Notes: a model not told the origin generated them from the letters alone. DNA of 64,000 bases from Methanotrichaceae archaeon (GCA_963803145.1 CAWDLW010000012.1:1-64000); one strand, 5' to 3'; counted from the stretch's first letter, positions 1 to 64,000 are shown. Numbers and translations are program-made.

Positions 1-49
1 CGGCCCGATACTGGAGCACATGCTTCTTGCAGCTGGCAGGACGTTTTAG
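1..49 (+). CDS. kdpA: 3' end of potassium-transporting ATPase subunit KdpA (copy 1, partial)
   Basis: Frame 2 reads GPILEHMLLAAGRTF*, matching the C-terminus of the second KdpA (GPILEHLYMIMGKTF). It is followed by GAGGAGG and kdpB. Confidence 0.85.
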   Translation, partial: GPILEHMLLAAGRTF

Positions 50-61
50 AGGAGGCAAATA

Positions 62-2098
62 ATGCACGTTAACACATCTAACCTCTGGCAGTCCGACCTG
101 ATGAAACAGGCGATCAAGGATTCAATCCCCAAGCTTGATCCCCGCACTTTGTGGCGCAACCCCGTGATGTTCGCAGTAGAGATGGGCGCAGCCCTGACTA
201 CTATAATAACGGTACGCGACATAATCGCTAGCGGGAATTTCGGATTTGATGTCCAGATCAGCATCTGGCTCTGGTTCACCATACTGTTTGCCAACTTCGC
301 CGAGGCCCTGGCGGAAGGGCGCGGCCGAGCCCAGGCAGAGAATTTGCGTCAGGCCCGGAGCGAGGCTATAGCCAACAGGCTGCTGAATGACGGCAGAACA
401 GAGCAGGTATCAGCGCTGGAGCTACGCAAGGGCGATCTCGCCCTGGTCAAGGATGGCGAGATAATACCCAGTGACGGAGAAATCGCAAACGGAGTCGCTC
501 TGGTGGATGAATCAGCCATAACAGGCGAGTCAGCTCCAGTAGTCCGTGAAGCCGGAGGCGATCGATGCGGCGTTACCGGCGGGGCCCGGGTCTTATCCGG
601 GCAGATCAAGGTTAACATCACGGCAGATCCGGGCGAAACCTTCCTGGATAAGATGATAGGGATGGTCGAAAGTGCAAAGCGCCAGAAGACTCCAAATGAG
701 AAGGCCCTGGAGATAATGCTCATCGGATTGACCGGCCTCTTCATCGTTGTTGTCATCAGCTTAGAGGCCTTTGCGGGATACATGGGTCTGCTTGTTTCAG
801 TGCCGGTGCTCATGGCGCTGCTGGTATGTCTTATGCCCACGACCATTGGCGGCCTGCTGCCGGCCATAGGCATCGCCGGAATGGACAGGCTGCTTTCACA
901 TAACGTCATAGCAATGAGCGGAAGAGCAGTAGAGGCATCAGGCGATGTGGATGTCGTTCTGATGGACAAGACCGGCACCATCACACTTGGCAACAGAATG
1001 GCAACGGAGTTCATTCCGGCCGCGGGCGTGGCCAGGGAGGAGCTGGCAGTCAACGCAATGCTCTCTTCCCTGGCGGATGAGACCCCCGAGGGCCGAAGTA
1101 TAGTTGATCTCTCCAAGTCGCTGCTGAGCATCCGGGGAAGGGATATCCGACCCGCTGAAGGTTCGACCTTCATCCCCTTTACCGCAGAGACCCGCATGAG
1201 CGGAATAGACATGGACGGACGAGAGATCAGAAAAGGAGCCCACGATTCCATCGAAGAACATGTGAAATCCAAAGGCGGCAAGATGCCAGAAGATATCAGG
1301 GTTGCTGTGGACAGCATAGCAAAGGATGGAGGCACGCCTCTGGTAGTCTCTGACGGCATCAGAGTCCTGGGTGCCATCAGGTTGAAGGATGTGCTCAAGG
1401 AGAACATCAAGGAGCGCATCTCTCGCCTTCGCACGGTAGGCATACGCTCGGTCATGATCACAGGTGACAACCCGACAACGGCCGCAGCCATTGCCGCCGA
1501 GGCTGGCATTGATGACTTCATCGGCCAGGCTCGCCCGGAGGCCAAGCTGGAGGCCATTCGAAAATATCAGCAGGAAGGGCATCTGGTGGCCATGATTGGT
1601 GATGGAACCAACGATGCACCAGCCCTCGCCCAGGCCGACGTAGCAGTGGCCATGAATGCGGGCACTCAAGCGGCCAGGGAGGCGGCCAACATGGTGGATC
1701 TCGACTCCAACCCGGCCAAGCTTCTCGATATTGTGGAGATCGGCAAACAGATCCTGATCACCAGAGGAGCGCTGACCACCTTTTCCGTGGCCAATGATGT
1801 CTCCAAGTACTTCGCCATCCTGCCTGCGATATTTGCAACCGCGTATCCATCGCTGAACGTTCTGAACATCATGCAGCTGGCTACGCCCACCAGTGCAGTT
1901 CTGTCGGCGATAATATTCAACGCTATCATAATACCGATGCTCATCCCTCTGGCTTTGAGGGGCGTCAGATATCAACCAACATCAGTGACAGCCCTACTTA
2001 CACGTAACCTATTGATCTACGGGCTAGGCGGTCTGATTGTGCCCTTCGTAGGAATCAAGATGATCGATATGCTAGTAGTATTGTTACACCTGGAGTGA
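62..2098 (+). CDS. kdpB: K+-transporting P-type ATPase subunit B (copy 1)
   Basis: TGES, DKTGT phosphorylation site, [17 protein letters not shown] and ANDVSKYF motifs; 678 aa. Confidence 0.97.
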
Positions 2099-2694
2099 GG
2101 AAGATGCAAGAGATTATCAGAGAGCTAAAACCGGCAGTGCTGCTGTTCATAACTTTATCGGTGCTTACCGGGCTGGCCTATCCATTGTTCGTAACAGGAA
2201 TAGTCCAGGTCGCAATGCCAGACAAAGCCAGCGGAAGTCTGCTGTACGTGAACGGCACTGTTGTGGGCTCAGAACTCATCGGACAGAACTTCACAAGTCC
2301 AGGCTATTTCCACGGCCGGCCCTCGGCTGTAGGCTACGCCGGCAACAACTCGGGTGCCAGCAACTATGGGCCAACTAGTACCAAGCTAATGGAGCAAGTG
2401 CGCCAAAGGGTCGAACAGGTCAGACGCGAGAACGGGCTATTACCCAATGCATCTGTACCGGCTGATCTGGTTCTGGCCTCGGGAAGCGGCCTGGACCCGC
2501 ACATCAGTTTGGAAGGAGCAATGATCCAGGTTCAGCGCGTGGCCAGGGTGCGAGGGTTGCCGGAGTCAGAGGTAAAGGCTCTGGTCGATCAGCACACAGA
2601 GTATCCTCAGTTCGGATTCCTGGGGCAGACAAGGATCAACGTGCTCAAGCTCAACATAGCCCTGGATGAATCAGCGAGGAAGAGGCAACGATAG
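2095..2694 (+). CDS. kdpC: K+-transporting ATPase subunit C (copy 1)
   Basis: N-terminal TM helix, [39 protein letters not shown]. Confidence 0.96.
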
Positions 2695-3264
2695 GGGAGC
2701 GCTGCTCCGTCTCCTCCGTTAACTTTTCTCGGATTTAGATTGTTTGAACCGATGGATGTGGAAGTTGATGGCTAAAATAAATCAGAAAGATTTCAAATGC
2801 CCGATTTGTGGCAAGACTTTCTTCACGAGGATATTTCTTGATGAACACAACAAGATTATGCATAAAAATCAGGATCTCGAACGGAAGCCAAGTGGACAGC
2901 ACTGAAATTCGGGTAATAAGGATTCTGGAACAATCCATAATTAAAAGGATCCAAAGTGGTTTCATAAAATCTCATAAAGACCTTTATATATCAGTTCCGT
3001 GTTTAGTGTTGTCCTCGTGGAGAATGGCAGGAGGGAAAAACTTCCATTCGCGATATCTCCAAGAAGGCTTGAAAGATGAGAATAAGTTCAGGCTCGATCA
3101 AAGGTGATCTGGCTGTGATCTCTAACTTGCTGGCGTCAGTAGTTGCAGTAGCTACTACTAGTTGTATCAGCATAAGAGATACCTTTGTATCGACCTGCAG
3201 ATGTCTTTTAATTCCAAGCACTTTTGTCTCGGGCCAACGTACCCGATAAACTCTAAAATTATTT

Positions 3265-3291
3265 ATTATAGTCAAGTCCATTGACTATAAT
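3265..3291. promoter_or_regulatory. Palindromic operator candidate overlapping a TATA-like box upstream of the second kdp operon
   Basis: Perfect 11-bp inverted repeat ATTATAGTCAA-gtcca-TTGACTATAAT, ending 55 bp before the kdpA ATG at 3347. Confidence 0.55.
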
Positions 3292-3346
3292 GGAGAATTA
3301 ACAAAAATTATCTCTTTAAGATTAAATTATCTACGAGGCAATAAAA

Positions 3347-5045
3347 ATGCTGATCGAATTGGCGCATGTTTCAATAATAGTAGCCTGTCTGGCAATATCA
3401 GTATTCTACGGCAGGTATATGGCGAAGGTATTCAAGGGAAAAGAATATCCTTTCGCCAATAATTCGTCCAATAGAACGTGGAATCTATTGGATTTGCGGC
3501 ATAGACGAAAAGAGAGAGATGTCCTGGAAGACCTATCTTTCACTGTATTTTGTCTTCGAGGCTGTAAGCATCGTATTCGGATATACGGTTCTGGTGCTGC
3601 AAGATAAGCTGCCGCTTAATCCTCAGGGCTATGGTCCTTTCAGGTGGGATACGGCCCTGAATATGATCGTTTCCTTTTCAACCAACACCGAATGGCAGGC
3701 TTACTCAGGCGAGCACGAAATGAGCTACATGTCGCAGATCCTTGCATTGACCGTTCAGGATTTCTGGGGTCCAGCGATAGGACTCGTCTGCGCCATCGTC
3801 TTATTCCGGGGCTTTGCCAGAAAGAACTTCGGGACGATAGGCAACCTCTGGGTCGATTTAACCAGATGCGTCTTTTATATCATTCTGCCTCTGGTCCTTG
3901 TGTTTGCTTTCTTCATGGCGTCTCAGGGAACGATACAGAACCTGACACCCTATGTCACAGCTCACACCCTTGAAGGGGCTGTTCAGCTCATACCCGGTGG
4001 ACCGGCAGCATCAGTGACCTCTCTGCAGATAATATGCGAGGACGGCGGCGGCTTCTTCAACGTTAACGACGTGCATCCATTCACCACTCCCACCGGCCTA
4101 GACTACTGGCTTCAGTTGGGCATCATACTTCTGATCCCATCAACGCTGATCTTTTGCTTTGGAGAGTTCATAAATAACCGCAAGATCGCCTGGGCGATAT
4201 TTGCAGCAGCGGTTGCGCTTTATCTAGTAAGCACGCCCTTCTACCTCTATCCTGAGTTCCAGGGCAACCCGATACTCGAGAAGCTGGGCGTGGCCGGAGG
4301 CCTGAACATGGAGGGCAAGGAGGTACGCTTCACATTATTCGAGGACATGATCTGGACACTCACATCCATGTGTCCTGCAAACGGCTCAACCCTGACTCAA
4401 CATGACAGCTTATTGCCTTTAACCATTATGGGAATAATCTGGAACATAGTTGTTGGAGCGCCGATCTTCGGGTGCTGGGGAACCGGCATCATAACCCTGA
4501 TCTACTACTTCATCTTGGCCATGTTCCTTGGCGGCCTCATGACCGGAAGGTCACCGGAGATGGCTGGAAAGAAGCTTGATCCATGGGAGACTATTCTGGC
4601 GTCAGCCTCCTTGCTGTCATCATCATTGCCTACATTGATATTAACAGGAATTGCCATTGTTTTGCCGATGGGTCTAGCTGGCCTGAACAACTATGGTCCG
4701 CACGGTTTCATGGAGATTTTCTACACCTATGCAGCCGAAGCCGTTAATAACGGCTCGCCCATGGCTGGCCTTACCGCTAATACACCATTCTACAACCTGA
4801 CCCTCATAATCGCAATGGCCATTGGGAGGTACTCCACCGATATCACTGCTATAGCCATTGCAGGATTCCTGGCGAGGAAGAAGATAGTGCCTACGACCAT
4901 TGCAACTCTGCCGGTAGCCAGCCCCTTCTTCATACTAATGGTGGTTGGCACTGTCATAGTAGTAAACGCCCTGCAGTTCTTCCCGTTCATGATGCTTGGG
5001 CCGATTCTTGAGCACCTGTATATGATCATGGGGAAGACGTTCTAG
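3347..5045 (+). pseudogene. kdpA: KdpA (copy 2), divergent, split by a +1 frameshift near 3436-3442 (pseudogene or sequencing error)
   Basis: The N-terminus MLIE...GRYMAKVFKG continues in the +1 frame as KNILSPIIRPIERGIYWICGIDEKREMSWK into ORF 3519..5045. That ORF carries QDKLPLNP, NMEGKEVRF and GPILEH motifs. Confidence 0.9.
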
Positions 5046-5059
5046 AGGAGGATCAAAAA

Positions 5060-7099
5060 ATGCCCACTAAGACGACATTGAATATCTGGCAACCAGATAT
5101 AATGCGACGGGCGCTGAAGGACTCTTTCCTGAAGCTCGATCCTCGCACTCTATACCGAAACCCTGTGATGCTCATGGTGGAAGCGATTTCAATCCTGACC
5201 ACCGTGATTGCAATAAACGATCTGTCCACCGGCGGAGACTTCAAGCTTCACATACAGATCGTTATCTGGCTCTGGTTCACCGTGCTGTTCTCAACCTTCT
5301 CCGAGTCTCTGGCAGAAGGTCGAGGCCGCGCCCAGGCTGAGAGCCTTCGCCAGGCACGAAGCGAGGCTGTGGCAAGCAAGCTTCTTGCTGATGGCAGTAT
5401 AGAACACATATCTGCTCTGAGTCTCCGAAAGGGCGACATAGTCATTGTGAAGGACGGCGAGACCATACCGAGCGATGGAGAGGTCATCCACGGAGTCGCC
5501 CTTGTGAACGAGTCGGCCATAACCGGCGAGTCTGCTCCTGTGGTTCGTGAGCCGGGCGGCAGCCTGTCCGGCATTACGGGCGGAACCCGAGTAATATCAG
5601 GGGAAATTAATGCCCGCATCACAGCAGACCCTGGCGAGACTTTCCTGGATCAGATGATCGGGATGGTAGAGAGCGCCAAGCGTCAGATGACACCTAACGA
5701 GAAAGCCCTACAGATACTGCTTGTAGGTATGTCTGTGATGTTCATAGTGGTGGTAATAACTCTGGTGCCCGTCGCCAGCTACACAGGCGTAACCCTCGCA
5801 GTACCTGTGCTAGTTGCACTGCTGGTCTGCCTCATGCCGACGACCATCGGCGGCCTACTGCCAGCCATAGGCATAGCAGGCATGGAGAGGCTTCTTGCCC
5901 ACAACGTCGTTGCTCTGAGCGGCAAAGCCGTGGAGGCTTCGGGAAACGTGGACGTTGTCCTGATGGACAAGACCGGCACAATAACCCTGGGCAACAGAAT
6001 GGCCACCGAGTTTATTCCAGCCGAGGGGGTTACCAGAGAAGAGCTGGCGGTGTCGGCCATGCTTTCATCCCTGGCGGACGAAACCCCTGAGGGCAGAAGC
6101 ATAGTTGATCTCTCCAAACAGGTTCTGGGCATCAGGGGAAGAGACATTCGACCCTCTGAAGGCTCGACCTTCATACCATTCAGCGCCGATACCCGTATGA
6201 GCGGGATAGACATGGAGGGCAAGGAGATCAGAAAGGGAGCCAACGATGCTATTGAAGAATTTGTTATATCGAGATCGGGCAGCGTCCCAGCCAGCATCAG
6301 AACTGCTGTGGACGACATAGCCAAGCAAGGCGGCACTCCTCTTCTCGTTGTGGAGGGCTCAAGGGTGCTTGGAGCTGTTCGGCTAAAGGACGTGCTGAAA
6401 GAGGGCATAAAAGAAAAGTTATCCAACTTACGAAAGGAAGGCATACGTTCAGTCATGATCACTGGCGACAACCCTATGACTGCTGCAGCCATCGCTGCAG
6501 AGGCCGGCATTGACGACTTCATCGGCCAGGCCAAGCCCGAGGCCAAGCTTGAGGCTATTAGAAAGTACCAGAAGGAAGGTCACATGGTTGCCATGATCGG
6601 GGACGGCACAAACGATGCGCCAGCGCTAGCACAGGCTGATGTGGCAGTGGCCATGAACGCAGGCACCGAGGCTGCCAGGGAAGCGGCCAACATGGTAGAT
6701 CTGGACTCCAACCCGGCCAAGCTCTTGGATATAGTGGAGATCGGCAAGCAGATCCTGATCACCCGCGGAGCCCTCACCACCTTTTCCGTGGCAAATGACG
6801 TAGCCAAGTACTTCACCATCCTGCCGGCCATGTTTATGGCCCAGTTGCCAATGCTTGGCGTATTGAACATTATGCAGTTGCATTCGCCCAACAGCGCCAT
6901 CCTGGCTGCGATAATGTTCAACGCCATCGTCATACCCCTGCTCATTCCATTGTCGTTGAGGGGCGTTAAGTACACGGCAAGCTCAGGGGAAGACCTGCTG
7001 CGTAGAAATCTGCTGATTTATGGAGTTGGCGGGCTGCTTGTGCCTTTCATCGGCATCAAGCTGATCGATATACTAGTAGTCCTACTGCACCTGGAGTGA
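5060..7099 (+). CDS. kdpB: K+-transporting P-type ATPase subunit B (copy 2)
   Basis: TGES, DKTGT, GDGTND, ANDVAKYF; clear paralog of 62..2098. Confidence 0.97.
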   Translation: MPTKTTLNIWQPDIMRRALKDSFLKLDPRTLYRNPVMLMVEAISILTTVIAINDLSTGGDFKLHIQIVIWLWFTVLFSTFSESLAEGRGRAQAESLRQARSEAVASKLLADGSIEHISALSLRKGDIVIVKDGETIPSDGEVIHGVALVNESAITGESAPVVREPGGSLSGITGGTRVISGEINARITADPGETFLDQMIGMVESAKRQMTPNEKALQILLVGMSVMFIVVVITLVPVASYTGVTLAVPVLVALLVCLMPTTIGGLLPAIGIAGMERLLAHNVVALSGKAVEASGNVDVVLMDKTGTITLGNRMATEFIPAEGVTREELAVSAMLSSLADETPEGRSIVDLSKQVLGIRGRDIRPSEGSTFIPFSADTRMSGIDMEGKEIRKGANDAIEEFVISRSGSVPASIRTAVDDIAKQGGTPLLVVEGSRVLGAVRLKDVLKEGIKEKLSNLRKEGIRSVMITGDNPMTAAAIAAEAGIDDFIGQAKPEAKLEAIRKYQKEGHMVAMIGDGTNDAPALAQADVAVAMNAGTEAAREAANMVDLDSNPAKLLDIVEIGKQILITRGALTTFSVANDVAKYFTILPAMFMAQLPMLGVLNIMQLHSPNSAILAAIMFNAIVIPLLIPLSLRGVKYTASSGEDLLRRNLLIYGVGGLLVPFIGIKLIDILVVLLHLE

Positions 7100-7103
7100 G
7101 AAA

Positions 7104-7697
7104 ATGGACAAGAAGCAGTTTGTAAAAGATCTAAGGTCGTGTATAACGCTGTTTGCAGTAGTCGTCGTCCTTAGTTTGGTCTATACATTATTCATAACCT
7201 GGGGGACGCAAACCCTAATGCCATACCAGGCCAACGGAAGCCTGCTTTATGTGAATGGCACTATTGTAGGCTCAGAGCTGATAGGACAGAACTTCAGTAG
7301 CCCTGGCTACTTCCACAGTCGCCCATCGGCCGTTGACTATAATGCCAGCAACTCTGGCGGCAGCAACTACGGTGCTACGAGTGCAGCTCTGATGGATCAG
7401 GTGACGCAGAGGATCGCAAAGGTAAGAAGCGAGAATAACCTGTCGCCGAATGCATCTGTGCCGGCTGATATGGTGCTGGCCTCAGGCAGCGGCCTGGACC
7501 CACATATCAGCCCAGAGAACGCTATGCTTCAGGTGCAGCGCGTGGCCAAAGCGAGAGGGCTGTCGGAATCTGATGTACGGGCATTGGTTGATCAGTATAT
7601 CGAGGGCCCGCAGTTCGGCTTCCTAGGATCTGATAGAGTGAATGCGCTCAAGCTCAACATTGCGCTGGATGATCTGGCAAGGAGAAGCAAGCATTGA
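7104..7697 (+). CDS. kdpC: K+-transporting ATPase subunit C (copy 2)
   Basis: [28 protein letters not shown]. Confidence 0.96.
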   Translation: MDKKQFVKDLRSCITLFAVVVVLSLVYTLFITWGTQTLMPYQANGSLLYVNGTIVGSELIGQNFSSPGYFHSRPSAVDYNASNSGGSNYGATSAALMDQVTQRIAKVRSENNLSPNASVPADMVLASGSGLDPHISPENAMLQVQRVAKARGLSESDVRALVDQYIEGPQFGFLGSDRVNALKLNIALDDLARRSKH

Positions 7698-9688
7698 CTG
7701 AAAAGTGCCGACCGGATCCAGATGCGCTGCTGCGAAGAGTCCAGCATATAGAGCAGGAAGAGCAGGAGGCCAGCAGCAGCCGTGGCCACCTCAAAATATT
7801 TCTGGGCGCAGCAGCAGGCGTCGGCAAAACTTATCAGATGCTTGAAGAGGCTCAATCGCTGAAAGAAGCCTGCATCGATGTTGTTGTAGCCATAGTTGAG
7901 ACTCATGGACGGCCTGAGACCGAGGCTCTGCTGAAGGATTTCGAGGTAATTCCTCGCCACAATATCGATCTCGGCGGAGTGATCATCGGCGAGATGGACC
8001 TGGATGCAGTTCTCGCACGCCATCCTACGATAGCGTTGGTAGACGAGCTGGCACACACAAATACTGCCGGACTGCGGCATACCAAAAGATATCAGGATGT
8101 TGAGGAGCTTCTCGATGCAGGCATCAGCGTCTACACATCTCTGAACATCCAGCATATTGAGAGCCTGAATGATATCGTCTATCAGATTACGGGTGTTCGT
8201 GTCAGTGAGACCCTGCCTGACAAAGTACTGGAGCTCGCAGATGAGATCGAAGTTGTAGATCTGCCGCCTGAAGAGCTGATTCAAAGATTTAAGGAAGGCA
8301 AGGTGTATGTTCCAGCCCAGGCAGAGCTTGCCATGCGCCGCTTTTTCAGGAAAGGCAATCTTCTCGGCTTGAGGGAGTTGGCGCTGAGATATGCTGCCCG
8401 TAAGGTTGACGAGGATATGCGCTCCTATATGGAGATGCAAGGTATCCTGGGACCCTGGCCAGCAGGATCTACATTGATGGTGTGCATCAGCACCAGCCCA
8501 TTATCTGAGAGATTGGTGAGAATAGGCCAGCGAATGGCTGCAGACCTGGATGCCGAATGGTTCGCAGTCTATGTCGAGTCTCCTCAGGAAAGACCTCCAT
8601 CTGAGGCTGCCCGTGACCAGCTGGCTCGAAACATTATGCTTGCAGAGGAGCTGGGTGCCAAAATTGAGATCCTGAGTGGTCGTAAAATCTGGGACGAGAT
8701 AATATCCTTTGCAAGAGAGCACAACGTGACTCTCATGATCGTCGGCCTGCCGCGCCAAAGCTTCTGGAACCGATGGTTCAGAGGGTCTGTCGTAAATGAA
8801 GTCATCAGCAGAAGCGGCCAAGTTCACGTTCTTGTTATAGGTGGCACTGAGACTGAAGCAATGGAGCAAATGACTCCAGTACCTGAGGGCGCTATGAACT
8901 GGAGGCCATTTTATGGCAGCATTATCAGCCTGGCTGTTACAGTCGGCGTTTGCTGGCTTCTCTATGACTGGCTAGGCTTAATCAACGTTGCCATGATAAT
9001 GCTTCTGCCTGTAGTATACAGCGCCATGACTTGGGGGATGCGCGCAGGGGTATCTGTGTCCATATTAGCAGTTGGAGCAATGTATTTTCTATTCCTGGCG
9101 CCTCAGTTTTCCCTGACAGTCGAGCATCTTCGCTATCTGCCTCTATTATTTGTTTTCATCGTTGTGGGGGCGGTAACAAGCTTTCTGGCTGATCTAGTCA
9201 GATGGCGGGGAGAAAGTGCCAGCAGAAGGGAGCGGTTTGTTTCTTCCCTCTATGCATTCAGCCGGGACCTTATGGATACCAACGATTTGGATATCCTACT
9301 TCGCTTTGGCGCCAAAGAAATAGCTGAGGCATTTGAATGCAAAGTGCTGATACTGCTGCCTGATGGATCCGGCAATCTTCAGCTGCGAGAGAAAATTGGC
9401 GAAGATGTGTCCTTTGATGAGCGAAAACTCGGCGTGGCTACATGGGTTTTCCAACACGGAAAGGAGGCGGGAAGGGGCACTGATACTCTATCCTCCGCAT
9501 CATTTTTCTATCTGCCTCTTAAAACTGGTGAAACTACTATTGGAGTGTTAGGCATAGGAAACGGCAAATCGGATAACTTTCTGTTGCCGGAGCAGAGAAG
9601 GCTGCTGGAGGCATTCGCCAACATACTGGCTTTAGCTTTATCACGGCTTGGGGCCGGTCTTGGAAAAGGTATTAGCCAAAAGCAGTGA
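7694..9688 (+). CDS. kdpD: KdpD-like sensor (KdpD N-domain, USP, 4-TM, GAF) lacking the histidine kinase module
   Basis: RPDPDALL, Walker A GAAAGVGKT, VDELAHTN, USP region, four TM helices and a GAF ending LLEAFANILALAL; no H-box or N/G boxes. Confidence 0.9.
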   Translation: MTEKCRPDPDALLRRVQHIEQEEQEASSSRGHLKIFLGAAAGVGKTYQMLEEAQSLKEACIDVVVAIVETHGRPETEALLKDFEVIPRHNIDLGGVIIGEMDLDAVLARHPTIALVDELAHTNTAGLRHTKRYQDVEELLDAGISVYTSLNIQHIESLNDIVYQITGVRVSETLPDKVLELADEIEVVDLPPEELIQRFKEGKVYVPAQAELAMRRFFRKGNLLGLRELALRYAARKVDEDMRSYMEMQGILGPWPAGSTLMVCISTSPLSERLVRIGQRMAADLDAEWFAVYVESPQERPPSEAARDQLARNIMLAEELGAKIEILSGRKIWDEIISFAREHNVTLMIVGLPRQSFWNRWFRGSVVNEVISRSGQVHVLVIGGTETEAMEQMTPVPEGAMNWRPFYGSIISLAVTVGVCWLLYDWLGLINVAMIMLLPVVYSAMTWGMRAGVSVSILAVGAMYFLFLAPQFSLTVEHLRYLPLLFVFIVVGAVTSFLADLVRWRGESASRRERFVSSLYAFSRDLMDTNDLDILLRFGAKEIAEAFECKVLILLPDGSGNLQLREKIGEDVSFDERKLGVATWVFQHGKEAGRGTDTLSSASFFYLPLKTGETTIGVLGIGNGKSDNFLLPEQRRLLEAFANILALALSRLGAGLGKGISQKQ

Positions 9689-9718
9689 GCTGTAGCTATA
9701 ATTCTCGTTATCCAGAGC

Positions 9719-10444
9719 TTAAAGGAGCTCTGAGAGGACGCTTCTTCTTGGGCCCTCTTTTTCCTTCAGCATGAACCTATGCCGAAGCTTGCCATTGATC
9801 TTAGCGCGCGTGTAGATCAGAGATCTGTCCCTTTCCCTTTCCTCAGCCATTTTCTTAATCAGGTTCTCAAGATCCTCACGCTCGTCTTCAGAAAGCTCAA
9901 CAATCGCCTCCTGTCCGGAACTCCAGTCGAATAAATGTGCTAAGTTCACTGTCTTGATGTGCTTCCACACGCCTTTGGACTGATCCTCTTCAGTCAAAAG
10001 GTCGCAAGCGTATTCTACTGGGCCTTTGAAGTTACTGCAATGTTCATCAGGTCTACAATAGCCTAGATTTGCGAGTCCCAGTTTCGGATAACCCTTGCTG
10101 TCGCTTTTCATGGTATCGCACCTTGGACAGTGCAATCTTCCAAACCATTCCTCGAAGATTTTTTCAGGAACGCCGTTTTTCAACGCTGCCTTTTCCCAGA
10201 GCAACTTTGCATCGTCCTTGCTCCATCCGGCCTGTCCAAGGAAGCTCGCGAGGATAGCTGATGCCCTGTGCCTCCCTGATCCATTCGTTACATATTTGAG
10301 GATATTTTTTATGCATGGAGGAAACTCGTCCTGTGGAACAGGATCTGTTGCTACCCAGAGCGTTATATCTTTTTGTTCGATCCTCAATACTGAAAGTGGA
10401 ATCTCTTCGCCCTCTGAGGGCATATGGTTTAATTTTGAGCTCAT
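9719..10444 (-). CDS. Protein resembling the Fe-S C-terminal domain of DNA primase large subunit (PriL-like)
   Basis: FPPCIKNIL, GRHR..LASFL, CPRC and YCRPDEHC..PVEY pattern. Start moved to the ATG at 10444 behind GAGGAGG, which removes the overlap with marker 14. Confidence 0.6.
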   Translation of the reverse strand: MSSKLNHMPSEGEEIPLSVLRIEQKDITLWVATDPVPQDEFPPCIKNILKYVTNGSGRHRASAILASFLGQAGWSKDDAKLLWEKAALKNGVPEKIFEEWFGRLHCPRCDTMKSDSKGYPKLGLANLGYCRPDEHCSNFKGPVEYACDLLTEEDQSKGVWKHIKTVNLAHLFDWSSGQEAIVELSEDEREDLENLIKKMAEERERDRSLIYTRAKINGKLRHRFMLKEKEGPRRSVLSELL

Positions 10445-10448
10445 ATCC

Positions 10449-11990
10449 TTAATTATGGCCTCCTCTAAAGTATGCCATTGTTTCTTTCTCGGGCCTGGAC
10501 GCCTGGGGAATAGGCGCCATGCCCTTCTTTGCTTCATATTCTATCCTCTGCTTTAAGATACACTTGCCCAGTCGCGTGCCGCCTAGAGGATTTCTCGGCG
10601 TGCCCATTGAGTTCATACATCTTGCCATTACAGCGGCACCACGCGCTAAGCCATCGTCAACAAATACAATATTCTTCTGAGGGTCATCGTATAATCCAAG
10701 CTTGGCAATCTCTTCGAGGATCAGACTTGGCTTATTGCCGCTGATCCCTGCACGGCCTGTAACTCCAATGGCTGTATTCTTGGTGACTATGCCTTCCTCG
10801 ATTCCGACTTCTACTAGCCTGCGTGCGATATGGGCTGATACTATATCGAGAGTTCCAAATAGCACCTTCAGGTTTTTCGATTTGAACATATCTTCGCCTA
10901 TCTTAGATAGCTTACACAAATCGGACCCATTTATCCCAACATCACAGCCTATCAAAACCACATTATTCATTTCCGCAGCCCGCGGACTTACGGGTACAAG
11001 TCCATATTTGGTACGGCTCATTGGAACCTTCTCTATTACTACAATCCCATCGATCTGCCTCGCATATTCCTCGGCAACCTTTCCATAGTCAGGCTTTATC
11101 TTAGGATCAAAGATATCCAATGTAGCGCCCATCTGTTTATCCACCAGCCCCGTTCCCTGGACGACAGCATCTGGTAAAGCGCCTGCCAGGCCGAGAAAGT
11201 TTCCTATGGTGTGGGCGTAGGGAAGTTCCTCGCTCGTCACCCTGCCGTCAAGAGTGGTTCCAAAATCCATTGAAAGGCAGGGATTGCGGAAATCCACATC
11301 TGTCCATCTGCTGCCCTCTTTTATGCCAGCAGTCGCAAGCTCGCCTTCCATCTCATTAGCAACGACCTCTATGCCCGTAGAACCCTGTGGCGGGAAGCAG
11401 GATGCAACAGCGCCCATGAAGATGACCCTCTCAATCATTGTATAGCGCTTGAACCTGTCGATGATGTTGTGGATGGACATTGCCGGAGTCATAAGCCTCG
11501 GCGGAACGCCTGCCATCAGGCAGCCCTGAGCCAGGGCCTGTATAAATGCGCCCACCTGATCAGGCGAGTCAAGCTCTGCCACGACGCCCGTAGATCTTAC
11601 GACGAAATGCAAATCTGTCTTGATATCTAGACGTGCCCTATCGTGACTTTCGATAAGTGTGTCTCTTACCAGTTCTGCCACTGATTCTTTTGTCAGAGCT
11701 GTGCCGTTGATTGTGCGAGCGAATACCTCCTCACCGGGCCTAGGGGACCGCACATCTCGGGTCATCTTCACAGTCTTATTTACAATATAGGTTTTGCCGG
11801 AATCCATATCTGTTGCAGTGAGGATGCTCTTTGTAGTAGTATTGCCGACTTCCACCGATGCCACGATATAGTAGGGCTTGCTCTTGAGTTCGAGGTAGTT
11901 CACAGGAGGGCTTTCCGCAACCCTGGGCTTAGGCTTGGACTTAAGGATGCTGCCAAAGTTCATATGGGCAAAAAAGGGGCTAGGAGACAT
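10449..11990 (-). CDS. Methanogenesis marker 14 protein (DUF2114, actin-like ATPase fold)
   Basis: YYIVASVEVGNTTTK, NEMEGELATAGIK, DFGTTLDG and DDGLARGAAVMARCMNS motifs. Confidence 0.9.
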   Translation of the reverse strand: MSPSPFFAHMNFGSILKSKPKPRVAESPPVNYLELKSKPYYIVASVEVGNTTTKSILTATDMDSGKTYIVNKTVKMTRDVRSPRPGEEVFARTINGTALTKESVAELVRDTLIESHDRARLDIKTDLHFVVRSTGVVAELDSPDQVGAFIQALAQGCLMAGVPPRLMTPAMSIHNIIDRFKRYTMIERVIFMGAVASCFPPQGSTGIEVVANEMEGELATAGIKEGSRWTDVDFRNPCLSMDFGTTLDGRVTSEELPYAHTIGNFLGLAGALPDAVVQGTGLVDKQMGATLDIFDPKIKPDYGKVAEEYARQIDGIVVIEKVPMSRTKYGLVPVSPRAAEMNNVVLIGCDVGINGSDLCKLSKIGEDMFKSKNLKVLFGTLDIVSAHIARRLVEVGIEEGIVTKNTAIGVTGRAGISGNKPSLILEEIAKLGLYDDPQKNIVFVDDGLARGAAVMARCMNSMGTPRNPLGGTRLGKCILKQRIEYEAKKGMAPIPQASRPEKETMAYFRGGHN

Positions 11991-12110
11991 TAAACCTTTG
12001 GGTCGATTGCAATGATACCGGCCAGCAACTTTTGGATTTGAATGTGAAATTTGTGCTTATTTCTAATGATAGGTAAAGTCTATATATAGAATTAACTTAC
12101 TATTAGAATA

Positions 12111-12990
12111 ATGCGTTTTATTGAGAGGGAGATTGAGTTCCTGGATTACATTGCAGGCTCTGAAGCGCCTCTCCGCCCCAGTAACTTCAGCCACGTGTTC
12201 AGCCTGCACCCTAAGACAGTATCCACAGTATTAACTCGGCTTCAAAATAAAGGATTAGTGGAGCGGGAGAACGGTCATATTGTTCCTGGCGAGGTCACAG
12301 CCAGCGGAAAGTTTCAAAAAGCTCTATTATGCCCATAGAGCTTCTCCATTTCGAGCTATCCTGGCGTACGGTAGAGCAGATCTTATAAGTAAATTGGATC
12401 AAAGTGCAAAAGGCGTTGAAGAGCTGTCACTGGAAACAGGCATCCCTCAGAAAACCATATACTATTACTTGAAATATCTCCAACGCCTTGGAATAGTGAG
12501 AAAAAGCAAGAGCGGTAAAAGAGGTCTGTACTCCTTTAACTTCCTCTTCTGGGGGGAGCTTAAGGATTTTGTGATCTCCTTACAGGAATACCAAGAAAAG
12601 CGGCTCATTCCTAGGGAGGCGCTATTGATCAAAAGCTATAGAGATGGCATCCTTTTCAAAAGCATAAGCGATCTGGATGCTACAACAACATCTTTCAGCG
12701 CTTATGGACAGTACGGTATTGAGCTGGCTCTCAGGGATAACTATTACATCCTGCCTAAGAGAGATCTATCCATAGCTGATGTCTTCCTCCACTCTCTTGA
12801 CTGTGCAGAAGACCTTGCTCATAGATTATTTTGTATATTGTTCTATTTAAAAAACAAGGATAAATTGGAGAGCATCAAACATCCTATGATGAAGGAGATC
12901 GAGGCAGTTTTGCAGGGAGGGATGGTAAAGGGTTATCCGACTCTTGATGACATCAAGGACAGGGCTGAGCTGTATGATATCGAGATCTGA
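12111..12990 (+). pseudogene. Double winged-HTH transcriptional regulator/antitoxin, split by a +1 frameshift near 12281-12286
   Basis: MarR-like HTH (HPKTVSTVLTRLQNKGLVER) continues in the +1 frame into LARSQPAESFK and a second HTH (GVEELSLETGIPQKTIYYYL). Confidence 0.7.
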
Positions 12991-13642
12991 TAGAATCTCT
13001 TGCAGGGAGGAAGTTGATGAGCTTTTCGAGCAGCTAGGAAATATTCTTGGGAGGTCAATTCCTCTTCTGGTCATAGGTGGGGCGGCCATGATGGAATATG
13101 GGCTGAAGGACTCCACAAAGGATATCGACATCGTCTGTAGATCGGAGGAGGATAAAGCGGAGATACTCAGATGTGCAGGGGATTTGGGCTACGAGCGTGT
13201 ATGGCCCAGGGTTAGGCATGCCAGGTTGGGGCTTAATAGAATCGCTGTAAAAGGAGGACATACTCTGGATGTTTTTCCTGCCAAGATCTCCTACGACTTT
13301 GGGCTTTCTGATGCCATGTGGGAGCGTGCTCGAAAGCAGAAAGCTATTGGAATGGCTGACATAAGATACGCCTCTCCAGAGGATATATTCATAATGAAAC
13401 TCATAGCCAACAGGCCGGGGGATGCGCCTGATTGTGCGGCGTTGGTATCTGTAGGCCTGGATTTTGATGTAGTCTATGAAGAGATTGAGTCGCAGTACCA
13501 TAGTGTAGGGCAGAGAAATCAGAAGGTCTGGGTCATATTTATTGAAGAAGGGATAGCACGGCTGCTGGATTTTGGGATGACGATTCCTATTGCCGATAAG
13601 ATATCGCTGTTGGTATATGAGCATAATGAAGTATCTTTCTAG
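12974..13642 (+). CDS. Nucleotidyltransferase (DUF6036/AbiEii-like), probable toxin partner
   Basis: IGGAAM...STKDIDIV polymerase-beta NTase motif and C-terminal IMKL..RPGD..D; overlaps the end of the HTH gene. Confidence 0.75.
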   Translation: MISRSDRISCREEVDELFEQLGNILGRSIPLLVIGGAAMMEYGLKDSTKDIDIVCRSEEDKAEILRCAGDLGYERVWPRVRHARLGLNRIAVKGGHTLDVFPAKISYDFGLSDAMWERARKQKAIGMADIRYASPEDIFIMKLIANRPGDAPDCAALVSVGLDFDVVYEEIESQYHSVGQRNQKVWVIFIEEGIARLLDFGMTIPIADKISLLVYEHNEVSF

Positions 13643-13900
13643 GTACTGAAGCAATTGAAAAATTTACTTCTACAAATGTTGCGGGCAAAATCATTCGTTC
13701 TTTAAATTTTACCTTTCTTGTGTAAGCTGTAACTTGGTCAAATCAAACTTTTGTATGATCTGCTTGCAACTATCCTGCATACTCCTTATGGATTGAGGGA
13801 GTATCAGGCCCAAATCCATCGTTAAAGAAAGTGAGCTATTTAATTTTCGAGACAAATTATTTATGCTATAAGTGAACATATTATCAATGGGGTAGTAGCA

Positions 13901-14302
13901 ATGAGAGTATCGGCCGTAAGGACGAGGGTATCCGTTGTAAGGACGCTTGATGATCGATATATGGAGTTTATAAATGATCTCCAAAGCTTAGGGGAGCTTC
14001 AGAATGTAATCAGGCTTATCGCTTCGCGATCGAGCATAAATCTATCGAGTGTAGATGTGAAATCAGATGATACAAGCCTTGATCTTGAGAAGCTTGAATC
14101 AAACACGACGATGAGAGCATTATGGGAAAACGGCTCGATAGAGCTACACGAGGCAAAAAGAATAAGGAAGGGAACTTTAAGAAGGGCCTTCAAACTCAGC
14201 ATAGATCTGGACAAAATATCTCACCACTTTGAGCAGGAGAGGACTCAGAGGTCTATTCTATCAAAGGAATGTGTATCTCACGAGGCAAAATCGCTTTCTT
14301 AA
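13901..14302 (+). CDS. Divergent Methanosarcinales-type winged-helix regulator (COG4738-like)
   Basis: VRTLDDRYMEFINDLQSLG..NVIRLI and KG...FKLSIDLDKI resemble this family. The N-terminus has a 21-bp tandem duplication (RVSAVRT/RVSVVRT). Confidence 0.5.
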   Translation: MRVSAVRTRVSVVRTLDDRYMEFINDLQSLGELQNVIRLIASRSSINLSSVDVKSDDTSLDLEKLESNTTMRALWENGSIELHEAKRIRKGTLRRAFKLSIDLDKISHHFEQERTQRSILSKECVSHEAKSLS

Positions 14303-14403
14303 TTTTTCGTTTTATACCACTGGGCATCATTTAAACAAATCTATAAAGGCATCACCAAAAGACGATGCCTTGTTAATTTACCTAAATAATTTTGATCAGG
14401 CGG

Positions 14404-15144
14404 TCATCTCGCAGCGGCCTCTTTCTTAACCTCTTTCTGCCAGCCGCGCATGAATGCTTCCCAGTCCTGATAGTGGTCCCTGAGGACGGTACAAATGTTT
14501 TCCATCAATCCGAAGGGTATTCCCACAACAACGCTCTCATCATCAAGCTGGGCATTTCTGGCTGATCCATCGCAGCCCAAAGAAACGTTTACTTCGCCAT
14601 CCAGGTAGGGTGATGATGTTGCATCGGCACAGAAGGATTGGATGCCTGCAGTGTTGAAGGTCGAGCGGCCTCCCTCTTTATACATAACCGCCTGAGTGAT
14701 TCTCCTCGCCTGAAGAGGATTCCCGACAAATATAACGACATCGGGATTAACGACCATCTCCTGCAAAGGCGCAACATATGTCGCAACAGTTTGGCCTGCA
14801 GGTATACGGGGCATGTTCTCAGAGATGCTGATGCCTAAATCTTTAGTCTCGCATTTATGAAGCTTATCGAAATACAGTGATCCTGAAGCTATATTCTCAG
14901 GGCACTCCATCAAGCCTATGGCAGATGCGCCACCCTTGCACTCATGATAATCTGCGTGTGCCAGGAAGCTGTCTCCCTTGAGCCTGGCAGTCTGGATCAT
15001 CTGACAATACCTAAAAGGCCTCTCCAGGGACTCAAGCTCCTTCGGTATATCCTCTTCGCTTTTGAAAAGCTTTACACCTACAATGTTATCCCTTATGCCT
15101 AGGGATTCTTTCATTATGTCAGACATCTCTTCAGGATTCATCAA
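14404..15144 (-). CDS. DUF169 family protein
   Basis: VGVKLF, YCQMI, CKGGA..IG, PDVVIF, QSFCAD and SLGCDGSAR cysteine pattern. Confidence 0.85.
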   Translation of the reverse strand: MMNPEEMSDIMKESLGIRDNIVGVKLFKSEEDIPKELESLERPFRYCQMIQTARLKGDSFLAHADYHECKGGASAIGLMECPENIASGSLYFDKLHKCETKDLGISISENMPRIPAGQTVATYVAPLQEMVVNPDVVIFVGNPLQARRITQAVMYKEGGRSTFNTAGIQSFCADATSSPYLDGEVNVSLGCDGSARNAQLDDESVVVGIPFGLMENICTVLRDHYQDWEAFMRGWQKEVKKEAAAR

Positions 15145-15254
15145 ATTACCTCTACCATGAACTAACGCTTGGATGGCATTTCTCCTTTACGCTTCTTTAA
15201 TCTTGCGTAATGAAGCTTGCAAAAATGATTGTAAGCCTTATAAAAAAGTGGGGA

Positions 15255-15689
15255 TCAGGCCCCTTTGGACCCTTTAGGATAGCTTGCCACTACGTTTCCA
15301 GAGGCATCCTTTAAGGTAGCTAGGTCTCCGTCATTGTTCCAAACAGGACTGTTTCTACCCCAATATAAATCGGTTAAAGTATCATCTCCTTTTCCGGTAT
15401 GAACTTTGACTAACGAACCTGCCTTTAGGGTGTAGTTTTTGAAGGCATATGTATGATTATCCTTGTCTTCAAGGGTCCACTTAACGAGGCTTTGATCAGA
15501 TGATCCCTCATTGGCTATCTCGACCCATTCTCCGTTCAAGTTTTCCTTCTCAGGACTTGGGGCAATGAAGCTTACATCCTTTATTATTATCTTATCGTTG
15601 CCAGACTCGCCTTCAGCTAAGGACAATCCTACAAGAAAGGTCAACAAAACCGAGACCAGGATGCCCCCAAATATTTGGCTCTTCATCAT
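15255..15689 (-). CDS. Secreted lamin-tail-domain (LTD) protein
   Basis: Signal peptide; NLNGEWVEIAN, WTLED, VKVHTG and VWNNDGD.ATLKD. Confidence 0.85.
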   Translation of the reverse strand: MMKSQIFGGILVSVLLTFLVGLSLAEGESGNDKIIIKDVSFIAPSPEKENLNGEWVEIANEGSSDQSLVKWTLEDKDNHTYAFKNYTLKAGSLVKVHTGKGDDTLTDLYWGRNSPVWNNDGDLATLKDASGNVVASYPKGSKGA

Positions 15690-15859
15690 CGTATCTCCTC
15701 CGACCTACTTTTGGTACTGATCTGAGATAGGTCAAAAACCGATATAAATCTTTCTACTGAAACGATATTAAAATGCAATAAATTGATAATGAAGGGCTAG
15801 GATAGTTCTGATATCCCGCCCCTTTAATTTTGAGAAAGGCGTATCGGCTTATCCCAAGG

Positions 15860-16918
15860 CTACTGCTGAACACCTGCAGCCGGGTAAGCTGAGCAGACCC
15901 CATTAATACAGACCGCATTAGCTGGGCATACATTCCCGCATTTGCCACAGTTTTGTGAGTCGGAGCTTGTATCAACACAGTTTCCATTGCAGCTGGTTTG
16001 GCCCGGCAGACAAGGCGATGAGCAGACTCCATCAATACAGTTTGAATCTGCGGGACATATGTTGCCACATTTGCCGCAGTTTTGAGAATCGACGCTTGTA
16101 TCAGTGCATGTTCCGTTACATAAGTTCTGGCCTAGAGGGCATGTTTGGTTTACAGTGGCATTGGCTTGAAGCGGATTAGTTATAAGAACTGGCGCATTAG
16201 ATGGATTCTGGGCAGTGTTTGGGGCCCCAGGAGTGATCAGAACCGGTTGAGTTCCTGGACTTTTCACTGATGCCTGGGTTGTAGCATTGACCAAGAGGGG
16301 TGCAGCTGCAGGACCGACAGGAGTAACTGTCGGGGCAGGAGCACTTCCCGTTGTAGTATTATATTCTGCTGCAATCTCGCCTTGAGCATCAAGCAACGTT
16401 ATCATGTCGCCGCTATTGCTAAAGAGAGGCGCTGTGCTATTAGTGTACAGATCCGTCGTGCTGCTTCTTCCAGACCCCTGATGAACCCTTACGATCGATC
16501 CAGGGTCCAGATTGATGTTGGGGAACACATAAGCGGAGTTCGCATTGTTCTTCAATCTCCAGCCTGTCAGGTTGGTGGCAGTAATTCCTTGGTTCCCTAT
16601 CCCAATCCACATGCCTCCCACGCTGTTCACCTGCACGATGCTGACAGCTTCAGCCTTATTAGGACCAAATATTGAAGTTACATTCGCGAGCTGTGCCACA
16701 TTAGTGGTTTTAGCCCCTGGATTAACTTGCACAGATGCGTTATTGGCGGTTCCAGCTGTATTGCTATTGCTTGTTGTTGTCGCATTAGCTGCAATCGTGT
16801 TATTGCCTGCAGCACTGCTCGACGCAGTGTATCCTGCTTGATTTTGTGCGACGGTTGTAGATAATAATGCCGCCGAAAAAGCCAGCAGCATAATCACGCA
16901 TACTGTCATATTTTTCAT
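15860..16918 (-). CDS. Secreted LTD protein with two C-terminal Cys-rich (Stig1-like) repeats
   Basis: Signal peptide, N/T/A-rich linker, LTD (NLTGWRL..VRVHQG..GDMITLLD), then two CxxGQxxCNGxCxDTSxDSQNCGKCGNxCP repeats. Confidence 0.75.
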   Translation of the reverse strand: MKNMTVCVIMLLAFSAALLSTTVAQNQAGYTASSSAAGNNTIAANATTTSNSNTAGTANNASVQVNPGAKTTNVAQLANVTSIFGPNKAEAVSIVQVNSVGGMWIGIGNQGITATNLTGWRLKNNANSAYVFPNINLDPGSIVRVHQGSGRSSTTDLYTNSTAPLFSNSGDMITLLDAQGEIAAEYNTTTGSAPAPTVTPVGPAAAPLLVNATTQASVKSPGTQPVLITPGAPNTAQNPSNAPVLITNPLQANATVNQTCPLGQNLCNGTCTDTSVDSQNCGKCGNICPADSNCIDGVCSSPCLPGQTSCNGNCVDTSSDSQNCGKCGNVCPANAVCINGVCSAYPAAGVQQ

Positions 16919-17491
16919 AATTTCATATTCTCCTATAAGTAACTGAACTCTTGAATAATATAAACATTGCCGGTAGTTAAGTACGTTTTATCAGTACTTT
17001 TAACATTTTGGAAATCTTTTCTCCATTGTATAGATAAATGAAGATCATCAAATCGCCGTTATAAACGAATATTGAGTTATGTGATCAACAAATATAGAAA
17101 GGTGTAATTTATGTCGAAATAGAATTCCGGACCTCTGTTTAACAAAAAAGACTAGAAGTACTGTTTAAATGAAGGATGGCTGCTTGGGATTATGTGCTTT
17201 ATAAAATTATCTGTCCGATAGAGCATGCATAAGTGACATTACTTGGAAAGGTTTCAGGTTAGGGTAGAGATTACCATATCTTGCTGTGTTATGCAGGACT
17301 ATGAGCCTATATGCCTTTTTGATCTCTGTGCGGCTTAAATGCTTAGATCTATCACTATTTTAAGCCACATCTAGAAGCTCACAGCCCTGCAAACAGCATT
17401 TTGAAACGCTGATGCTATTAAATTAACGTTTTTCCGTTTCCCTTTTCTTTTATTTTCTCAAAAGGATTGGTTACAAAAACGTTGCTCTTAG

Positions 17492-17734
17492 TTATTTTTT
17501 AGTTGTGGTTGTGGTTGTGGTTATGTTCATGGTTGTGTTTGTGGTCATGTTCGTAGTCATGTTCTTGGTGACGTTCTTGGTCATGTTCTCAGTGACGTTC
17601 TTGGTCATGTTCTCAGTGGCGTTCTTGGTGACGTTATTATCGCTGGTCATCTTCTCTGCTGCAAAGGCAACTCCCAGTGTGAGAGCCATCAGTAGAGAGA
17701 AGAGAACCAGTCCAGATCCAATTTTGCTTACCAT
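17492..17734 (-). CDS. Small secreted peptide made of N-x-T tetrapeptide repeats
   Basis: Signal peptide followed by a 12-nt periodic repeat giving ten N-x-T sequons. Confidence 0.7.
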   Translation of the reverse strand: MVSKIGSGLVLFSLLMALTLGVAFAAEKMTSDNNVTKNATENMTKNVTENMTKNVTKNMTTNMTTNTTMNITTTTTTTKK

Positions 17735-18109
17735 GTTTTACACTCCGTTGATAATGTTTTGTGCGACCTTTTGCAGATCTAAAATTTAAGCTTTTCTCTA
17801 AAAAAGAGAGATATATATTTTGAATTAGGAAAAATATTTGTCAATCATTAACAAATTTCTGGAAATACAGGAAAAATAATCAAGGAAATCCCTGAAAAAT
17901 TATTTAGCTCTCGCTAAATAAGCTAGCCCTAATTAATATAAGTAGAGAACTGTGTTGAATCCATTTCTATATCCAACTATGGATGAATCTTTAAGATCAA
18001 GACAGTCATCGGTCTCTTCAATACGCGGAGATGTGCAAACTCTATCTTGATTGGCATACTATCTCTTTCGCCTTTGCTTGAGGTCCGATATCAGCTTCAG
18101 TGCCCTGCC

Positions 18110-19429
18110 CTATCTTTTTCTGTATTCTTTGCAGCTCTCGATGAAATGATCTACAGGGTATGTGTAGAAATGGGTATGTAAATATCCGCCGAGCGTGCTA
18201 TGCTCAACAAGGCCATCAAAGCCGTTATTGGTTCCCTTGCCCCTTTGAAGTTTATACGCGAACCTGGCATCGCCTTCACATTCAATCCTAGAATAATGGA
18301 ACTCATGGCCTCTGATAGCCTTGCCCAGGTGGACAATTGGGTTGGATCTTATACAGCTTGCTTCGACGTAGCCCAGCGCCTGAAGCTTCTTTGTCATAAT
18401 AGTAGTGGCGGGAAGCGCTCCTACCATGCGGTACTTCGTTTCCTCAGCGACCAATCTTTCTGAGAGATACATCAACCCGCCGCATTCTCCATAAATGGGC
18501 ATGCCGTCCTCGGATGCTGCTTTGATCTGTTCGCGAGCCCTCCCCTCTTCAAGCTCTTTGGCATGCAGCTCAGGGTAGCCTCCTCCGATGTAGATGCCAT
18601 CAACATCCGGCAGCTCATCGCTGATAGGGCTGAAGAATACTATCTCTGCGCCCCTCCTTTGAAGCTCGCTTAGGTTTTCCTGGTAATAGAAGCAAAACGC
18701 CTCATCGAGCGCTACACCTATCCTGACGATGCTCTCGCGCTCAGGCTCCCTTTTGAAGTCAGGACATGGATTGCAGGATAACTTAAGGATTTTATCCAGA
18801 TCTGCATGTTCCTCCACTAAATCAGCCAATGCGTCCAGATCATGCTCTCTCTCAAAGCCCATTTCGAGGCCAAGGTGCCTGCTCTTCAGCTCTATCTCCT
18901 TTTTTCTGGGAATAGCTCCAATGATTGGGAGTTTAAGAGAGGAACGAAGCATTGATAGGTGCCGCTCGCTTCCTACTCGGTTAAGGATGGTGCCGGCTAC
19001 TACTACATCGGGATCAAAGCTTGTGAAGCCCAGCTCCATCGCTCGCGCGCTACGGGACATACCGTGTACGTTTATTACTAAAAGGACTGGGATGCCGAGA
19101 ATCTTGGCAACCTGAGCAGTGCTGCCAGTCTCAGTTGCATCCATTCCATCGTAAAGTCCCATCACACCTTCTATTATAGCCACATCTGCGCCAGCGATAC
19201 CGCTACAGAAGGAGCGCTTTATCCCATCGATGTCCATCATAAAAGGATCCAGATTTCTCGATGAGCGGCCGCAGATAGCAGTGTGGTGAGATGGATCTAT
19301 AAAATCTGGGCCGACTTTAAAGGGTTGGACGTTGTAGCCGCGACGTTTCAATGCCGCCATCAATCCAAGGGTAACTGTGGTCTTGCCAACGCCGCTATGA
19401 GTGCCTGCGATGAGCACTGCCGGGATCAT
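18110..19429 (-). CDS. cbiA: Cobyrinate a,c-diamide synthase (CbiA/CobB family; CfbB not excluded)
   Basis: SGVGKTT, FKVGPDFIDP, IEGVMGLYDG, SRHLGL, YGECGGLMYL and GHEFHYS. Confidence 0.85.
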   Translation of the reverse strand: MIPAVLIAGTHSGVGKTTVTLGLMAALKRRGYNVQPFKVGPDFIDPSHHTAICGRSSRNLDPFMMDIDGIKRSFCSGIAGADVAIIEGVMGLYDGMDATETGSTAQVAKILGIPVLLVINVHGMSRSARAMELGFTSFDPDVVVAGTILNRVGSERHLSMLRSSLKLPIIGAIPRKKEIELKSRHLGLEMGFEREHDLDALADLVEEHADLDKILKLSCNPCPDFKREPERESIVRIGVALDEAFCFYYQENLSELQRRGAEIVFFSPISDELPDVDGIYIGGGYPELHAKELEEGRAREQIKAASEDGMPIYGECGGLMYLSERLVAEETKYRMVGALPATTIMTKKLQALGYVEASCIRSNPIVHLGKAIRGHEFHYSRIECEGDARFAYKLQRGKGTNNGFDGLVEHSTLGGYLHTHFYTYPVDHFIESCKEYRKR

Positions 19430-19513
19430 GGTGAAAGAGTGTTTCTCAGGTTCTTAAATATACTTCCTTGTGATGAGCGACATTTGGGCAGCTTAGCTAG
19501 TGAAAGGCGTTAT

Positions 19514-20787
19514 AGAATAGCGGGCTGAAAACTCCGGCCATCAGGCCGGAAATGAAAACCGTACGCTTTCCATTTTACTTTCGCGCTGTACTCATTAGCT
19601 ATATCTCCTCAGCAGCATGTCAGTAGATAGGTATGAAGATAGCCTACAAGTTCAGAATGTATCCTAACAGGCAACAAGAAAACATGTTAGACTTAACTCT
19701 TGAGACTTGCAGGCATCTCTATAACTTAGCTTTGGCAGATAGGAAGAACGCCTATGGAGTTGAAGGTATCTGTCGTTGCTACGAAGACCAGGCTGCAATG
19801 TTGACGGCCTCGAAGAAAGAAGGCAATTTCAAGGGCGTCTTTTCTCAAGTGCTTCAAGATGTTCTGAGAAGGCTAGACAAATCTTTCAAAGCCTTCTTCC
19901 GAAGGGTCAAGGCTGGAGAAGAACCAGGCTATCCTCGATTCAAAGGACATGGATGGTACAAGTCGTTCACATATCCACAGGTAGGATTCAAGCTTGAAGG
20001 CTCAAAACTGACTCTATCCAAGATAGGTTCTATCAGAATCTTCAAGCATAGGGAAATTGAGGGCAAGATTAAGACTTGCACTATTAAGAAAGATAATCTA
20101 GGGCATTGGTATGCTATCCTGGTATCTGAGATAGAGGACATTCCTCAGGTAGAACCAAAGACTGCTGTTGGTGTAGATGTTGGCCTAAAGAACCAGGTGG
20201 CAACTTCAACAGGGGAGACTATTCAATATCCTCGATACTATATCAGAGATGAACAAAAGCTTGCTGTAGCCCAAAGAAACCTCTCCAGGAAGAAGAAAGG
20301 ATCAAGCAACCGCCAAAAAGCCAAAATCAAAGTCGCGAAGCTTCATCAGAAGATCCAAAACCATAGGGACGAGTTCCTGCATCAGGTATCCAGAAAGCTC
20401 GTAGACTGCGCAGACCTAATAGTATTCGAGAACCTGAATATCAATGGAATGCTGAAGAACCATCATCTGGCAAAGCATATTCAAGATCATGCTTGGGGCA
20501 AGTTGATCCAGTTCACACAAAGCAAAGCTGCAAAGGCTGGCAAGATCGTTGAACTGGTAGAGGCTAGATACACGTCTCAAAAGTGCTCCCAGTGTGGTAT
20601 AATGGTTCCTAAGACACTGGCAGATAGAACCCATCTTTGCCCTAACTGTGGATTACAGATGGATAGAGATATCAATGCCAGTGTGAACATTCGCACCCTC
20701 GGACTGAGGGGAAGAGCCTATCGAGATACTGCAATAGCAGATCGTTGAAGTAGGAAGCTCCGCTCTTTAGGGCGGAGAGGAAGTCAC
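19514..20787 (+). mobile_element. IS200/IS605-family element carrying only tnpB (IS1341-like)
   Basis: Left hairpin TCCGGCC-atca-GGCCGGA preceded by AAAA-C, with TTAT at 19510-19513. Right hairpin TCCGCTC-ttta-GGGCGGA preceded by GAAG-C and ending in TCAC. No tnpA. Confidence 0.85.
19633..20748 (+). CDS. tnpB: RNA-guided endonuclease TnpB
   Basis: AYKFRMYP HTH, GYPRFK, RuvC residues GVDVG / FENL / DRDINAS, and Zn finger CSQC..CPNC. Confidence 0.95.
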   Translation: MKIAYKFRMYPNRQQENMLDLTLETCRHLYNLALADRKNAYGVEGICRCYEDQAAMLTASKKEGNFKGVFSQVLQDVLRRLDKSFKAFFRRVKAGEEPGYPRFKGHGWYKSFTYPQVGFKLEGSKLTLSKIGSIRIFKHREIEGKIKTCTIKKDNLGHWYAILVSEIEDIPQVEPKTAVGVDVGLKNQVATSTGETIQYPRYYIRDEQKLAVAQRNLSRKKKGSSNRQKAKIKVAKLHQKIQNHRDEFLHQVSRKLVDCADLIVFENLNINGMLKNHHLAKHIQDHAWGKLIQFTQSKAAKAGKIVELVEARYTSQKCSQCGIMVPKTLADRTHLCPNCGLQMDRDINASVNIRTLGLRGRAYRDTAIADR

Positions 20788-20803
20788 CAAGTGCGATTAG
20801 ATG
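20640..20803 (+). ncRNA. Predicted omega/reRNA of the TnpB element (boundaries approximate)
   Basis: In IS200/IS605 elements the omegaRNA overlaps the tnpB 3' end and right-end hairpin. The guide would start at 20788 (CAAGTGCGATTAGATG). Confidence 0.45.
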
Positions 20804-20815
20804 CTATAAAACAAG

Positions 20816-20907
20816 TGAGGCATAGGTTACTATATCTGGATTTTACTCTAGATCTCTTTTCACGGAGGTCTATCAAATTAATGATAGACTACTTCACCTA
20901 CGCCTCA
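20816..20907 (-). ncRNA. Structured element 1 (candidate sRNA)
   Basis: 12-bp closing stem TGAGGCGTAGGT/ACCTATGCCTCA enclosing three hairpins; AT-rich TATA-like stretch upstream on the minus strand. Confidence 0.45.
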
Positions 20908-21086
20908 ATCATATATTACATTCAATAGTATTAATAATTTCTGGATGATAGTAGCTTCAGTGATTACCTGATAATAGTTTAGATAGTAAGCAATGAATGA
21001 AGCAATGATATGTTATGAATAGGACTCCTTTAAAAATCGGAGTTAATAAAATGGATAAACTTTATGTAGAATCCTTAGAAATCTAA

Positions 21087-21177
21087 TGAGGCATAAGGAA
21101 AGGTTGCATTAGATACAATCCCTCTTTAGGGGAATCCCGCTTACACGGGTAATGGATAATCCTTTCCTTACGCCTCA
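21087..21177 (-). ncRNA. Structured element 2 (candidate sRNA)
   Basis: 17-bp closing stem TGAGGCGTAAGGAAAGG/CCTTTCCTTATGCCTCA enclosing CATTA/TAATG and two GC hairpins. Confidence 0.45.
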
Positions 21178-21386
21178 GATAACAATTTAGATCTCATGAT
21201 ATTTATTTTTGATGCTTGCCTAAGATGCTATCGATAAATTTACTGGCGCTTATCTTGCCTACTGTTTTTCTTCAGATAATAACTATTGCTATTGAACTAT
21301 CTTTAAACGACTTCCATTAATGGTTTTTCTCTACAGCTCTGGTTTTATTTTGGCTAATTAGATAGCTAAAAGAATCTTGAGAAGAC

Positions 21387-21462
21387 GGCATAAAAGCATA
21401 GGAGTCCGAGGTGTGGACAAATGCCCAATCCCCTCGTTCCTCATGATCCTGCGGCTTATGCC
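21387..21462 (-). ncRNA. Structured element 3 (more divergent candidate sRNA)
   Basis: GGCATAA/TTATGCC closing stem and an inner GTCC/GGAC hairpin; its flank ATTAGATAGCTAAAA resembles the flank of element 1. Confidence 0.3.
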
Positions 21463-21578
21463 TGCTTTGATATATCAAAAGCTGTATTTTAGCTGAAGAT
21501 AATGCTTTTAGTTCTATCTATCCATTTATGATTTGATAAGTTCTTTCTTATAACACGCAAAAATCGCGTCCTGAGAAC

Positions 21579-21758
21579 TCATGCCCTGACTTGAGTTGCC
21601 TTCTGAGATCTCCTTATCTTCCGGACCCTCGCGCCAGCGGATGTGTACTTCTGCATAGGGCCGGGCTTCTTATATGGTACCTCAGCCTTTGGTACCTGTC
21701 TTACTTGACCTTTCCTGCTCTTTATTTTAACCCATTCAATACTTCCGGTCTTTCCCAT
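21579..21758 (-). CDS. Small basic archaeal protein, DUF5350-like (59 aa, absent from the ORF track)
   Basis: Manual translation: MGKTGSIEWVKIKSRKGQVRQVPKAEVPYKKPGPMQKYTSAGARVRKIRRSQKATQVRA*. Confidence 0.8.
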   Translation of the reverse strand: MGKTGSIEWVKIKSRKGQVRQVPKAEVPYKKPGPMQKYTSAGARVRKIRRSQKATQVRA

Positions 21759-21849
21759 GGATTTAAGCTTGAATAACCTGTATTAAATAGCTTTCGAGAT
21801 GTGAGAAGGGCGCAAAACTTTTAATCGCGGGGAGAACTTCTAATCCCTC

Positions 21850-22923
21850 GTGAGCAGTGAGTTGAATCTTCCTACCCTTCGCCCTGGCAAATCGATAGCT
21901 TTGATAGTTTTGGGCATGGGTGTTTATTTTGTCTATCTTTATCACTTAGGTTTCCAGGAGATAATAAGGGCACTTAGCAATGTCAATCTTGCTATCTTCT
22001 CACTGGGAATCGTGCTGGCCCTGGCAGGCGTCCTAGGCGATTCACTTGCCTGGCAGGAGATCGCCAAGAGGTTCGATTATAATGTGCCGATTTGGGATAT
22101 TTTTCTCATCTACATGTCGTGTATCTTCATGAACAACCTGATTCCCTCGGGCAGTTTTTCGGGCGAGACGACGCGCATCTATTTTCTGGATAAGATTGCC
22201 GGAAACTCGCGGATAGATAAGTCATCTGCAACTGTAGCTGCAACCAGGATAATCACTGCGATACCCTTCATCGTAGGCACAATCGTGGGCATCGCATATT
22301 TGGCCCTAGCTACGGATACGCCTGCTTGGACGCTTGCAACCTGTTCAGGCATAACGATAATTCTCTTCTGTCTGAATATAGGCTTCTTTGGGGTATGCTA
22401 TGCGGATGGCTGGCTGGAGCGGATAATCTTCCCCGCCGTAGATCATATCGAACGGATTTTCCGCGTCCACATAGACCGGGGAATGTGCAGCGGAGTCATG
22501 AGCCAGTTTCACCAATCCATGAATATACTAGCTTCTCATAAGCGTACCCTTTTTATCAGCACCTTCTGGGCTGTTGTAGGCTGGATTTGCATGACTCTAG
22601 TTGCCACAATCACTTTTCGATCCATGGGTGTTTCTGTCCCGCTAAGGGCGGTCTTCGCAGTCTATACGGTTATTATCTTTCTCCAGATGCTCCCGCTCTT
22701 CCTTCCTGGAGGTATAGGGCTTGTTGATATTGTCATGATAACGCTTTTCACTGCTATCGGTGTGCCCACACATAGCGCAGTGGCAGCCTCAATATTGATC
22801 AGGCTTATACAGCTTTGGTTCCTGACTGCGTTCGGCGCGATCTCAACTGCCTACCTTGTGAAAAAGATCAATCGCGATAGCCTGAGCTCAGCTATCAAGA
22901 TTGGTGCAGCAAAAAGCTTTTAA
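21850..22923 (+). CDS. UPF0104 / lysylphosphatidylglycerol-synthase TM-domain (flippase-like) membrane protein
   Basis: Multiple TM helices; FMNNLIPSG..SGE..R and LPGGIGLVD motifs. Confidence 0.85.
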   Translation: MSSELNLPTLRPGKSIALIVLGMGVYFVYLYHLGFQEIIRALSNVNLAIFSLGIVLALAGVLGDSLAWQEIAKRFDYNVPIWDIFLIYMSCIFMNNLIPSGSFSGETTRIYFLDKIAGNSRIDKSSATVAATRIITAIPFIVGTIVGIAYLALATDTPAWTLATCSGITIILFCLNIGFFGVCYADGWLERIIFPAVDHIERIFRVHIDRGMCSGVMSQFHQSMNILASHKRTLFISTFWAVVGWICMTLVATITFRSMGVSVPLRAVFAVYTVIIFLQMLPLFLPGGIGLVDIVMITLFTAIGVPTHSAVAASILIRLIQLWFLTAFGAISTAYLVKKINRDSLSSAIKIGAAKSF

Positions 22924-22954
22924 GTGCCTCTGATAACTAAGAAATACTGCCTTT

Positions 22955-23029
22955 GGGACAGTGGGGTAGCCTGGTCTATCCTCGAGGGTTTGGGACTCTT
23001 GGACCGCGGTTCGAATCCGCGCTGTCCCA
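22955..23029 (+). tRNA. tRNA-Pro(TGG)
   Basis: Acceptor GGGACAG/CTGTCCC, anticodon loop TT-TGG-GA, T arm CGCGG-TTCGAAT-CCGCG; no intron and no encoded CCA. Confidence 0.95.
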
Positions 23030-23117
23030 TTCTTTTAATTTATAGCTTTTAAAATGACTTCGAAGTCATCCCAAACTAAGGATAGATTGTTATATTTCAT
23101 CTTAGTATCATTATTGC

Positions 23118-24110
23118 TCATATTATTACTGTCTCCTTACAACGCCGACATGCCGCCTGAAGCTCAGTAATCCCAGACCCGGGGAAATGGTCAATTAAGC
23201 ATAAATCCGCAGGCTCGGCCCTGGAAAACAGTCTGAGCAGATCCCCGTGATATACTTCGATCTCACATGCTCCTGAGGCCCTGCATGCTAGCACTGGCTC
23301 AAGGCCTAATGCATCAGATGGAATCTCTGGATACTTTATTTCATCGATCCCCAGAATCTTCTTGTTCATTTCCAGGTTGAGCATAGTGTTCTTGATTGCA
23401 GGAAGCCAGATATCATTCAGCACAACGCGCCTAGCTCCAGCAAGGGCGCACATCAATCCAAGTGTGCCTGGACCGCAAAGGCCGTCAATGATATCTTTTC
23501 CGGCGATAGGGAGCCCTTCGATGATCTTCATCTTTGGCGCGCTTTGTCTTGGAAACTCGATATGCACCTTAGACTGGCTCTTGTAGATTACAAGCTCGCC
23601 GAACATGCTCTGGATTACGTCTGAGCGCATATCGCATCCTGCCAGGAGCTCGTTCTCGATTGGCTTTTTTTTAGAATCAGAGACGCCAGCTACACCTTTG
23701 TTCAGGATTACCCCTTTGATCTCAGGCACATTGCGAAGTATCTTCTCTGCAGCATCTTTGTTTAGCCTCTCGCCGGCTATCATCAAAGTACTGGGGCCAA
23801 GGCGCGGAGGGTAGGCAAGAGGATAGCCAACGCTTATCAGCGGAGAGCCCACACTCCGAAGTGTATCTCTTTCATCGCGCAGCCCAACATGTTTCAGCGT
23901 GCGGAGCGCATCAAGCATAACCGCATCGAGTGGAGCCTTGCCGCAGGATCTGCACCTTGCAACCTTGGGTGGCAGAGCCTTCAAGGGGCTGCCCTTATCC
24001 AAATTCGGCTCAGGCCCACAGTTAGGGCATGCCATATACATGCCGTCCATGTTTGCCAGTATCTCTTCTGCAGGCTTCGGGCAATCTTTTCCGCAGCAGG
24101 GGCACTCCAT
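23118..24110 (-). CDS. Zn-binding, SAM-dependent methyltransferase-like protein
   Basis: N-terminal CPCC..C, CPNC and CRSC; IIDGLCGPGTLGL motif I; LNDIW. Start moved to MECPCC at 24110. Confidence 0.65.
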   Translation of the reverse strand: MECPCCGKDCPKPAEEILANMDGMYMACPNCGPEPNLDKGSPLKALPPKVARCRSCGKAPLDAVMLDALRTLKHVGLRDERDTLRSVGSPLISVGYPLAYPPRLGPSTLMIAGERLNKDAAEKILRNVPEIKGVILNKGVAGVSDSKKKPIENELLAGCDMRSDVIQSMFGELVIYKSQSKVHIEFPRQSAPKMKIIEGLPIAGKDIIDGLCGPGTLGLMCALAGARRVVLNDIWLPAIKNTMLNLEMNKKILGIDEIKYPEIPSDALGLEPVLACRASGACEIEVYHGDLLRLFSRAEPADLCLIDHFPGSGITELQAACRRCKETVII

Positions 24111-24207
24111 AATCTGTTTCCAAGCGCTATGGAATATTTCAGCCTTTCTTTCCCTAGAAAGGTTTGTAAACAAGGAGCGCGTTAAGGCGGCGAAGGTGGT
24201 TTTGGAC

Positions 24208-25470
24208 ATGGCACAGAGAGGCATAAGGGAATATGATGGAAAGCGTATGCTGGCCAAGTACCTTCCTGAATACCTAAGCGATTTCTCTTATAAAGGGCAC
24301 CTTATTCTAGTAGGTCCGGAGACCGATATAGACAATCTCCCTGCTGATAACCCCTGGCTGAAGACTGAGAAACTCGTTGTCAAACCAGATCAGCTTTTTG
24401 GAAAAAGGGGCAAGCATGGCCTTGTACTTCTGGACGCATCTTGGGAGGATGCTAAGAACTACCTCAGGAAGAATATGGGTGCTCCAGTCACTGTGGGCGG
24501 AGTCGAAGGCAAGCTGACCCACTTCCTAATAGAGCCTTTCATACATCATACGATCGAGTTCTATGTCGCGATAAGCTCAGATTATGATGGCGATAATATC
24601 TATTTCTCACCAGCAGGCGGCATAAGCGTCGAGGAGAACTGGGACAAGGTTGTGCAGATCCATGTTGATATCCTTGATGGAATCGACGGGGTGGATGTAA
24701 AATCCAAGTTGCCCGCAGGCCTGAGAGATAAGAGCGATGCAATTGATAAATTCATTAAAGCCCTTTACAGGTTTTATTCCGAATCGGGCTTTGCATACAT
24801 AGAGATCAACCCCTTCGCATTTTCTGATGGAAGCATAGTTCCTCTGGACCTTGTGGCCAAGCTGGATGATGCAGAGGAGTATTGGCAGAGGAAGAGATGG
24901 GAAGGACTCGTATTCCCTGAGCCTTTTGGCAGGACGCTTACCAAGGAAGAGCTGTACATCAAAGATCTGGATTCAAAGACTGGTGCCTCATTAAAGCTTA
25001 CAATCCTGAATCCCAAGGGACGCATCTGGACGATGGTTGCAGGTGGAGGCGCGAGCGTAATCTACGCGGATACAATCTGCGATCTTGGATTTGCGAGAGA
25101 GCTTGCAAACTATGGCGAATACAGCGGCGATCCCAATACAGAGGAGACATACCATTACACCAGGACTGTTCTTGACCTTATGACACGCGACAAAGATCCC
25201 AGAGGAAAGGTTCTGCTAATAGGTGGTGCAATAGCCAACTTCACCGATGTTGCGAACACATTCAAGGGCGTGGTTATGGCTCTCGAAGAGTACCAGGAGA
25301 GGCTGCGCCAGACAGGAGTTAAGATCTATGTGCGCCGAGGCGGGCCGAATTATGAGGTCGGATTAAAACTCATGCGTGATCTGGGCGGAAGATTGGGCGT
25401 GCCAATTGACGTTTACGGACCTGAGACGCATATGACTAGAATTGTTCCTATGGCTTTGGGAGGTGTATAA
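24208..25470 (+). CDS. aclB: ATP-citrate lyase beta subunit (ATP-grasp)
   Basis: MAQRGIREYDGK start, VKPDQLFGKRGK, WTMVAGGGASVIYAD, ANYGEYSG, IANFTDVA and VRRGGPNY. Confidence 0.95.
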   Translation: MAQRGIREYDGKRMLAKYLPEYLSDFSYKGHLILVGPETDIDNLPADNPWLKTEKLVVKPDQLFGKRGKHGLVLLDASWEDAKNYLRKNMGAPVTVGGVEGKLTHFLIEPFIHHTIEFYVAISSDYDGDNIYFSPAGGISVEENWDKVVQIHVDILDGIDGVDVKSKLPAGLRDKSDAIDKFIKALYRFYSESGFAYIEINPFAFSDGSIVPLDLVAKLDDAEEYWQRKRWEGLVFPEPFGRTLTKEELYIKDLDSKTGASLKLTILNPKGRIWTMVAGGGASVIYADTICDLGFARELANYGEYSGDPNTEETYHYTRTVLDLMTRDKDPRGKVLLIGGAIANFTDVANTFKGVVMALEEYQERLRQTGVKIYVRRGGPNYEVGLKLMRDLGGRLGVPIDVYGPETHMTRIVPMALGGV

Positions 25471-25472
25471 CA

Positions 25473-27374
25473 ATGATGGCTTTAGCCGCAAAGCCTTCAG
25501 CTATGGAGTCTTCTACTGCTAAGAAGGATTATGCTCTATTCAATAGGAATACCACAGCCTTTGTCTATGGCTACCAGACGAACGCCATCCAGAGGATGCT
25601 GGATTTTGATTATATCTGCAAGCGCGAGATGCCGAGCATTGCTGCAATAATAAACCCGAGCCGTGGAGGGATACATAAGGCATTCTGGGGAACAAGGGAG
25701 ATCATTTTGCCTATGTATAAGACCGTACAGGAGGCTGTCAAGGCTTTTCCTGATGCGGATGTTATGGTGAACTTTGCCTCACATCGCTCAGCCTTCGAGA
25801 CAACAATGGAGGCACTTGAGCAGCCTACAATTCGAACAATCGCTGTTATAGCCGAGGGTGTGCCTGAGAGACAGGCAAGGATAATGTCCGCCACTGCCCG
25901 AAGGCTTAAAAAGTTTATAATCGGGCCTGCAACTGTAGGCGGGATGCTCGCTGGAGCCTTCAGAATAGGGAATACTGCAGGAACCATTGAGAATATTATT
26001 GCCTCAAAGCTTTACCGTCCAGGATGTGTAGGATTTGTCTCAAAGTCGGGAGGAATGCTTAACGAGGCTTTCAACATAATTTCCCGCAATTCGAATGGAA
26101 TCTACGAGGGAGTTGCCATCGGCGGGGATCGCTATCCGGGCTCGACGATGCTTGATCATATCTTACGCTACGAAGCAAATCCTGAGATCAAGATGATCGC
26201 ATGTCTTGGCGAACTTGGCGGCGAGGATGAGTACAGAATTATAAAGGCCTTGAAGGCCGGAAAGATCACAAAGCCGCTTGTCGCATGGGTTACCGGAACC
26301 TGCGGGCCCGTTCTGCCGTCAAGCGTACAGTTTGGACATGCAGGCGCAAAGGCAGATACTCAGAAGGAGACGGCGCAGGCGAAGAATGATGCATTTCACA
26401 GCGCTGGTGCATATGTACCTAAATCATTCGATGACTACGGCGATACAGTAAAGCAGGTTTATGAGATGCTCAAGTCTCAGGGCATAACGGCTGATATCGC
26501 CGAGCCTGAGGTGCCACGATTGCCTGCAGACTACAGCAAAGCCCTGTCATCAGGCATGATTCGCAAGCCCACCACGTTCATCTGTACGATCTCCGATGAT
26601 AGCGGTGAGGAGCTCCTATACGCAGGCAAGCCCATATCAGATGTTATGGAGCAGAAGATGGGAATAGGAGGCGTGATTGGACTTCTCTGGTTCAAGAAAG
26701 ATCTCCCAGATTATGCGAAAAGGTTCATTGAGCTTGTAATCCAAATCACCGCAGATCACGGCCCTGCTGTTTCAGGAGCCCATAATGCAATTGTTGCATC
26801 CTGTGCAGGCAAGGATCTTATCTCGTCTCTATGTAGCGGCCTTCTGACAATAGGCCCACGGTTTGGCGGAGCAATTGACGATGCTGCCAGAGAGTTCAAG
26901 CGTGCAAAGGAGGCTGGTCTCACTCCTGAGCAGTTCGTGACAGAGATGAAGAGAAAGGGCATAAATATTCCAGGAATAGGCCACAGAATCAAGAGCGTCA
27001 AGAACCCCGATAAGCGCGTCACGCTCCTGATAGACTTTGCAAGGAAGAACTTTGCCAGAACTGAGCTGCTAGATTACGCTTTAGCGGTGGAGAAGCTCAC
27101 GACGGCAAAGAAGGGCAACCTAATTCTGAATGTAGATGGCTGCATAGGCATCCTCTTCCTGGATCTTATGAACTCTTGCGGAGCATTCTCATCAGAGGAA
27201 ATCAACGAGGTTGTCAGGTTCGGCTATCTGAATGGGATGTTCGCTTTAGGCAGGAGCATCGGCCTGATTGGGCACATTCTCGATCAGAAGCGCCTTGGGG
27301 CAAGGCTTTATAGGCATCCAACGGAGGATATTGCTTACATGCTGCCATCTGAAGATGATATCAGGTGCGGCTAG
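25473..27374 (+). CDS. aclA: ATP-citrate lyase alpha subunit (CoA-binding plus citryl-CoA lyase)
   Basis: IGPATVGG, QFGHAGA phospho-His, ADHGPAVSGAHN, PGIGHRIKS and LNVDGCI. Confidence 0.95.
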   Translation: MMALAAKPSAMESSTAKKDYALFNRNTTAFVYGYQTNAIQRMLDFDYICKREMPSIAAIINPSRGGIHKAFWGTREIILPMYKTVQEAVKAFPDADVMVNFASHRSAFETTMEALEQPTIRTIAVIAEGVPERQARIMSATARRLKKFIIGPATVGGMLAGAFRIGNTAGTIENIIASKLYRPGCVGFVSKSGGMLNEAFNIISRNSNGIYEGVAIGGDRYPGSTMLDHILRYEANPEIKMIACLGELGGEDEYRIIKALKAGKITKPLVAWVTGTCGPVLPSSVQFGHAGAKADTQKETAQAKNDAFHSAGAYVPKSFDDYGDTVKQVYEMLKSQGITADIAEPEVPRLPADYSKALSSGMIRKPTTFICTISDDSGEELLYAGKPISDVMEQKMGIGGVIGLLWFKKDLPDYAKRFIELVIQITADHGPAVSGAHNAIVASCAGKDLISSLCSGLLTIGPRFGGAIDDAAREFKRAKEAGLTPEQFVTEMKRKGINIPGIGHRIKSVKNPDKRVTLLIDFARKNFARTELLDYALAVEKLTTAKKGNLILNVDGCIGILFLDLMNSCGAFSSEEINEVVRFGYLNGMFALGRSIGLIGHILDQKRLGARLYRHPTEDIAYMLPSEDDIRCG

Positions 27375-27394
27375 GTAGGCAAAAGAGGTAAAAT

Positions 27395-28639
27395 TTGCCC
27401 ACAATCAGCCAGAAGATACTTACGCGTGCATCAGGCTCGAAAAAAATGGTTGAGCCGGGGGAGATCATTGAGGCCGGCGTAGATTATGCCATGTCCCACG
27501 ATGGCACCTCCGTGCTCGCCATCAAAGCTTTCAAGGAAATGGGATCGAGAAAGGTATGGGACCCGAAGAGGATCATCATGCCCTTCGATCACATTGTGCC
27601 TGCGAACAATGAAACTGCAGCTACACTTCAAAAGGAAGTACGCACATGGGCACGCGAGCAATGTATAACCAACTTTTTTGATTGCGGCTCGGGCGTATGC
27701 CATCAGGTATTGCCGGAGCAGGGATTCGCGCTTCCTGGGCTATTGGTAATAGGAGCCGATTCTCATTCTTGTACATACGGAGCCTTCGGTGCCTTTGCAA
27801 CTGGCGTCGGTGCAACTGACATGGCAGAGATATACTCTCGCGGAAGACTATGGCTGAAGGTGCCGGAAACAGTGGCAATCAGATTAAAGGGCAAACTCAA
27901 GCCATCTGTCTCTGCCAAGGATATTGCTCTGATGGTTATTGGAGAGCTGGGCGCAGATGGCGCAACCTACAAGGCTGTTGAATATATCGGCAGTACGATT
28001 GAGGATCTGAGCATCTCAGGAAGGATGACGCTCTGCAATTTGGGCGTGGAGATGGGAGCTAAAGCTGCTATAGTTCCTCCCGATGAAAAGACTGATGACT
28101 TTTTGCGAGGGCGTGCAAGAAGCGAGTACAGCCACGTGTATTCTGATCCGGGCTCATATGATGAAGAGATCGAGTACGATGTGAGCGGGCTTGAGCCTCA
28201 GGTGGCAGTGCCATTCCGAGTGGATAACGTCCGTCCTGTAACTGAACTTGAGGGCAAAGAGATCGATCAGGTGTTCATAGGAACCTGCACCAATGGACGG
28301 CTTGAGGATCTCGAAGTCGCAGCGAGGATAATTGGAGATCAGAAGGTAAAGGCCCGAACTTTGATTATACCCGCATCGCGCGAGGTGATGCTCGATGCAC
28401 TTAGTGCAGGCATAATCGAGACCTTTGTTCAAGCCGGAGCCATTATTGCGCCGCCTGGCTGCGGCCCTTGCCTTGGGGCGCATATGGGCGTTCTGGGTGA
28501 GGGAGAGGTATGCCTATCAACATCCAACCGCAACTTCCCAGGCAGGATGGGCAAAGGCGGACTGGTCTATTTGGCATCGCCTGCGACTGCTGCGGCGTCG
28601 GCGGTGAGCGGGTGCATAACGTCGCCTGAGAAAGTTTAA
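27395..28639 (+). CDS. Aconitase-family large subunit (3-isopropylmalate dehydratase/homoaconitase, LeuC/HacA)
   Basis: [39 protein letters not shown] and STSNRNF.GRMG. Confidence 0.92.
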
Positions 28640-29066
28640 GGGTGAGTGCTGAAATCTCGTATATTCCTTGCTTTTCTGAAGGTTATCATCCTTCATAATT
28701 CGCGATAACTACATGATTGATCACAGAGTTTAGTTCATTTGATGTTTAGATTCATTAGTGGCGACAGTGCCGCAGCCTATCTTGCGATTAATTCTATCAC
28801 ATTTTCTAGGCAACCGGAAAAAGCTATAGAACCATTCTCCTGTTGCACGTATCTAGTCTGTCGGTTGACCACACAAAAATATATAAGTTGCATGGATCTT
28901 CAAAATCGGCTTAACTACTCTTCTAGATAATCCCTCATTCCATAAACTGTAAGCACAAATATGCCAGCTCGCGGCATATAGATCAATTATGCCAATGCAT
29001 AGCGAATACTGCAAAATAGAATCTGGAGCGCAAAGGCATACTTAACGTGCTAAGATCGTTATTGAT

Positions 29067-29206
29067 AAAAATGCTATTTTTAAAATCGAAATGGCTTTGT
29101 TTTAAGCCTTCTCTCCTTCGAGAGCATTCGATAGCCTTGACCGCATATACGCCTCTCGTCTCTGGTTCGGGCTGGCCTTGATGTATATTCTTGTAATGGC
29201 AAAGAG
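29067..29206 (-). pseudogene. Orphan 3' end of a paralogous tyrosine recombinase plus its downstream flank
   Basis: Reads ..TRIYIKASPNQRREAYMRSRLSNALEGEKA*, versus TGIYLKASPNHRREAYMRSRLSNVLAREKA* at 30282. It is a direct repeat of ~30247-30385. Confidence 0.85.
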
Positions 29207-29366
29207 GCAAAATTTATTCGTATTTTATATTGTCTTCCAAGAAATTAAACTTCTTCCAGCAAGGTTTTCTTGCAATCCATTTTCATTGAAATGGATAAGC
29301 ATTGCTGGGGTAATGCAAAAAAATTCCCCGATCGGCGAGAAAATTAATTTTTTTGCTTTATCAATC

Positions 29367-30131
29367 CTATTTTAGAGATTTTGCTTTTTTTACATTATCA
29401 TTGCACCACATATCTAATACTTGGCGATTTGTAAGAACCGTGATATTTGCCTGATGGAGATACGCCATCTGCTCCCTAAAACAATCTTTACTTACGCTCC
29501 ATGCGGAGTTAGGTTCGTTATATATATTATGATAAACCAGCACCGCCCACACATTTGGATTTTTTGCCCGATTAACGGTATTTTCAAATTCGTACATTGG
29601 TATTTCATCGGTCACATCAAACGCTCTGATATTATACCTATCAAAGCTATTTCTCATATTGAAAATAAATTCCTGGCAGTCTCCGCGCTGCGATTTGTAA
29701 TATTTTTTTATTTGCTTCATGGATTCGCCTGTGACGCAACCGAACGGACTAGCATACGAAGTCACTGTTGGCCAAGATGCGTTGAGCAAGTCGCGCGATA
29801 AGTTATACTGAATCATAAATTCGTCGAGGGTCAGATCAGCTGGCCTTTTGTGATTGTATCCGTGAGATTCTATATCCCAGCCGTCTTTGTATAGCAATGT
29901 GATCTCGCTAGCATTCATGCGGCCCTCGGCTCCACCGCTGCATTTGGGGTTAGCAATAATGAAAGCTGTTGCCTTAAGGCCATATTGATCCATGATATTC
30001 TTTGCTATCAAGTCGCTTCTGCATCCATCATCAAAATTTATGCTAATGACGGAAATCGCCAAAGGCACGAAAAATATTGCTGCAATGAGACATGGCAGAA
30101 TAACTTGTGAAAATTTTTTCATGATTTTCAC
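29367..30131 (-). CDS. Polysaccharide deacetylase (NodB/CE4), exported
   Basis: SINFDDG, ESHGYNH, SPFG and LVYHNI motifs; N-terminal hydrophobic segment; AT-rich. Confidence 0.85.
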   Translation of the reverse strand: MKIMKKFSQVILPCLIAAIFFVPLAISVISINFDDGCRSDLIAKNIMDQYGLKATAFIIANPKCSGGAEGRMNASEITLLYKDGWDIESHGYNHKRPADLTLDEFMIQYNLSRDLLNASWPTVTSYASPFGCVTGESMKQIKKYYKSQRGDCQEFIFNMRNSFDRYNIRAFDVTDEIPMYEFENTVNRAKNPNVWAVLVYHNIYNEPNSAWSVSKDCFREQMAYLHQANITVLTNRQVLDMWCNDNVKKAKSLK

Positions 30132-30281
30132 CCTCTTTGGCCTTTTGTTTTAAACTTTTTTTTCTTTTTGACGTTAAAATATCGCTATAACTTATTTGTT
30201 GATAAATGTTTTTCCGTCCAGATTGTGGGCATGCAAAAACCTGAAGAAAAATGCTATTTTAAAATCAAAATGGCTCAGTTT

Positions 30282-30893
30282 TCAAGCCTTCTCTCTTGCA
30301 AGGACATTCGATAGCCTTGAACGCATATATGCCTCCCGCCTATGGTTCGGGCTGGCCTTGAGGTATATGCCCGTAGTGGCTAGAGATGCGTGCCCCAGCT
30401 GGTCCTGAAGGTCTCCAACTGGCACTCCGCTATCTAGGCTCCAAATGGCAAAGCTATGCCTGAGCAGATGGGGATGTATCCGATGCCTGTCTTTTCCTGC
30501 CTTATCCTTTCGCTTGACTTCTTGCAGGCCAGCTATAGTAGCAATGTCATCAAGAATATTCTGGACCTGCCTTGATGAGATATGCCCTTCATTGTAGCTC
30601 GAAAACAGCCAGCCTTTAGAACGCCCATTAAGCTGCTTTGCTATGACCTCCGTAACTTGGGGCAGCAGGACCACAGTACGAGGCTTCTTGAACTTGGCAT
30701 TGACAGCTTCAACGTGCAAATATCCCTTATTGAGATCAATATCTTCTGCCTTGATCTGGGTCATCTTGCCTACACGCAGGCCAGCTCCGGCCAGGAGTAA
30801 TAGGATACATCTCTCTCTGTCATCCTTGGCGGCCTTTAATAGAGCGTTGAACTCTGCAAGGGTGAGAAATTTTTCTGGCTCCCTGCTTGCCAG
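30282..30893 (-). CDS. Catalytic-domain-only tyrosine recombinase (Xer-like); canonical start codon missing
   Basis: The frame is open to 30911 (ASREPEKFLTLAEF..GAGLRVGK..AKFKKPR..HPHLLRHSFA..LGHASLATTGIY). All R-K-H-R-H-Y residues are present, but only CTG (30893) precedes the first catalytic Arg. Confidence 0.85.
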   Translation of the reverse strand: MASREPEKFLTLAEFNALLKAAKDDRERCILLLLAGAGLRVGKMTQIKAEDIDLNKGYLHVEAVNAKFKKPRTVVLLPQVTEVIAKQLNGRSKGWLFSSYNEGHISSRQVQNILDDIATIAGLQEVKRKDKAGKDRHRIHPHLLRHSFAIWSLDSGVPVGDLQDQLGHASLATTGIYLKASPNHRREAYMRSRLSNVLAREKA

Positions 30894-30914
30894 GATAGCC
30901 CACGTCCTACATCA

Positions 30915-30944
30915 AATTTCTGATTATGGTACAAATCAGAAATT
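30915..30944. other. dif-like recombination site candidate A
   Basis: AATTTCTGATTA-TGGTAC-AAATCAGAAATT, immediately upstream of the recombinase gene. Confidence 0.6.
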
Positions 30945-31075
30945 ATGATCGATAGCAACAAGCCATTGATCCTTATTGTTGGTTATACAAAAGATCTAAG
31001 TATATAAAGCGTAGCACAAAAAGTAAATTTGACTAAATTATAGTTTCATCGCTATTAGTATGGTAAGAGCTGGGA

Positions 31076-31927
31076 TCAGCCTGTATATCCCAGCTCCTTG
31101 GCCTTGGCGAAGGCTGCATCTGCTTCAATAATACGGTCAAGTTTAATAAGAGCATTGCCTTTGATACTCCACACGCTTGCGTCTTGTGGATCTATCTCGA
31201 TAGCCTTATCCAACACCTTGATGGCATCAATATACTTACCTTGTGAAAAGAGGGCTTCTCCTTTATTGCTAAGGGCTATTGCAAACATAGGATCTATCTC
31301 GATAGCTTTGTCATAGGCTTTGATAGCCTCATCGTACTTGCCTAGTTTATCAAGAGAAACGCCTTTGTTGTTCCAAGCAGATGCATTCTTAGGATCTACC
31401 TCAATGGCTTTGTCATAAGCCTTGATAGCCTCATCAATCTTGCCATGTTGGCCGAGGGCAGCGCCTTTGGTGTACCAGACATATGTGTCTCTTGGAGCTA
31501 GCTCAATGGCCTTATCAAGTGCCAGCATGGCATCATCATATTTACCCTGATTCGCCAAGACCATGCCTTTATTATTCCAAGCCAAGGCAAACTTTGGTCT
31601 TATCTTTATGGCTTCATTGTAAGCTTCAATAGCTTCTTCATACCTTTCCATATTAGCTAAAACTGCACCCTTGCCATTCCAGGCATCGGCATACTTCGGC
31701 TTTAGCTCAATAGCCTTGTCAAAAGTTGCTATGGCGCTTCCAAATTTGTCTAATTCATTAAGGGCAAAACCTTTATTGCACCAAATTTCTGCTGATTGGG
31801 GATTTATTTCGATGGCCTTATCATAGATCTTTAGGGCTTCCTCATATTTAGTGAGAATCGATAGGGCATATGCTTTGTTAATCCATCCCCATTTATTCTT
31901 AGGATTTATCTCAATTAACGTTCTCAT
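31076..31927 (-). CDS. TPR-repeat array (~8 repeats), probably the C-terminal part of the upstream nuclease gene
   Basis: 34-aa repeats AW.NKG..L..LGKYDEAIKAYDKAIEIDP; joins 31911..32981 if one base near 31915-31922 is removed. Confidence 0.88.
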   Translation of the reverse strand: MRTLIEINPKNKWGWINKAYALSILTKYEEALKIYDKAIEINPQSAEIWCNKGFALNELDKFGSAIATFDKAIELKPKYADAWNGKGAVLANMERYEEAIEAYNEAIKIRPKFALAWNNKGMVLANQGKYDDAMLALDKAIELAPRDTYVWYTKGAALGQHGKIDEAIKAYDKAIEVDPKNASAWNNKGVSLDKLGKYDEAIKAYDKAIEIDPMFAIALSNKGEALFSQGKYIDAIKVLDKAIEIDPQDASVWSIKGNALIKLDRIIEADAAFAKAKELGYTG

Positions 31928-32981
31928 AACAAGCTATAGCTTCGTCATAATTCCCTTGGTCAAAGAGTTCATTTCCCTTTTTTAGCCACTTGTAGGCTTC
32001 TCTGGACTTTGTTTTCCTTACTCCTAATTGGGGTGCACCTTTAATACTCTCTTTTTGGTTTGGTTCAAGGGATCTTTGTGGTTTCCTTGAAGACGCAATA
32101 GCGAATCCTAGATCATCGACATTTATATGGCTGATTCTATCAGTTATTCTTAACGCTGACTCGAATTTAGTATCATAGCCTCTACTTATTACAATTCCAA
32201 TAACTGGAACGTCTCCTGCAATTCTATTTTGAACCCATCCCATGTAGTTAGATATCTGTCCAAATGTGTTTTGGCCAGCTCGGACAATTTTCAATTCAAT
32301 TACTACATATCTTTTCTTTGTTCTATCGTAGCAAAGCAAGTCAATGCGGCCACCGTTGCCTTTGCAAATGAGCTGTCTGCCAGATTGTTTTGATGCTGGA
32401 TCGATGTATATTTCTAAATTGTGACCAAAATCTTTTAAATTTTTTAAATTAGTAGCCAATAACTCTTCAAGCTGTTCCTCTATTAATATATCTCTTGAAA
32501 ATGGTTCCTTCTGGATTTGCTCGATAAAATCTTGGTATCCTGGGTTTTTATCTGCTGCTAGTTTATTCAGCTTATCCCAATAATTTTTAGATATTTCAAA
32601 GCTACTGCGCTGAAAACTACATCTAAGTGGGCCCCACTCATCAAAATATGGATCGTTGCGTAGGTCCTTTACATTGAGAGGATGCCCAAATTTATACAAC
32701 ATCTGGTGATCACAGCCGTATTCCCATCCATGCTCGTTGTCATCAGCGATAGAATACGCATCACTTTCTGCTTGAATCAAATAGCCAATATCTTTTTTGG
32801 GCGTAGTACGCCATAAGAGTACTAAGTCACCCTTCTTAGTATCTTTGTGACAGGTCCACCAGCCATCTGAATCTACACCGCTATCTGGATCAAGGTCTTC
32901 TCTGTCATTACCATCTTCATCTAAATAAACATCAGGGCGTGTTACCCATAACCAGTAATGGCGCTCACCAGGTTCTATCAT
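31911..32981 (-). CDS. EVE-like domain plus NucS/DUF91-type PD-(D/E)XK endonuclease (first TPR at end)
   Basis: YWLWVTRP..WWTC..TKKGDLVLLW (EVE/PUA-like); EEQLE..GRIDLL..VVIELK..GQI..YMGWV nuclease core. Confidence 0.8.
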   Translation of the reverse strand: MIEPGERHYWLWVTRPDVYLDEDGNDREDLDPDSGVDSDGWWTCHKDTKKGDLVLLWRTTPKKDIGYLIQAESDAYSIADDNEHGWEYGCDHQMLYKFGHPLNVKDLRNDPYFDEWGPLRCSFQRSSFEISKNYWDKLNKLAADKNPGYQDFIEQIQKEPFSRDILIEEQLEELLATNLKNLKDFGHNLEIYIDPASKQSGRQLICKGNGGRIDLLCYDRTKKRYVVIELKIVRAGQNTFGQISNYMGWVQNRIAGDVPVIGIVISRGYDTKFESALRITDRISHINVDDLGFAIASSRKPQRSLEPNQKESIKGAPQLGVRKTKSREAYKWLKKGNELFDQGNYDEAIACYENVN

Positions 32982-33654
32982 ATCTTACACCCGATTTTGC
33001 AATTGAAGCAATATCATTTCCTACATTTTAACGCTTCTGTCTTTAGCCCCCAAGACTATACCTGTAGGTCAAAAGGCGGAAGTCTTGATTATACTCTTCT
33101 GTAATTACCAGTAATAGAACATAAGATCTAATACGCAAAAGACAAAGTAAGGTCAAGGAAAACTATCTAATAATGTAACCCATTGATTCTTCACCATATG
33201 AATTGGAGACAAGAGATTCGAGAATGGGTGGGAAATCCAGCAATATTATTTTGCATATGTCTAATAATCGGTCCTTTATATGTCCTCGCATCAGTTTATA
33301 GTGTCGATCCTTATGCAGAGTTTAATATTAGTCTCCTTAGGATTATTGCAGGCGCAGGTGGGGGGTGGACTTCTAACGATTACAGTAATCAATGCCGGAT
33401 CAAGAAGACGGTCCAGACGCGCCTATAGGGCAATTATCGGCCGCTTATGTAATTTATCGATAAATATTTATGCTAATTTTAAGTATGGGAAGATTACATT
33501 TAGCGGTGACGATAAAACTATATTTAATTTAGCAAGGGGCGGTTCTGGAAATATTGACGTCAGTAATGATATTGAAAATGTAGCATCTCAATTACATAGT
33601 CAGGCAAGCCGTATGAGTGACGAAGAATATCATAACGTACCATATAAACAAAAA

Positions 33655-33897
33655 ATCAAGAACCCCACCCTAAAGGGTGGGGTATGCTGCGGGCCGCACG
33701 CCGATCGGTTTTCGGGAATCTAGAAATCGTCTAATTTTCGTTGTCTGGATCTCTTGATCCGAATAATCAGATCTTTACTTTCGGTTTCCAAGGATTCCTT
33801 GGTGATCAATCTGAAAAAACATGAAAACCGGGCGAGGGTTCACTTCATCCCCAACCTAAAGGTCGGGGTATTCGTGACCCTCTGCACTCCCAATGTA
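33655..33897 (-). mobile_element. Non-autonomous IS200/IS605-derived miniature element
   Basis: Two subterminal hairpins CCCCACCC-taaa-GGGTGGGG (~33663) and CCCCAACC-taaa-GGTCGGGG (~33848). No credible ORF; TTAT abuts the left end on the minus strand. Confidence 0.75.
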
Positions 33898-34026
33898 ATA
33901 ATTTCGGGACACTACACTCGCACCAGTGAACTAATATATAACAAGCATCAATAGTCTCTGTCTAAAATAGTGCGGCCAAAAGTTACCAGTAAAGCTACTG
34001 GACTTGTCGTTATTGAGGAAGCATAA

Positions 34027-34827
34027 ATGAAGATAGTGCTAATAGTAAGTATTGTCCTGTTAAACATTGTACTACTGAATCCAGCAGTAATTGGCATGCC
34101 TAACCCCTCTTCTGTCTATTGTAGTGAATGTGGAGGTGTAGACAAGTTGGTAACGGACCCAAGTGGCGGAGAGGTGGGTATATGCGTGTTTCCTAATGGC
34201 TCATTTTGCGAAGAATGGGGTTTATACTCCCATAATTGTAGTGCAGGCATGACACCTGCGCCTATTAATTATTCGGCCACGCTGAACCATTTTTCTAAGT
34301 TCTATGACCTGGATTTTATTACCGATAATCAAACAGTAAATAAATCCATTAAAGCTCTCGAAGATACTGATGAAGGGGTTCGATGGAGAGCAGCTTATAT
34401 CCTTGGGTTCCTGGAAGATAAAAGAGCAATTGAACCGCTTATTAGAGCCCTCAAGGATGATAAATGGAGTGTCCGAGAAAGAGCTGCCTGGGGACTTGGA
34501 GAGATTAACGATAGCCGTTCGGTTGAACCTTTAATTCAAGCATTGAATGATAGCGAGCTTCGCGTAAGATATTACGCAATATGGGCTTTAGGAAGATCAA
34601 AAAATACATCAGCAATATATCCACTTATAAATGCAATGGGTGATGATTATTCCATAAAGGATATGGCTGTTAATGCTTTAGCAAGCTTTGGTACTTCCGC
34701 AGTTGAACCCTTGTTGGGAGCCTTAAATAATAGCAATGCCGATATACGGGCAAGTGCTGCGCACGCCTTAGAAGAGATAAAAAGCTCCAAGGTTAGTCGA
34801 ACAGCGGATTCGAACTCTCAGTACTGA
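34027..34827 (+). CDS. Secreted DUF333-like plus HEAT/PBS-lyase repeat protein, degenerate 3' end
   Basis: Signal peptide, MPNPSSVYC..CGG..GICVFPNG..CEEW, repeats VR..AA..LG..D.RAIEPLI.AL. A further repeat (SLGELGDSRAIEP) lies in another frame up to 34921. Confidence 0.8.
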   Translation: MKIVLIVSIVLLNIVLLNPAVIGMPNPSSVYCSECGGVDKLVTDPSGGEVGICVFPNGSFCEEWGLYSHNCSAGMTPAPINYSATLNHFSKFYDLDFITDNQTVNKSIKALEDTDEGVRWRAAYILGFLEDKRAIEPLIRALKDDKWSVRERAAWGLGEINDSRSVEPLIQALNDSELRVRYYAIWALGRSKNTSAIYPLINAMGDDYSIKDMAVNALASFGTSAVEPLLGALNNSNADIRASAAHALEEIKSSKVSRTADSNSQY

Positions 34828-35087
34828 GGATAATTCATATGCATGGAATATTCAGATGGAAGCTACCATGTCTTTAGGGGAACTTGGAGATTCAAGAGCA
34901 ATCGAGCCGAAAGATGCTTGAGTTCCGGCTTGGTCCCGTACTGTTGTGTATACTTTTTGGCAAATTTTCTGGTTCTTTAAGATAGATGGTACGCTCCGAG
35001 AAGGTCAGATTCACATAGTCCTTAGAATAATCAGCCTAACAAACGATGTAAGTGTCTCGTCCCTGCACATAAACCAATAAAGCTTGA

Positions 35088-35117
35088 AATTTCTGATTAT
35101 AATGGAAATCAGAAATT
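35088..35117. other. dif-like recombination site candidate B
   Basis: AATTTCTGATTA-TAATGG-AAATCAGAAATT; both arms are identical to site A, in the same orientation. Confidence 0.6.
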
Positions 35118-35298
35118 GTACACCCAGTATTGAAACTCGGAGGTAGTACGCACTTCGATATCCAAAAAGGGGATAGCATTTAGCCCGACTTAACACCTAC
35201 TTCAGAATCATGGCATTTTTGGCAAATAATTATCGTTTGTTTATAATTACGGATGAATGTCCTTTTATGAGACGACGGTTCATCTTATTCCCTTCAAA

Positions 35299-35413
35299 CT
35301 TACAGCCCGCGCTTCCAGAACCTTCCCCCAGCGAGGGGTAAGGGGCAGCCCGCGCGGCGACTGAGCGCGCTAGGAAAACCATTAGTTTTAGCCCCAGAAG
35401 GAAGTGTAGGCTC
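35299..35413 (+). repeat. GC-rich dispersed repeat, copy 1
   Basis: CCTTCCCC..GGGGTAAGGGGCAGCCCGCGCGGCG..GAGCGCGC core. Confidence 0.8.
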
Positions 35414-35614
35414 TTGAAGTAGAAGCAGTCTCAAATCAAATATTGTTTATAAAGCCGTTTCGATATTCAGAAATCGTTCTTCTTTATGCCTTCAGTTCAG
35501 CATTATCTCGGATTCAGACCAGCCGTTAGCCAGAAGGACAAGTGTAAACTTAACTTTGCTACTGATAGACCTAATTGCTCAGAATCCGTTTCCTCTGAAG
35601 GGTCCATGAACTGT

Positions 35615-35836
35615 TTAAGCAGAAAACCACTCCTCACGAGAGATGCCAGCAACTTTGAGAATCTCTTTGATAAGCTTCACATCTACATCCTCGCCTTGAT
35701 GAGGATTCGGCAGGACGATAACGATGTCTCCTTTAGCCATGTAAGGATGTTTGCGGCCCTGATGCGGGCCCTCAAGTCCCAAACTCTTTAGCTTCTTGAT
35801 TAAGACTCGATATGGAACGGGGACTATTCTAGACAA
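35615..35836 (-). CDS. hicA: HicA family mRNA interferase toxin
   Basis: 73 aa; LIKKLKSLG..QGRKHPYM..VLPNPH..LIKEILKVAGISREEW. Confidence 0.88.
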   Translation of the reverse strand: MSRIVPVPYRVLIKKLKSLGLEGPHQGRKHPYMAKGDIVIVLPNPHQGEDVDVKLIKEILKVAGISREEWFSA

Positions 35837-36080
35837 CGGCCATCGGCTCCTGAGAGACGCCTATCGTGTAACCATCTATAGCTGGTATATTCAGGCCTCT
35901 CTGAAGTCTTATGGTGATCCACTCTTCAATAACCTCAATGAGATCCTCCCGGCACTCTTCGATGGTTTTGCCTGTGGCTATCACGCCCGAAAGGCCTTCT
36001 ACGGTTGCCATAAAAGAGCTGTTCTCAAGAGCGTCATACTTGGCCCGCCTTAAAGCTGCAGCAATATATTCGGCGAACAT
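35829..36080 (-). CDS. hicB: Short HicB family antitoxin
   Basis: 83 aa; FMATVEGLSGVIATGKTIEECREDLIEVIEEW..IP; overlaps hicA. Confidence 0.88.
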   Translation of the reverse strand: MFAEYIAAALRRAKYDALENSSFMATVEGLSGVIATGKTIEECREDLIEVIEEWITIRLQRGLNIPAIDGYTIGVSQEPMAVV

Positions 36081-36122
36081 GAGGGATATTATTCGCAGGC
36101 TGTATTTACAAAGCTTTGCTTT

Positions 36123-36265
36123 CTGAGCAGTTCGTGACAGATATGAAGAGCCCGAGTACGACGTGAGCGAGCTTGAGCCTCTGGCGACATCGCCCTACCG
36201 AGTGGATAACGTACATCCTGTTTCTGATTTCGGAGGGCACAGAGATCGACCAGGTTTTCATGGGA
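36123..36265 (+). pseudogene. Chimeric remnant of aclA (26926-26953) fused to the leuC/hacA-like gene (28161-28282)
   Basis: 27/28-nt match to aclA, then a degenerate match to the aconitase-family gene; the junction is the shared 8-mer ATGAAGAG. Confidence 0.85.
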
Positions 36266-36267
36266 GA

Positions 36268-36347
36268 GAGGGTTAGGGGCAGCCCGCGCGGGCGTTGGAG
36301 TGCGCTAGTATAACCATTAGTATTAGCCCCAGAAGGAAGTGTAGGCT
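36268..36347 (+). repeat. GC-rich dispersed repeat, copy 2
   Basis: GGGTTAGGGGCAGCCCGCGCGGGCG..AACCATTAGT.TTAGCCCCAGAAGGAAGTGTAGGCT, shared with copy 1. Confidence 0.8.
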
Positions 36348-36400
36348 TTAAATTATATTAGCTGGTCCAAATGTGAAGTTGGCGGCTTTGGCAGACTCTT

Positions 36401-36529
36401 GAACTTCGCCTTTTGGCAGTGGGATCGAGTATAACGGCGGGATCGGTATAAATATGAACATATCGTTTGCCGTCTGGAATCCACTCATGAATGCACGATT
36501 GATCTTTGGAGGAACCGAGGATTACTGCT
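36401..36529 (+). repeat. Degenerate duplicate of the upstream region and 5' end of the PHP gene (40912-41040)
   Basis: Shared GTATAACGGCGGGATCG..TATAAATATGAA..CCGTCTGGAA..CCACTCATGAA..TTTGGAGG..GATTACTGCT. Confidence 0.85.
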
Positions 36530-36886
36530 TTGCAGGTTATACGCATTATTGGAGATAGGATGTGTCAAATTAAAGGTTTTTCAGCCAAGGCTGAACAAGA
36601 GGTAATTGCGTTGCTCTCAATTTTCTCTGAACATTCATTATTCGCTCTGAACTTACGCGCTTTAGCCGCGTTTAAAGAGAGAGTGAATAATTCTATTTTA
36701 TCTATTCTCCTCATAATCGCTTCCATATACTTAATAGATATTTATGATTAATTCGTGTTAATATATGTGCACTATGTATACATAAGGTTCCAAGATTCGG
36801 TGCCTGAAATTCGAATTAGTTCTCTGCAGATCTGAAAAGGGTGTCTTATCAAAAAAATTCAAAAATAGTTTTCGATTCTCTAACCC

Positions 36887-39800
36887 TCATTTCAGCCCTT
36901 TGAAATGAATCTCACATTTAGTTCCATTGATTGTATCGAGTCTCATCTTGCCATCAATTTGCTTGACAAGGGTATCTATCAATCTGAACCCTAAAGTCTT
37001 CGAATCTTTGATATTCAGATCTTCCTTGATCCCTGCCCCATTATCACTTACAACGAGCGTAAAGTTATCATCCTCAGAACTAAGATCTATGCAGACCTCA
37101 CCGTTCCTGCCATCCGGAAAGGCATGCTTAAATGAGTTGGAGACCAGCTCATTTATTATCATGCCACAGGGAATAGCTATGTTTATATTCAAATAAACAT
37201 TTTCTGAATTTACTTTAAAGTTGATCTTGCCTGCAAGGTTACCATAAGATTGAGATAAATGGGAGGCCAGCTGCCCTAGATATTCATTGAAGTCAACCTT
37301 GCCGAAATCTTTTGATCTATACAAGTTCTCGTGGACTAAAGCCATGGATTTGATACGGTTCTGGCTATCCCTGAAGATTTTTATGAGGTCCTCATCATCG
37401 AGGCATGATGATTGCAAGGAAAGAAGGGCGGAGATAATCTGCAGGTTATTCTTGACACGATGGTGAACCTCTCTGAGGAGGACTTCCTTCTCTTTTAGAG
37501 ATGCTATGATCTTGTCTTCAGCTTGCTTTCTATCTGTTATGTCCCTAGTTATGCCTACCAAGAACTGATTCCCTGCATGATCGGTATAAGGTGTCTTCTT
37601 GACGAGGACTGTTAGGGTCTTATCTGCGTAGGTGTTTGTCTCCTCGTTTGTAACCTCAATGCCCTTATTGAAAACCACCTCGTCCGTCTTCCAAGAGATC
37701 TCGACCATCTCTCTCGAGGGAAAGAGATCGCTAGCGGTCTTGCCCAGGAGATCCCCTCGAGGGCGACCAAAAAGCCTGCATGCAGCATCATTTACCAGGG
37801 TCATTCTATGCTGTCTATCCTCGACAAATAACGGGTCGCCAATGGAGTTGATTATTTTGTTCAAATAGTCCTTCGATTCTTGCAGATCTTTCTCCATCCT
37901 CTTTTGTTCAGTGATGTCCTTGATGGACTCGATAGCCCCAACTATCTTTCCCTGGATGTCATATATTGGGGAAGCTACACCCCAAAGATAGGCACCAACC
38001 CCTTTCAATTTGGGCGTGAATATATGTCCAACAATGGTGCCATCAGACCGCTTCAAGTCAAAATACCTTTTTTCGATCTCGGACTCGGGTTCGAGCACCA
38101 GGTCTACAAGTATAGGCCTTCTCTCGCCATAGAATGGCAGAGCATACTCATAGTCCTCTTTGCCGAGGATGTCCTGGGCCTTGATCCCAGTCAGCTCTTC
38201 CATGACACGATTCCAAGCAATTACCGTCTTATTGTTATCTATGACTAATGTTGCATCTGGGAGAAACTCAATAATGGCAGCCAGTTTGCTCTCTGAATCT
38301 CGTAGCGCATCCTCAGCTTTCTTGCGTTCAGTGATGTCTTCTCCGGAACTGAGGGTGCCAATAATGCAGCCTTCTTCGTCTTTGATAATCGTTGTATGCC
38401 ACGCTATAGAACGCTCTTCGCCATTTTTGTTGAGAATGTAACCTTCATAGTACTCAAATTGCTCGATTTCGCCGGCGATGATTTTCCTGTTAACCTCGTG
38501 AACTGCCTCATGGTCTTGGGGTCGCAGGCAAGTCTTGATCCAGTCCCTGCCTGTAAGCTCGCCCTCTTCGTACCCAAGAACCAGATAGCCTTTCCGGTTG
38601 AGCAGCGTTATTCGTGCCTCGGCGTCAAGTGCGACAAGGATGACTTCGACGGTATTCAGGTATTGCTCTGCCCTGTCCTTCTCTGCCTCGAGAGCTTCCT
38701 CAGCTCGCTTGCGTTCGGTGAAATCTGTGAAAGTACCTTCTATTTCCAACACTCTCCCCATCTCGTCTTTTACTAGATGGGAATTTGCAAGAACGACTAT
38801 CTTTTCATTGCTGAATGTCTTCGCATTTATCAGGTAGTTGCTGATGAATCCCTTGGACATCAACTCGTTCAGATATTTAATTCTCTCATCAGGATTCTGC
38901 CAGAAGTCCGGTAACTTTGCTCCTTTCATATCCTTGGAGATATCAATGCTTAAGATCTGGTTGAATGCCGGATTGTGGTCAAGTAACAGCCCATCTGGGG
39001 TGACTCTGTAATATCCTTCATCCAGGTGTGCTACAGTTTCACGGAACTTGCTCTCGCTTTCCTGTAATGCCACTTTTGCACGCCTGCTCTCGGTGATATC
39101 TCGCCCATAGATGTTAACGTAATCCAACTCTGGGATTGGAACTATGTCTAACGAAAAGAGTCTGCCGCCAGATACAACTTCGATTTTGTTGAGCTTTCCA
39201 GAACCGAGTGACTCCAGGACGAGATTTTTAAAATCTTCCGGCAATCTTTGACCCACTTGACAGCCCCATAACTCCAGCAGCGGAGCACTGCAGCAATTTG
39301 AATAGGCGATGGTGCCGTCTGCTGTTATTCTCAAAACTGGATTGGGGTTTTCGTCTGGAAATCTTGCCAGGCTTTCTATCTCTTTCATGGCCTGCTTGCG
39401 TTCGGAAATGTCTCGCCATATGGCCAGGATAGCCTTTTTGCCTTCATACTCGATCAGATGAGCGTGAACCTCTGCGGGCAGGAGCCTTCCATCCTTCGTC
39501 TTGTTAACAGATTCAAAAATGCCAAACCCTTTATGTAAAATTTCATCAATTCTACATTTTACCTTAAGAGCGCTCTCCGGACAATCGATGTCTTCAGGAG
39601 TCAATCCGAGCAGTTCATCCTTTGAATATCCGAGGCGCATGACAGTTTGATCATTGACTTCCAGAAAATGACCTTCAAAATCATGTATCACAATGGCATC
39701 TGCTGCGCTGTTGAACAGTGTTCGGTACCTCTCTTCGCTCTTCTGCAACGCCTCCTTTGCCTTCTTGCGCTCAGTGATATCGATAACCGCCATCTTAAAG

Positions 39801-40429
39801 CCCCGGCAGATATCCCCTCGCATTGGCTGAGCCTCTAATAACACCCAACGATGGACTTCCCTGTTCTTTATGGTGTAATTCAGCTCGAACTCGGCTGCAT
39901 GCCTTTTGCCCGACTCCAAAACACGGCTGCAAAAGGAATTGAACTCCAGGATACAGTTCTTGTCTAAGTATGCCTGGAATCGGTTGTTCACCAGGTGCAC
40001 TCTTTCCGTTCCCAGGAGAGATTCGCTGGTAAGATTTGCCTCTAGGATCTTACCGGAACCATCCAGGGTCAAATAGCCGATAGGTGCAAACTCATAGAGA
40101 TCCTGATACTTACTCTTGGATACCGAAAGTTCTGCCTGCACCCGCCGAAGCTCCTCATTCTGCATCTCCAGCTCTATCTGGTGGACCTGCAGCGAATGCA
40201 TCATGGTCAGGGCATCAGTGCTCCCCTCCGCAGACTCAATGTATTCTTCGTTTTTGCGCTTGAGCATCTTCTCTGCAACCAATAGATTCTCAAGGCTGTA
40301 GTGCAGACTCTCCAGGGCATCCGATAGAATTTCGGGCGCTTTTGCTGGCTCACTTATAAATTCTGCCTGGATGCTCTCTAAACGATGAGAGAGCACGGAA
40401 ATCCTTTGGGAAAGGTCATCAGCAGTCAT
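36887..40429 (-). CDS. Cytoplasmic multi-PAS sensor histidine kinase (HisKA_2 type)
   Basis: About seven PAS/PAC units ending DITERK; H-box LLREVHHRVKNNLQII; NELVSNSFKHAF; DNGAG. Confidence 0.93.
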   Translation of the reverse strand: MTADDLSQRISVLSHRLESIQAEFISEPAKAPEILSDALESLHYSLENLLVAEKMLKRKNEEYIESAEGSTDALTMMHSLQVHQIELEMQNEELRRVQAELSVSKSKYQDLYEFAPIGYLTLDGSGKILEANLTSESLLGTERVHLVNNRFQAYLDKNCILEFNSFCSRVLESGKRHAAEFELNYTIKNREVHRWVLLEAQPMRGDICRGFKMAVIDITERKKAKEALQKSEERYRTLFNSAADAIVIHDFEGHFLEVNDQTVMRLGYSKDELLGLTPEDIDCPESALKVKCRIDEILHKGFGIFESVNKTKDGRLLPAEVHAHLIEYEGKKAILAIWRDISERKQAMKEIESLARFPDENPNPVLRITADGTIAYSNCCSAPLLELWGCQVGQRLPEDFKNLVLESLGSGKLNKIEVVSGGRLFSLDIVPIPELDYVNIYGRDITESRRAKVALQESESKFRETVAHLDEGYYRVTPDGLLLDHNPAFNQILSIDISKDMKGAKLPDFWQNPDERIKYLNELMSKGFISNYLINAKTFSNEKIVVLANSHLVKDEMGRVLEIEGTFTDFTERKRAEEALEAEKDRAEQYLNTVEVILVALDAEARITLLNRKGYLVLGYEEGELTGRDWIKTCLRPQDHEAVHEVNRKIIAGEIEQFEYYEGYILNKNGEERSIAWHTTIIKDEEGCIIGTLSSGEDITERKKAEDALRDSESKLAAIIEFLPDATLVIDNNKTVIAWNRVMEELTGIKAQDILGKEDYEYALPFYGERRPILVDLVLEPESEIEKRYFDLKRSDGTIVGHIFTPKLKGVGAYLWGVASPIYDIQGKIVGAIESIKDITEQKRMEKDLQESKDYLNKIINSIGDPLFVEDRQHRMTLVNDAACRLFGRPRGDLLGKTASDLFPSREMVEISWKTDEVVFNKGIEVTNEETNTYADKTLTVLVKKTPYTDHAGNQFLVGITRDITDRKQAEDKIIASLKEKEVLLREVHHRVKNNLQIISALLSLQSSCLDDEDLIKIFRDSQNRIKSMALVHENLYRSKDFGKVDFNEYLGQLASHLSQSYGNLAGKINFKVNSENVYLNINIAIPCGMIINELVSNSFKHAFPDGRNGEVCIDLSSEDDNFTLVVSDNGAGIKEDLNIKDSKTLGFRLIDTLVKQIDGKMRLDTINGTKCEIHFKGLK

Positions 40430-40795
40430 TTTAACCCCGACCCCAACAGCTATAGATATTCACATTCCGTTTTGCTCAAATAGCTTTTTTCGGTCTATCG
40501 GGAAATATAAATCAAGCATATTCTCCAGACCTGTTGCAACATCTCCAAACGTAATCCTCATCCATCGATCCTTCTGAGGTATTTAGATCATCCATTATGA
40601 ACGCCTCTAAAATATTTTACTGACTTATAATTCGAATATAAGAAGATTCTCCTCTGCATTCTAAGCTCGATTAGCTGGAAGTGCGATATTTGTCGTTATA
40701 TTTAACTGTGTAAATATGATTATTATCAATTTATCCTTTCGGCTGATAATTCTTTCATATTCGAGGTAAGGGAATCGTCTATCTCGCGAGGGAAC

Positions 40796-40879
40796 CTTAT
40801 AGTCTGCGCTTCCAAAACCTTCCCCCGATGAGGGTTAGGGGCAGCCTGCGCGGGCGTTGGAGCGCGCCAGGAAAGCCAT
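40796..40879 (+). repeat. GC-rich dispersed repeat, copy 3
   Basis: GCGCTTCCAAAACCTTCCCC..GGGTTAGGGGCAGCCTGCGCGGGCGTTGGAGCGCGC. Confidence 0.8.
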
Positions 40880-41016
40880 CTTGGAAAAATTGACGCCTCT
40901 AGCCAACTATCGAACTTCATTTTTGGCGGCAGGATCAGGTATAACGGCGGGATCGAGTATAAATATGAATATATCGTTTCCCGTCTGGAAATCCACTCAT
41001 GAAGGCACGATAGACT

Positions 41017-41706
41017 TTGGAGGTATCGAAGATTACTGCTAAGCGCCCAGGTAGATTTGACCTTCACGTCCATTCGAACTGCTCTGACGGCCATGATGAT
41101 GTCAAGACAATACTAAAACAAGCCGTCAAATGCGGATTGAATGGAATTGCAATAACAGATCACGACACTATGCAGGGCTCGATCGCTGCCCGTAAGATTA
41201 TCAAAGATCTGAAGCTTGATATTGTCCTGATTCCAGGCGCTGAGGTCACAACGGCTGAAGGCCACCTGCTAGTCCTGGGTGTTAGCGATCTGCCTCGAAA
41301 GGGGATGAGCCCCGAGGAGACCGTCGATATAGCTCACGATTTTGGCGGAATAGCAGTAGTTCCGCATCCATATCACCCCTTCAGACATGCCATTGGCCGT
41401 ATACCGAAGTGCGATGCAGTAGAGGTTTACAACTCCAAGCATCTCTTCGGAATAGCCAATGCTCGGGCATCTATCGGTGCAAGAAAACAAGGGTTACCGA
41501 TGGTTGCAGGGAGCGATTCGCACTTTGCAAAGACCGTGGGCCTTGGGGTCACGGAAATCGATGCGGAAGACGCAGATGATGCGATCCGGGCGATTCGCAG
41601 AGGTTACACGCGGATAATTGGCAGGAGGACACCGCCAAGATATTTTATAGGAAATACATTCAGATCCATATACTTGGAGATTCGAAAAGGCATAAGAAGC
41701 ATCTAG
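41017..41706 (+). CDS. PHP-domain metal-dependent phosphoesterase
   Basis: DLHVHS..SDG, AITDHD, PGAEV, PHP and AGSDSH. Confidence 0.9.
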   Translation: MEVSKITAKRPGRFDLHVHSNCSDGHDDVKTILKQAVKCGLNGIAITDHDTMQGSIAARKIIKDLKLDIVLIPGAEVTTAEGHLLVLGVSDLPRKGMSPEETVDIAHDFGGIAVVPHPYHPFRHAIGRIPKCDAVEVYNSKHLFGIANARASIGARKQGLPMVAGSDSHFAKTVGLGVTEIDAEDADDAIRAIRRGYTRIIGRRTPPRYFIGNTFRSIYLEIRKGIRSI

Positions 41707-41708
41707 AT

Positions 41709-42176
41709 TCAGTCTTCGGCCAAAAGCCTTCCATGCCGATCAATCTTACCCTCGGAAATTCGAGTCGAGCTTATTCTCTCGTTGTCCTGAGCAAGCTTAT
41801 ATTCTATCATCGATATTTTTAGGGGCTTCATGCCTCTCTTCTCCCTGAATCGGTTGATCTTCAGCGCCATAGGAAGCGTTTCAGGAGAGACGATGATGTA
41901 ATCAAAGTCTTCATAGATCGATGATCCGCATTTATCATCTATCTTCACGATTCTGACATCATCAATCCCAAATGCCTTTCTCACAGTTTCCTTCAGGTTC
42001 TTCAGCCTTGTCTCGTAATCCTGGACTGGCCTAGTTCTGGTGCTATGGGCCATTTCATCTGAGGTAAGTCCGATGACCACTTCGTCATCTTTGCCAAGCT
42101 CAAAGGCTCTGCTGAGAAGGACGATATGCCCATCATGAATAGGATCGAAGGTGCCGCCAACTGCAACTTTGGCCAT
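41709..42176 (-). CDS. coaD: Phosphopantetheine adenylyltransferase (archaeal type)
   Basis: VGGTFDPIHDGH, IGLTSD, IVSPET and ISSTRI..G.ID. Confidence 0.92.
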   Translation of the reverse strand: MAKVAVGGTFDPIHDGHIVLLSRAFELGKDDEVVIGLTSDEMAHSTRTRPVQDYETRLKNLKETVRKAFGIDDVRIVKIDDKCGSSIYEDFDYIIVSPETLPMALKINRFREKRGMKPLKISMIEYKLAQDNERISSTRISEGKIDRHGRLLAED

Positions 42177-42225
42177 ACAGGCCAGGGAATTGAGAGATCT
42201 ATATAAGTATCTGGCGGCAATTCAT

Positions 42226-42651
42226 CTACAGATCTTTACTGCGTTCAAGAATTTCGTTGATGATCCTGTTCGATTTACAGAGAGCACAAGGATCATGGAC
42301 TTCGATCCTTATAATATCGGGGCTGAGTCCGCGTCCGTCTAGCTGCGCTCGAAGAACTTCTGGGTTGAAATGCTGGTCATACCCGAGAGTTATAATATCA
42401 GGCTTAAGCTGCTCAACGGGTATCATAAAATCTGATTCGTGCCCAAGAACCGCAAGATCCACGATTTTGAGTGCATTGACCATCATCAGCCTCTGGTCCT
42501 CTGGAATAATTGGTTTGGGCTTATGCTTCACGTTTACATCCCTTGCCACTACTACTACAAGCTCATCGCCAAACGCCCTTGACTCCTCCAGATAAAGCAG
42601 GTGGCCCGGATGAAGGATATCAAATGTGCCTGTTGCCATTACGCGAGTCAA
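42226..42651 (-). CDS. ribL: FAD synthase
   Basis: ATGTFDILHPGH, VVARD, PDIITLGYDQ and C-terminal CxxC. Confidence 0.9.
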   Translation of the reverse strand: MTRVMATGTFDILHPGHLLYLEESRAFGDELVVVVARDVNVKHKPKPIIPEDQRLMMVNALKIVDLAVLGHESDFMIPVEQLKPDIITLGYDQHFNPEVLRAQLDGRGLSPDIIRIEVHDPCALCKSNRIINEILERSKDL

Positions 42652-43091
42652 TGATTTCCCTCATAAAGGTCGTCATCTATATCTTCGTCATCAAAGCCAT
42701 CATCTTCAAACTCGACATCCAGCACAGGCAGGCTTCGGCGTTCACCTAAAACGTTGTAACATGCCCAGCTGCGCTCATTAAATGGCGGGCCGACGATGAT
42801 ATGATAGTCGCCAGTCCGTGAGAAGAAAATAAGATCCTGTTGCGAGGGCATTATGTTTGCCGAGGGGTGGCTGTGAACAGAGCCGACTACCATGATGTTC
42901 GGAAGCATATAGAGTCTGATAAGAGCGCTCATCCTTGAGGACTCAGTTCCCGGAATGACGAGAACCTCTGTAATTATCTCCTTATCAGCCTGAAGAAGGC
43001 CTGCGAACTCATGGGGCATTGAGGATTTTGATGCCTCAAGGATAAAATCCAATGTGTCTTTTGCTATCCCTTGAACCTTTTTCTTGCTCAA
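42648..43091 (-). CDS. JAMM/MPN+ metalloprotease
   Basis: PHEFAGLL and GSVHSHPS...PS..D motif. Confidence 0.9.
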   Translation of the reverse strand: MSKKKVQGIAKDTLDFILEASKSSMPHEFAGLLQADKEIITEVLVIPGTESSRMSALIRLYMLPNIMVVGSVHSHPSANIMPSQQDLIFFSRTGDYHIIVGPPFNERSWACYNVLGERRSLPVLDVEFEDDGFDDEDIDDDLYEGNH

Positions 43092-44056
43092 GCTGTCTCA
43101 CTTCCGCGCAGATTTCTGAGGTGGATGCAGTCGCCTGCAACTACACGTAACAGATTTCCTGAAGCTTTAATTAGCAGAGCGCCATCCTCTGATAAGGATA
43201 CTGCCTCGCCATCGAAATCGCCTGCAGCTGAATTAATTCTCACACGCCTCCCGAGAGTCGCTGATCTGTCGCACCACTCATGGTAGATCTCCTGTGAGTC
43301 AATCTTGTAGTATGCATCCTCAATCTCCGCAAGGACTCTTTGTATCAGATCAGCCCTCGATATCTCCGAGCCAAGCTCCATCGAAATCGATGTTGCATTC
43401 CACTCGTTGGGAAAAGCCTTGACATCAACGTTTGCATTGATGCCTATTCCGACGATGGCATGCTCAAGCATATCAATCTCGGCGCTGATCTCCATCAGTA
43501 TACCGCAAACTTTGCGGTCGTTTATGAGCAGGTCATTAGGCCATTTTATGCTCGTCTTTAGGCCATAAAGGCCGGCAATTGCCTTTGAAAGTGCAACACT
43601 GACGGCCATATTGACTTTATAGGCATGGGCAAGTGCAATCTTCGGTTTAAGAATAAGGCTCATCCATATGCCACCGGGCGGCGAAGCCCAAGCTCTGGCC
43701 ATGCGGCCTCGGCCTTCAGTTTGCATTTCTGCCAGAACTACTGTTCCATCATCGCAGCTTCTGGCTATGGACCTTGCGACCTCGTTTGTAGATTTAACTT
43801 CTTGATAGCAGTGAACGCTATGGCCTATGAACTTGGTATTAAGTCCTGAACATATCCGGCTAGCATCGAGAATATCGGGGCTATAAGCCAGCCTGTAGCC
43901 TTTATTGGTCGAGGATTCAATCCTATACCCTCTTGATCTGAGATTCTTTATCTGTTTCCAGATTGCGGCTCTGGAGATGCCCAGTCGTTGGGCCATCTCT
44001 TCTCCCGATACCCATGATCCCGATCGTAGATAATCGAGCGTTTCCTCATTTCCCAA
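43088..44056 (-). CDS. birA: Bifunctional biotin ligase/repressor
   Basis: N-terminal HTH VSGEEMA..SRAAIWK; STN, QTEGRGR..R.W, KWPND and GIGINAN. Confidence 0.93.
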   Translation of the reverse strand: MGNEETLDYLRSGSWVSGEEMAQRLGISRAAIWKQIKNLRSRGYRIESSTNKGYRLAYSPDILDASRICSGLNTKFIGHSVHCYQEVKSTNEVARSIARSCDDGTVVLAEMQTEGRGRMARAWASPPGGIWMSLILKPKIALAHAYKVNMAVSVALSKAIAGLYGLKTSIKWPNDLLINDRKVCGILMEISAEIDMLEHAIVGIGINANVDVKAFPNEWNATSISMELGSEISRADLIQRVLAEIEDAYYKIDSQEIYHEWCDRSATLGRRVRINSAAGDFDGEAVSLSEDGALLIKASGNLLRVVAGDCIHLRNLRGSETA

Positions 44057-44057
44057 G

Positions 44058-45542
44058 CTAGCTCTTCTCCTTTGATTTATTCATCGACATATAAGATCCG
44101 ACGGCTGCAGAGATCGCTGCTACCTTGCGGTTATCTGCACCGAGCGCGGATGCGAGCGATTTGCCTTTCTCATAGTCTTCTGATGCTACTTTCTTGACCG
44201 CCTCGATGATGTTCTCATCTTTGATGAAATGAGTGTTGATATCTCCGCGCCTGAACCTATCATTTCTGAGAACTGCCTTATGGAATATTATATTCGTCTG
44301 GACGCCCACGATTATGTACTCGTAGAGGGCGCGCTCCATCCTGGCTATGGCCTCTTTTCGATCTCTGCCATGGGCTACAAGCTTGGATATAAGTGAATCG
44401 TAATATGGAGGTATGACGTATCCGGTATAAACGCCGCTGTCAACCCTGATTCCCGGTCCTCCAGGGCTTCTGTACCTCTTGATCTTTCCAGGTGAGGGCA
44501 TGAAGTCATTCAATGGGTCCTCGGCGTTGATCCTGCACTCGATGGCCCAGCCGTGTATTTGCATTTCGTCCTGAGAGAAACCGAGATCTTCGCCAGATGC
44601 GATGAGAATCTGCTCTTTTGCCAGATCCACGCCGGTGACCATCTCAGTTATAGGATGCTCGACCTGAAGTCGCGTATTCATCTCCAGGAAGTAAAAATCG
44701 CCACGGGAATACATGAACTCTACAGTGCCTGCGCTTACATAGCCTATAGCTTTTGCAGCCTTAACCGCTATGGAGCCCATCCTTTCACGAAGTTCTGGAG
44801 TCATGACAGGCGAAGGAGATTCTTCGATGAGCTTCTGGTGCCGGCGCTGGATAGAGCATTCCCTATCGGAGACGTATATTGTACTGCCCTTCTTGTCTGC
44901 CAGCACCTGGAACTCAATATGCCTCGGCTCTGTCAGGTACTTTTCGATATAAATTGTGTCATCTCCGAAGGCGCTTTTAGCCACTGTCTGAGAATAGCTC
45001 AGCGCTGAGCCGAGATCGTCGCGGTTATCGACAATCTTCATTCCTATTCCGCCGCCTCCTGCAGCAGGCTTCAGTATGACGGGATAGCCTATGCTATCTG
45101 CGATATCTGCGGCCTCCTCGGGGTCAGAGATGCCTTCCTCAATGCCAGGGACAATAGGAACGCCTGCCTCCTTCATTGTTTTGCGGGCTGAGATCTTAGA
45201 ACCCATAGCATCTATGGCGCTGCTCGGCGGGCCTATGAATACTATGCCGTTCTGCTCACAAGCAGAGGCAAAGCGGGTGTTCTCGGAAAGGAAGCCGTAT
45301 CCTGGATGAATGGCCTCGGCGCCCGTCTCCTGTGCGGCATTGATGATATTATCTATTTTCAGATAGCTTTGGGACGAAGGCGCGGGCCCAATGTAAACAG
45401 CCTCATCTGCATACTTGGCGAACAGGGCATTCTTATCTGCTTCGGAGTAGACTGCCACTGTCGAGATGCCAAGCTCCCTGCAGGCTCTCATGATCCTTAT
45501 GGCGATCTCCCCGCGGTTGGCGATCAGGATCTTGTTGAACAT
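44058..45542 (-). CDS. pycA: Biotin carboxylase (pyruvate carboxylase subunit A type)
   Basis: [45 protein letters not shown] and YYDSLISKL. Confidence 0.88.
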
Positions 45543-45777
45543 CCCCAACTGAAATGTTTTGCCAAGGTAAAACCTTTTTGGAGAGGACTATACCCGATGG
45601 CTCAAATGGTGTTAAGCTGGAACTGAAATAGCATTTGTTCATCTTTGCGACAAAACGAACAAACAAAAACCTCAAAGACACAAAGAAAATCTTGGATCAA
45701 TATGTATGGTATGACCTTATAGATAGATAAAACAAGAGATTGGTCGCTAGGAAAAATCTATGAATAGATGATGCAAC

Positions 45778-46332
45778 TTAGATTATGCCTTTGACCTTTA
45801 GGGCGCCTTTTATCTCGGCCATCTCGCCCTCAACCTTTTCGAACCTTTTATCCAGATAGCCTTTGAAATCGCACCTCGCGCCTTTGATCTCATCCAGCAG
45901 CTCGCCCTGCTTCCCAAGCATCAAGTCCATCTTTCCGCTCAGATCGCCAAAGCCCCTATCCATTTTTCCGCCGATATCCTGGAAGCCATCCTTTACTACT
46001 ACTATGAGATCTTTCACGATTGCAGCGCCTTGATCCAGGCGCTCATCGATTTCGCCTCGGTTGACAAGCTTATAGAATGCCTCATAATCGCCGGTTGCAT
46101 CCGAGAACTCTTGAGTTATAGAGTAGACATGGATAAGGGAATCTTTTATGTCAATGGCATCAACAAAGGCCCTCAGGTTTGCTACGCTTCCTTCAGCGAT
46201 TATCTTCACCCTGCCGTCATCAAGGTTCTGGACAGATCCTTTGATGCCGAGAATCCTGGCGATCTCGACAACTCTGGAACGATAGCCCGTCCTCTGGACT
46301 CTGCCTGAGACATATGCAGTCAGCCTTCTCAT
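45778..46332 (-). CDS. Acylphosphatase-like domain with coiled-coil tail
   Basis: VSGRVQRTGYR and VQNLDDGRV; heptad-like C-terminus. Confidence 0.82.
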   Translation of the reverse strand: MRRLTAYVSGRVQRTGYRSRVVEIARILGIKGSVQNLDDGRVKIIAEGSVANLRAFVDAIDIKDSLIHVYSITQEFSDATGDYEAFYKLVNRGEIDERLDQGAAIVKDLIVVVKDGFQDIGGKMDRGFGDLSGKMDLMLGKQGELLDEIKGARCDFKGYLDKRFEKVEGEMAEIKGALKVKGII

Positions 46333-46503
46333 TATGTAGACGTTTGCTGCCTTTTATTATAAGGTTAACTATTACATCGATTACAGCGACCTTCGTGGAA
46401 TAAACCATAAATTATCTGAGATTGATAATTATACTTCGATAATAGTAGTAGGCAAAAGATTATACGCCTGACGGCATTCTACTTCATAGGGAGGTCTGAG
46501 TGA

Positions 46504-46746
46504 ATGGGGAACACTATTGCCATACTGGCGGGCATCCTCATCGTTATTGCGGGCATTGCGCTGTTGGGTGTGCAGATGATGGAGAACAACGGCAAAGATA
46601 TCCAGGAACATAATTTTACACTCATAAGCGCTGAAGTCGGGTCCTCCAGGTTGCATATAGAGACCGGCTTTCTCGGAGTGCCATTGATAGTCCTGGGAAT
46701 GTTCCTCCTGATTATAGGCGCGATTGTATCGCGAGGCAGTCAATAA
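46504..46746 (+). CDS. Small two-TM membrane protein
   Basis: Two hydrophobic helices; GGAGG upstream. Confidence 0.55.
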   Translation: MGNTIAILAGILIVIAGIALLGVQMMENNGKDIQEHNFTLISAEVGSSRLHIETGFLGVPLIVLGMFLLIIGAIVSRGSQ

Positions 46747-46861
46747 ATCAACGAGTGAATCGACGAAACGATGAGCCGATAAACCGATGGCAGACCTGGC
46801 CAAAAGATATAGCCAGAGAAAATGGATATAGATTTAATCCAATAGAGCCAAAGTCTGAGGC

Positions 46862-47290
46862 ATGAAGCCTAGGGAGCTATCATCTGAGGAGTGCGCTGTT
46901 CTGCTGTCCGCAGGCAGATACGGTAGGCTGGGCTTATCTCTGAATGATATGCCCTACATCGTTCCTATGTCATATGTTTATTCAAACGGCAGGATTTACC
47001 TTCATTCAAGGGGAGGAGGAAAGAAGGTTGAGATTGTAACGAAAAATCCGTTTGTCTGCTTTGAGGTAGATCACTTGGATAAAAACCGATGGTCAAGCGT
47101 CGTTGTCTATGGAAATGTCAGCCTTTCATCAGATATCGAAGCCAAGGCCAGGATGTTCAGTGCCTTTACCAACAAGGATTTGGGAGGGCATGCTGGAAAG
47201 CAATTCAAGAAGGAAGATCTCGAGAAGATGGAGATGACAATCTGGGAGATCGAGATCAAAGAGATGACCGGAAGAGAGGGCGTCTGGTGA
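46862..47290 (+). CDS. Pyridoxamine 5'-phosphate oxidase-like flavin-binding protein (NimA family)
   Basis: GRLGL..PYIVPMSY..IYLHS..GKK..NPFVCFEVD..WSSVVVYG. Confidence 0.88.
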   Translation: MKPRELSSEECAVLLSAGRYGRLGLSLNDMPYIVPMSYVYSNGRIYLHSRGGGKKVEIVTKNPFVCFEVDHLDKNRWSSVVVYGNVSLSSDIEAKARMFSAFTNKDLGGHAGKQFKKEDLEKMEMTIWEIEIKEMTGREGVW

Positions 47291-47298
47291 GTTGGTAA

Positions 47299-48858
47299 AT
47301 GCCTGATGCGACAGAGCGGAAAGCGATAAAATGGACTGAGAAATATAGGCCTGAATCGCTCAAGGGGATACTGGGAAACAATAAAGCCGTATCTGAGCTG
47401 CGCGGATGGGCCGAATCCTGGGAAGCTGGATCTCCAATCACCGGGGCGGTCATCCTCTATGGTTCTGCAGGCGTTGGAAAGACCTCAGCTGCTCTCGCAT
47501 TGGCTCGCGAGATGGATTGGGACTATGTCGAGATGAATGCGAGCGACATACGAACCGCGGGAGCAATAGATAGTATCGCAGGCCCGGCATCTAAGAGCAG
47601 CACTTTTTCGGGCCACAGAAGGCTGGTGGTGTTGGATGAGGCAGACAACCTCCACGGGAATGCCGATCGGGGCGGTGCTGCTGCAATGCTCCGATTGGTG
47701 CGAAGCACAGGCCAGCCCGTTATCCTGATAGCAAATGAATACTATGAAATTGAGAAGCCTTTGCGTGATGCCACAAAGGGCATCCAGTTCAGGTCCATCC
47801 ACACTAGCACCGTAGCTGCTGCGCTTCGTGAGATCTGCAAGAATGAGGACATCTCCTGCGATCCTGATGCACTGCAGCTCATCGCTGAGCGGGCTGGAGG
47901 AGACCTTAGGAGCGCGATCAACGACCTTCAGGCAGCAGCAGAGGGCCAGTCGGAGCTGAAGCTTGAGGATGTCGCAACTGCAGAGCGAGATGTCAAATCA
48001 TCAATCTTCAAAGTTTTGGAGATCATATTCAAAGGAAGCAATGCAGTTGAGGCCATGAAAGGGTCATACAGTTTGGATGAGAGCCCTGAGGATCTTATTC
48101 AATGGATAGACGAGAACATGCCGCTTGTCTACGAAGGCGGAGATCTTTTCAGGGGATACGATCGCCTTTCAAGAGCCGACGTCTTTCTCGGCAGGGTGCG
48201 CCGGAGACAGAACTATGGCCTCTGGCGCTATGCGAGCTTCCTCATGACTGGAGGAGTTCAGGCTGCCAGGGAGAATCGCAGGCACGGCTATATTGCATTC
48301 AGGCCGCCCGGGCTGTGGCGCAGGATGGGCCAGAGCCGCAAGGCCCGCAGCGTTCGCGATTCTGCTGCAAAGAAGATTGCCCAGAAATGCCACATTTCCA
48401 TCGCCTATGCCAGGGTTGAGCTGATGGGCTTTATCGGACTATTGCTGAAGGACAAGAGGCTTGCGCCGAAGGTTGCAGCCGAGCTTGGCCTGGATGCTGA
48501 AGAGATCGCTCTATTAATGGGAAGCACCTCGACGACCAAGAAGGTGCAGACAATCTTCGAGGAGGCACAAAGGCTACGCGAAGAGGAGCGCATCGAGGAC
48601 ATAGAGTTTTCATGGCGTGGGTCTGAGGAGAGATCGCTGGAGAAGACATCGGAAGGGACATTGGAGGAGACAGGAGCGGAGGTAAAGCCTGCTATAACTT
48701 CTGTACCCAAGGCCGAGGAATTGCCTCAAAAGCCCAGAAGGGGAAGGCCCTCGAAGTCTGGGAAACCAAAGGATGATCCGGAGCCTGAGAAGGACCCTAA
48801 CGTTAGGACGGTGGCAGATAAAGCTAGCAAAAGACAGAAGTCGCTGTTTGAGTTTTGA
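47299..48858 (+). CDS. rfcL: Replication factor C large subunit
   Basis: WTEKYRP, GSAGVGKT, EMNASD, LDEADN, GGDLRSAINDLQ and C-terminal PIP box QKSLFEF. Confidence 0.95.
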   Translation: MPDATERKAIKWTEKYRPESLKGILGNNKAVSELRGWAESWEAGSPITGAVILYGSAGVGKTSAALALAREMDWDYVEMNASDIRTAGAIDSIAGPASKSSTFSGHRRLVVLDEADNLHGNADRGGAAAMLRLVRSTGQPVILIANEYYEIEKPLRDATKGIQFRSIHTSTVAAALREICKNEDISCDPDALQLIAERAGGDLRSAINDLQAAAEGQSELKLEDVATAERDVKSSIFKVLEIIFKGSNAVEAMKGSYSLDESPEDLIQWIDENMPLVYEGGDLFRGYDRLSRADVFLGRVRRRQNYGLWRYASFLMTGGVQAARENRRHGYIAFRPPGLWRRMGQSRKARSVRDSAAKKIAQKCHISIAYARVELMGFIGLLLKDKRLAPKVAAELGLDAEEIALLMGSTSTTKKVQTIFEEAQRLREEERIEDIEFSWRGSEERSLEKTSEGTLEETGAEVKPAITSVPKAEELPQKPRRGRPSKSGKPKDDPEPEKDPNVRTVADKASKRQKSLFEF

Positions 48859-48901
48859 TGATCTATCATTGAAAAACCGTCAAATGCTTCTCATAGATAT
48901 G

Positions 48902-48950
48902 TTCCCCGCTTGCGGGGTCAGGGGCAGCCCGCGCGGCGCCTGAGCGCGCC
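48902..48950 (+). repeat. GC-rich dispersed repeat, copy 4
   Basis: TTCCCCGC-tt-GCGGGGTCAGGGGCAGCCCGCGCGGCGCCTGAGCGCGC, downstream of rfcL. Confidence 0.78.
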
Positions 48951-49095
48951 CCGTCACCGCCTTCGCGCGAGATCCCCAGACGCGCGGGTCTCCCAAAAAG
49001 TATGCCATTAGCCTTTCGAGCCTAAAAATATGGACGATGCCTTTTAACTTAGTATACCAATATTAGATCTCCAGGTGAGTTGAATAAAGAAGACG

Positions 49096-49392
49096 ATCCA
49101 ACCTGCCTCGGTATCGATAGGAGCTAAGATCGCAGCGGCTGGGGCTGCACAGATCCGGGAATTGATTGAAGCTGGAGTTTATCTAAATGAGTCCAATTTT
49201 GTGAGAGATGCTATTAGGCATCGATTATCGGAGATCAAAGTAATAAAATGCGGGGATGTCGATTATGAGACCGCTAAGAAAGAGGTCTTGGGCTATTTTA
49301 AGAGCCGAGGTGAAGCCTATCCTGATGACGCCTTCGAGGATCTCGTGCTTGATTTCGACCGTTGTTCCCCAGCATACACTCTTATCCTATAA
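49096..49392 (+). pseudogene. Degenerate ribbon-helix-helix (CopG/Arc-type) regulator
   Basis: SVSIGAKI..IRELIEAGVYLNESNFVRDAIR pattern; in-frame stop upstream and aberrant C-terminus. Confidence 0.55.
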
Positions 49393-49547
49393 GGTATCTG
49401 CGAAGGAAAACTGAAAAAATAGAATTGAGTGTACCCTTCTGGGAACCACTGTTATTAGAACCTTAACTCTCACATGGAAGGGAATACCAAAGATAAGCAT
49501 ATATATTGGACTTGGGTATAACAGCTAAAATAAGGAGGGGCAGTTGT

Positions 49548-50414
49548 ATGTCCCATCAGGAAGTTTCATTAAATAAGGAAAAACTCGTCTTGACTCCTGG
49601 TGGTGTCAGGCCAAAGTCCAATGTACACCTGATTGAACCAGGCTATAGTTTGCACTTAAATGAAGGAAAGCTGCAAAAGATCGGTCCGTCTGGGCGTGTC
49701 AAGGAGGATTTTGATCTAGCTATGCATCCCCCCGAGGATGCGTCTGTGAGGCTTGACGAAGCCATCCCCGAGTCAAGTGATGAACTTGGTCCAGGGTGGA
49801 TCGCTTGGGCTGAATGGGACAACGATACAGGAAACCCCATAACTTATTTCAGCACCACCTGGGTCGTTCCACCTCCGCCGGAGGCAAAATCGGATCAGCT
49901 AATCTATCTCTTTAACGGTCTCCAGAACCCGGATCGCACCTGGATACTTCAACCTGTTTTGCAATGGGGAGTCTCTGATATCGGTGGTGGCGACTTCTGG
50001 GGGATTGGGAGTTGGTTCGTTGAACGAGGAGGACATGCTTGCTCTAGTCAACTTATCCCAGTCAATCCTGGTGATGTCTTATATGGGATTATTTCAGTTG
50101 GATATCAATCGGAAGATTTAATTCAATATAAATGCGAATTTCGGGGATTTGCCCAAACGTGCCTCTGGACAACCTTTAATGAACTCACATCATGTTGCCA
50201 AGCTCTGGAAGTTTATTCACCGGGCAAACGTTGCAGAAGTCCTGATTACCCGAATACGCCTTTCACATCATTTCAAGCGATAGACATCAAGACTGGAACA
50301 ATAAACCCGAAAGTAAGCTGGTCGCCTAAAGTTATCGAGACTAACTCTAGACAACGTGCCGAGGTGGCAAATAAAGCGAATCCCGGCGGCGAGGTTATTA
50401 TATATTATAGATAG
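49548..50414 (+). CDS. Hypothetical protein, possibly glutamic-peptidase (G1-like) fold
   Basis: FSTTWVVPPPP, YLFNGLQ, ILQPVLQWG and ALEVY motifs; GGAGGGG before the ATG at 49548. Confidence 0.5.
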   Translation: MSHQEVSLNKEKLVLTPGGVRPKSNVHLIEPGYSLHLNEGKLQKIGPSGRVKEDFDLAMHPPEDASVRLDEAIPESSDELGPGWIAWAEWDNDTGNPITYFSTTWVVPPPPEAKSDQLIYLFNGLQNPDRTWILQPVLQWGVSDIGGGDFWGIGSWFVERGGHACSSQLIPVNPGDVLYGIISVGYQSEDLIQYKCEFRGFAQTCLWTTFNELTSCCQALEVYSPGKRCRSPDYPNTPFTSFQAIDIKTGTINPKVSWSPKVIETNSRQRAEVANKANPGGEVIIYYR

Positions 50415-50589
50415 GCACAGGCCAATCTTTTTAAAATTCTTTTCAAATATATGGGAGCTTATGTATCTATTGAGGGATATACCATCAGATGACCAAACTA
50501 ACCGCAACTTAAGGGTTAATGCATTGAGATTCTTTAGCTGGATCGTAGAATAACAACACATTTGTCCTAAAAGGGCGATAATACAATCC

Positions 50590-51909
50590 ATGTCTCGTCT
50601 CACTCCCGCACACGCAACTCTTGATGATTGGATTGCACGTGAGGCAATTCCTTTCTCCATCGATTCCCCCAAAACCTTCAACGCCACTGTCGATAAGGTG
50701 ATCGCCTCCCTTGGTGTCTCAGTTGAGCTGCTTGGCCTCGGAGAGGCGCTCCATGGCGGAGAGGATATTCTCATACTCCGCAACCGGCTCTTCCAGCGCC
50801 TGGTTGAGGCACATGGCTACAGCGCTATTGCCGTTGAGAGTAGTTTCCCTCGGGCGCATGTAGTGAATGAATACGTGGCCGGTAGAGGTCCGGCATCGTA
50901 TGAAGCTGTGCAGGAGATTGGATTTAGCCATGGCTTCGGCAAGCTTGAGGCGAATCGAGAGCTTGTTGAGTGGATGAGGGCATACAATGCTCATCCTTCA
51001 CATAGCATCAAACTACAGTTCTACGGCTTCGATAGTCCGACAGAAATGATGAGCACCGATAGCCCAAGACAGCTTCTGCATTTTGTTCTCGATTATCTTG
51101 CCTCGATTGATAGTGCCAGCTCTGAGAAGCATAGAGGACGCATAGATCCGCTTCTTGGCCAGGATGCCTATTGGGAGAATCCTGCTGCAATGATGGACCC
51201 GACGAAGTCGATAGGCCTGTCACCAGCTGCTACGGCGCTCCGGATTGAAACGGAGAATCTCATTATGGAACTGCGCTTACGCCGTCCCGAATTGGTGGCT
51301 AAAGGCGATGAGAGCCGTTATTTGGAGGCAGTGCATTATGCAACGGCTGCACGGCAGCTGCTGAACTACCATGCCGTACTAGCCCGAACATCCAGCAAAC
51401 CAGGCGAAAGGCTTGTCGAGGGTCTAGGCCTTCGTGATGTGATGATGGCAGATAATCTTGAGTACATTGTGTCCCGTGAGCTTGATCGGGGAAAGGTGCT
51501 GGCATTCGCTCACAACAGCCATCTACAGCGTGGAAAGGCACAATGGCAACTGGGCGCTGATCTACTTATTTGGTGGCCAGCTGGAGCGCAGTTGAGTGAG
51601 ATGCTCGGCTCACGCTATGCCGTCATAGGAACGGCAATGGGCACTTCTGATGCCAATGGCATCGGCGAGCCCGAAGCTGGCACTCTTGAGGCGAGACTGA
51701 CCTCAGTACCAGGGCCAGTGATGTTCATTCCAACTCATAAAGGAGAAGGGCTTCCCGCCTCGGAAACAGCAGCTCTTCCGATTCGATCTGGCAGTATGAA
51801 GAACCAGACCTACTTTCCGCTAACTCCTCAAAGCTTCACCGATTTCGACTGGCTGGGTGTACTAGATAAAACGGCATACGTACGCGGTGGACCCCCGCTG
51901 CAACAGTAG
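50590..51909 (+). CDS. Erythromycin esterase (Ere) family hydrolase
   Basis: LGLGEALHG, IAVES, LVEWMR, FYGFD, RDVMMADN and AHNSH. Confidence 0.88.
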   Translation: MSRLTPAHATLDDWIAREAIPFSIDSPKTFNATVDKVIASLGVSVELLGLGEALHGGEDILILRNRLFQRLVEAHGYSAIAVESSFPRAHVVNEYVAGRGPASYEAVQEIGFSHGFGKLEANRELVEWMRAYNAHPSHSIKLQFYGFDSPTEMMSTDSPRQLLHFVLDYLASIDSASSEKHRGRIDPLLGQDAYWENPAAMMDPTKSIGLSPAATALRIETENLIMELRLRRPELVAKGDESRYLEAVHYATAARQLLNYHAVLARTSSKPGERLVEGLGLRDVMMADNLEYIVSRELDRGKVLAFAHNSHLQRGKAQWQLGADLLIWWPAGAQLSEMLGSRYAVIGTAMGTSDANGIGEPEAGTLEARLTSVPGPVMFIPTHKGEGLPASETAALPIRSGSMKNQTYFPLTPQSFTDFDWLGVLDKTAYVRGGPPLQQ

Positions 51910-52215
51910 GGCGCGCTAACCTCAAGCAGTAAATTTCTTCGATGCTCTGGTAGCCGTCAGTACGGCACTAATTATAATAATTGCGGTTTTTGCAATAGAT
52001 GTAATCACAGCAGTTGTGCTGGGTTCTTATGGAGTATCATCCGCAGCCATCAATGCTTTCATAGTCGGAATGGACGTAGGGTCAACATTAATATATTATA
52101 TAATTAGATATACAGTAGTAAGGAAGCTTAAAAGGGAGATGAATAACGACTCACTCGAATATATCTTATTCGGGGAGTAACGAACTCGCCCCAAAACTAT
52201 AAATCTTAACATTAT

Positions 52216-52350
52216 ATGTATATTGCGCTCCGTGGAATTCATATTGAGCAATTGCTCAAGTTCGGTCTGGCGGCGATCATCGGGATTCCGCTCTGCTTTG
52301 CAGTCGCTTATCTTGTTCGGAAGATCCCGTTTATGGCCAAGATCTTCTGA
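52216..52350 (+). pseudogene. Orphan C-terminal fragment of an acyltransferase-3-like membrane protein
   Basis: Manual translation: ..LLKFGLAAIIGIPLCFAVAYLVRKIPFMAKIF*. Confidence 0.4.
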
Positions 52351-52360
52351 TACTTTTGTT

Positions 52361-52873
52361 CTATTTTTTGGCCCTCTCCACTATGCTTTTAATGAAATCT
52401 GTCTTGGCATTCGCATAGACGACCATATTGTGACCGTATCTCTCAGCCAGATCCAGCTTCAGCTCATAATATTTTCTGGCATCCTCCGGATGAACTCTGA
52501 GCCAGTCTCTGAAGATGATGTGCTTTAGATGAAAATCGCTATTATACCTGACCAGATGTAAGTGAAAGCGGACTCCTCCGGCGATACGGCAAACACAGTA
52601 GAACCAGTCAGGGTCCTCTCCCCGGCTTTTGTGGATATATCCCTGGGGCATAATAGCCTCAAGGATCTCATCTGCGGTCTTTTTGTCCGCCACTCCAACT
52701 ATTATATCTATTATCGCCTTAGCTCCCAGGCCGGGGACCGATGTGCTGCCTATGTGATCTATGGTGAGAATCTTTTCGCCGACAACTTCAAGGATGAAGC
52801 ATCTCTCAGCCTCATATTGCTGTGGCCAGAGGGGATCATATGGGATTAGTTTTACTGACATCGATAGCACCAA
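52361..52873 (-). CDS. GrpB/UPF0157 nucleotidyltransferase-like protein
   Basis: PYDPLWP, HIGSTSVPGL.AK.IIDI, HLH, FRDWLR and Y..AKTDFI. Confidence 0.9.
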   Translation of the reverse strand: MVLSMSVKLIPYDPLWPQQYEAERCFILEVVGEKILTIDHIGSTSVPGLGAKAIIDIIVGVADKKTADEILEAIMPQGYIHKSRGEDPDWFYCVCRIAGGVRFHLHLVRYNSDFHLKHIIFRDWLRVHPEDARKYYELKLDLAERYGHNMVVYANAKTDFIKSIVERAKK

Positions 52874-53391
52874 TATTTCAGATCTTCATGGTTTTGATGG
52901 ACCAGCTAACGTTCTGTATACTTGGCTGACTGCTTATTTCCCCCAACCTGACGAGGTGATCATCATGCTGCTCGTCATCTCCCTGGCATCGATACTCTCC
53001 GTGGAGATCAATCCTCCTCTTGTCACGATCCAACGATGTCCGTGCAGCACTGCTACTTTCCATCGAGACAATCAACTGTAATAACTCCTAAAAGGGCAAG
53101 CTACCGAACGGAAAAATTTTCTACATATAGATAGTTTTCACCCTAAAACCTATTGTACCTTTATAGATGAAACATGGGATGGATAAATTTGGATAAAGCT
53201 GTTAAACCTGGATGTATCGTCGGCAGTATCCCATTATGTTGGAAAAATTTATTAACGAAGTTGTATGATTACATTTGGAATTAAATAAGGGTCACTCTTA
53301 AAGGTAATCCCTTCATACTTTTGCCCTACATCCAAATTAGACTCTTATGTATTTGCAAAAGGAGAATCGATAGGTCAGGAGATACGATTAA

Positions 53392-55520
53392 ATGGATAAG
53401 CGTAAAGATACAAAAAATGTTGATGAGGAGAACAAGGACCAACAGCTCGATTATTTCAGAGAAGACCCTAAGGATACAATTCTTTCCACCAATATGGGAG
53501 TAAAGGTCAGCCACACGGATGATTCCCTCAAAGCCGGTCCCAGAGGTCCTACTCTGATGGAGGATTTTCATTTTAGGGAAAAGATAACCCATTTCGACCA
53601 TGAGAGAATCCCCGAGAGGGTGGTACATGCCAGAGGAACGGGCGCTCACGGCTACTTCGAATGCCTAAAACCTATGGGCGAGTTCACAGCAGCGAAGTTC
53701 CTCCAGGAGGCGGGCAAGAGAACTCCTGTCTTCGTCAGGTTCTCAACAGTGGCAGGCTTCAGAGGATCATCGGACACAGTCAGGGATGTGAGAGGCTTCG
53801 CAACCAAGTTCTACACCGAGGACGGCAACTACGACTTGGTAGGGAATAATATACCTGTATTCTTCATCCAGGATGGCATAAAGTTCCCAGACCTCATCCA
53901 TGCCGTCAAGCCCGAACCAGACAACGAGATCCCACAGGCGGCCAGCGCACACGACACATTCTGGGACTTCGTGGCGAGCGCTCCCGAGAACGCCCACATG
54001 GTAATGTGGCACCTGTCTGATCGGGCTATACCCAGGAGCTACAGGATGATGCAGGGGTTCAGCGTCAACACCTTCAGATTCGTCAATGCGGAAGGGAAAG
54101 GGCGCTTTATAAAACTTATCTGGAAACCTCTGCTCGGCGTTCACTCTCTGGTCTGGGACGAGGCTCAGAAGCTTGCAGGAAAGGATCCTGACTTTCACCG
54201 GCGGGACCTTTATGATGCCATAGATGCCGGCGACTTTCCTGAGTATGAGCTCTACGTCCAGATGATCGATGAGAAGGACGAGGACAAGTTCGATTTCGAT
54301 ATTCTGGACGCAACCAAGGTCTGGCCAGAGGAGCTTATACCTCCTGTAAAGATCGGAAGGATGGTTCTGAACAGAAGGCCCGATAACTTCTTTGCTGAAG
54401 TTGAGCAGGCGGCATTCTGCCCAGGAAACGTCGTAAGGGGCATCGACTTCTCCAACGATCCATTGCTGCAGGCCAGGCTCTTCTCCTACATAGATACCCA
54501 GATCAGCCGCCTGGGGGGGCCCAATTTCCATGAGATACCCATCAATAGGCCCCTCGCTCCTATCCACGATAACCAGAGGGATGGGATGCACAGGATGATG
54601 ATCAACACCAGCAAGACGAGCTACTTCCCCAATACTCTTGGCGATAATTATCCAACACCTGCACCCTGGGATGAGGGTGGCTATGTCCACTACATGGAGA
54701 AGGTGGAGGGAAGGAAGGTTCGAGAGAGGGGTGAGAAGTTCAAGGACTTCTTCAGCCATGCCATGCTCTTTTGGAATAGTATGTCGGAACCTGAGAAGGA
54801 TCATATCATCAAGGCTTTCCGTTTCGAGGTTGGCAAGGTAGAGAGCAAAGAAATACGCCAGATGATTGTTGATATGTTTGCCAACGTTGATAAGGGGCTG
54901 GCCATAGAGATAGCTAATGGTGTTGGCGCTAAACCTCCGTCGAAGGGAGCTGATGCTAGCAAAGCCGGGAAATCCCCGGCGGTGAGCATGGAGAACACCG
55001 CAAAGGACTCCATCAAGAGCAGGATGATCGCAATCCTGGCCGAAGATGGTTTTTCAGGCTCTGAGCTGACGGAGGTCAGGAAATCCATTGAGAATGCCGG
55101 AGGGCATGTCAAGATCGTCTCCTCGTCATTGGGAACAATCGTTGGAGAAGATGGCAAGGTGATTATGGTCGATAAGAGCTTCCTCACCTCTGCTTCAGTC
55201 ATGTTTGATGCAATCCTTGTCGCAGGAGGAAAAAGAGCATCGGTAGCATTAAGGCCAACGGGGATGCGATTCACTTCATCAACGAGGCATTCAAGCACTG
55301 CAAAGCTATTGGAGCTATAAGTGACGGCATTGGATTACTCGGAGCTTCAAGCATAAATGGCGTCGCCTTTGCAGATCCCAAAGGACAGGTAAGATCCGAG
55401 ATGGGGGTTGTGACTACAGGCACGGGTTCGGATATGGACGCCTTTTCTAAGGAGTTTATAAATGCGATAGCTAAGCATAGGCATTGGGAGAGGGAGATGC
55501 TCAAGAGCGTCCCAGCCTAA
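53392..55520 (+). pseudogene. katE: Large-subunit monofunctional catalase (HPII type), -1 frameshift at the A5 run 55230-55234
   Basis: FDHERIPERVVHARG, VRFSTV, DLVGNN and RLFSYIDTQ. Adding one A restores GGKKSI..FINEAFKHCKAIG..HRHWER..VPA* (stop at 55520). Confidence 0.92.
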
Positions 55521-56152
55521 TCTTTTGTTTAGCAAACAGCTATTTTTTAGTCTATTATCACTTTTTTGTTTGTTAGCATTTTTAATCTATTGGCTTTTTA
55601 GTCTATTAGCGTTTTCTGATCAATCATAACAAACTCATGAAAGGCCAATCTACTAGACATTGGTGCATTTACACGTCTCCAATAAATTCAAATAGTTTAA
55701 TGACTAATAATGATGTGGATATAACGCCTCCGAAGAACGACTAAAAGCGCCTATTGCCTATGGCCGGGTATCCAGTGCGTGGTGGCTGGATATCCCTCTA
55801 TAGGCCAGAAAAAATGGTCCTAAAGATTTAGCAATAAATACCGCTATGGTCTAAAATATTGCAATCCAAAAAGAGCTTGTACAAATCATAACTTACATCT
55901 CCCAAAATTCGCCCTGAGGAGGTATCGAGTTTACGGGGGACTGGATGCCTCCTAGGCCCATAGAGTGTTTTGTAAGAAGACCGCGATAACTTTGCTTTTG
56001 TGCAGTTTTCAGCTAAGCTTTCTCAATTTCCATCATCCTCTTGAGTCTCCTATAGCAGTTCAGAGGATGCATGACAGTTTCACATCTTATAGGCTAATGC
56101 AAACGATCACAGATCTCAAAACTTATTACCCAAAGGATACCCAGTATTAGAT

Positions 56153-57370
56153 ATGATTTTCCCAATGAATAAGCGGCAATATATTCAACTGAAAGGAGGA
56201 GCTTTAGTGGGACTGATGTTTGTTCTGCTTTCGCTCATGGCTCTGCCAACAGGCATGGCCCAGGATATCATTACCCATAGAGATCTGGTCATTGATCTTG
56301 GAGATGGTCTTAAGACAGATGCACAGCTTACATTACCGGTGGTCGGAGAAGGCCCATTTCCGGGCGTCCTTTTGATTCAGGGAAGCGGGACGATAGATAT
56401 GAATGAATACCTTCCTCCGATAGTTACTGGATCGAATGAACCTTCAAGGCCGTTTCTCCAGATAGCCGAGTATCTATCATCTAGAGGCTTTGCAGTCCTG
56501 AGGTTTAACAAAAGAGGTGTGGGCCTGAATGATACAATTCTGAATATCAGTGCCATCAACAATTCTACCTTCGAGAGCTATAAAGCAGATGCTGAAATGG
56601 CACTAAAGACCTTGGAAGCCCAACCGGAAGTCAACAAGAGCGATATAACGATTCTCGGTCACAGTGAAGGGGCTATAGTTGCTCCGAGAATCGCCATCGA
56701 TAACAAGGTTGTGAAGAAAGTGGTTCTCATGGCGGCCCCGGCTGGGAACTTGAAGGACCTAATATATTTCCAGCTTGTGAATAGGTCTCTGCTCTTTGCA
56801 GAACAGGTTATGGATACAGACCATGATGGCCAGCTGTCAATAAAGGAAGTTGTGGCGACTATGAGTATGCCAAATGACTCAATAGCCCCCTTGCCGGCAA
56901 TCGGACTCATAAAGAAGAACAACACTACCGGCGAGTACCAGTGGCATCCGCAGGTCAGCGCAAACCCCACCGGAAATATAAGCATTCAGAATGATCTAAA
57001 GCCCTTGCTAATCAAGCAGTTTGAATCCTTTACCGCCAATCCCAAAGCTCAGGGATACAAGTGGCTGCAATCCTACTTCGCCCTGAACAATACCATTGAC
57101 ATAATCGGCAATGTCTCTGCGAGCATTCTGCTGCTTAATGGAGAGAACGATACACAGGTTCCTGTTGAGAATCCTATGCTGCTTGAGCAGAAGCTGATGG
57201 AGGTCAACCATCCGGATCATACTCTGATAACCTATCCAGGACTCGGGCATTCTTTCTATCCATCTATGAATTATATTCAGCCTTTGGGGCCGATAAGGGA
57301 GAATGTGCTGGCGGATTTACATGCGTGGCTGACCAATCCTGCGAGAAAAGTAAGATACTTAGTTGGCTAA
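56153..57370 (+). CDS. Secreted alpha/beta hydrolase
   Basis: Signal peptide; LLIQGSG, RFNKRG, GHSEG nucleophile elbow, GENDTQVP and YPGLGH. Confidence 0.88.
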   Translation: MIFPMNKRQYIQLKGGALVGLMFVLLSLMALPTGMAQDIITHRDLVIDLGDGLKTDAQLTLPVVGEGPFPGVLLIQGSGTIDMNEYLPPIVTGSNEPSRPFLQIAEYLSSRGFAVLRFNKRGVGLNDTILNISAINNSTFESYKADAEMALKTLEAQPEVNKSDITILGHSEGAIVAPRIAIDNKVVKKVVLMAAPAGNLKDLIYFQLVNRSLLFAEQVMDTDHDGQLSIKEVVATMSMPNDSIAPLPAIGLIKKNNTTGEYQWHPQVSANPTGNISIQNDLKPLLIKQFESFTANPKAQGYKWLQSYFALNNTIDIIGNVSASILLLNGENDTQVPVENPMLLEQKLMEVNHPDHTLITYPGLGHSFYPSMNYIQPLGPIRENVLADLHAWLTNPARKVRYLVG

Positions 57371-57517
57371 TGCCCGGGCACATAAAAAGATCCTTATTTG
57401 CCCCAGCCTCAATTTTTAAAGATAGCAGTTCGGTAGCTGAGCAATGTTCAGTGAACCAGACTTTAGAGGAAGTAATTTAGAATGCATATGGAAAATTTGT
57501 CCCTTATCTTCTAAATT

Positions 57518-59715
57518 TTATTGGGCGGGGGTAATATTGCGCAATAGCATCCCCAGATCATCTACCTTCACCGGTTTTGCGATGTAGCCATCCATGCCAG
57601 CTTCCAAACACTTCTCTTGGTCGCCATCCATTGCAAAGGCAGTGATAGCTACGACCTTCGGCCCATCATCGGGCCAAAGCTCTCGTATCTCCCTGGTGGC
57701 GGTGAGTCCATCCATCTCAGGCATTCTGATATCCATGAAGACTAAGTCATAAGGCCGGATCTGGAGAGCCTGCAGAACCTCGACACCATCTGCAACAGCA
57801 TCAGCCCTGTAGCCAAACTGTTTCAGCATTTCAACGAGAACCCTCTGGTTTGATGGGTTATCCTCGGCTACAAGAATGCTAAGAGGCTTCTGGTCTGAGA
57901 GGTTTTCATACTTAGCTCTACCCTTCTCACCTAAATCCAATTGCTTGCCTGTGATAATCTCTACGGGAATAGTGAATCTGAAGGTAGAACCTTTGCCCTC
58001 TTCACTTTCCGCCCAGATCTCTCCGCCCATGAGTTCCACAAGCTTCTTGCTTATGGCGAGTCCGAGTCCTGCGCCATCACGCTTACGGCTTATTACGTAT
58101 TCAAGCTGTGTGAAGGGCTGGAAGAGTCTGTCCATCTTATCCTGGGGCATGCCAATGCCTGTATCTTTGACTGCAAGGTTATCTGGCGCTTATTGCCTTC
58201 AATGATTTTGGAGGAGACAGATACGGATATATCTCCTTTATCTGTGAACTTAACAGCATTGCTCAGCAAATTGACTAAAATATGCCTGAGCCTGCCATAA
58301 TCACCGATGATCGCATCGGGTGTTCCGTAAGCGACAGTATAAGCTAGGTTCAATCCCCTTTTATCCGCTTGAACTGCCACCATATCCAGCGACTCCTCAA
58401 TGCAGCGCCTAAGGCTTAATGGTTGGAGCTCCAGCGTTATCTTCTCCTTTTCTGCCCTCGAAAACTCAAGGATATCAGCGATGATAGACAGTAGAGCTTC
58501 GCCACCCATCCTAATTCTCTCGATGTACTCCTTTTGCTCTTGTGTGAGATTATCCGCCAGGAGAAGACTTGAAAAACCAATCACCGCATTAAGGGGTGTT
58601 CTGAGCTCATGGCTCATATTTGAAAGGAAGGCAGCCTTGGCCTCAGCTGCAGCTTCGGCAGCCTCCTTAGCACGAGAAAGCTCAGCAGTTCTTTCCATAA
58701 CCCGTTGCTCAAGCTCATCCCTGGCTTTACGAAGCTCTCTCTCGTTCTCTTTCAGGGCCTGTCGTGCCTTCACTCTTACTATGGCTATGCCAAGCTGCAT
58801 GGCTATTGTTTCCACGGTTTCCACCATGTTTAGAGGGACCATGTTCTCTTTGGGGTCGGAAAGCTGGATCATGCCCAGTATGCCGTTCTCAAATCGAATG
58901 GGAATCAAGGCGACTGATTCGTATCCGACCTGATTACACACATTTCTAGTCTGCCCTTTATCTTCTTCCGATACCGTGGCCAGGAATTTGGTTGTGCCGT
59001 TCATGTAAAATGAGCCGCCAATGGTATAGAAAGGAAGATTCGGATCTGTGTCTCCTTTTATGACATTTATGCACATGCATTTGTCTGATTTGATCGATAG
59101 CGGACTCTCCGACTCGTAGAAGCTCTGGGTGAAGCCGTCGTAAGCCTGGTATGGAATATTGCCTTCTTCATCCAGCAGCCTTATACCTACCGCACTACAA
59201 TGGCTAAAGACTTTTAGATAATCGACAGCCCTTTTTAGCAATGGTATCAAATCAACGCCGGTGTTTGCGATTTTTAAGATTTCATTGATAGCTTGAATCT
59301 CTTTCTCGGCCCGTCTGCGCTGTGTTAATTGTTCGGCCTCCTGCAGAGCCCTGTGAATCACAGGTCCGAGACGGCTTAAATGCTGCTTCAAGACATAATC
59401 GGTCGCCCCAGCCTTCAGCGTTTCAATGGCGACCTCCTCGCCAATAGCCCCGGATACAATAATCGCTGGTATATCGGGAAATTTTTTCCGTGAAACAGCC
59501 AGTGCGCTCAGGCCGTCAAACCCAGGCAAAGAGTAGTCCAGAAGAATCAGGTTGGGAGTAAATTCTTCCAAGGCCTGAAGGAAGGTTTCTTTGTTATGAG
59601 CCCACTGCACCGTGTAGTCGGGGCAGACATTGCGCAGCTCACGCTTTACTAATTCATAATCCGAAGCATTATCTTCGAGAATCAAGATGCGTATCTGGCT
59701 GTTCATAGTAAACAT
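57518..59715 (-). pseudogene. Hybrid histidine kinase REC-GAF-HisKA-HATPase-REC, frameshift near 58175
   Basis: ORF 58093..59715 (REC, GAF, NMSHELRTPL, NLLSNAVKFT) joins 57518..58150 (GAGLGL, REC) if one T is added, giving ITFAVKDTGIGMP. Confidence 0.9.
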
Positions 59716-59727
59716 TCTCCTGGATCG

Positions 59728-60174
59728 TTATCTGGCGAGCGATTTATTCAACAGCATCCAGTACATTCCGAGATCTGCCACGACTTTGGCAAACTCATCA
59801 AATTTGATCGGCTTTGTCACATAGCTATTTACGCCCAGCTCGTAAGCATCCTTGAGATCGCGGTCCTCTCTGGAGGATGTCAAAATGACTACGGGAATTT
59901 TCTTTGTTCTGTCATCCGACTTGAGTTTACGCAAGACTTCTATGCCGTTGACCTTGGGAAGCTTCAGATCCAGCAGTATGACCTTCGGACTGCCGTCGTC
60001 CTGTCTATTGATAAAGCTGCCTTTCCCAAACAAAAAGTCCAGCGCCTCTGCGCCGTCCTTCAAAAGGATGATCTTGTTGGCCAGATTGTGTTTTTTGAGG
60101 GCTCTTGTGATGAGTTCTGCATCGTTTGGGTCATCCTCAACGATTACAATCTCAAATTCTGCTTGACCATTCAT
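59728..60174 (-). CDS. Single-domain response regulator (Rcp1/CheY-like)
   Basis: [18 protein letters not shown] and NSYVTKP. Confidence 0.93.
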
Positions 60175-60175
60175 G

Positions 60176-61195
60176 TTATCTATCCTCTGGTAACGTAAAA
60201 TAAAAAGTTGCTCCTTGATCTAAAGCGCCCTCTGCCCATACTCGTCCCCCATGGCGTGTAACGATCCTGTACACAAGGGCAAGCCCCACGCCGGTACCTT
60301 CAAACTCCGCTGCCGAGTGCAGCCTCTGAAAGACACCAAAAAGCTTGCCCACGTACTGCATATCAAAACCTACTCCGTTGTCCTTGATAAAGTAAGCGCA
60401 CTCATCCAATTTTGGCAAATAGCCGAATTCAATGAACGCTTCCTCTTTGGTTCTCGTGAACTTTATGGCATTTGAGAGCAGGTTTACCAGGATCTGACGT
60501 ATCATGGAGTTATCACCGTAGACAGGCGGAGAGGGGTGAACTGTGAATTTGATTTTACGGCCATGCTCTTGGGCGAAAAGCTCCTCAAACACCGACTTGG
60601 CCAAAGTCTCAATATCGATCTTTGATTTTGTCATCTGCTGGCGGCCCAGACGTGAAAAAGTCAGCAAATCGTCGATGAGGCGTCCCATTCTGTGGGCGTT
60701 TTCCTGAATGAGCCCAAGATATCGCTTGCCTTCGTCATCAAGCTTTGGTGCGTAGTCCTCGATAACCGCTTGCGAGAATCCGCTGATGGCGCGCAAAGGT
60801 GCCCGGAGGTCGTGGGAGACCGAGTAGGAGAAGGCCTCAAGTTCTTTATTGACTGATTCAAGGAGTGCTTTTGCCTGTTCGGCCTTGATTCGTTCGGACT
60901 CAACATCCTCAAGCATGTTCAGGAGGGCTCGCTGGGTATCGCCTAATTTGTTCCTCTCCTCATTCATATCTTCCATAATGTTCAGGGTCCCCTTTTGAAT
61001 CAGTTGAGAGTTCCTGCGATACTCATCGAAATCCTCCAATATATTCATCGTGGCCTGCTGAAGCATTCGAAGCCTTTCCTTTTCTAGATCGAAATCCTCC
61101 AAGATGTTCAAAGTGGCTCGATGAGTCTCTTCGAGCATCCTTAGGCGTTCACGTATGTTCCCTGTTTCGGTGGATGTTTGTTCTTGCTCAGCCAT
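60176..61195 (-). CDS. Sensor-less histidine kinase with four N-terminal 21-aa helical repeats
   Basis: (A/G)xxN(I/M)(L/M)ED four times, then [31 protein letters not shown] and GTGVGL. Confidence 0.92.
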
Positions 61196-61206
61196 TGCTT
61201 TGCTTC

Positions 61207-62574
61207 CTAGGCCGACCCTCTTTTAAGATCTTCAATCTCTCTCTTGAGATCCTCAATCTCCTTTTTCAATTCTACCATCTTGAGCTCGCGTCCCACAGTT
61301 AGTCGCTGGAATTTTTCAAGTTCAGCAAGCCTGTCCAGATCTTTCCGGCGCTGCTCGGCCAGCTCCTCCTCGGCTCTTTTTCGTGCTGTAACGTCACGGG
61401 CAGCAGCAAATACTCCCAGGACATTGCCTCGGGTATCTTTGTAGACGCTTGCATTGTAGAGGACATCCGTGAGCCTTCCATCCCTGTGTCTTATAGTCAG
61501 AGGATAATCTGTGACAAATCCTTTTGCGAAGACCTGCAGGTAGCCTTTCCTGGCCTTCTCAGATTCTGTGAAATAATTGGAAAAATCTGTGCCGATAAGC
61601 CGCTCTCTTGGAACGCCTGTGACCTTGACCGTGGCCTCGTTGACATCAGTAATCTTTCCATCACCACTGATTGTGACCAACGGATCAAGGGATGATTCGA
61701 TAAGGCTGCGAGCGTATTGAGATGCCTGCTTCTGCGCAGTTACATCGCGAGCAGCAGCAAATACTCCCAGGACATTGCCTCGGGTATCTTTGTAGACGCT
61801 GGCGTTATAGAGAACATCCGTAAGCCTGCGGTTTTTATGTCGAATAGTCAGGGGATAATCAGTAACGAAACCTTTTGCGAAGACCTGCTGATAGCCTTCC
61901 CTGGCCTTTTTCGGCTCTGTGAAATAGTTGGAGAAATCTGTGCCGATAAGCCGCTCTCTTGGAGCGCCTGTGACCTTGATCGTGGCCTCGTTGACATCAG
62001 TAATTTTTCCATCGGCGCTGATTGTAACCAACGGGTCCAGAGAGGATTCGATAAGATTGCGGGCATATTGAGATGCAGCACTCAATTTTTCTTCAACCTG
62101 CTTTCGGGCACTAACCTCCGTCGTAATATCTCGTGCGATGGTGGCAGCTCCGACGATCTGGCCCTGCTTATCCTTGATAGGCGAGATGCTCAAAGACACA
62201 TGGACGATCTGACCGTCTTTTCTCCTGTGTACTGTCTCATAATGAATGCCCTCTCCCCGATTGACACGTTCCAGGATGTCAGGCACCTTATCGTCATAGC
62301 CTTGTGGAATTAAAATGGAGATAGGCTTGCCCACGGCCTCCTCGGCAGAAAACCCGTAAATCTTCTCAGCACCGCTGTTCCAAAAGGTGATGATGCCTTT
62401 GGAGGTTTCTGTGATAATAGCATCATCCGAAGACTCCACAATAGAGGCCAAAAGAAACGTTTTGTCTTCAAAAAGGCCTTCAGAAGATTCTGAACCCTTT
62501 CCGGTTTCAGTCATTGACGCGCTTTTACTCTTTTGGACCCATTTGTTATCAGCCATTGATGAACTCCTTTTCAA
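61207..62574 (-). CDS. Three-PAS sensor protein without output domain, C-terminal coiled coil
   Basis: PAS units (ESSDDAII; two ESSLDPLVTIS) and C-terminal ELEKFQRLTVGRELKMVELKKEI. Confidence 0.88.
   Translation of the reverse strand: MKRSSSMADNKWVQKSKSASMTETGKGSESSEGLFEDKTFLLASIVESSDDAIITETSKGIITFWNSGAEKIYGFSAEEAVGKPISILIPQGYDDKVPDILERVNRGEGIHYETVHRRKDGQIVHVSLSISPIKDKQGQIVGAATIARDITTEVSARKQVEEKLSAASQYARNLIESSLDPLVTISADGKITDVNEATIKVTGAPRERLIGTDFSNYFTEPKKAREGYQQVFAKGFVTDYPLTIRHKNRRLTDVLYNASVYKDTRGNVLGVFAAARDVTAQKQASQYARSLIESSLDPLVTISGDGKITDVNEATVKVTGVPRERLIGTDFSNYFTESEKARKGYLQVFAKGFVTDYPLTIRHRDGRLTDVLYNASVYKDTRGNVLGVFAAARDVTARKRAEEELAEQRRKDLDRLAELEKFQRLTVGRELKMVELKKEIEDLKREIEDLKRGSA
61400..62076. 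repeat. Intragenic tandem duplication of a PAS-PAC unit (351-bp period)
   Basis: GCAGCAGCAAATACTCCCAGGACATTGCCTCGGGTATCTTTGTAGACGCT occurs at 61400 and 61751. Confidence 0.9.
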
Positions 62575-62578
62575 TTAA

Positions 62579-62798
62579 TTATTTATCCAATTTGAAACAA
62601 TTTCCATTCCACAATCGACAGCGGCGATATCCTGCTGAAAAAGATATATTTTGGTCTAGGATATCACCAGCAATTCCGCTCTTGATCCGCTCGGCCCTTG
62701 CGTTCCGGCTGGTCACGTGTCCTTCAGCGTCGAGCATCAAAACGGTATAATCTCTCACGCTGCTCGCAGAAACAACTTCATGACTGATAAATTTTTCT
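62579..62798 (-). pseudogene. Degenerate PAS-domain fragment next to the IS insertion
   Basis: SSVRDYTVLMLDAEGHVTSRNARAERIK resembles a PAS N-terminus, then the sequence decays. Confidence 0.55.
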
Positions 62799-62813
62799 AC
62801 ATATGGCAAGTCA

Positions 62814-63872
62814 TGTAGAGTCCCGAATGTTTTGACTTTATATACTCGGTCTCTACTTTTAGGTTCTATCTCTAACATTTAATTCAGTCTCCATACGATC
62901 GAGAAACATTTTCAGCTTGCACCCTTCTGGTAGCCTGGACCAGAAAGCACTATCTGGCGTCTGAAGATACCATTTTGTATCGAGCGATTCATGGAACCTA
63001 ACAGTGTTATACCAATCCATGAAATTGTCAAAATTATCGAACCTAGACCTGTTCTTTTGGTATGTATCATTCCATTTTTCGAATTTGCCATTTGTCTGAG
63101 GGTGTTTGACTCTCGCTTTAATATGGACTATTTTATTATCCTTAAGGAAGTTCTCAAATCTGCTATCGGCCTCTCCCTTTTTATCTCGTTTATTGGCATA
63201 GAACTGAGTTCCATGATCAGTCATTACCTGACTGATTCCCGTCAGCCATCCAAAGTTATCCAGCGCCTCCTGAAGGAGCATGATACTATTCTCAGTAGTT
63301 TCTGCATCGAACTCTCCGCCTGCGAGAATTCGCCGCGAACTATCATCAAGAACTGCACATACCTTTTTTCCATTGAGCTTACTGGTATGCCAGTCCAGAT
63401 GTACCAGTGTCAGGCTGTGCTTGCGTTCCCACCTGACCCAAGGTTTTCTACGCTTCGCTTTATTACGGTTTACTTTAGCTTGGCCATGATTCAGCAGAAC
63501 CTTGTGAATTGTGTTGTGAGGGATATGTTTTCCGTACTTGAATTCTATGATCTTTTCAAGACGCCTTGCCCCCAAATTTTGCTCTTTGTTGGTTTCTAAT
63601 ATCAATCTCTCTGATTCCTCATCAACATCTTTTTTCTTACGTCCAAATTTGTTAATGTTTAGGGGCATCTTGGTTTTCATCCAATGCATCCAGACTCGCT
63701 TAACGGTTGACTCGCTGACTTTCATCTCAGCAGCGATTCTTTTGGTGCTGATGTTACTGGTTTTAGCTCGGATTATGTACCGGATCTTCCTTTGTGTTAG
63801 CTTTACAACCTTATTCTTCTTTCCCATGCCCCTTTGGTGGGTATATAAAGTCAAAGATTTCGGGACTACACA
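62814..63872 (-). mobile_element. IS481-family insertion sequence
   Basis: 32-bp imperfect TIRs TGT...GTCCCGAA....TTGACTTTATATAC; perfect 15-bp direct repeat ACATATGGCAAGTCA at 62799-62813 and 63873-63887. Confidence 0.93.
62859..63827 (-). CDS. IS481-family DDE transposase
   Basis: N-terminal HTH; HLDWH, LDDSSR, TDHGTQF, HPQTNGKFEKW and YN..R.H.SL. Confidence 0.93.
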   Translation of the reverse strand: MGKKNKVVKLTQRKIRYIIRAKTSNISTKRIAAEMKVSESTVKRVWMHWMKTKMPLNINKFGRKKKDVDEESERLILETNKEQNLGARRLEKIIEFKYGKHIPHNTIHKVLLNHGQAKVNRNKAKRRKPWVRWERKHSLTLVHLDWHTSKLNGKKVCAVLDDSSRRILAGGEFDAETTENSIMLLQEALDNFGWLTGISQVMTDHGTQFYANKRDKKGEADSRFENFLKDNKIVHIKARVKHPQTNGKFEKWNDTYQKNRSRFDNFDNFMDWYNTVRFHESLDTKWYLQTPDSAFWSRLPEGCKLKMFLDRMETELNVRDRT

Positions 63873-64000
63873 ACATATGGCAAGTCAGGACAGCAGTGCC
63901 ATTTGTTCTGTAAGTACAATTAATTCTGTAAATTGATAAGTAGCTCTGTATCCAACCAAGTATTGGGGAACATTGGGGATACAGAGCAATGACACCAACG

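Follow-up and report, generated by a model that had tools for sequence, protein, structure and literature searches.

What does a 30-bp palindrome do when it stands directly ahead of the gene for a tyrosine recombinase that consists of the catalytic domain only, and recurs a few kilobases away with a different centre? This question is raised by a 64,000-nt stretch of DNA (here called the window; GCA_963803145.1, CAWDLW010000012.1:1-64000) from a Methanotrichaceae archaeon, a methane producer. An initial annotation, made from the sequence alone, proposed that the two sites bracket a cassette comparable to pdif modules or integrons. Most likely, gene modules are joined to one another and exchanged at the palindrome, which would be a dif-like core recombination site and probably autoregulatory as well.

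Two direct sites with identical arms and unlike centres

The motif AATTTCTGATT-N8-AATCAGAAATT occurs twice in the window in direct orientation, exactly where it had been annotated, and all 24 arm bases are identical between site 1 (AATTTCTGATTATGGTACAAATCAGAAATT) and site 2 (AATTTCTGATTATAATGGAAATCAGAAATT; Table 1). When the window was shuffled 100 times with its dinucleotide composition preserved, the site was not matched once, even with up to three mismatches allowed. Each copy can be read as perfect 11-bp arms around an 8-bp gap or as 12 + 6 + 12, and the Xer/dif-type core-site anatomy originally assigned to the palindrome (inverted arms of ~11 bp, centre of 6 to 8 bp) thus holds. A conserved ATAAT extension on the recombinase-proximal side of each site gives both the same polarity, and their centres are unlike at four of the five variable positions. 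The arms are kept in 6 of 16 genera, and the central 5 nt are hypervariable. Metagenome sites (83 in 80 loci, a count that includes some near-duplicates from related samples) were collected with exact arms, so that arm conservation in this set is by construction.

Site 1 adjoins the recombinase open reading frame (ORF), and its position is kept in orthologous loci, 9 to 10 nt ahead of the start codon. Homology to these loci and to a related strain stops within the conserved flank upstream of the site. The flank of site 2 may be a degenerate counterpart of the leader tgaagtaggATG found at other sites, a similarity that is suggestive only.

Table 1. Features of the window around the two sites
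Feature	Position	Strand	Remarks
Strain-specific island holding both sites	28658..36528		7.9 kb; ~1 kb of other DNA in congener
Second copy of recombinase 3' end (85%)	29068..29205	-	Last ~100 nt of the gene plus ~40 nt downstream
Polysaccharide deacetylase gene	29367..30131	-	Between two recombinase 3'-end copies; 88% match elsewhere in G019
XerA-like tyrosine recombinase, catalytic-domain-only	30282..30911	-	Pfam PF00589; 209 codons stop to stop
Site 1, gene-linked 30-bp palindrome	30915..30944		Arms 11-12 bp; centre T-GTACC-AT (gene's direction)
Conserved flank GCTATCGATCAT (gene's direction)	30945..30965	-	Directly upstream of site 1
EVE / PD-(D/E)XK nuclease / TPR gene, cargo	31076..32981	-	ORFs 31911-32981 and 31076-31927, overlapping by 17 nt
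MITE-like multi-copy short repeat, inverted ends	33649..33901		Numerous hits in G019 and G004
Secreted DUF333 + HEAT-repeat protein, cargo	34027..34827	+	Between sites 1 and 2
Weakly conserved canonical-site flank, TCAAGCTTTATT... (read away from site)	35040..35087	-	No start codon
Site 2, solitary 'canonical' copy	35088..35117		Centre T-CCATT-AT; polarity as site 1

A family of catalytic-domain-only recombinases

The window gene belongs to a broad family of ~200-aa XerA-like 'mini' recombinases in Methanotrichaceae. Its ORF scored 105.8 bits against Pfam Phage_integrase (cut-off 27.1) over profile positions 1 to 171 of 172, and the N-terminal domain is absent from it according to Pfam. All of the best 120 of 835 relatives measure 192 to 209 aa, and a search for relatives of at least 364 aa found none. 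Solo C-terminal recombinase fragments also exist, with varying start residues. The family is distributed patchily (28 mini-recombinase loci in 20 of 61 family genomes), with several subfamilies within a single genome and frequently decayed gene copies. An alignment of 24 sequences, the window copy among them, shows no variation at residues R44, K71, H146, R149, H172, and Y181, which form the R-K-H-R-H/W pentad plus Tyr nucleophile and align to those of XerA 4A8E, and the catalytic domain aligns to the XerA structures 4A8E and 5HXY. To judge from these residues, the recombinase looks active as a family.

In the window copy itself the catalytic residues are intact in the alignment. Intact orthologues begin with MRAILASMEPEKF, ~10 nt after the site, and in the window both Met codons are replaced (ACG and AGG instead of ATG), which means that the start is lost. 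The comparison with orthologues hence confirms the earlier suspicion of a missing start codon, and the copy is predicted to be inactive at this point, as had also been suggested. Furthermore, the deacetylase gene is flanked on both sides by the recombinase 3' end, once at 29068..29205 and once at 30248-30385.

Gene and palindrome are linked and change together

Among the loci in genome contigs that retain the 5' region of the gene, six of eight carry the site upstream, at a distance of 9 to 10 nt, or 46 nt in one gapped case; in both loci that lack it, the 5' end is rearranged. Also, 36 of the 83 metagenome sites are gene-adjacent. The proposal that the site has a small recombinase of its own is supported by both counts. 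A perfect palindrome (arms of at least 8 bp, gap of 2 to 12 nt, end no more than 30 nt from the projected start) was present at 16 of the 28 mini-recombinase loci, compared with 87 of 3,000 random 132-nt windows. The arm sequence is specific to the subfamily (AATTTCTGATT, ATGTCATAA, ATGTCTCTTTT, ACTTCCGA, TTCGTAATT, and one further palindrome with 16-bp arms), and changes within subfamilies occur symmetrically in both arms (L164 and L180). Gene and site are therefore linked, and the palindrome changes with the recombinase subfamily. Since its position ahead of the start is fixed and each divergent subfamily has a different one, we read the palindrome as the site of the enzyme itself.

Wherever the third palindrome occurs exactly in the genome contigs (four of four cases), it adjoins a subfamily-3 gene; the paralogue in G000, the genome of the window, carries a copy at C18:42903-42931. 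There is one site per genome in subfamily 3, so that nothing in this subfamily calls for a recombination partner.

Solitary copies, homology breaks, and the island in the window

Solitary copies of the subfamily-1 site number ~20 in the genome of the window and make up 47 of the 83 sites in metagenome loci. They precede TPR or HEAT genes, as in metagenome locus L129 with a HEAT-repeat gene behind the site, or sit just within strain-specific islands; the HEAT gene of the window reads towards its site, not away. In G000, the centre departs from the CCATT of site 2 by at most two substitutions at 19 of 25 sites, and CCATT-centre copies have multiplied in one genus (~19 in G000, five of the eight listed for G019, and one of two in G004). 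Neighboring sites formed arrays of only two; all four pairs that could be oriented are direct, with unlike centres, and none is inverted. In L089, a second flank and site follow 800 bp further on, past a TPR gene, and G019 repeats the layout of the window (CCATT site, cargo, gene-linked site, gene) with an unrelated cargo of 1.9 kb.

In comparisons of related loci, homology is lost at the site, to its left in some pairs and to its right in others. L080 has only the site and the right flank in common with L081 (-5 to +118) and only the left flank and the site in common with L100 (-54 to +30); L084 and L089 have only the left side in common (-371 to +49), as do L117 and L135. Contigs C17 of G000 and C86 of G004 share 1 kb until 6 nt beyond the site and differ thereafter. 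A strain with 97.6% identity matches the window to position 30957, 13 nt beyond site 1, where its variable stretch begins; the HEAT gene and site 2 are kept on a separate contig. All three canonical sites tested lie 0.36 to 0.73 kb within the edges of DNA absent from congeners. The expectation that sites fall at synteny breakpoints with variable cargo is thus borne out. The breaks lie no more than ~20 nt from a 60-bp conserved junction, and homologous recombination could equally be their source. Furthermore, L089 and L083 have right flanks that are 90% identical and unlike centres (CTAAC versus TAGGT), which is contrary to the prediction of a clean exchange inside a matched centre.

Within the window, the DNA between the sites has the contents originally described, i.e., the EVE-nuclease-TPR gene, the short repeat, and the DUF333-HEAT protein. 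Another locus in G019 matches the TPR part of the EVE gene at 93% identity, and the whole EVE gene is uncovered in the contigs of the related strain, which is weak evidence of absence; the repeat is marked by a depth spike and many contig ends. Synteny with G019:C2 stops at window position ~28657 and restarts at ~36529, and both sites lie inside the resulting island, which is absent from the congener, so that the 4.1 kb does not stand as a unit by itself. Among the 15 joints listed from the contigs of four runs, in which rare forms are dropped, no joint of site 1 to site 2 was present. Of the bracketed cargo initially proposed, the direct sites flanking it remain, but they belong to a larger island, have unlike centres, and left no excision joint in these contigs. 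Most likely, the 4.1 kb is a now-fixed part of the 7.9-kb strain-specific island.

Proposed function and alternatives

We consider it reasonably probable that the palindromes are the cognate sites of minimal tyrosine recombinases and that the solitary copies are module-exchange seams. From the sequence patterns we infer recombination at the site, including binding and catalysis. The ~200-aa enzymes would act on the palindromes with one monomer bound to each 11- to 12-bp arm, and the 6-bp variable centre would be the place of cleavage and strand exchange, as at dif and loxP. The gene-linked copy lies 9 to 10 nt ahead of the start codon, and an enzyme bound there probably limits its own production as well. 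Solitary copies may serve as seams for joining modules and exchanging them between genomes, among them genes for secreted TPR and HEAT proteins as well as further accessory genes. Because neighboring direct sites have unlike centres, excision of the DNA between them should be blocked, and the initial suggestion that unequal spacers would fix the cargo is reasonable in this respect. In the window, site 1 would then be the own site of a dead recombinase, and site 2 one of ~19 near-identical solitary copies.

The fixed distance to start codons and nearby TATA-like boxes, recognized by eye, fit an operator as well. A purely regulatory role nevertheless seems unlikely to us. It would make the site a promoter-proximal palindrome, bound by the mini recombinase as repressor or by another dimeric factor, that controls the recombinase and the TPR/HEAT genes, with flanks reshuffled through duplication of promoter modules and homologous recombination. 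Such a role would explain why the site stands 9 to 10 nt ahead of the ATG in recombinase and TPR genes alike, with the common leader tgaagtaggATG, why a TTATATAG-type box directly follows the site in subfamilies 3 and 4 with ~26 to 34 nt to the ATG, and why subfamily 3 manages with a single site; the AT-rich centre of the subfamily-1 site agrees with it, too. A pure repressor, however, would not need the catalytic residues that are invariant across the family, and most solitary sites in G000 are not followed by a start codon. The genes next to sites are diverse and form no conserved set, contrary to the regulon that had been named at the outset as the outcome speaking for an operator. The position of sites at island edges and homology breaks and the hypervariable centre, like that of recombination sites, also point away from regulation alone.

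Quite improbable is an origin of the site as the end or junction of a small mobile element, with the recombinase as a tyrosine transposase and the solitary copies and adjacent repeats (an A or B module and, opposite to it, a 45-bp flank) as its non-autonomous derivatives, rather than as a fixed chromosomal crossover site. Conservation around the gene covers a unit of only ~0.85 kb, from ~25 nt before the site to ~70 nt past the stop, that is found in unrelated contexts across different genera; the frequent decay of the gene and the multiplication of CCATT-centre copies with common adjacent repeats within one genus would suit an element, too. Yet a second end, a target duplication, and a circle junction were looked for and not found, and the repeats beside sites come in several combinations and are also present away from any site. 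Islands reach many kb past the site with unrelated cargo, and between C17 and G004:C86 the site and the adjacent repeat stay while only the cargo beyond the site differs.

Resolution of chromosome or integrated-plasmid dimers, with solitary sites as relics, is very improbable: the gene adjoins a dif-like site as in the XerS/difSL system described in the cited part of PMC2731167 (and as in xerH-difH), XerA is the nearest family, and subfamily 3 has one site per genome, but the patchy occurrence, the frequent decay including that of the window copy, the several subfamilies and many subfamily-1 sites per genome, and five two-domain Xer-like genes elsewhere in G000 (matching XerA model positions 2 to 263) all argue against it.

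More tentatively, and as a possibility for which we would not claim the better chances, the cognate pairs could represent an undescribed class of self-sufficient recombination systems in Methanotrichaceae, in which Xer-like one-domain recombinases of ~200 aa co-evolve, in several pairs, with palindromes of 28 to 38 bp and subfamily 1 has grown into a chromosomal module-shuffling platform. If true, this platform would assemble and swap TPR/HEAT surface-protein genes and other cargo, with the 5- to 6-nt site centres as address codes, and would be akin to integrons and pdif modules in function and distinct in mechanism. The pairs would then be the smallest natural Cre/lox-like systems.

Comparison with known systems

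The nearest sequence family is XerA (Pyrococcus abyssi, 4A8E; Thermoplasma, 5HXY), which has the same catalytic residues and also supplies the NCBIfam model with the best match; against 4A8E, phmmer gave an E value of 1.6e-22. Matches to this model (NF040815) amount to 125.3 bits for the window copy and 134.8 bits for the intact 207-aa orthologue of L029, below the cut-off of 220, and cover only positions 92/94 to 263 of 263. Unlike XerA, with its core-binding and catalytic domains, the mini recombinase is without the whole N-terminal core-binding domain, and an assignment to XerA proper was rejected. The site is built like dif, for which the cited section of PMC2958812 gives inverted arms of ~11 bp and a short centre; according to the same section, Thermococcales dif is single and not beside xerA, whereas the mini-recombinase site adjoins the gene and is multi-copy. 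As in XerS-difSL and XerH-difH, the recombinase gene comes with a dif-like site of its own, to which it is genetically linked, and the two appear to be mobile as a unit. XerS and XerH have both domains at full length and a single site on each chromosome; the mini enzyme has half their size, and the sites of subfamily 1 number in the tens per genome.

FimB/FimE-type invertases have the same architecture (~200 aa, catalytic domain only), and NCBIfam invertase models align from end to end, over positions 8 to 177 of 200. Fim sites are inverted repeats flanking an invertible promoter segment. This candidate was rejected with a score of 52.9 bits (cut-off 221) and with no inverted pair among the four that could be oriented.

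The cassette reading of the initial annotation did not stand: the system is neither an integron nor a pdif module, nor XerA proper. It resembles the pdif modules of Acinetobacter plasmids in having Xer-type sites, conserved in the arms and variable in the centre, at the borders of its gene modules. However, pdif modules are plasmid-borne, depend on host XerC/XerD, and have flanking sites in opposite orientation; here the sites are direct, the location is chromosomal, and a mini enzyme of its own is linked to the site. With integrons, including archaeal ones, it has in common a recombinase gene beside a primary site and clusters of sites without enzyme, and its direct two-site pairs may correspond to same-direction cassette arrays. 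Integron-integrase models matched only fragments (TIGR02249, 74.2 bits versus a cut-off of 265; NF011946, 56.1 versus 435), and an Rfam scan found nothing. By the criteria described in PMC9668308, an integron was rejected, as there is no IntI-type enzyme and the sites, duplex palindromes of 30 bp that keep their arms, are unlike attC, which is imperfect, variable in sequence, and folded from a single strand.

A suicidal integrase of the SSV type, which has its att site within the int ORF and is divided into int(N) and int(C) upon integration, was likewise rejected: the site is upstream of the start codon with stops in the gene frame across it, and no longer forms were found among the best 120 relatives or in the search from 364 aa upwards. 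Cre is a two-domain protein of 343 aa, and its loxP site consists of 13-bp arms around an 8-bp centre. The mini recombinase has no specific sequence relation to Cre; as in Cre/loxP, a single enzyme is paired with a simple palindromic site that lies beside the gene and has an asymmetric, polarity-setting centre.

Two palindromes and a one-domain recombinase

Exact matches to AATTTCTGATT-N8-AATCAGAAATT occur twice in the window, as site 1 and the solitary site 2, and have the same polarity, while 100 shuffles of the window gave no palindrome match when up to three mismatches were allowed. The ORF next to site 1 matches the Pfam Phage_integrase catalytic domain over positions 1 to 171 of 172 and contains no other domain. 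Intact orthologues start at MRAILASMEPEKF, about 10 nt past the site; the window copy carries ACG and AGG in place of their two Met codons and is thus without a start, despite intact catalytic residues. The initial annotation had described two directly oriented sites with identical arms, a catalytic-domain-only recombinase beside the first, a lost start codon and accessory DNA between the sites, and all four were confirmed; the cargo consists of an EVE/PD-(D/E)XK/TPR gene, a multi-copy short repeat and a gene for a DUF333-HEAT protein.

Positions of features in the window
Feature	Position (nt)	Strand	Remarks
Interior of aconitase-family large-subunit gene	28161-28282		gene borders left edge of island
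Copies of recombinase 3' end	29068-29205 and 30248-30385		last ~100 nt of gene plus ~40 nt downstream; 85% copies
Recombinase ORF	30282-30911	minus	opens directly after site 1
Site 1	30915-30944		in recombinase-gene direction (minus strand), AATTTCTGATT-T-GTACC-AT-AATCAGAAATT
EVE domain, PD-(D/E)XK nuclease, TPR repeats	31076-32981	minus	two ORFs, 17-nt overlap
Short multi-copy repeat	33649-33901		inverted GC-rich ends
Site 2	35088-35117		in recombinase-gene direction (minus strand), AATTTCTGATT-T-CCATT-AT-AATCAGAAATT
GC-rich repeat	35278-35419
HicA toxin/UPF0150 (HicB-like) antitoxin pair	35615-36080	minus	92% identical to a locus elsewhere in related genome G019
Copy of aconitase-gene interior	36143-36265		122 bp, 81% copy; near right edge of island
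1180-aa multi-PAS histidine kinase	36887-40429	minus

A search of the protein database revealed 835 relatives of the recombinase at E <= 0.001. The best 120 of these 835 are all 192 to 209 aa long, are 82 to 100% identical and originate from Methanothrix/Methanotrichaceae MAGs and metagenomes; relatives of at least 364 aa were looked for, and none was found. The best curated model, archaeal XerA, was matched only over positions 92/94 to 263 and scored 125 to 135 bits, below its 220-bit cut-off. The genome of the window (G000) also carries five ordinary two-domain Xer-like genes, so that the mini recombinase is a protein of its own with a single domain rather than an annotation cut short. An alignment of 24 sequences shows no variation at the residues R, K, HxxR, H and Y. 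Among solved structures, those of XerA from Pyrococcus abyssi and Thermoplasma match best, in each case over the catalytic domain only, and these sequence matches settle the fold. Among known enzymes, XerA is nearest in sequence and FimB/FimE in architecture, yet the mini recombinase fails the model cut-off of either. An SSV-type split integrase was considered, as the ORF reaches the site and solo C-terminal fragments exist, and was rejected: the initiating Met of the orthologues lies past the site, and longer forms were not found.

Each recombinase subfamily is associated with its own palindrome

Fifteen loci in the genome contigs were found via the protein, eight of which retain the 5' region of the gene. 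The site lies just upstream of the gene in six of these eight, and the other two have a rearranged 5' end. In 80 metagenome loci retrieved by site pattern, 36 of 83 sites adjoin the gene. The proposed link between site and recombinase is therefore borne out by the scan of family genomes and metagenomes. Between genera, homology starts about 25 nt before the site, at a conserved GCTATCGATCAT flank, and ends about 70 to 180 nt past the recombinase stop codon, and the genes around this unit differ in every genome examined.

Protein searches in 61 family genomes identified 28 mini-recombinase loci (36 to 100% identity) in 20 of them. A perfect palindrome (arms of at least 8 bp, gap of 2 to 12) ends no more than 30 nt from the projected start in 16 of the 28 loci, and inspection by eye revealed imperfect palindromes in at least 6 further ones; the background rate was 87 in 3,000 random 132-nt windows. 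No clear palindrome was seen at L168, L169, L172, L173 and L176, and L167 is cut by a contig end. The arms go by subfamily (AATTTCTGATT in that of the window, ATGTCATAA, ATGTCTCTTTT, ACTTCCGA and TTCGTAATT in others, plus one site with 16-bp arms), and joint changes of both arms within a subfamily are found at L164 (ATGTCGTA...TACGACAT) and L180 (TGTCCCTTTT...AAAAGGGACA). G000 itself encodes a second, intact mini recombinase of 193 aa on contig C18 (C18:42323-42931), 36% identical to that of the window. Its palindrome, ATGTCTCTTTT-N7-AAAAGAGACAT (C18:42903-42931), precedes a TTATATAG box that is separated from the ATG by 34 nt, and all four exact copies of this palindrome in the genome contigs adjoin the matching gene. 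These subfamily-specific palindromes are the strongest evidence that the palindrome is the enzyme's own site.

In subfamilies 1 and 2, TATA-like boxes, recognized by eye using the archaeal TATA consensus, lie about 45 to 65 nt upstream; in subfamilies 3 and 4, they follow the site directly on its downstream side. An operator-only role of the palindrome, with which its place at the gene start would agree, appears unlikely to us. A conserved regulon, named beforehand as the outcome speaking for an operator, was not seen: the genes near solitary sites in G000 encode TPR proteins, hydrolases, VWA proteins, IS630 and unknowns, a diversity that argues against it.

Sites multiply in genomes and mark breaks in homology

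G000 contains 18 sites at up to two mismatches and 25 at up to four, of which two (on contigs C4 and C20) look like chance; 19 centres are within two substitutions of that of site 2. Across the family, 13 of 61 genomes, belonging to 6 of 16 genera, contain sites, and the centres take many forms. Several solitary metagenome sites retain the flank on their upstream side as well as the leader tgaagtaggATG (10 nt) and are followed by another gene (TPR in L089 and L066, HEAT in L129). Flank and site recur 800 bp on in L089, past the TPR gene, and L117 has another flank and site at about +1.15 kb. Seven neighboring site pairs were found; all four that could be oriented are direct, and the centres are unlike in every pair. 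The layout in G019 is that of the window (CCATT site, cargo, gene-linked site, gene), with an unrelated cargo of 1.9 kb. The multiplied CCATT copies could be transposon ends, a role we consider improbable, and a dimer-resolution module is a very unlikely further alternative. A relation between the 45-bp flank of the canonical sites and the 5' end of the recombinase gene was dismissed, as the alignment was unconvincing.

In several pairs of loci, homology is restricted to one side of the site. L080 and L081 have only the site and right flank in common, L080 and L100 only the left flank and site, and L117 and L135 only the left side; L084/L069 and L089 share the left 320 to 370 nt up to +49 and nothing further. 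Contig C17 of G000 and C86 of the related genome G004 have 1 kb in common, ending 6 nt past the site, after which unlike stretches of 13.4 kb and 1.25 kb, respectively, follow until synteny resumes; G019 provides the empty locus. The C18 site lies about 360 bp within a 6.9-kb insertion missing from both congeners, and the C23 site about 730 bp within DNA without synteny. In a strain comparison resting on Logan contigs, those of a 97.6%-identical strain track the window from 28500 as far as 30957, which is 13 nt beyond site 1, and diverge from there on. HEAT-gene contigs end in or at site 2, and another sample shows a different continuation directly after 35117. The one-flank-only pairs, C17/C86 and the 97.6%-identical strain agree with the earlier expectation of sites at synteny breakpoints with variable cargo. 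A counter-example is L089 versus L083, whose right flanks match at 90% but whose centres differ. Neither a second site nor a half-site was found at the far ends of the C17 and C18 islands, and when one-flank-only pairs were counted automatically, the result lacked the resolution needed for statistics on centre identity.

In the window, synteny with G019 halts at ~28657 and restarts at ~36529, so that both sites are inside a 7.9-kb island, pieces of which correspond to scattered G019 loci. The 4.1-kb stretch that the sites enclose, initially proposed as a cargo module, is thus not a clean cassette. An excision joint (30944 to 35088) was not seen in Logan contigs, which is weak evidence. One joint ("35138 to 30885, goes back 4254") is most probably due to a single site-bearing contig that fits both sites, with one record fitting two places in each of the run contig sets X1 to X3, and supports no conclusion; the lack of cover of 31210-33648 in X1 to X3 is no evidence of absence. 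A search of 26000-42000 revealed no tRNA, indicating that the island is not tRNA-targeted, and no convincing att-type repeats were found between the post-stop region of the recombinase and upstream DNA.

Proposed mechanism and implications

We lean towards reading the palindrome as the dif-like core site of a one-domain Xer-like enzyme. It would serve as a crossover point for gene-module exchange and, by its position at the gene start, probably also in autoregulation. We infer that the enzyme would bind the site and catalyze recombination there and that unlike centres would block excision. The initial annotation had suggested a pdif- or integron-like system; the similar outcome and the system's own small recombinase stand, whereas the defining features of both integrons and pdif modules are missing here.

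If the enzyme recombines the palindrome, the family would supply a site-specific recombinase of a single domain and 200 residues, about 60% of the length of Cre (343 residues), that acts on a simple site of 30 bp. Evolution would have provided several enzyme/site pairs that are naturally orthogonal; these would be attractive for genome engineering and for studying how tyrosine recombinases manage when a core-binding clamp is missing. This would also provide a second, non-integron route of gene-module exchange in Archaea and explain in concrete terms how mosaic accessory islands arise in Methanothrix-type methanogens, key organisms of anaerobic digesters and wetlands. No description of the family or site was found in a literature search covering Methanothrix and tyrosine recombinases, the related literature found being general Xer, integron and archaeal integrase work only. 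The family is unmentioned in passages of a 2021 review (PMC8371274) and of PMC8138268, whose supplements may list these proteins, and passages of PMC4158269, PMC2958812 and PMC9668308 likewise describe neither family nor site.

Further features of the island and related loci

Short repeats are abundant in the island, which also contains the HicA/HicB-type pair. A polysaccharide deacetylase gene in the island is flanked by the duplicated recombinase 3' ends, of which the distal one retains native downstream sequence, and the recombinase 3' end may act as a second insertion hot spot. The feature is also seen at L047 6983-7060, an independent case occurs in genome G003, and solo C-terminal recombinase fragments are present at L051 to L055. 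The aconitase-fragment copy may be a relic of duplication during island formation. The EVE/PD-(D/E)XK/TPR ORFs are probably one frameshifted gene; in G019, the TPR part adjoins the upstream region with nothing in between, the EVE-nuclease part being absent. In each of the four runs, the summed depth over the short multi-copy repeat is very high and contigs break there in large numbers; several internal deletion variants (~120 to 137 bp) are present.

A GC-rich repeat of 140 to 430 bp (G000 C16:49013-49532, about 16 other places and the window) starts with the hairpin GGCAGGTAGTCAACTAACCTGCC. It adjoins a site in five to six copies and is found away from any site as well; its ~140-bp core has dozens of copies in G019 and G004. 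An Rfam scan of the window and eight loci yielded no family at gathering score, so the palindrome and this adjacent repeat are no known RNA, and no support was found for reading the site-adjacent repeats as ends of a group II intron or of an IS200-type element.

A canonical subfamily-1 site in opposite polarity lies 380 bp further upstream of the C18 paralogue's palindrome. At L185, a subfamily-3 site and a frameshifted mini-recombinase gene, 80 to 83% identical to the archaeal one, open a 512-kb contig of a MAG labelled Candidatus Eisenbacteria and binned as bacterial, reflecting either between-domain transfer or a chimeric assembly or bin. Only the two ends of the multi-PAS histidine kinase gene have syntenic counterparts in G019, where ~290 bp take the place of ~4 kb.
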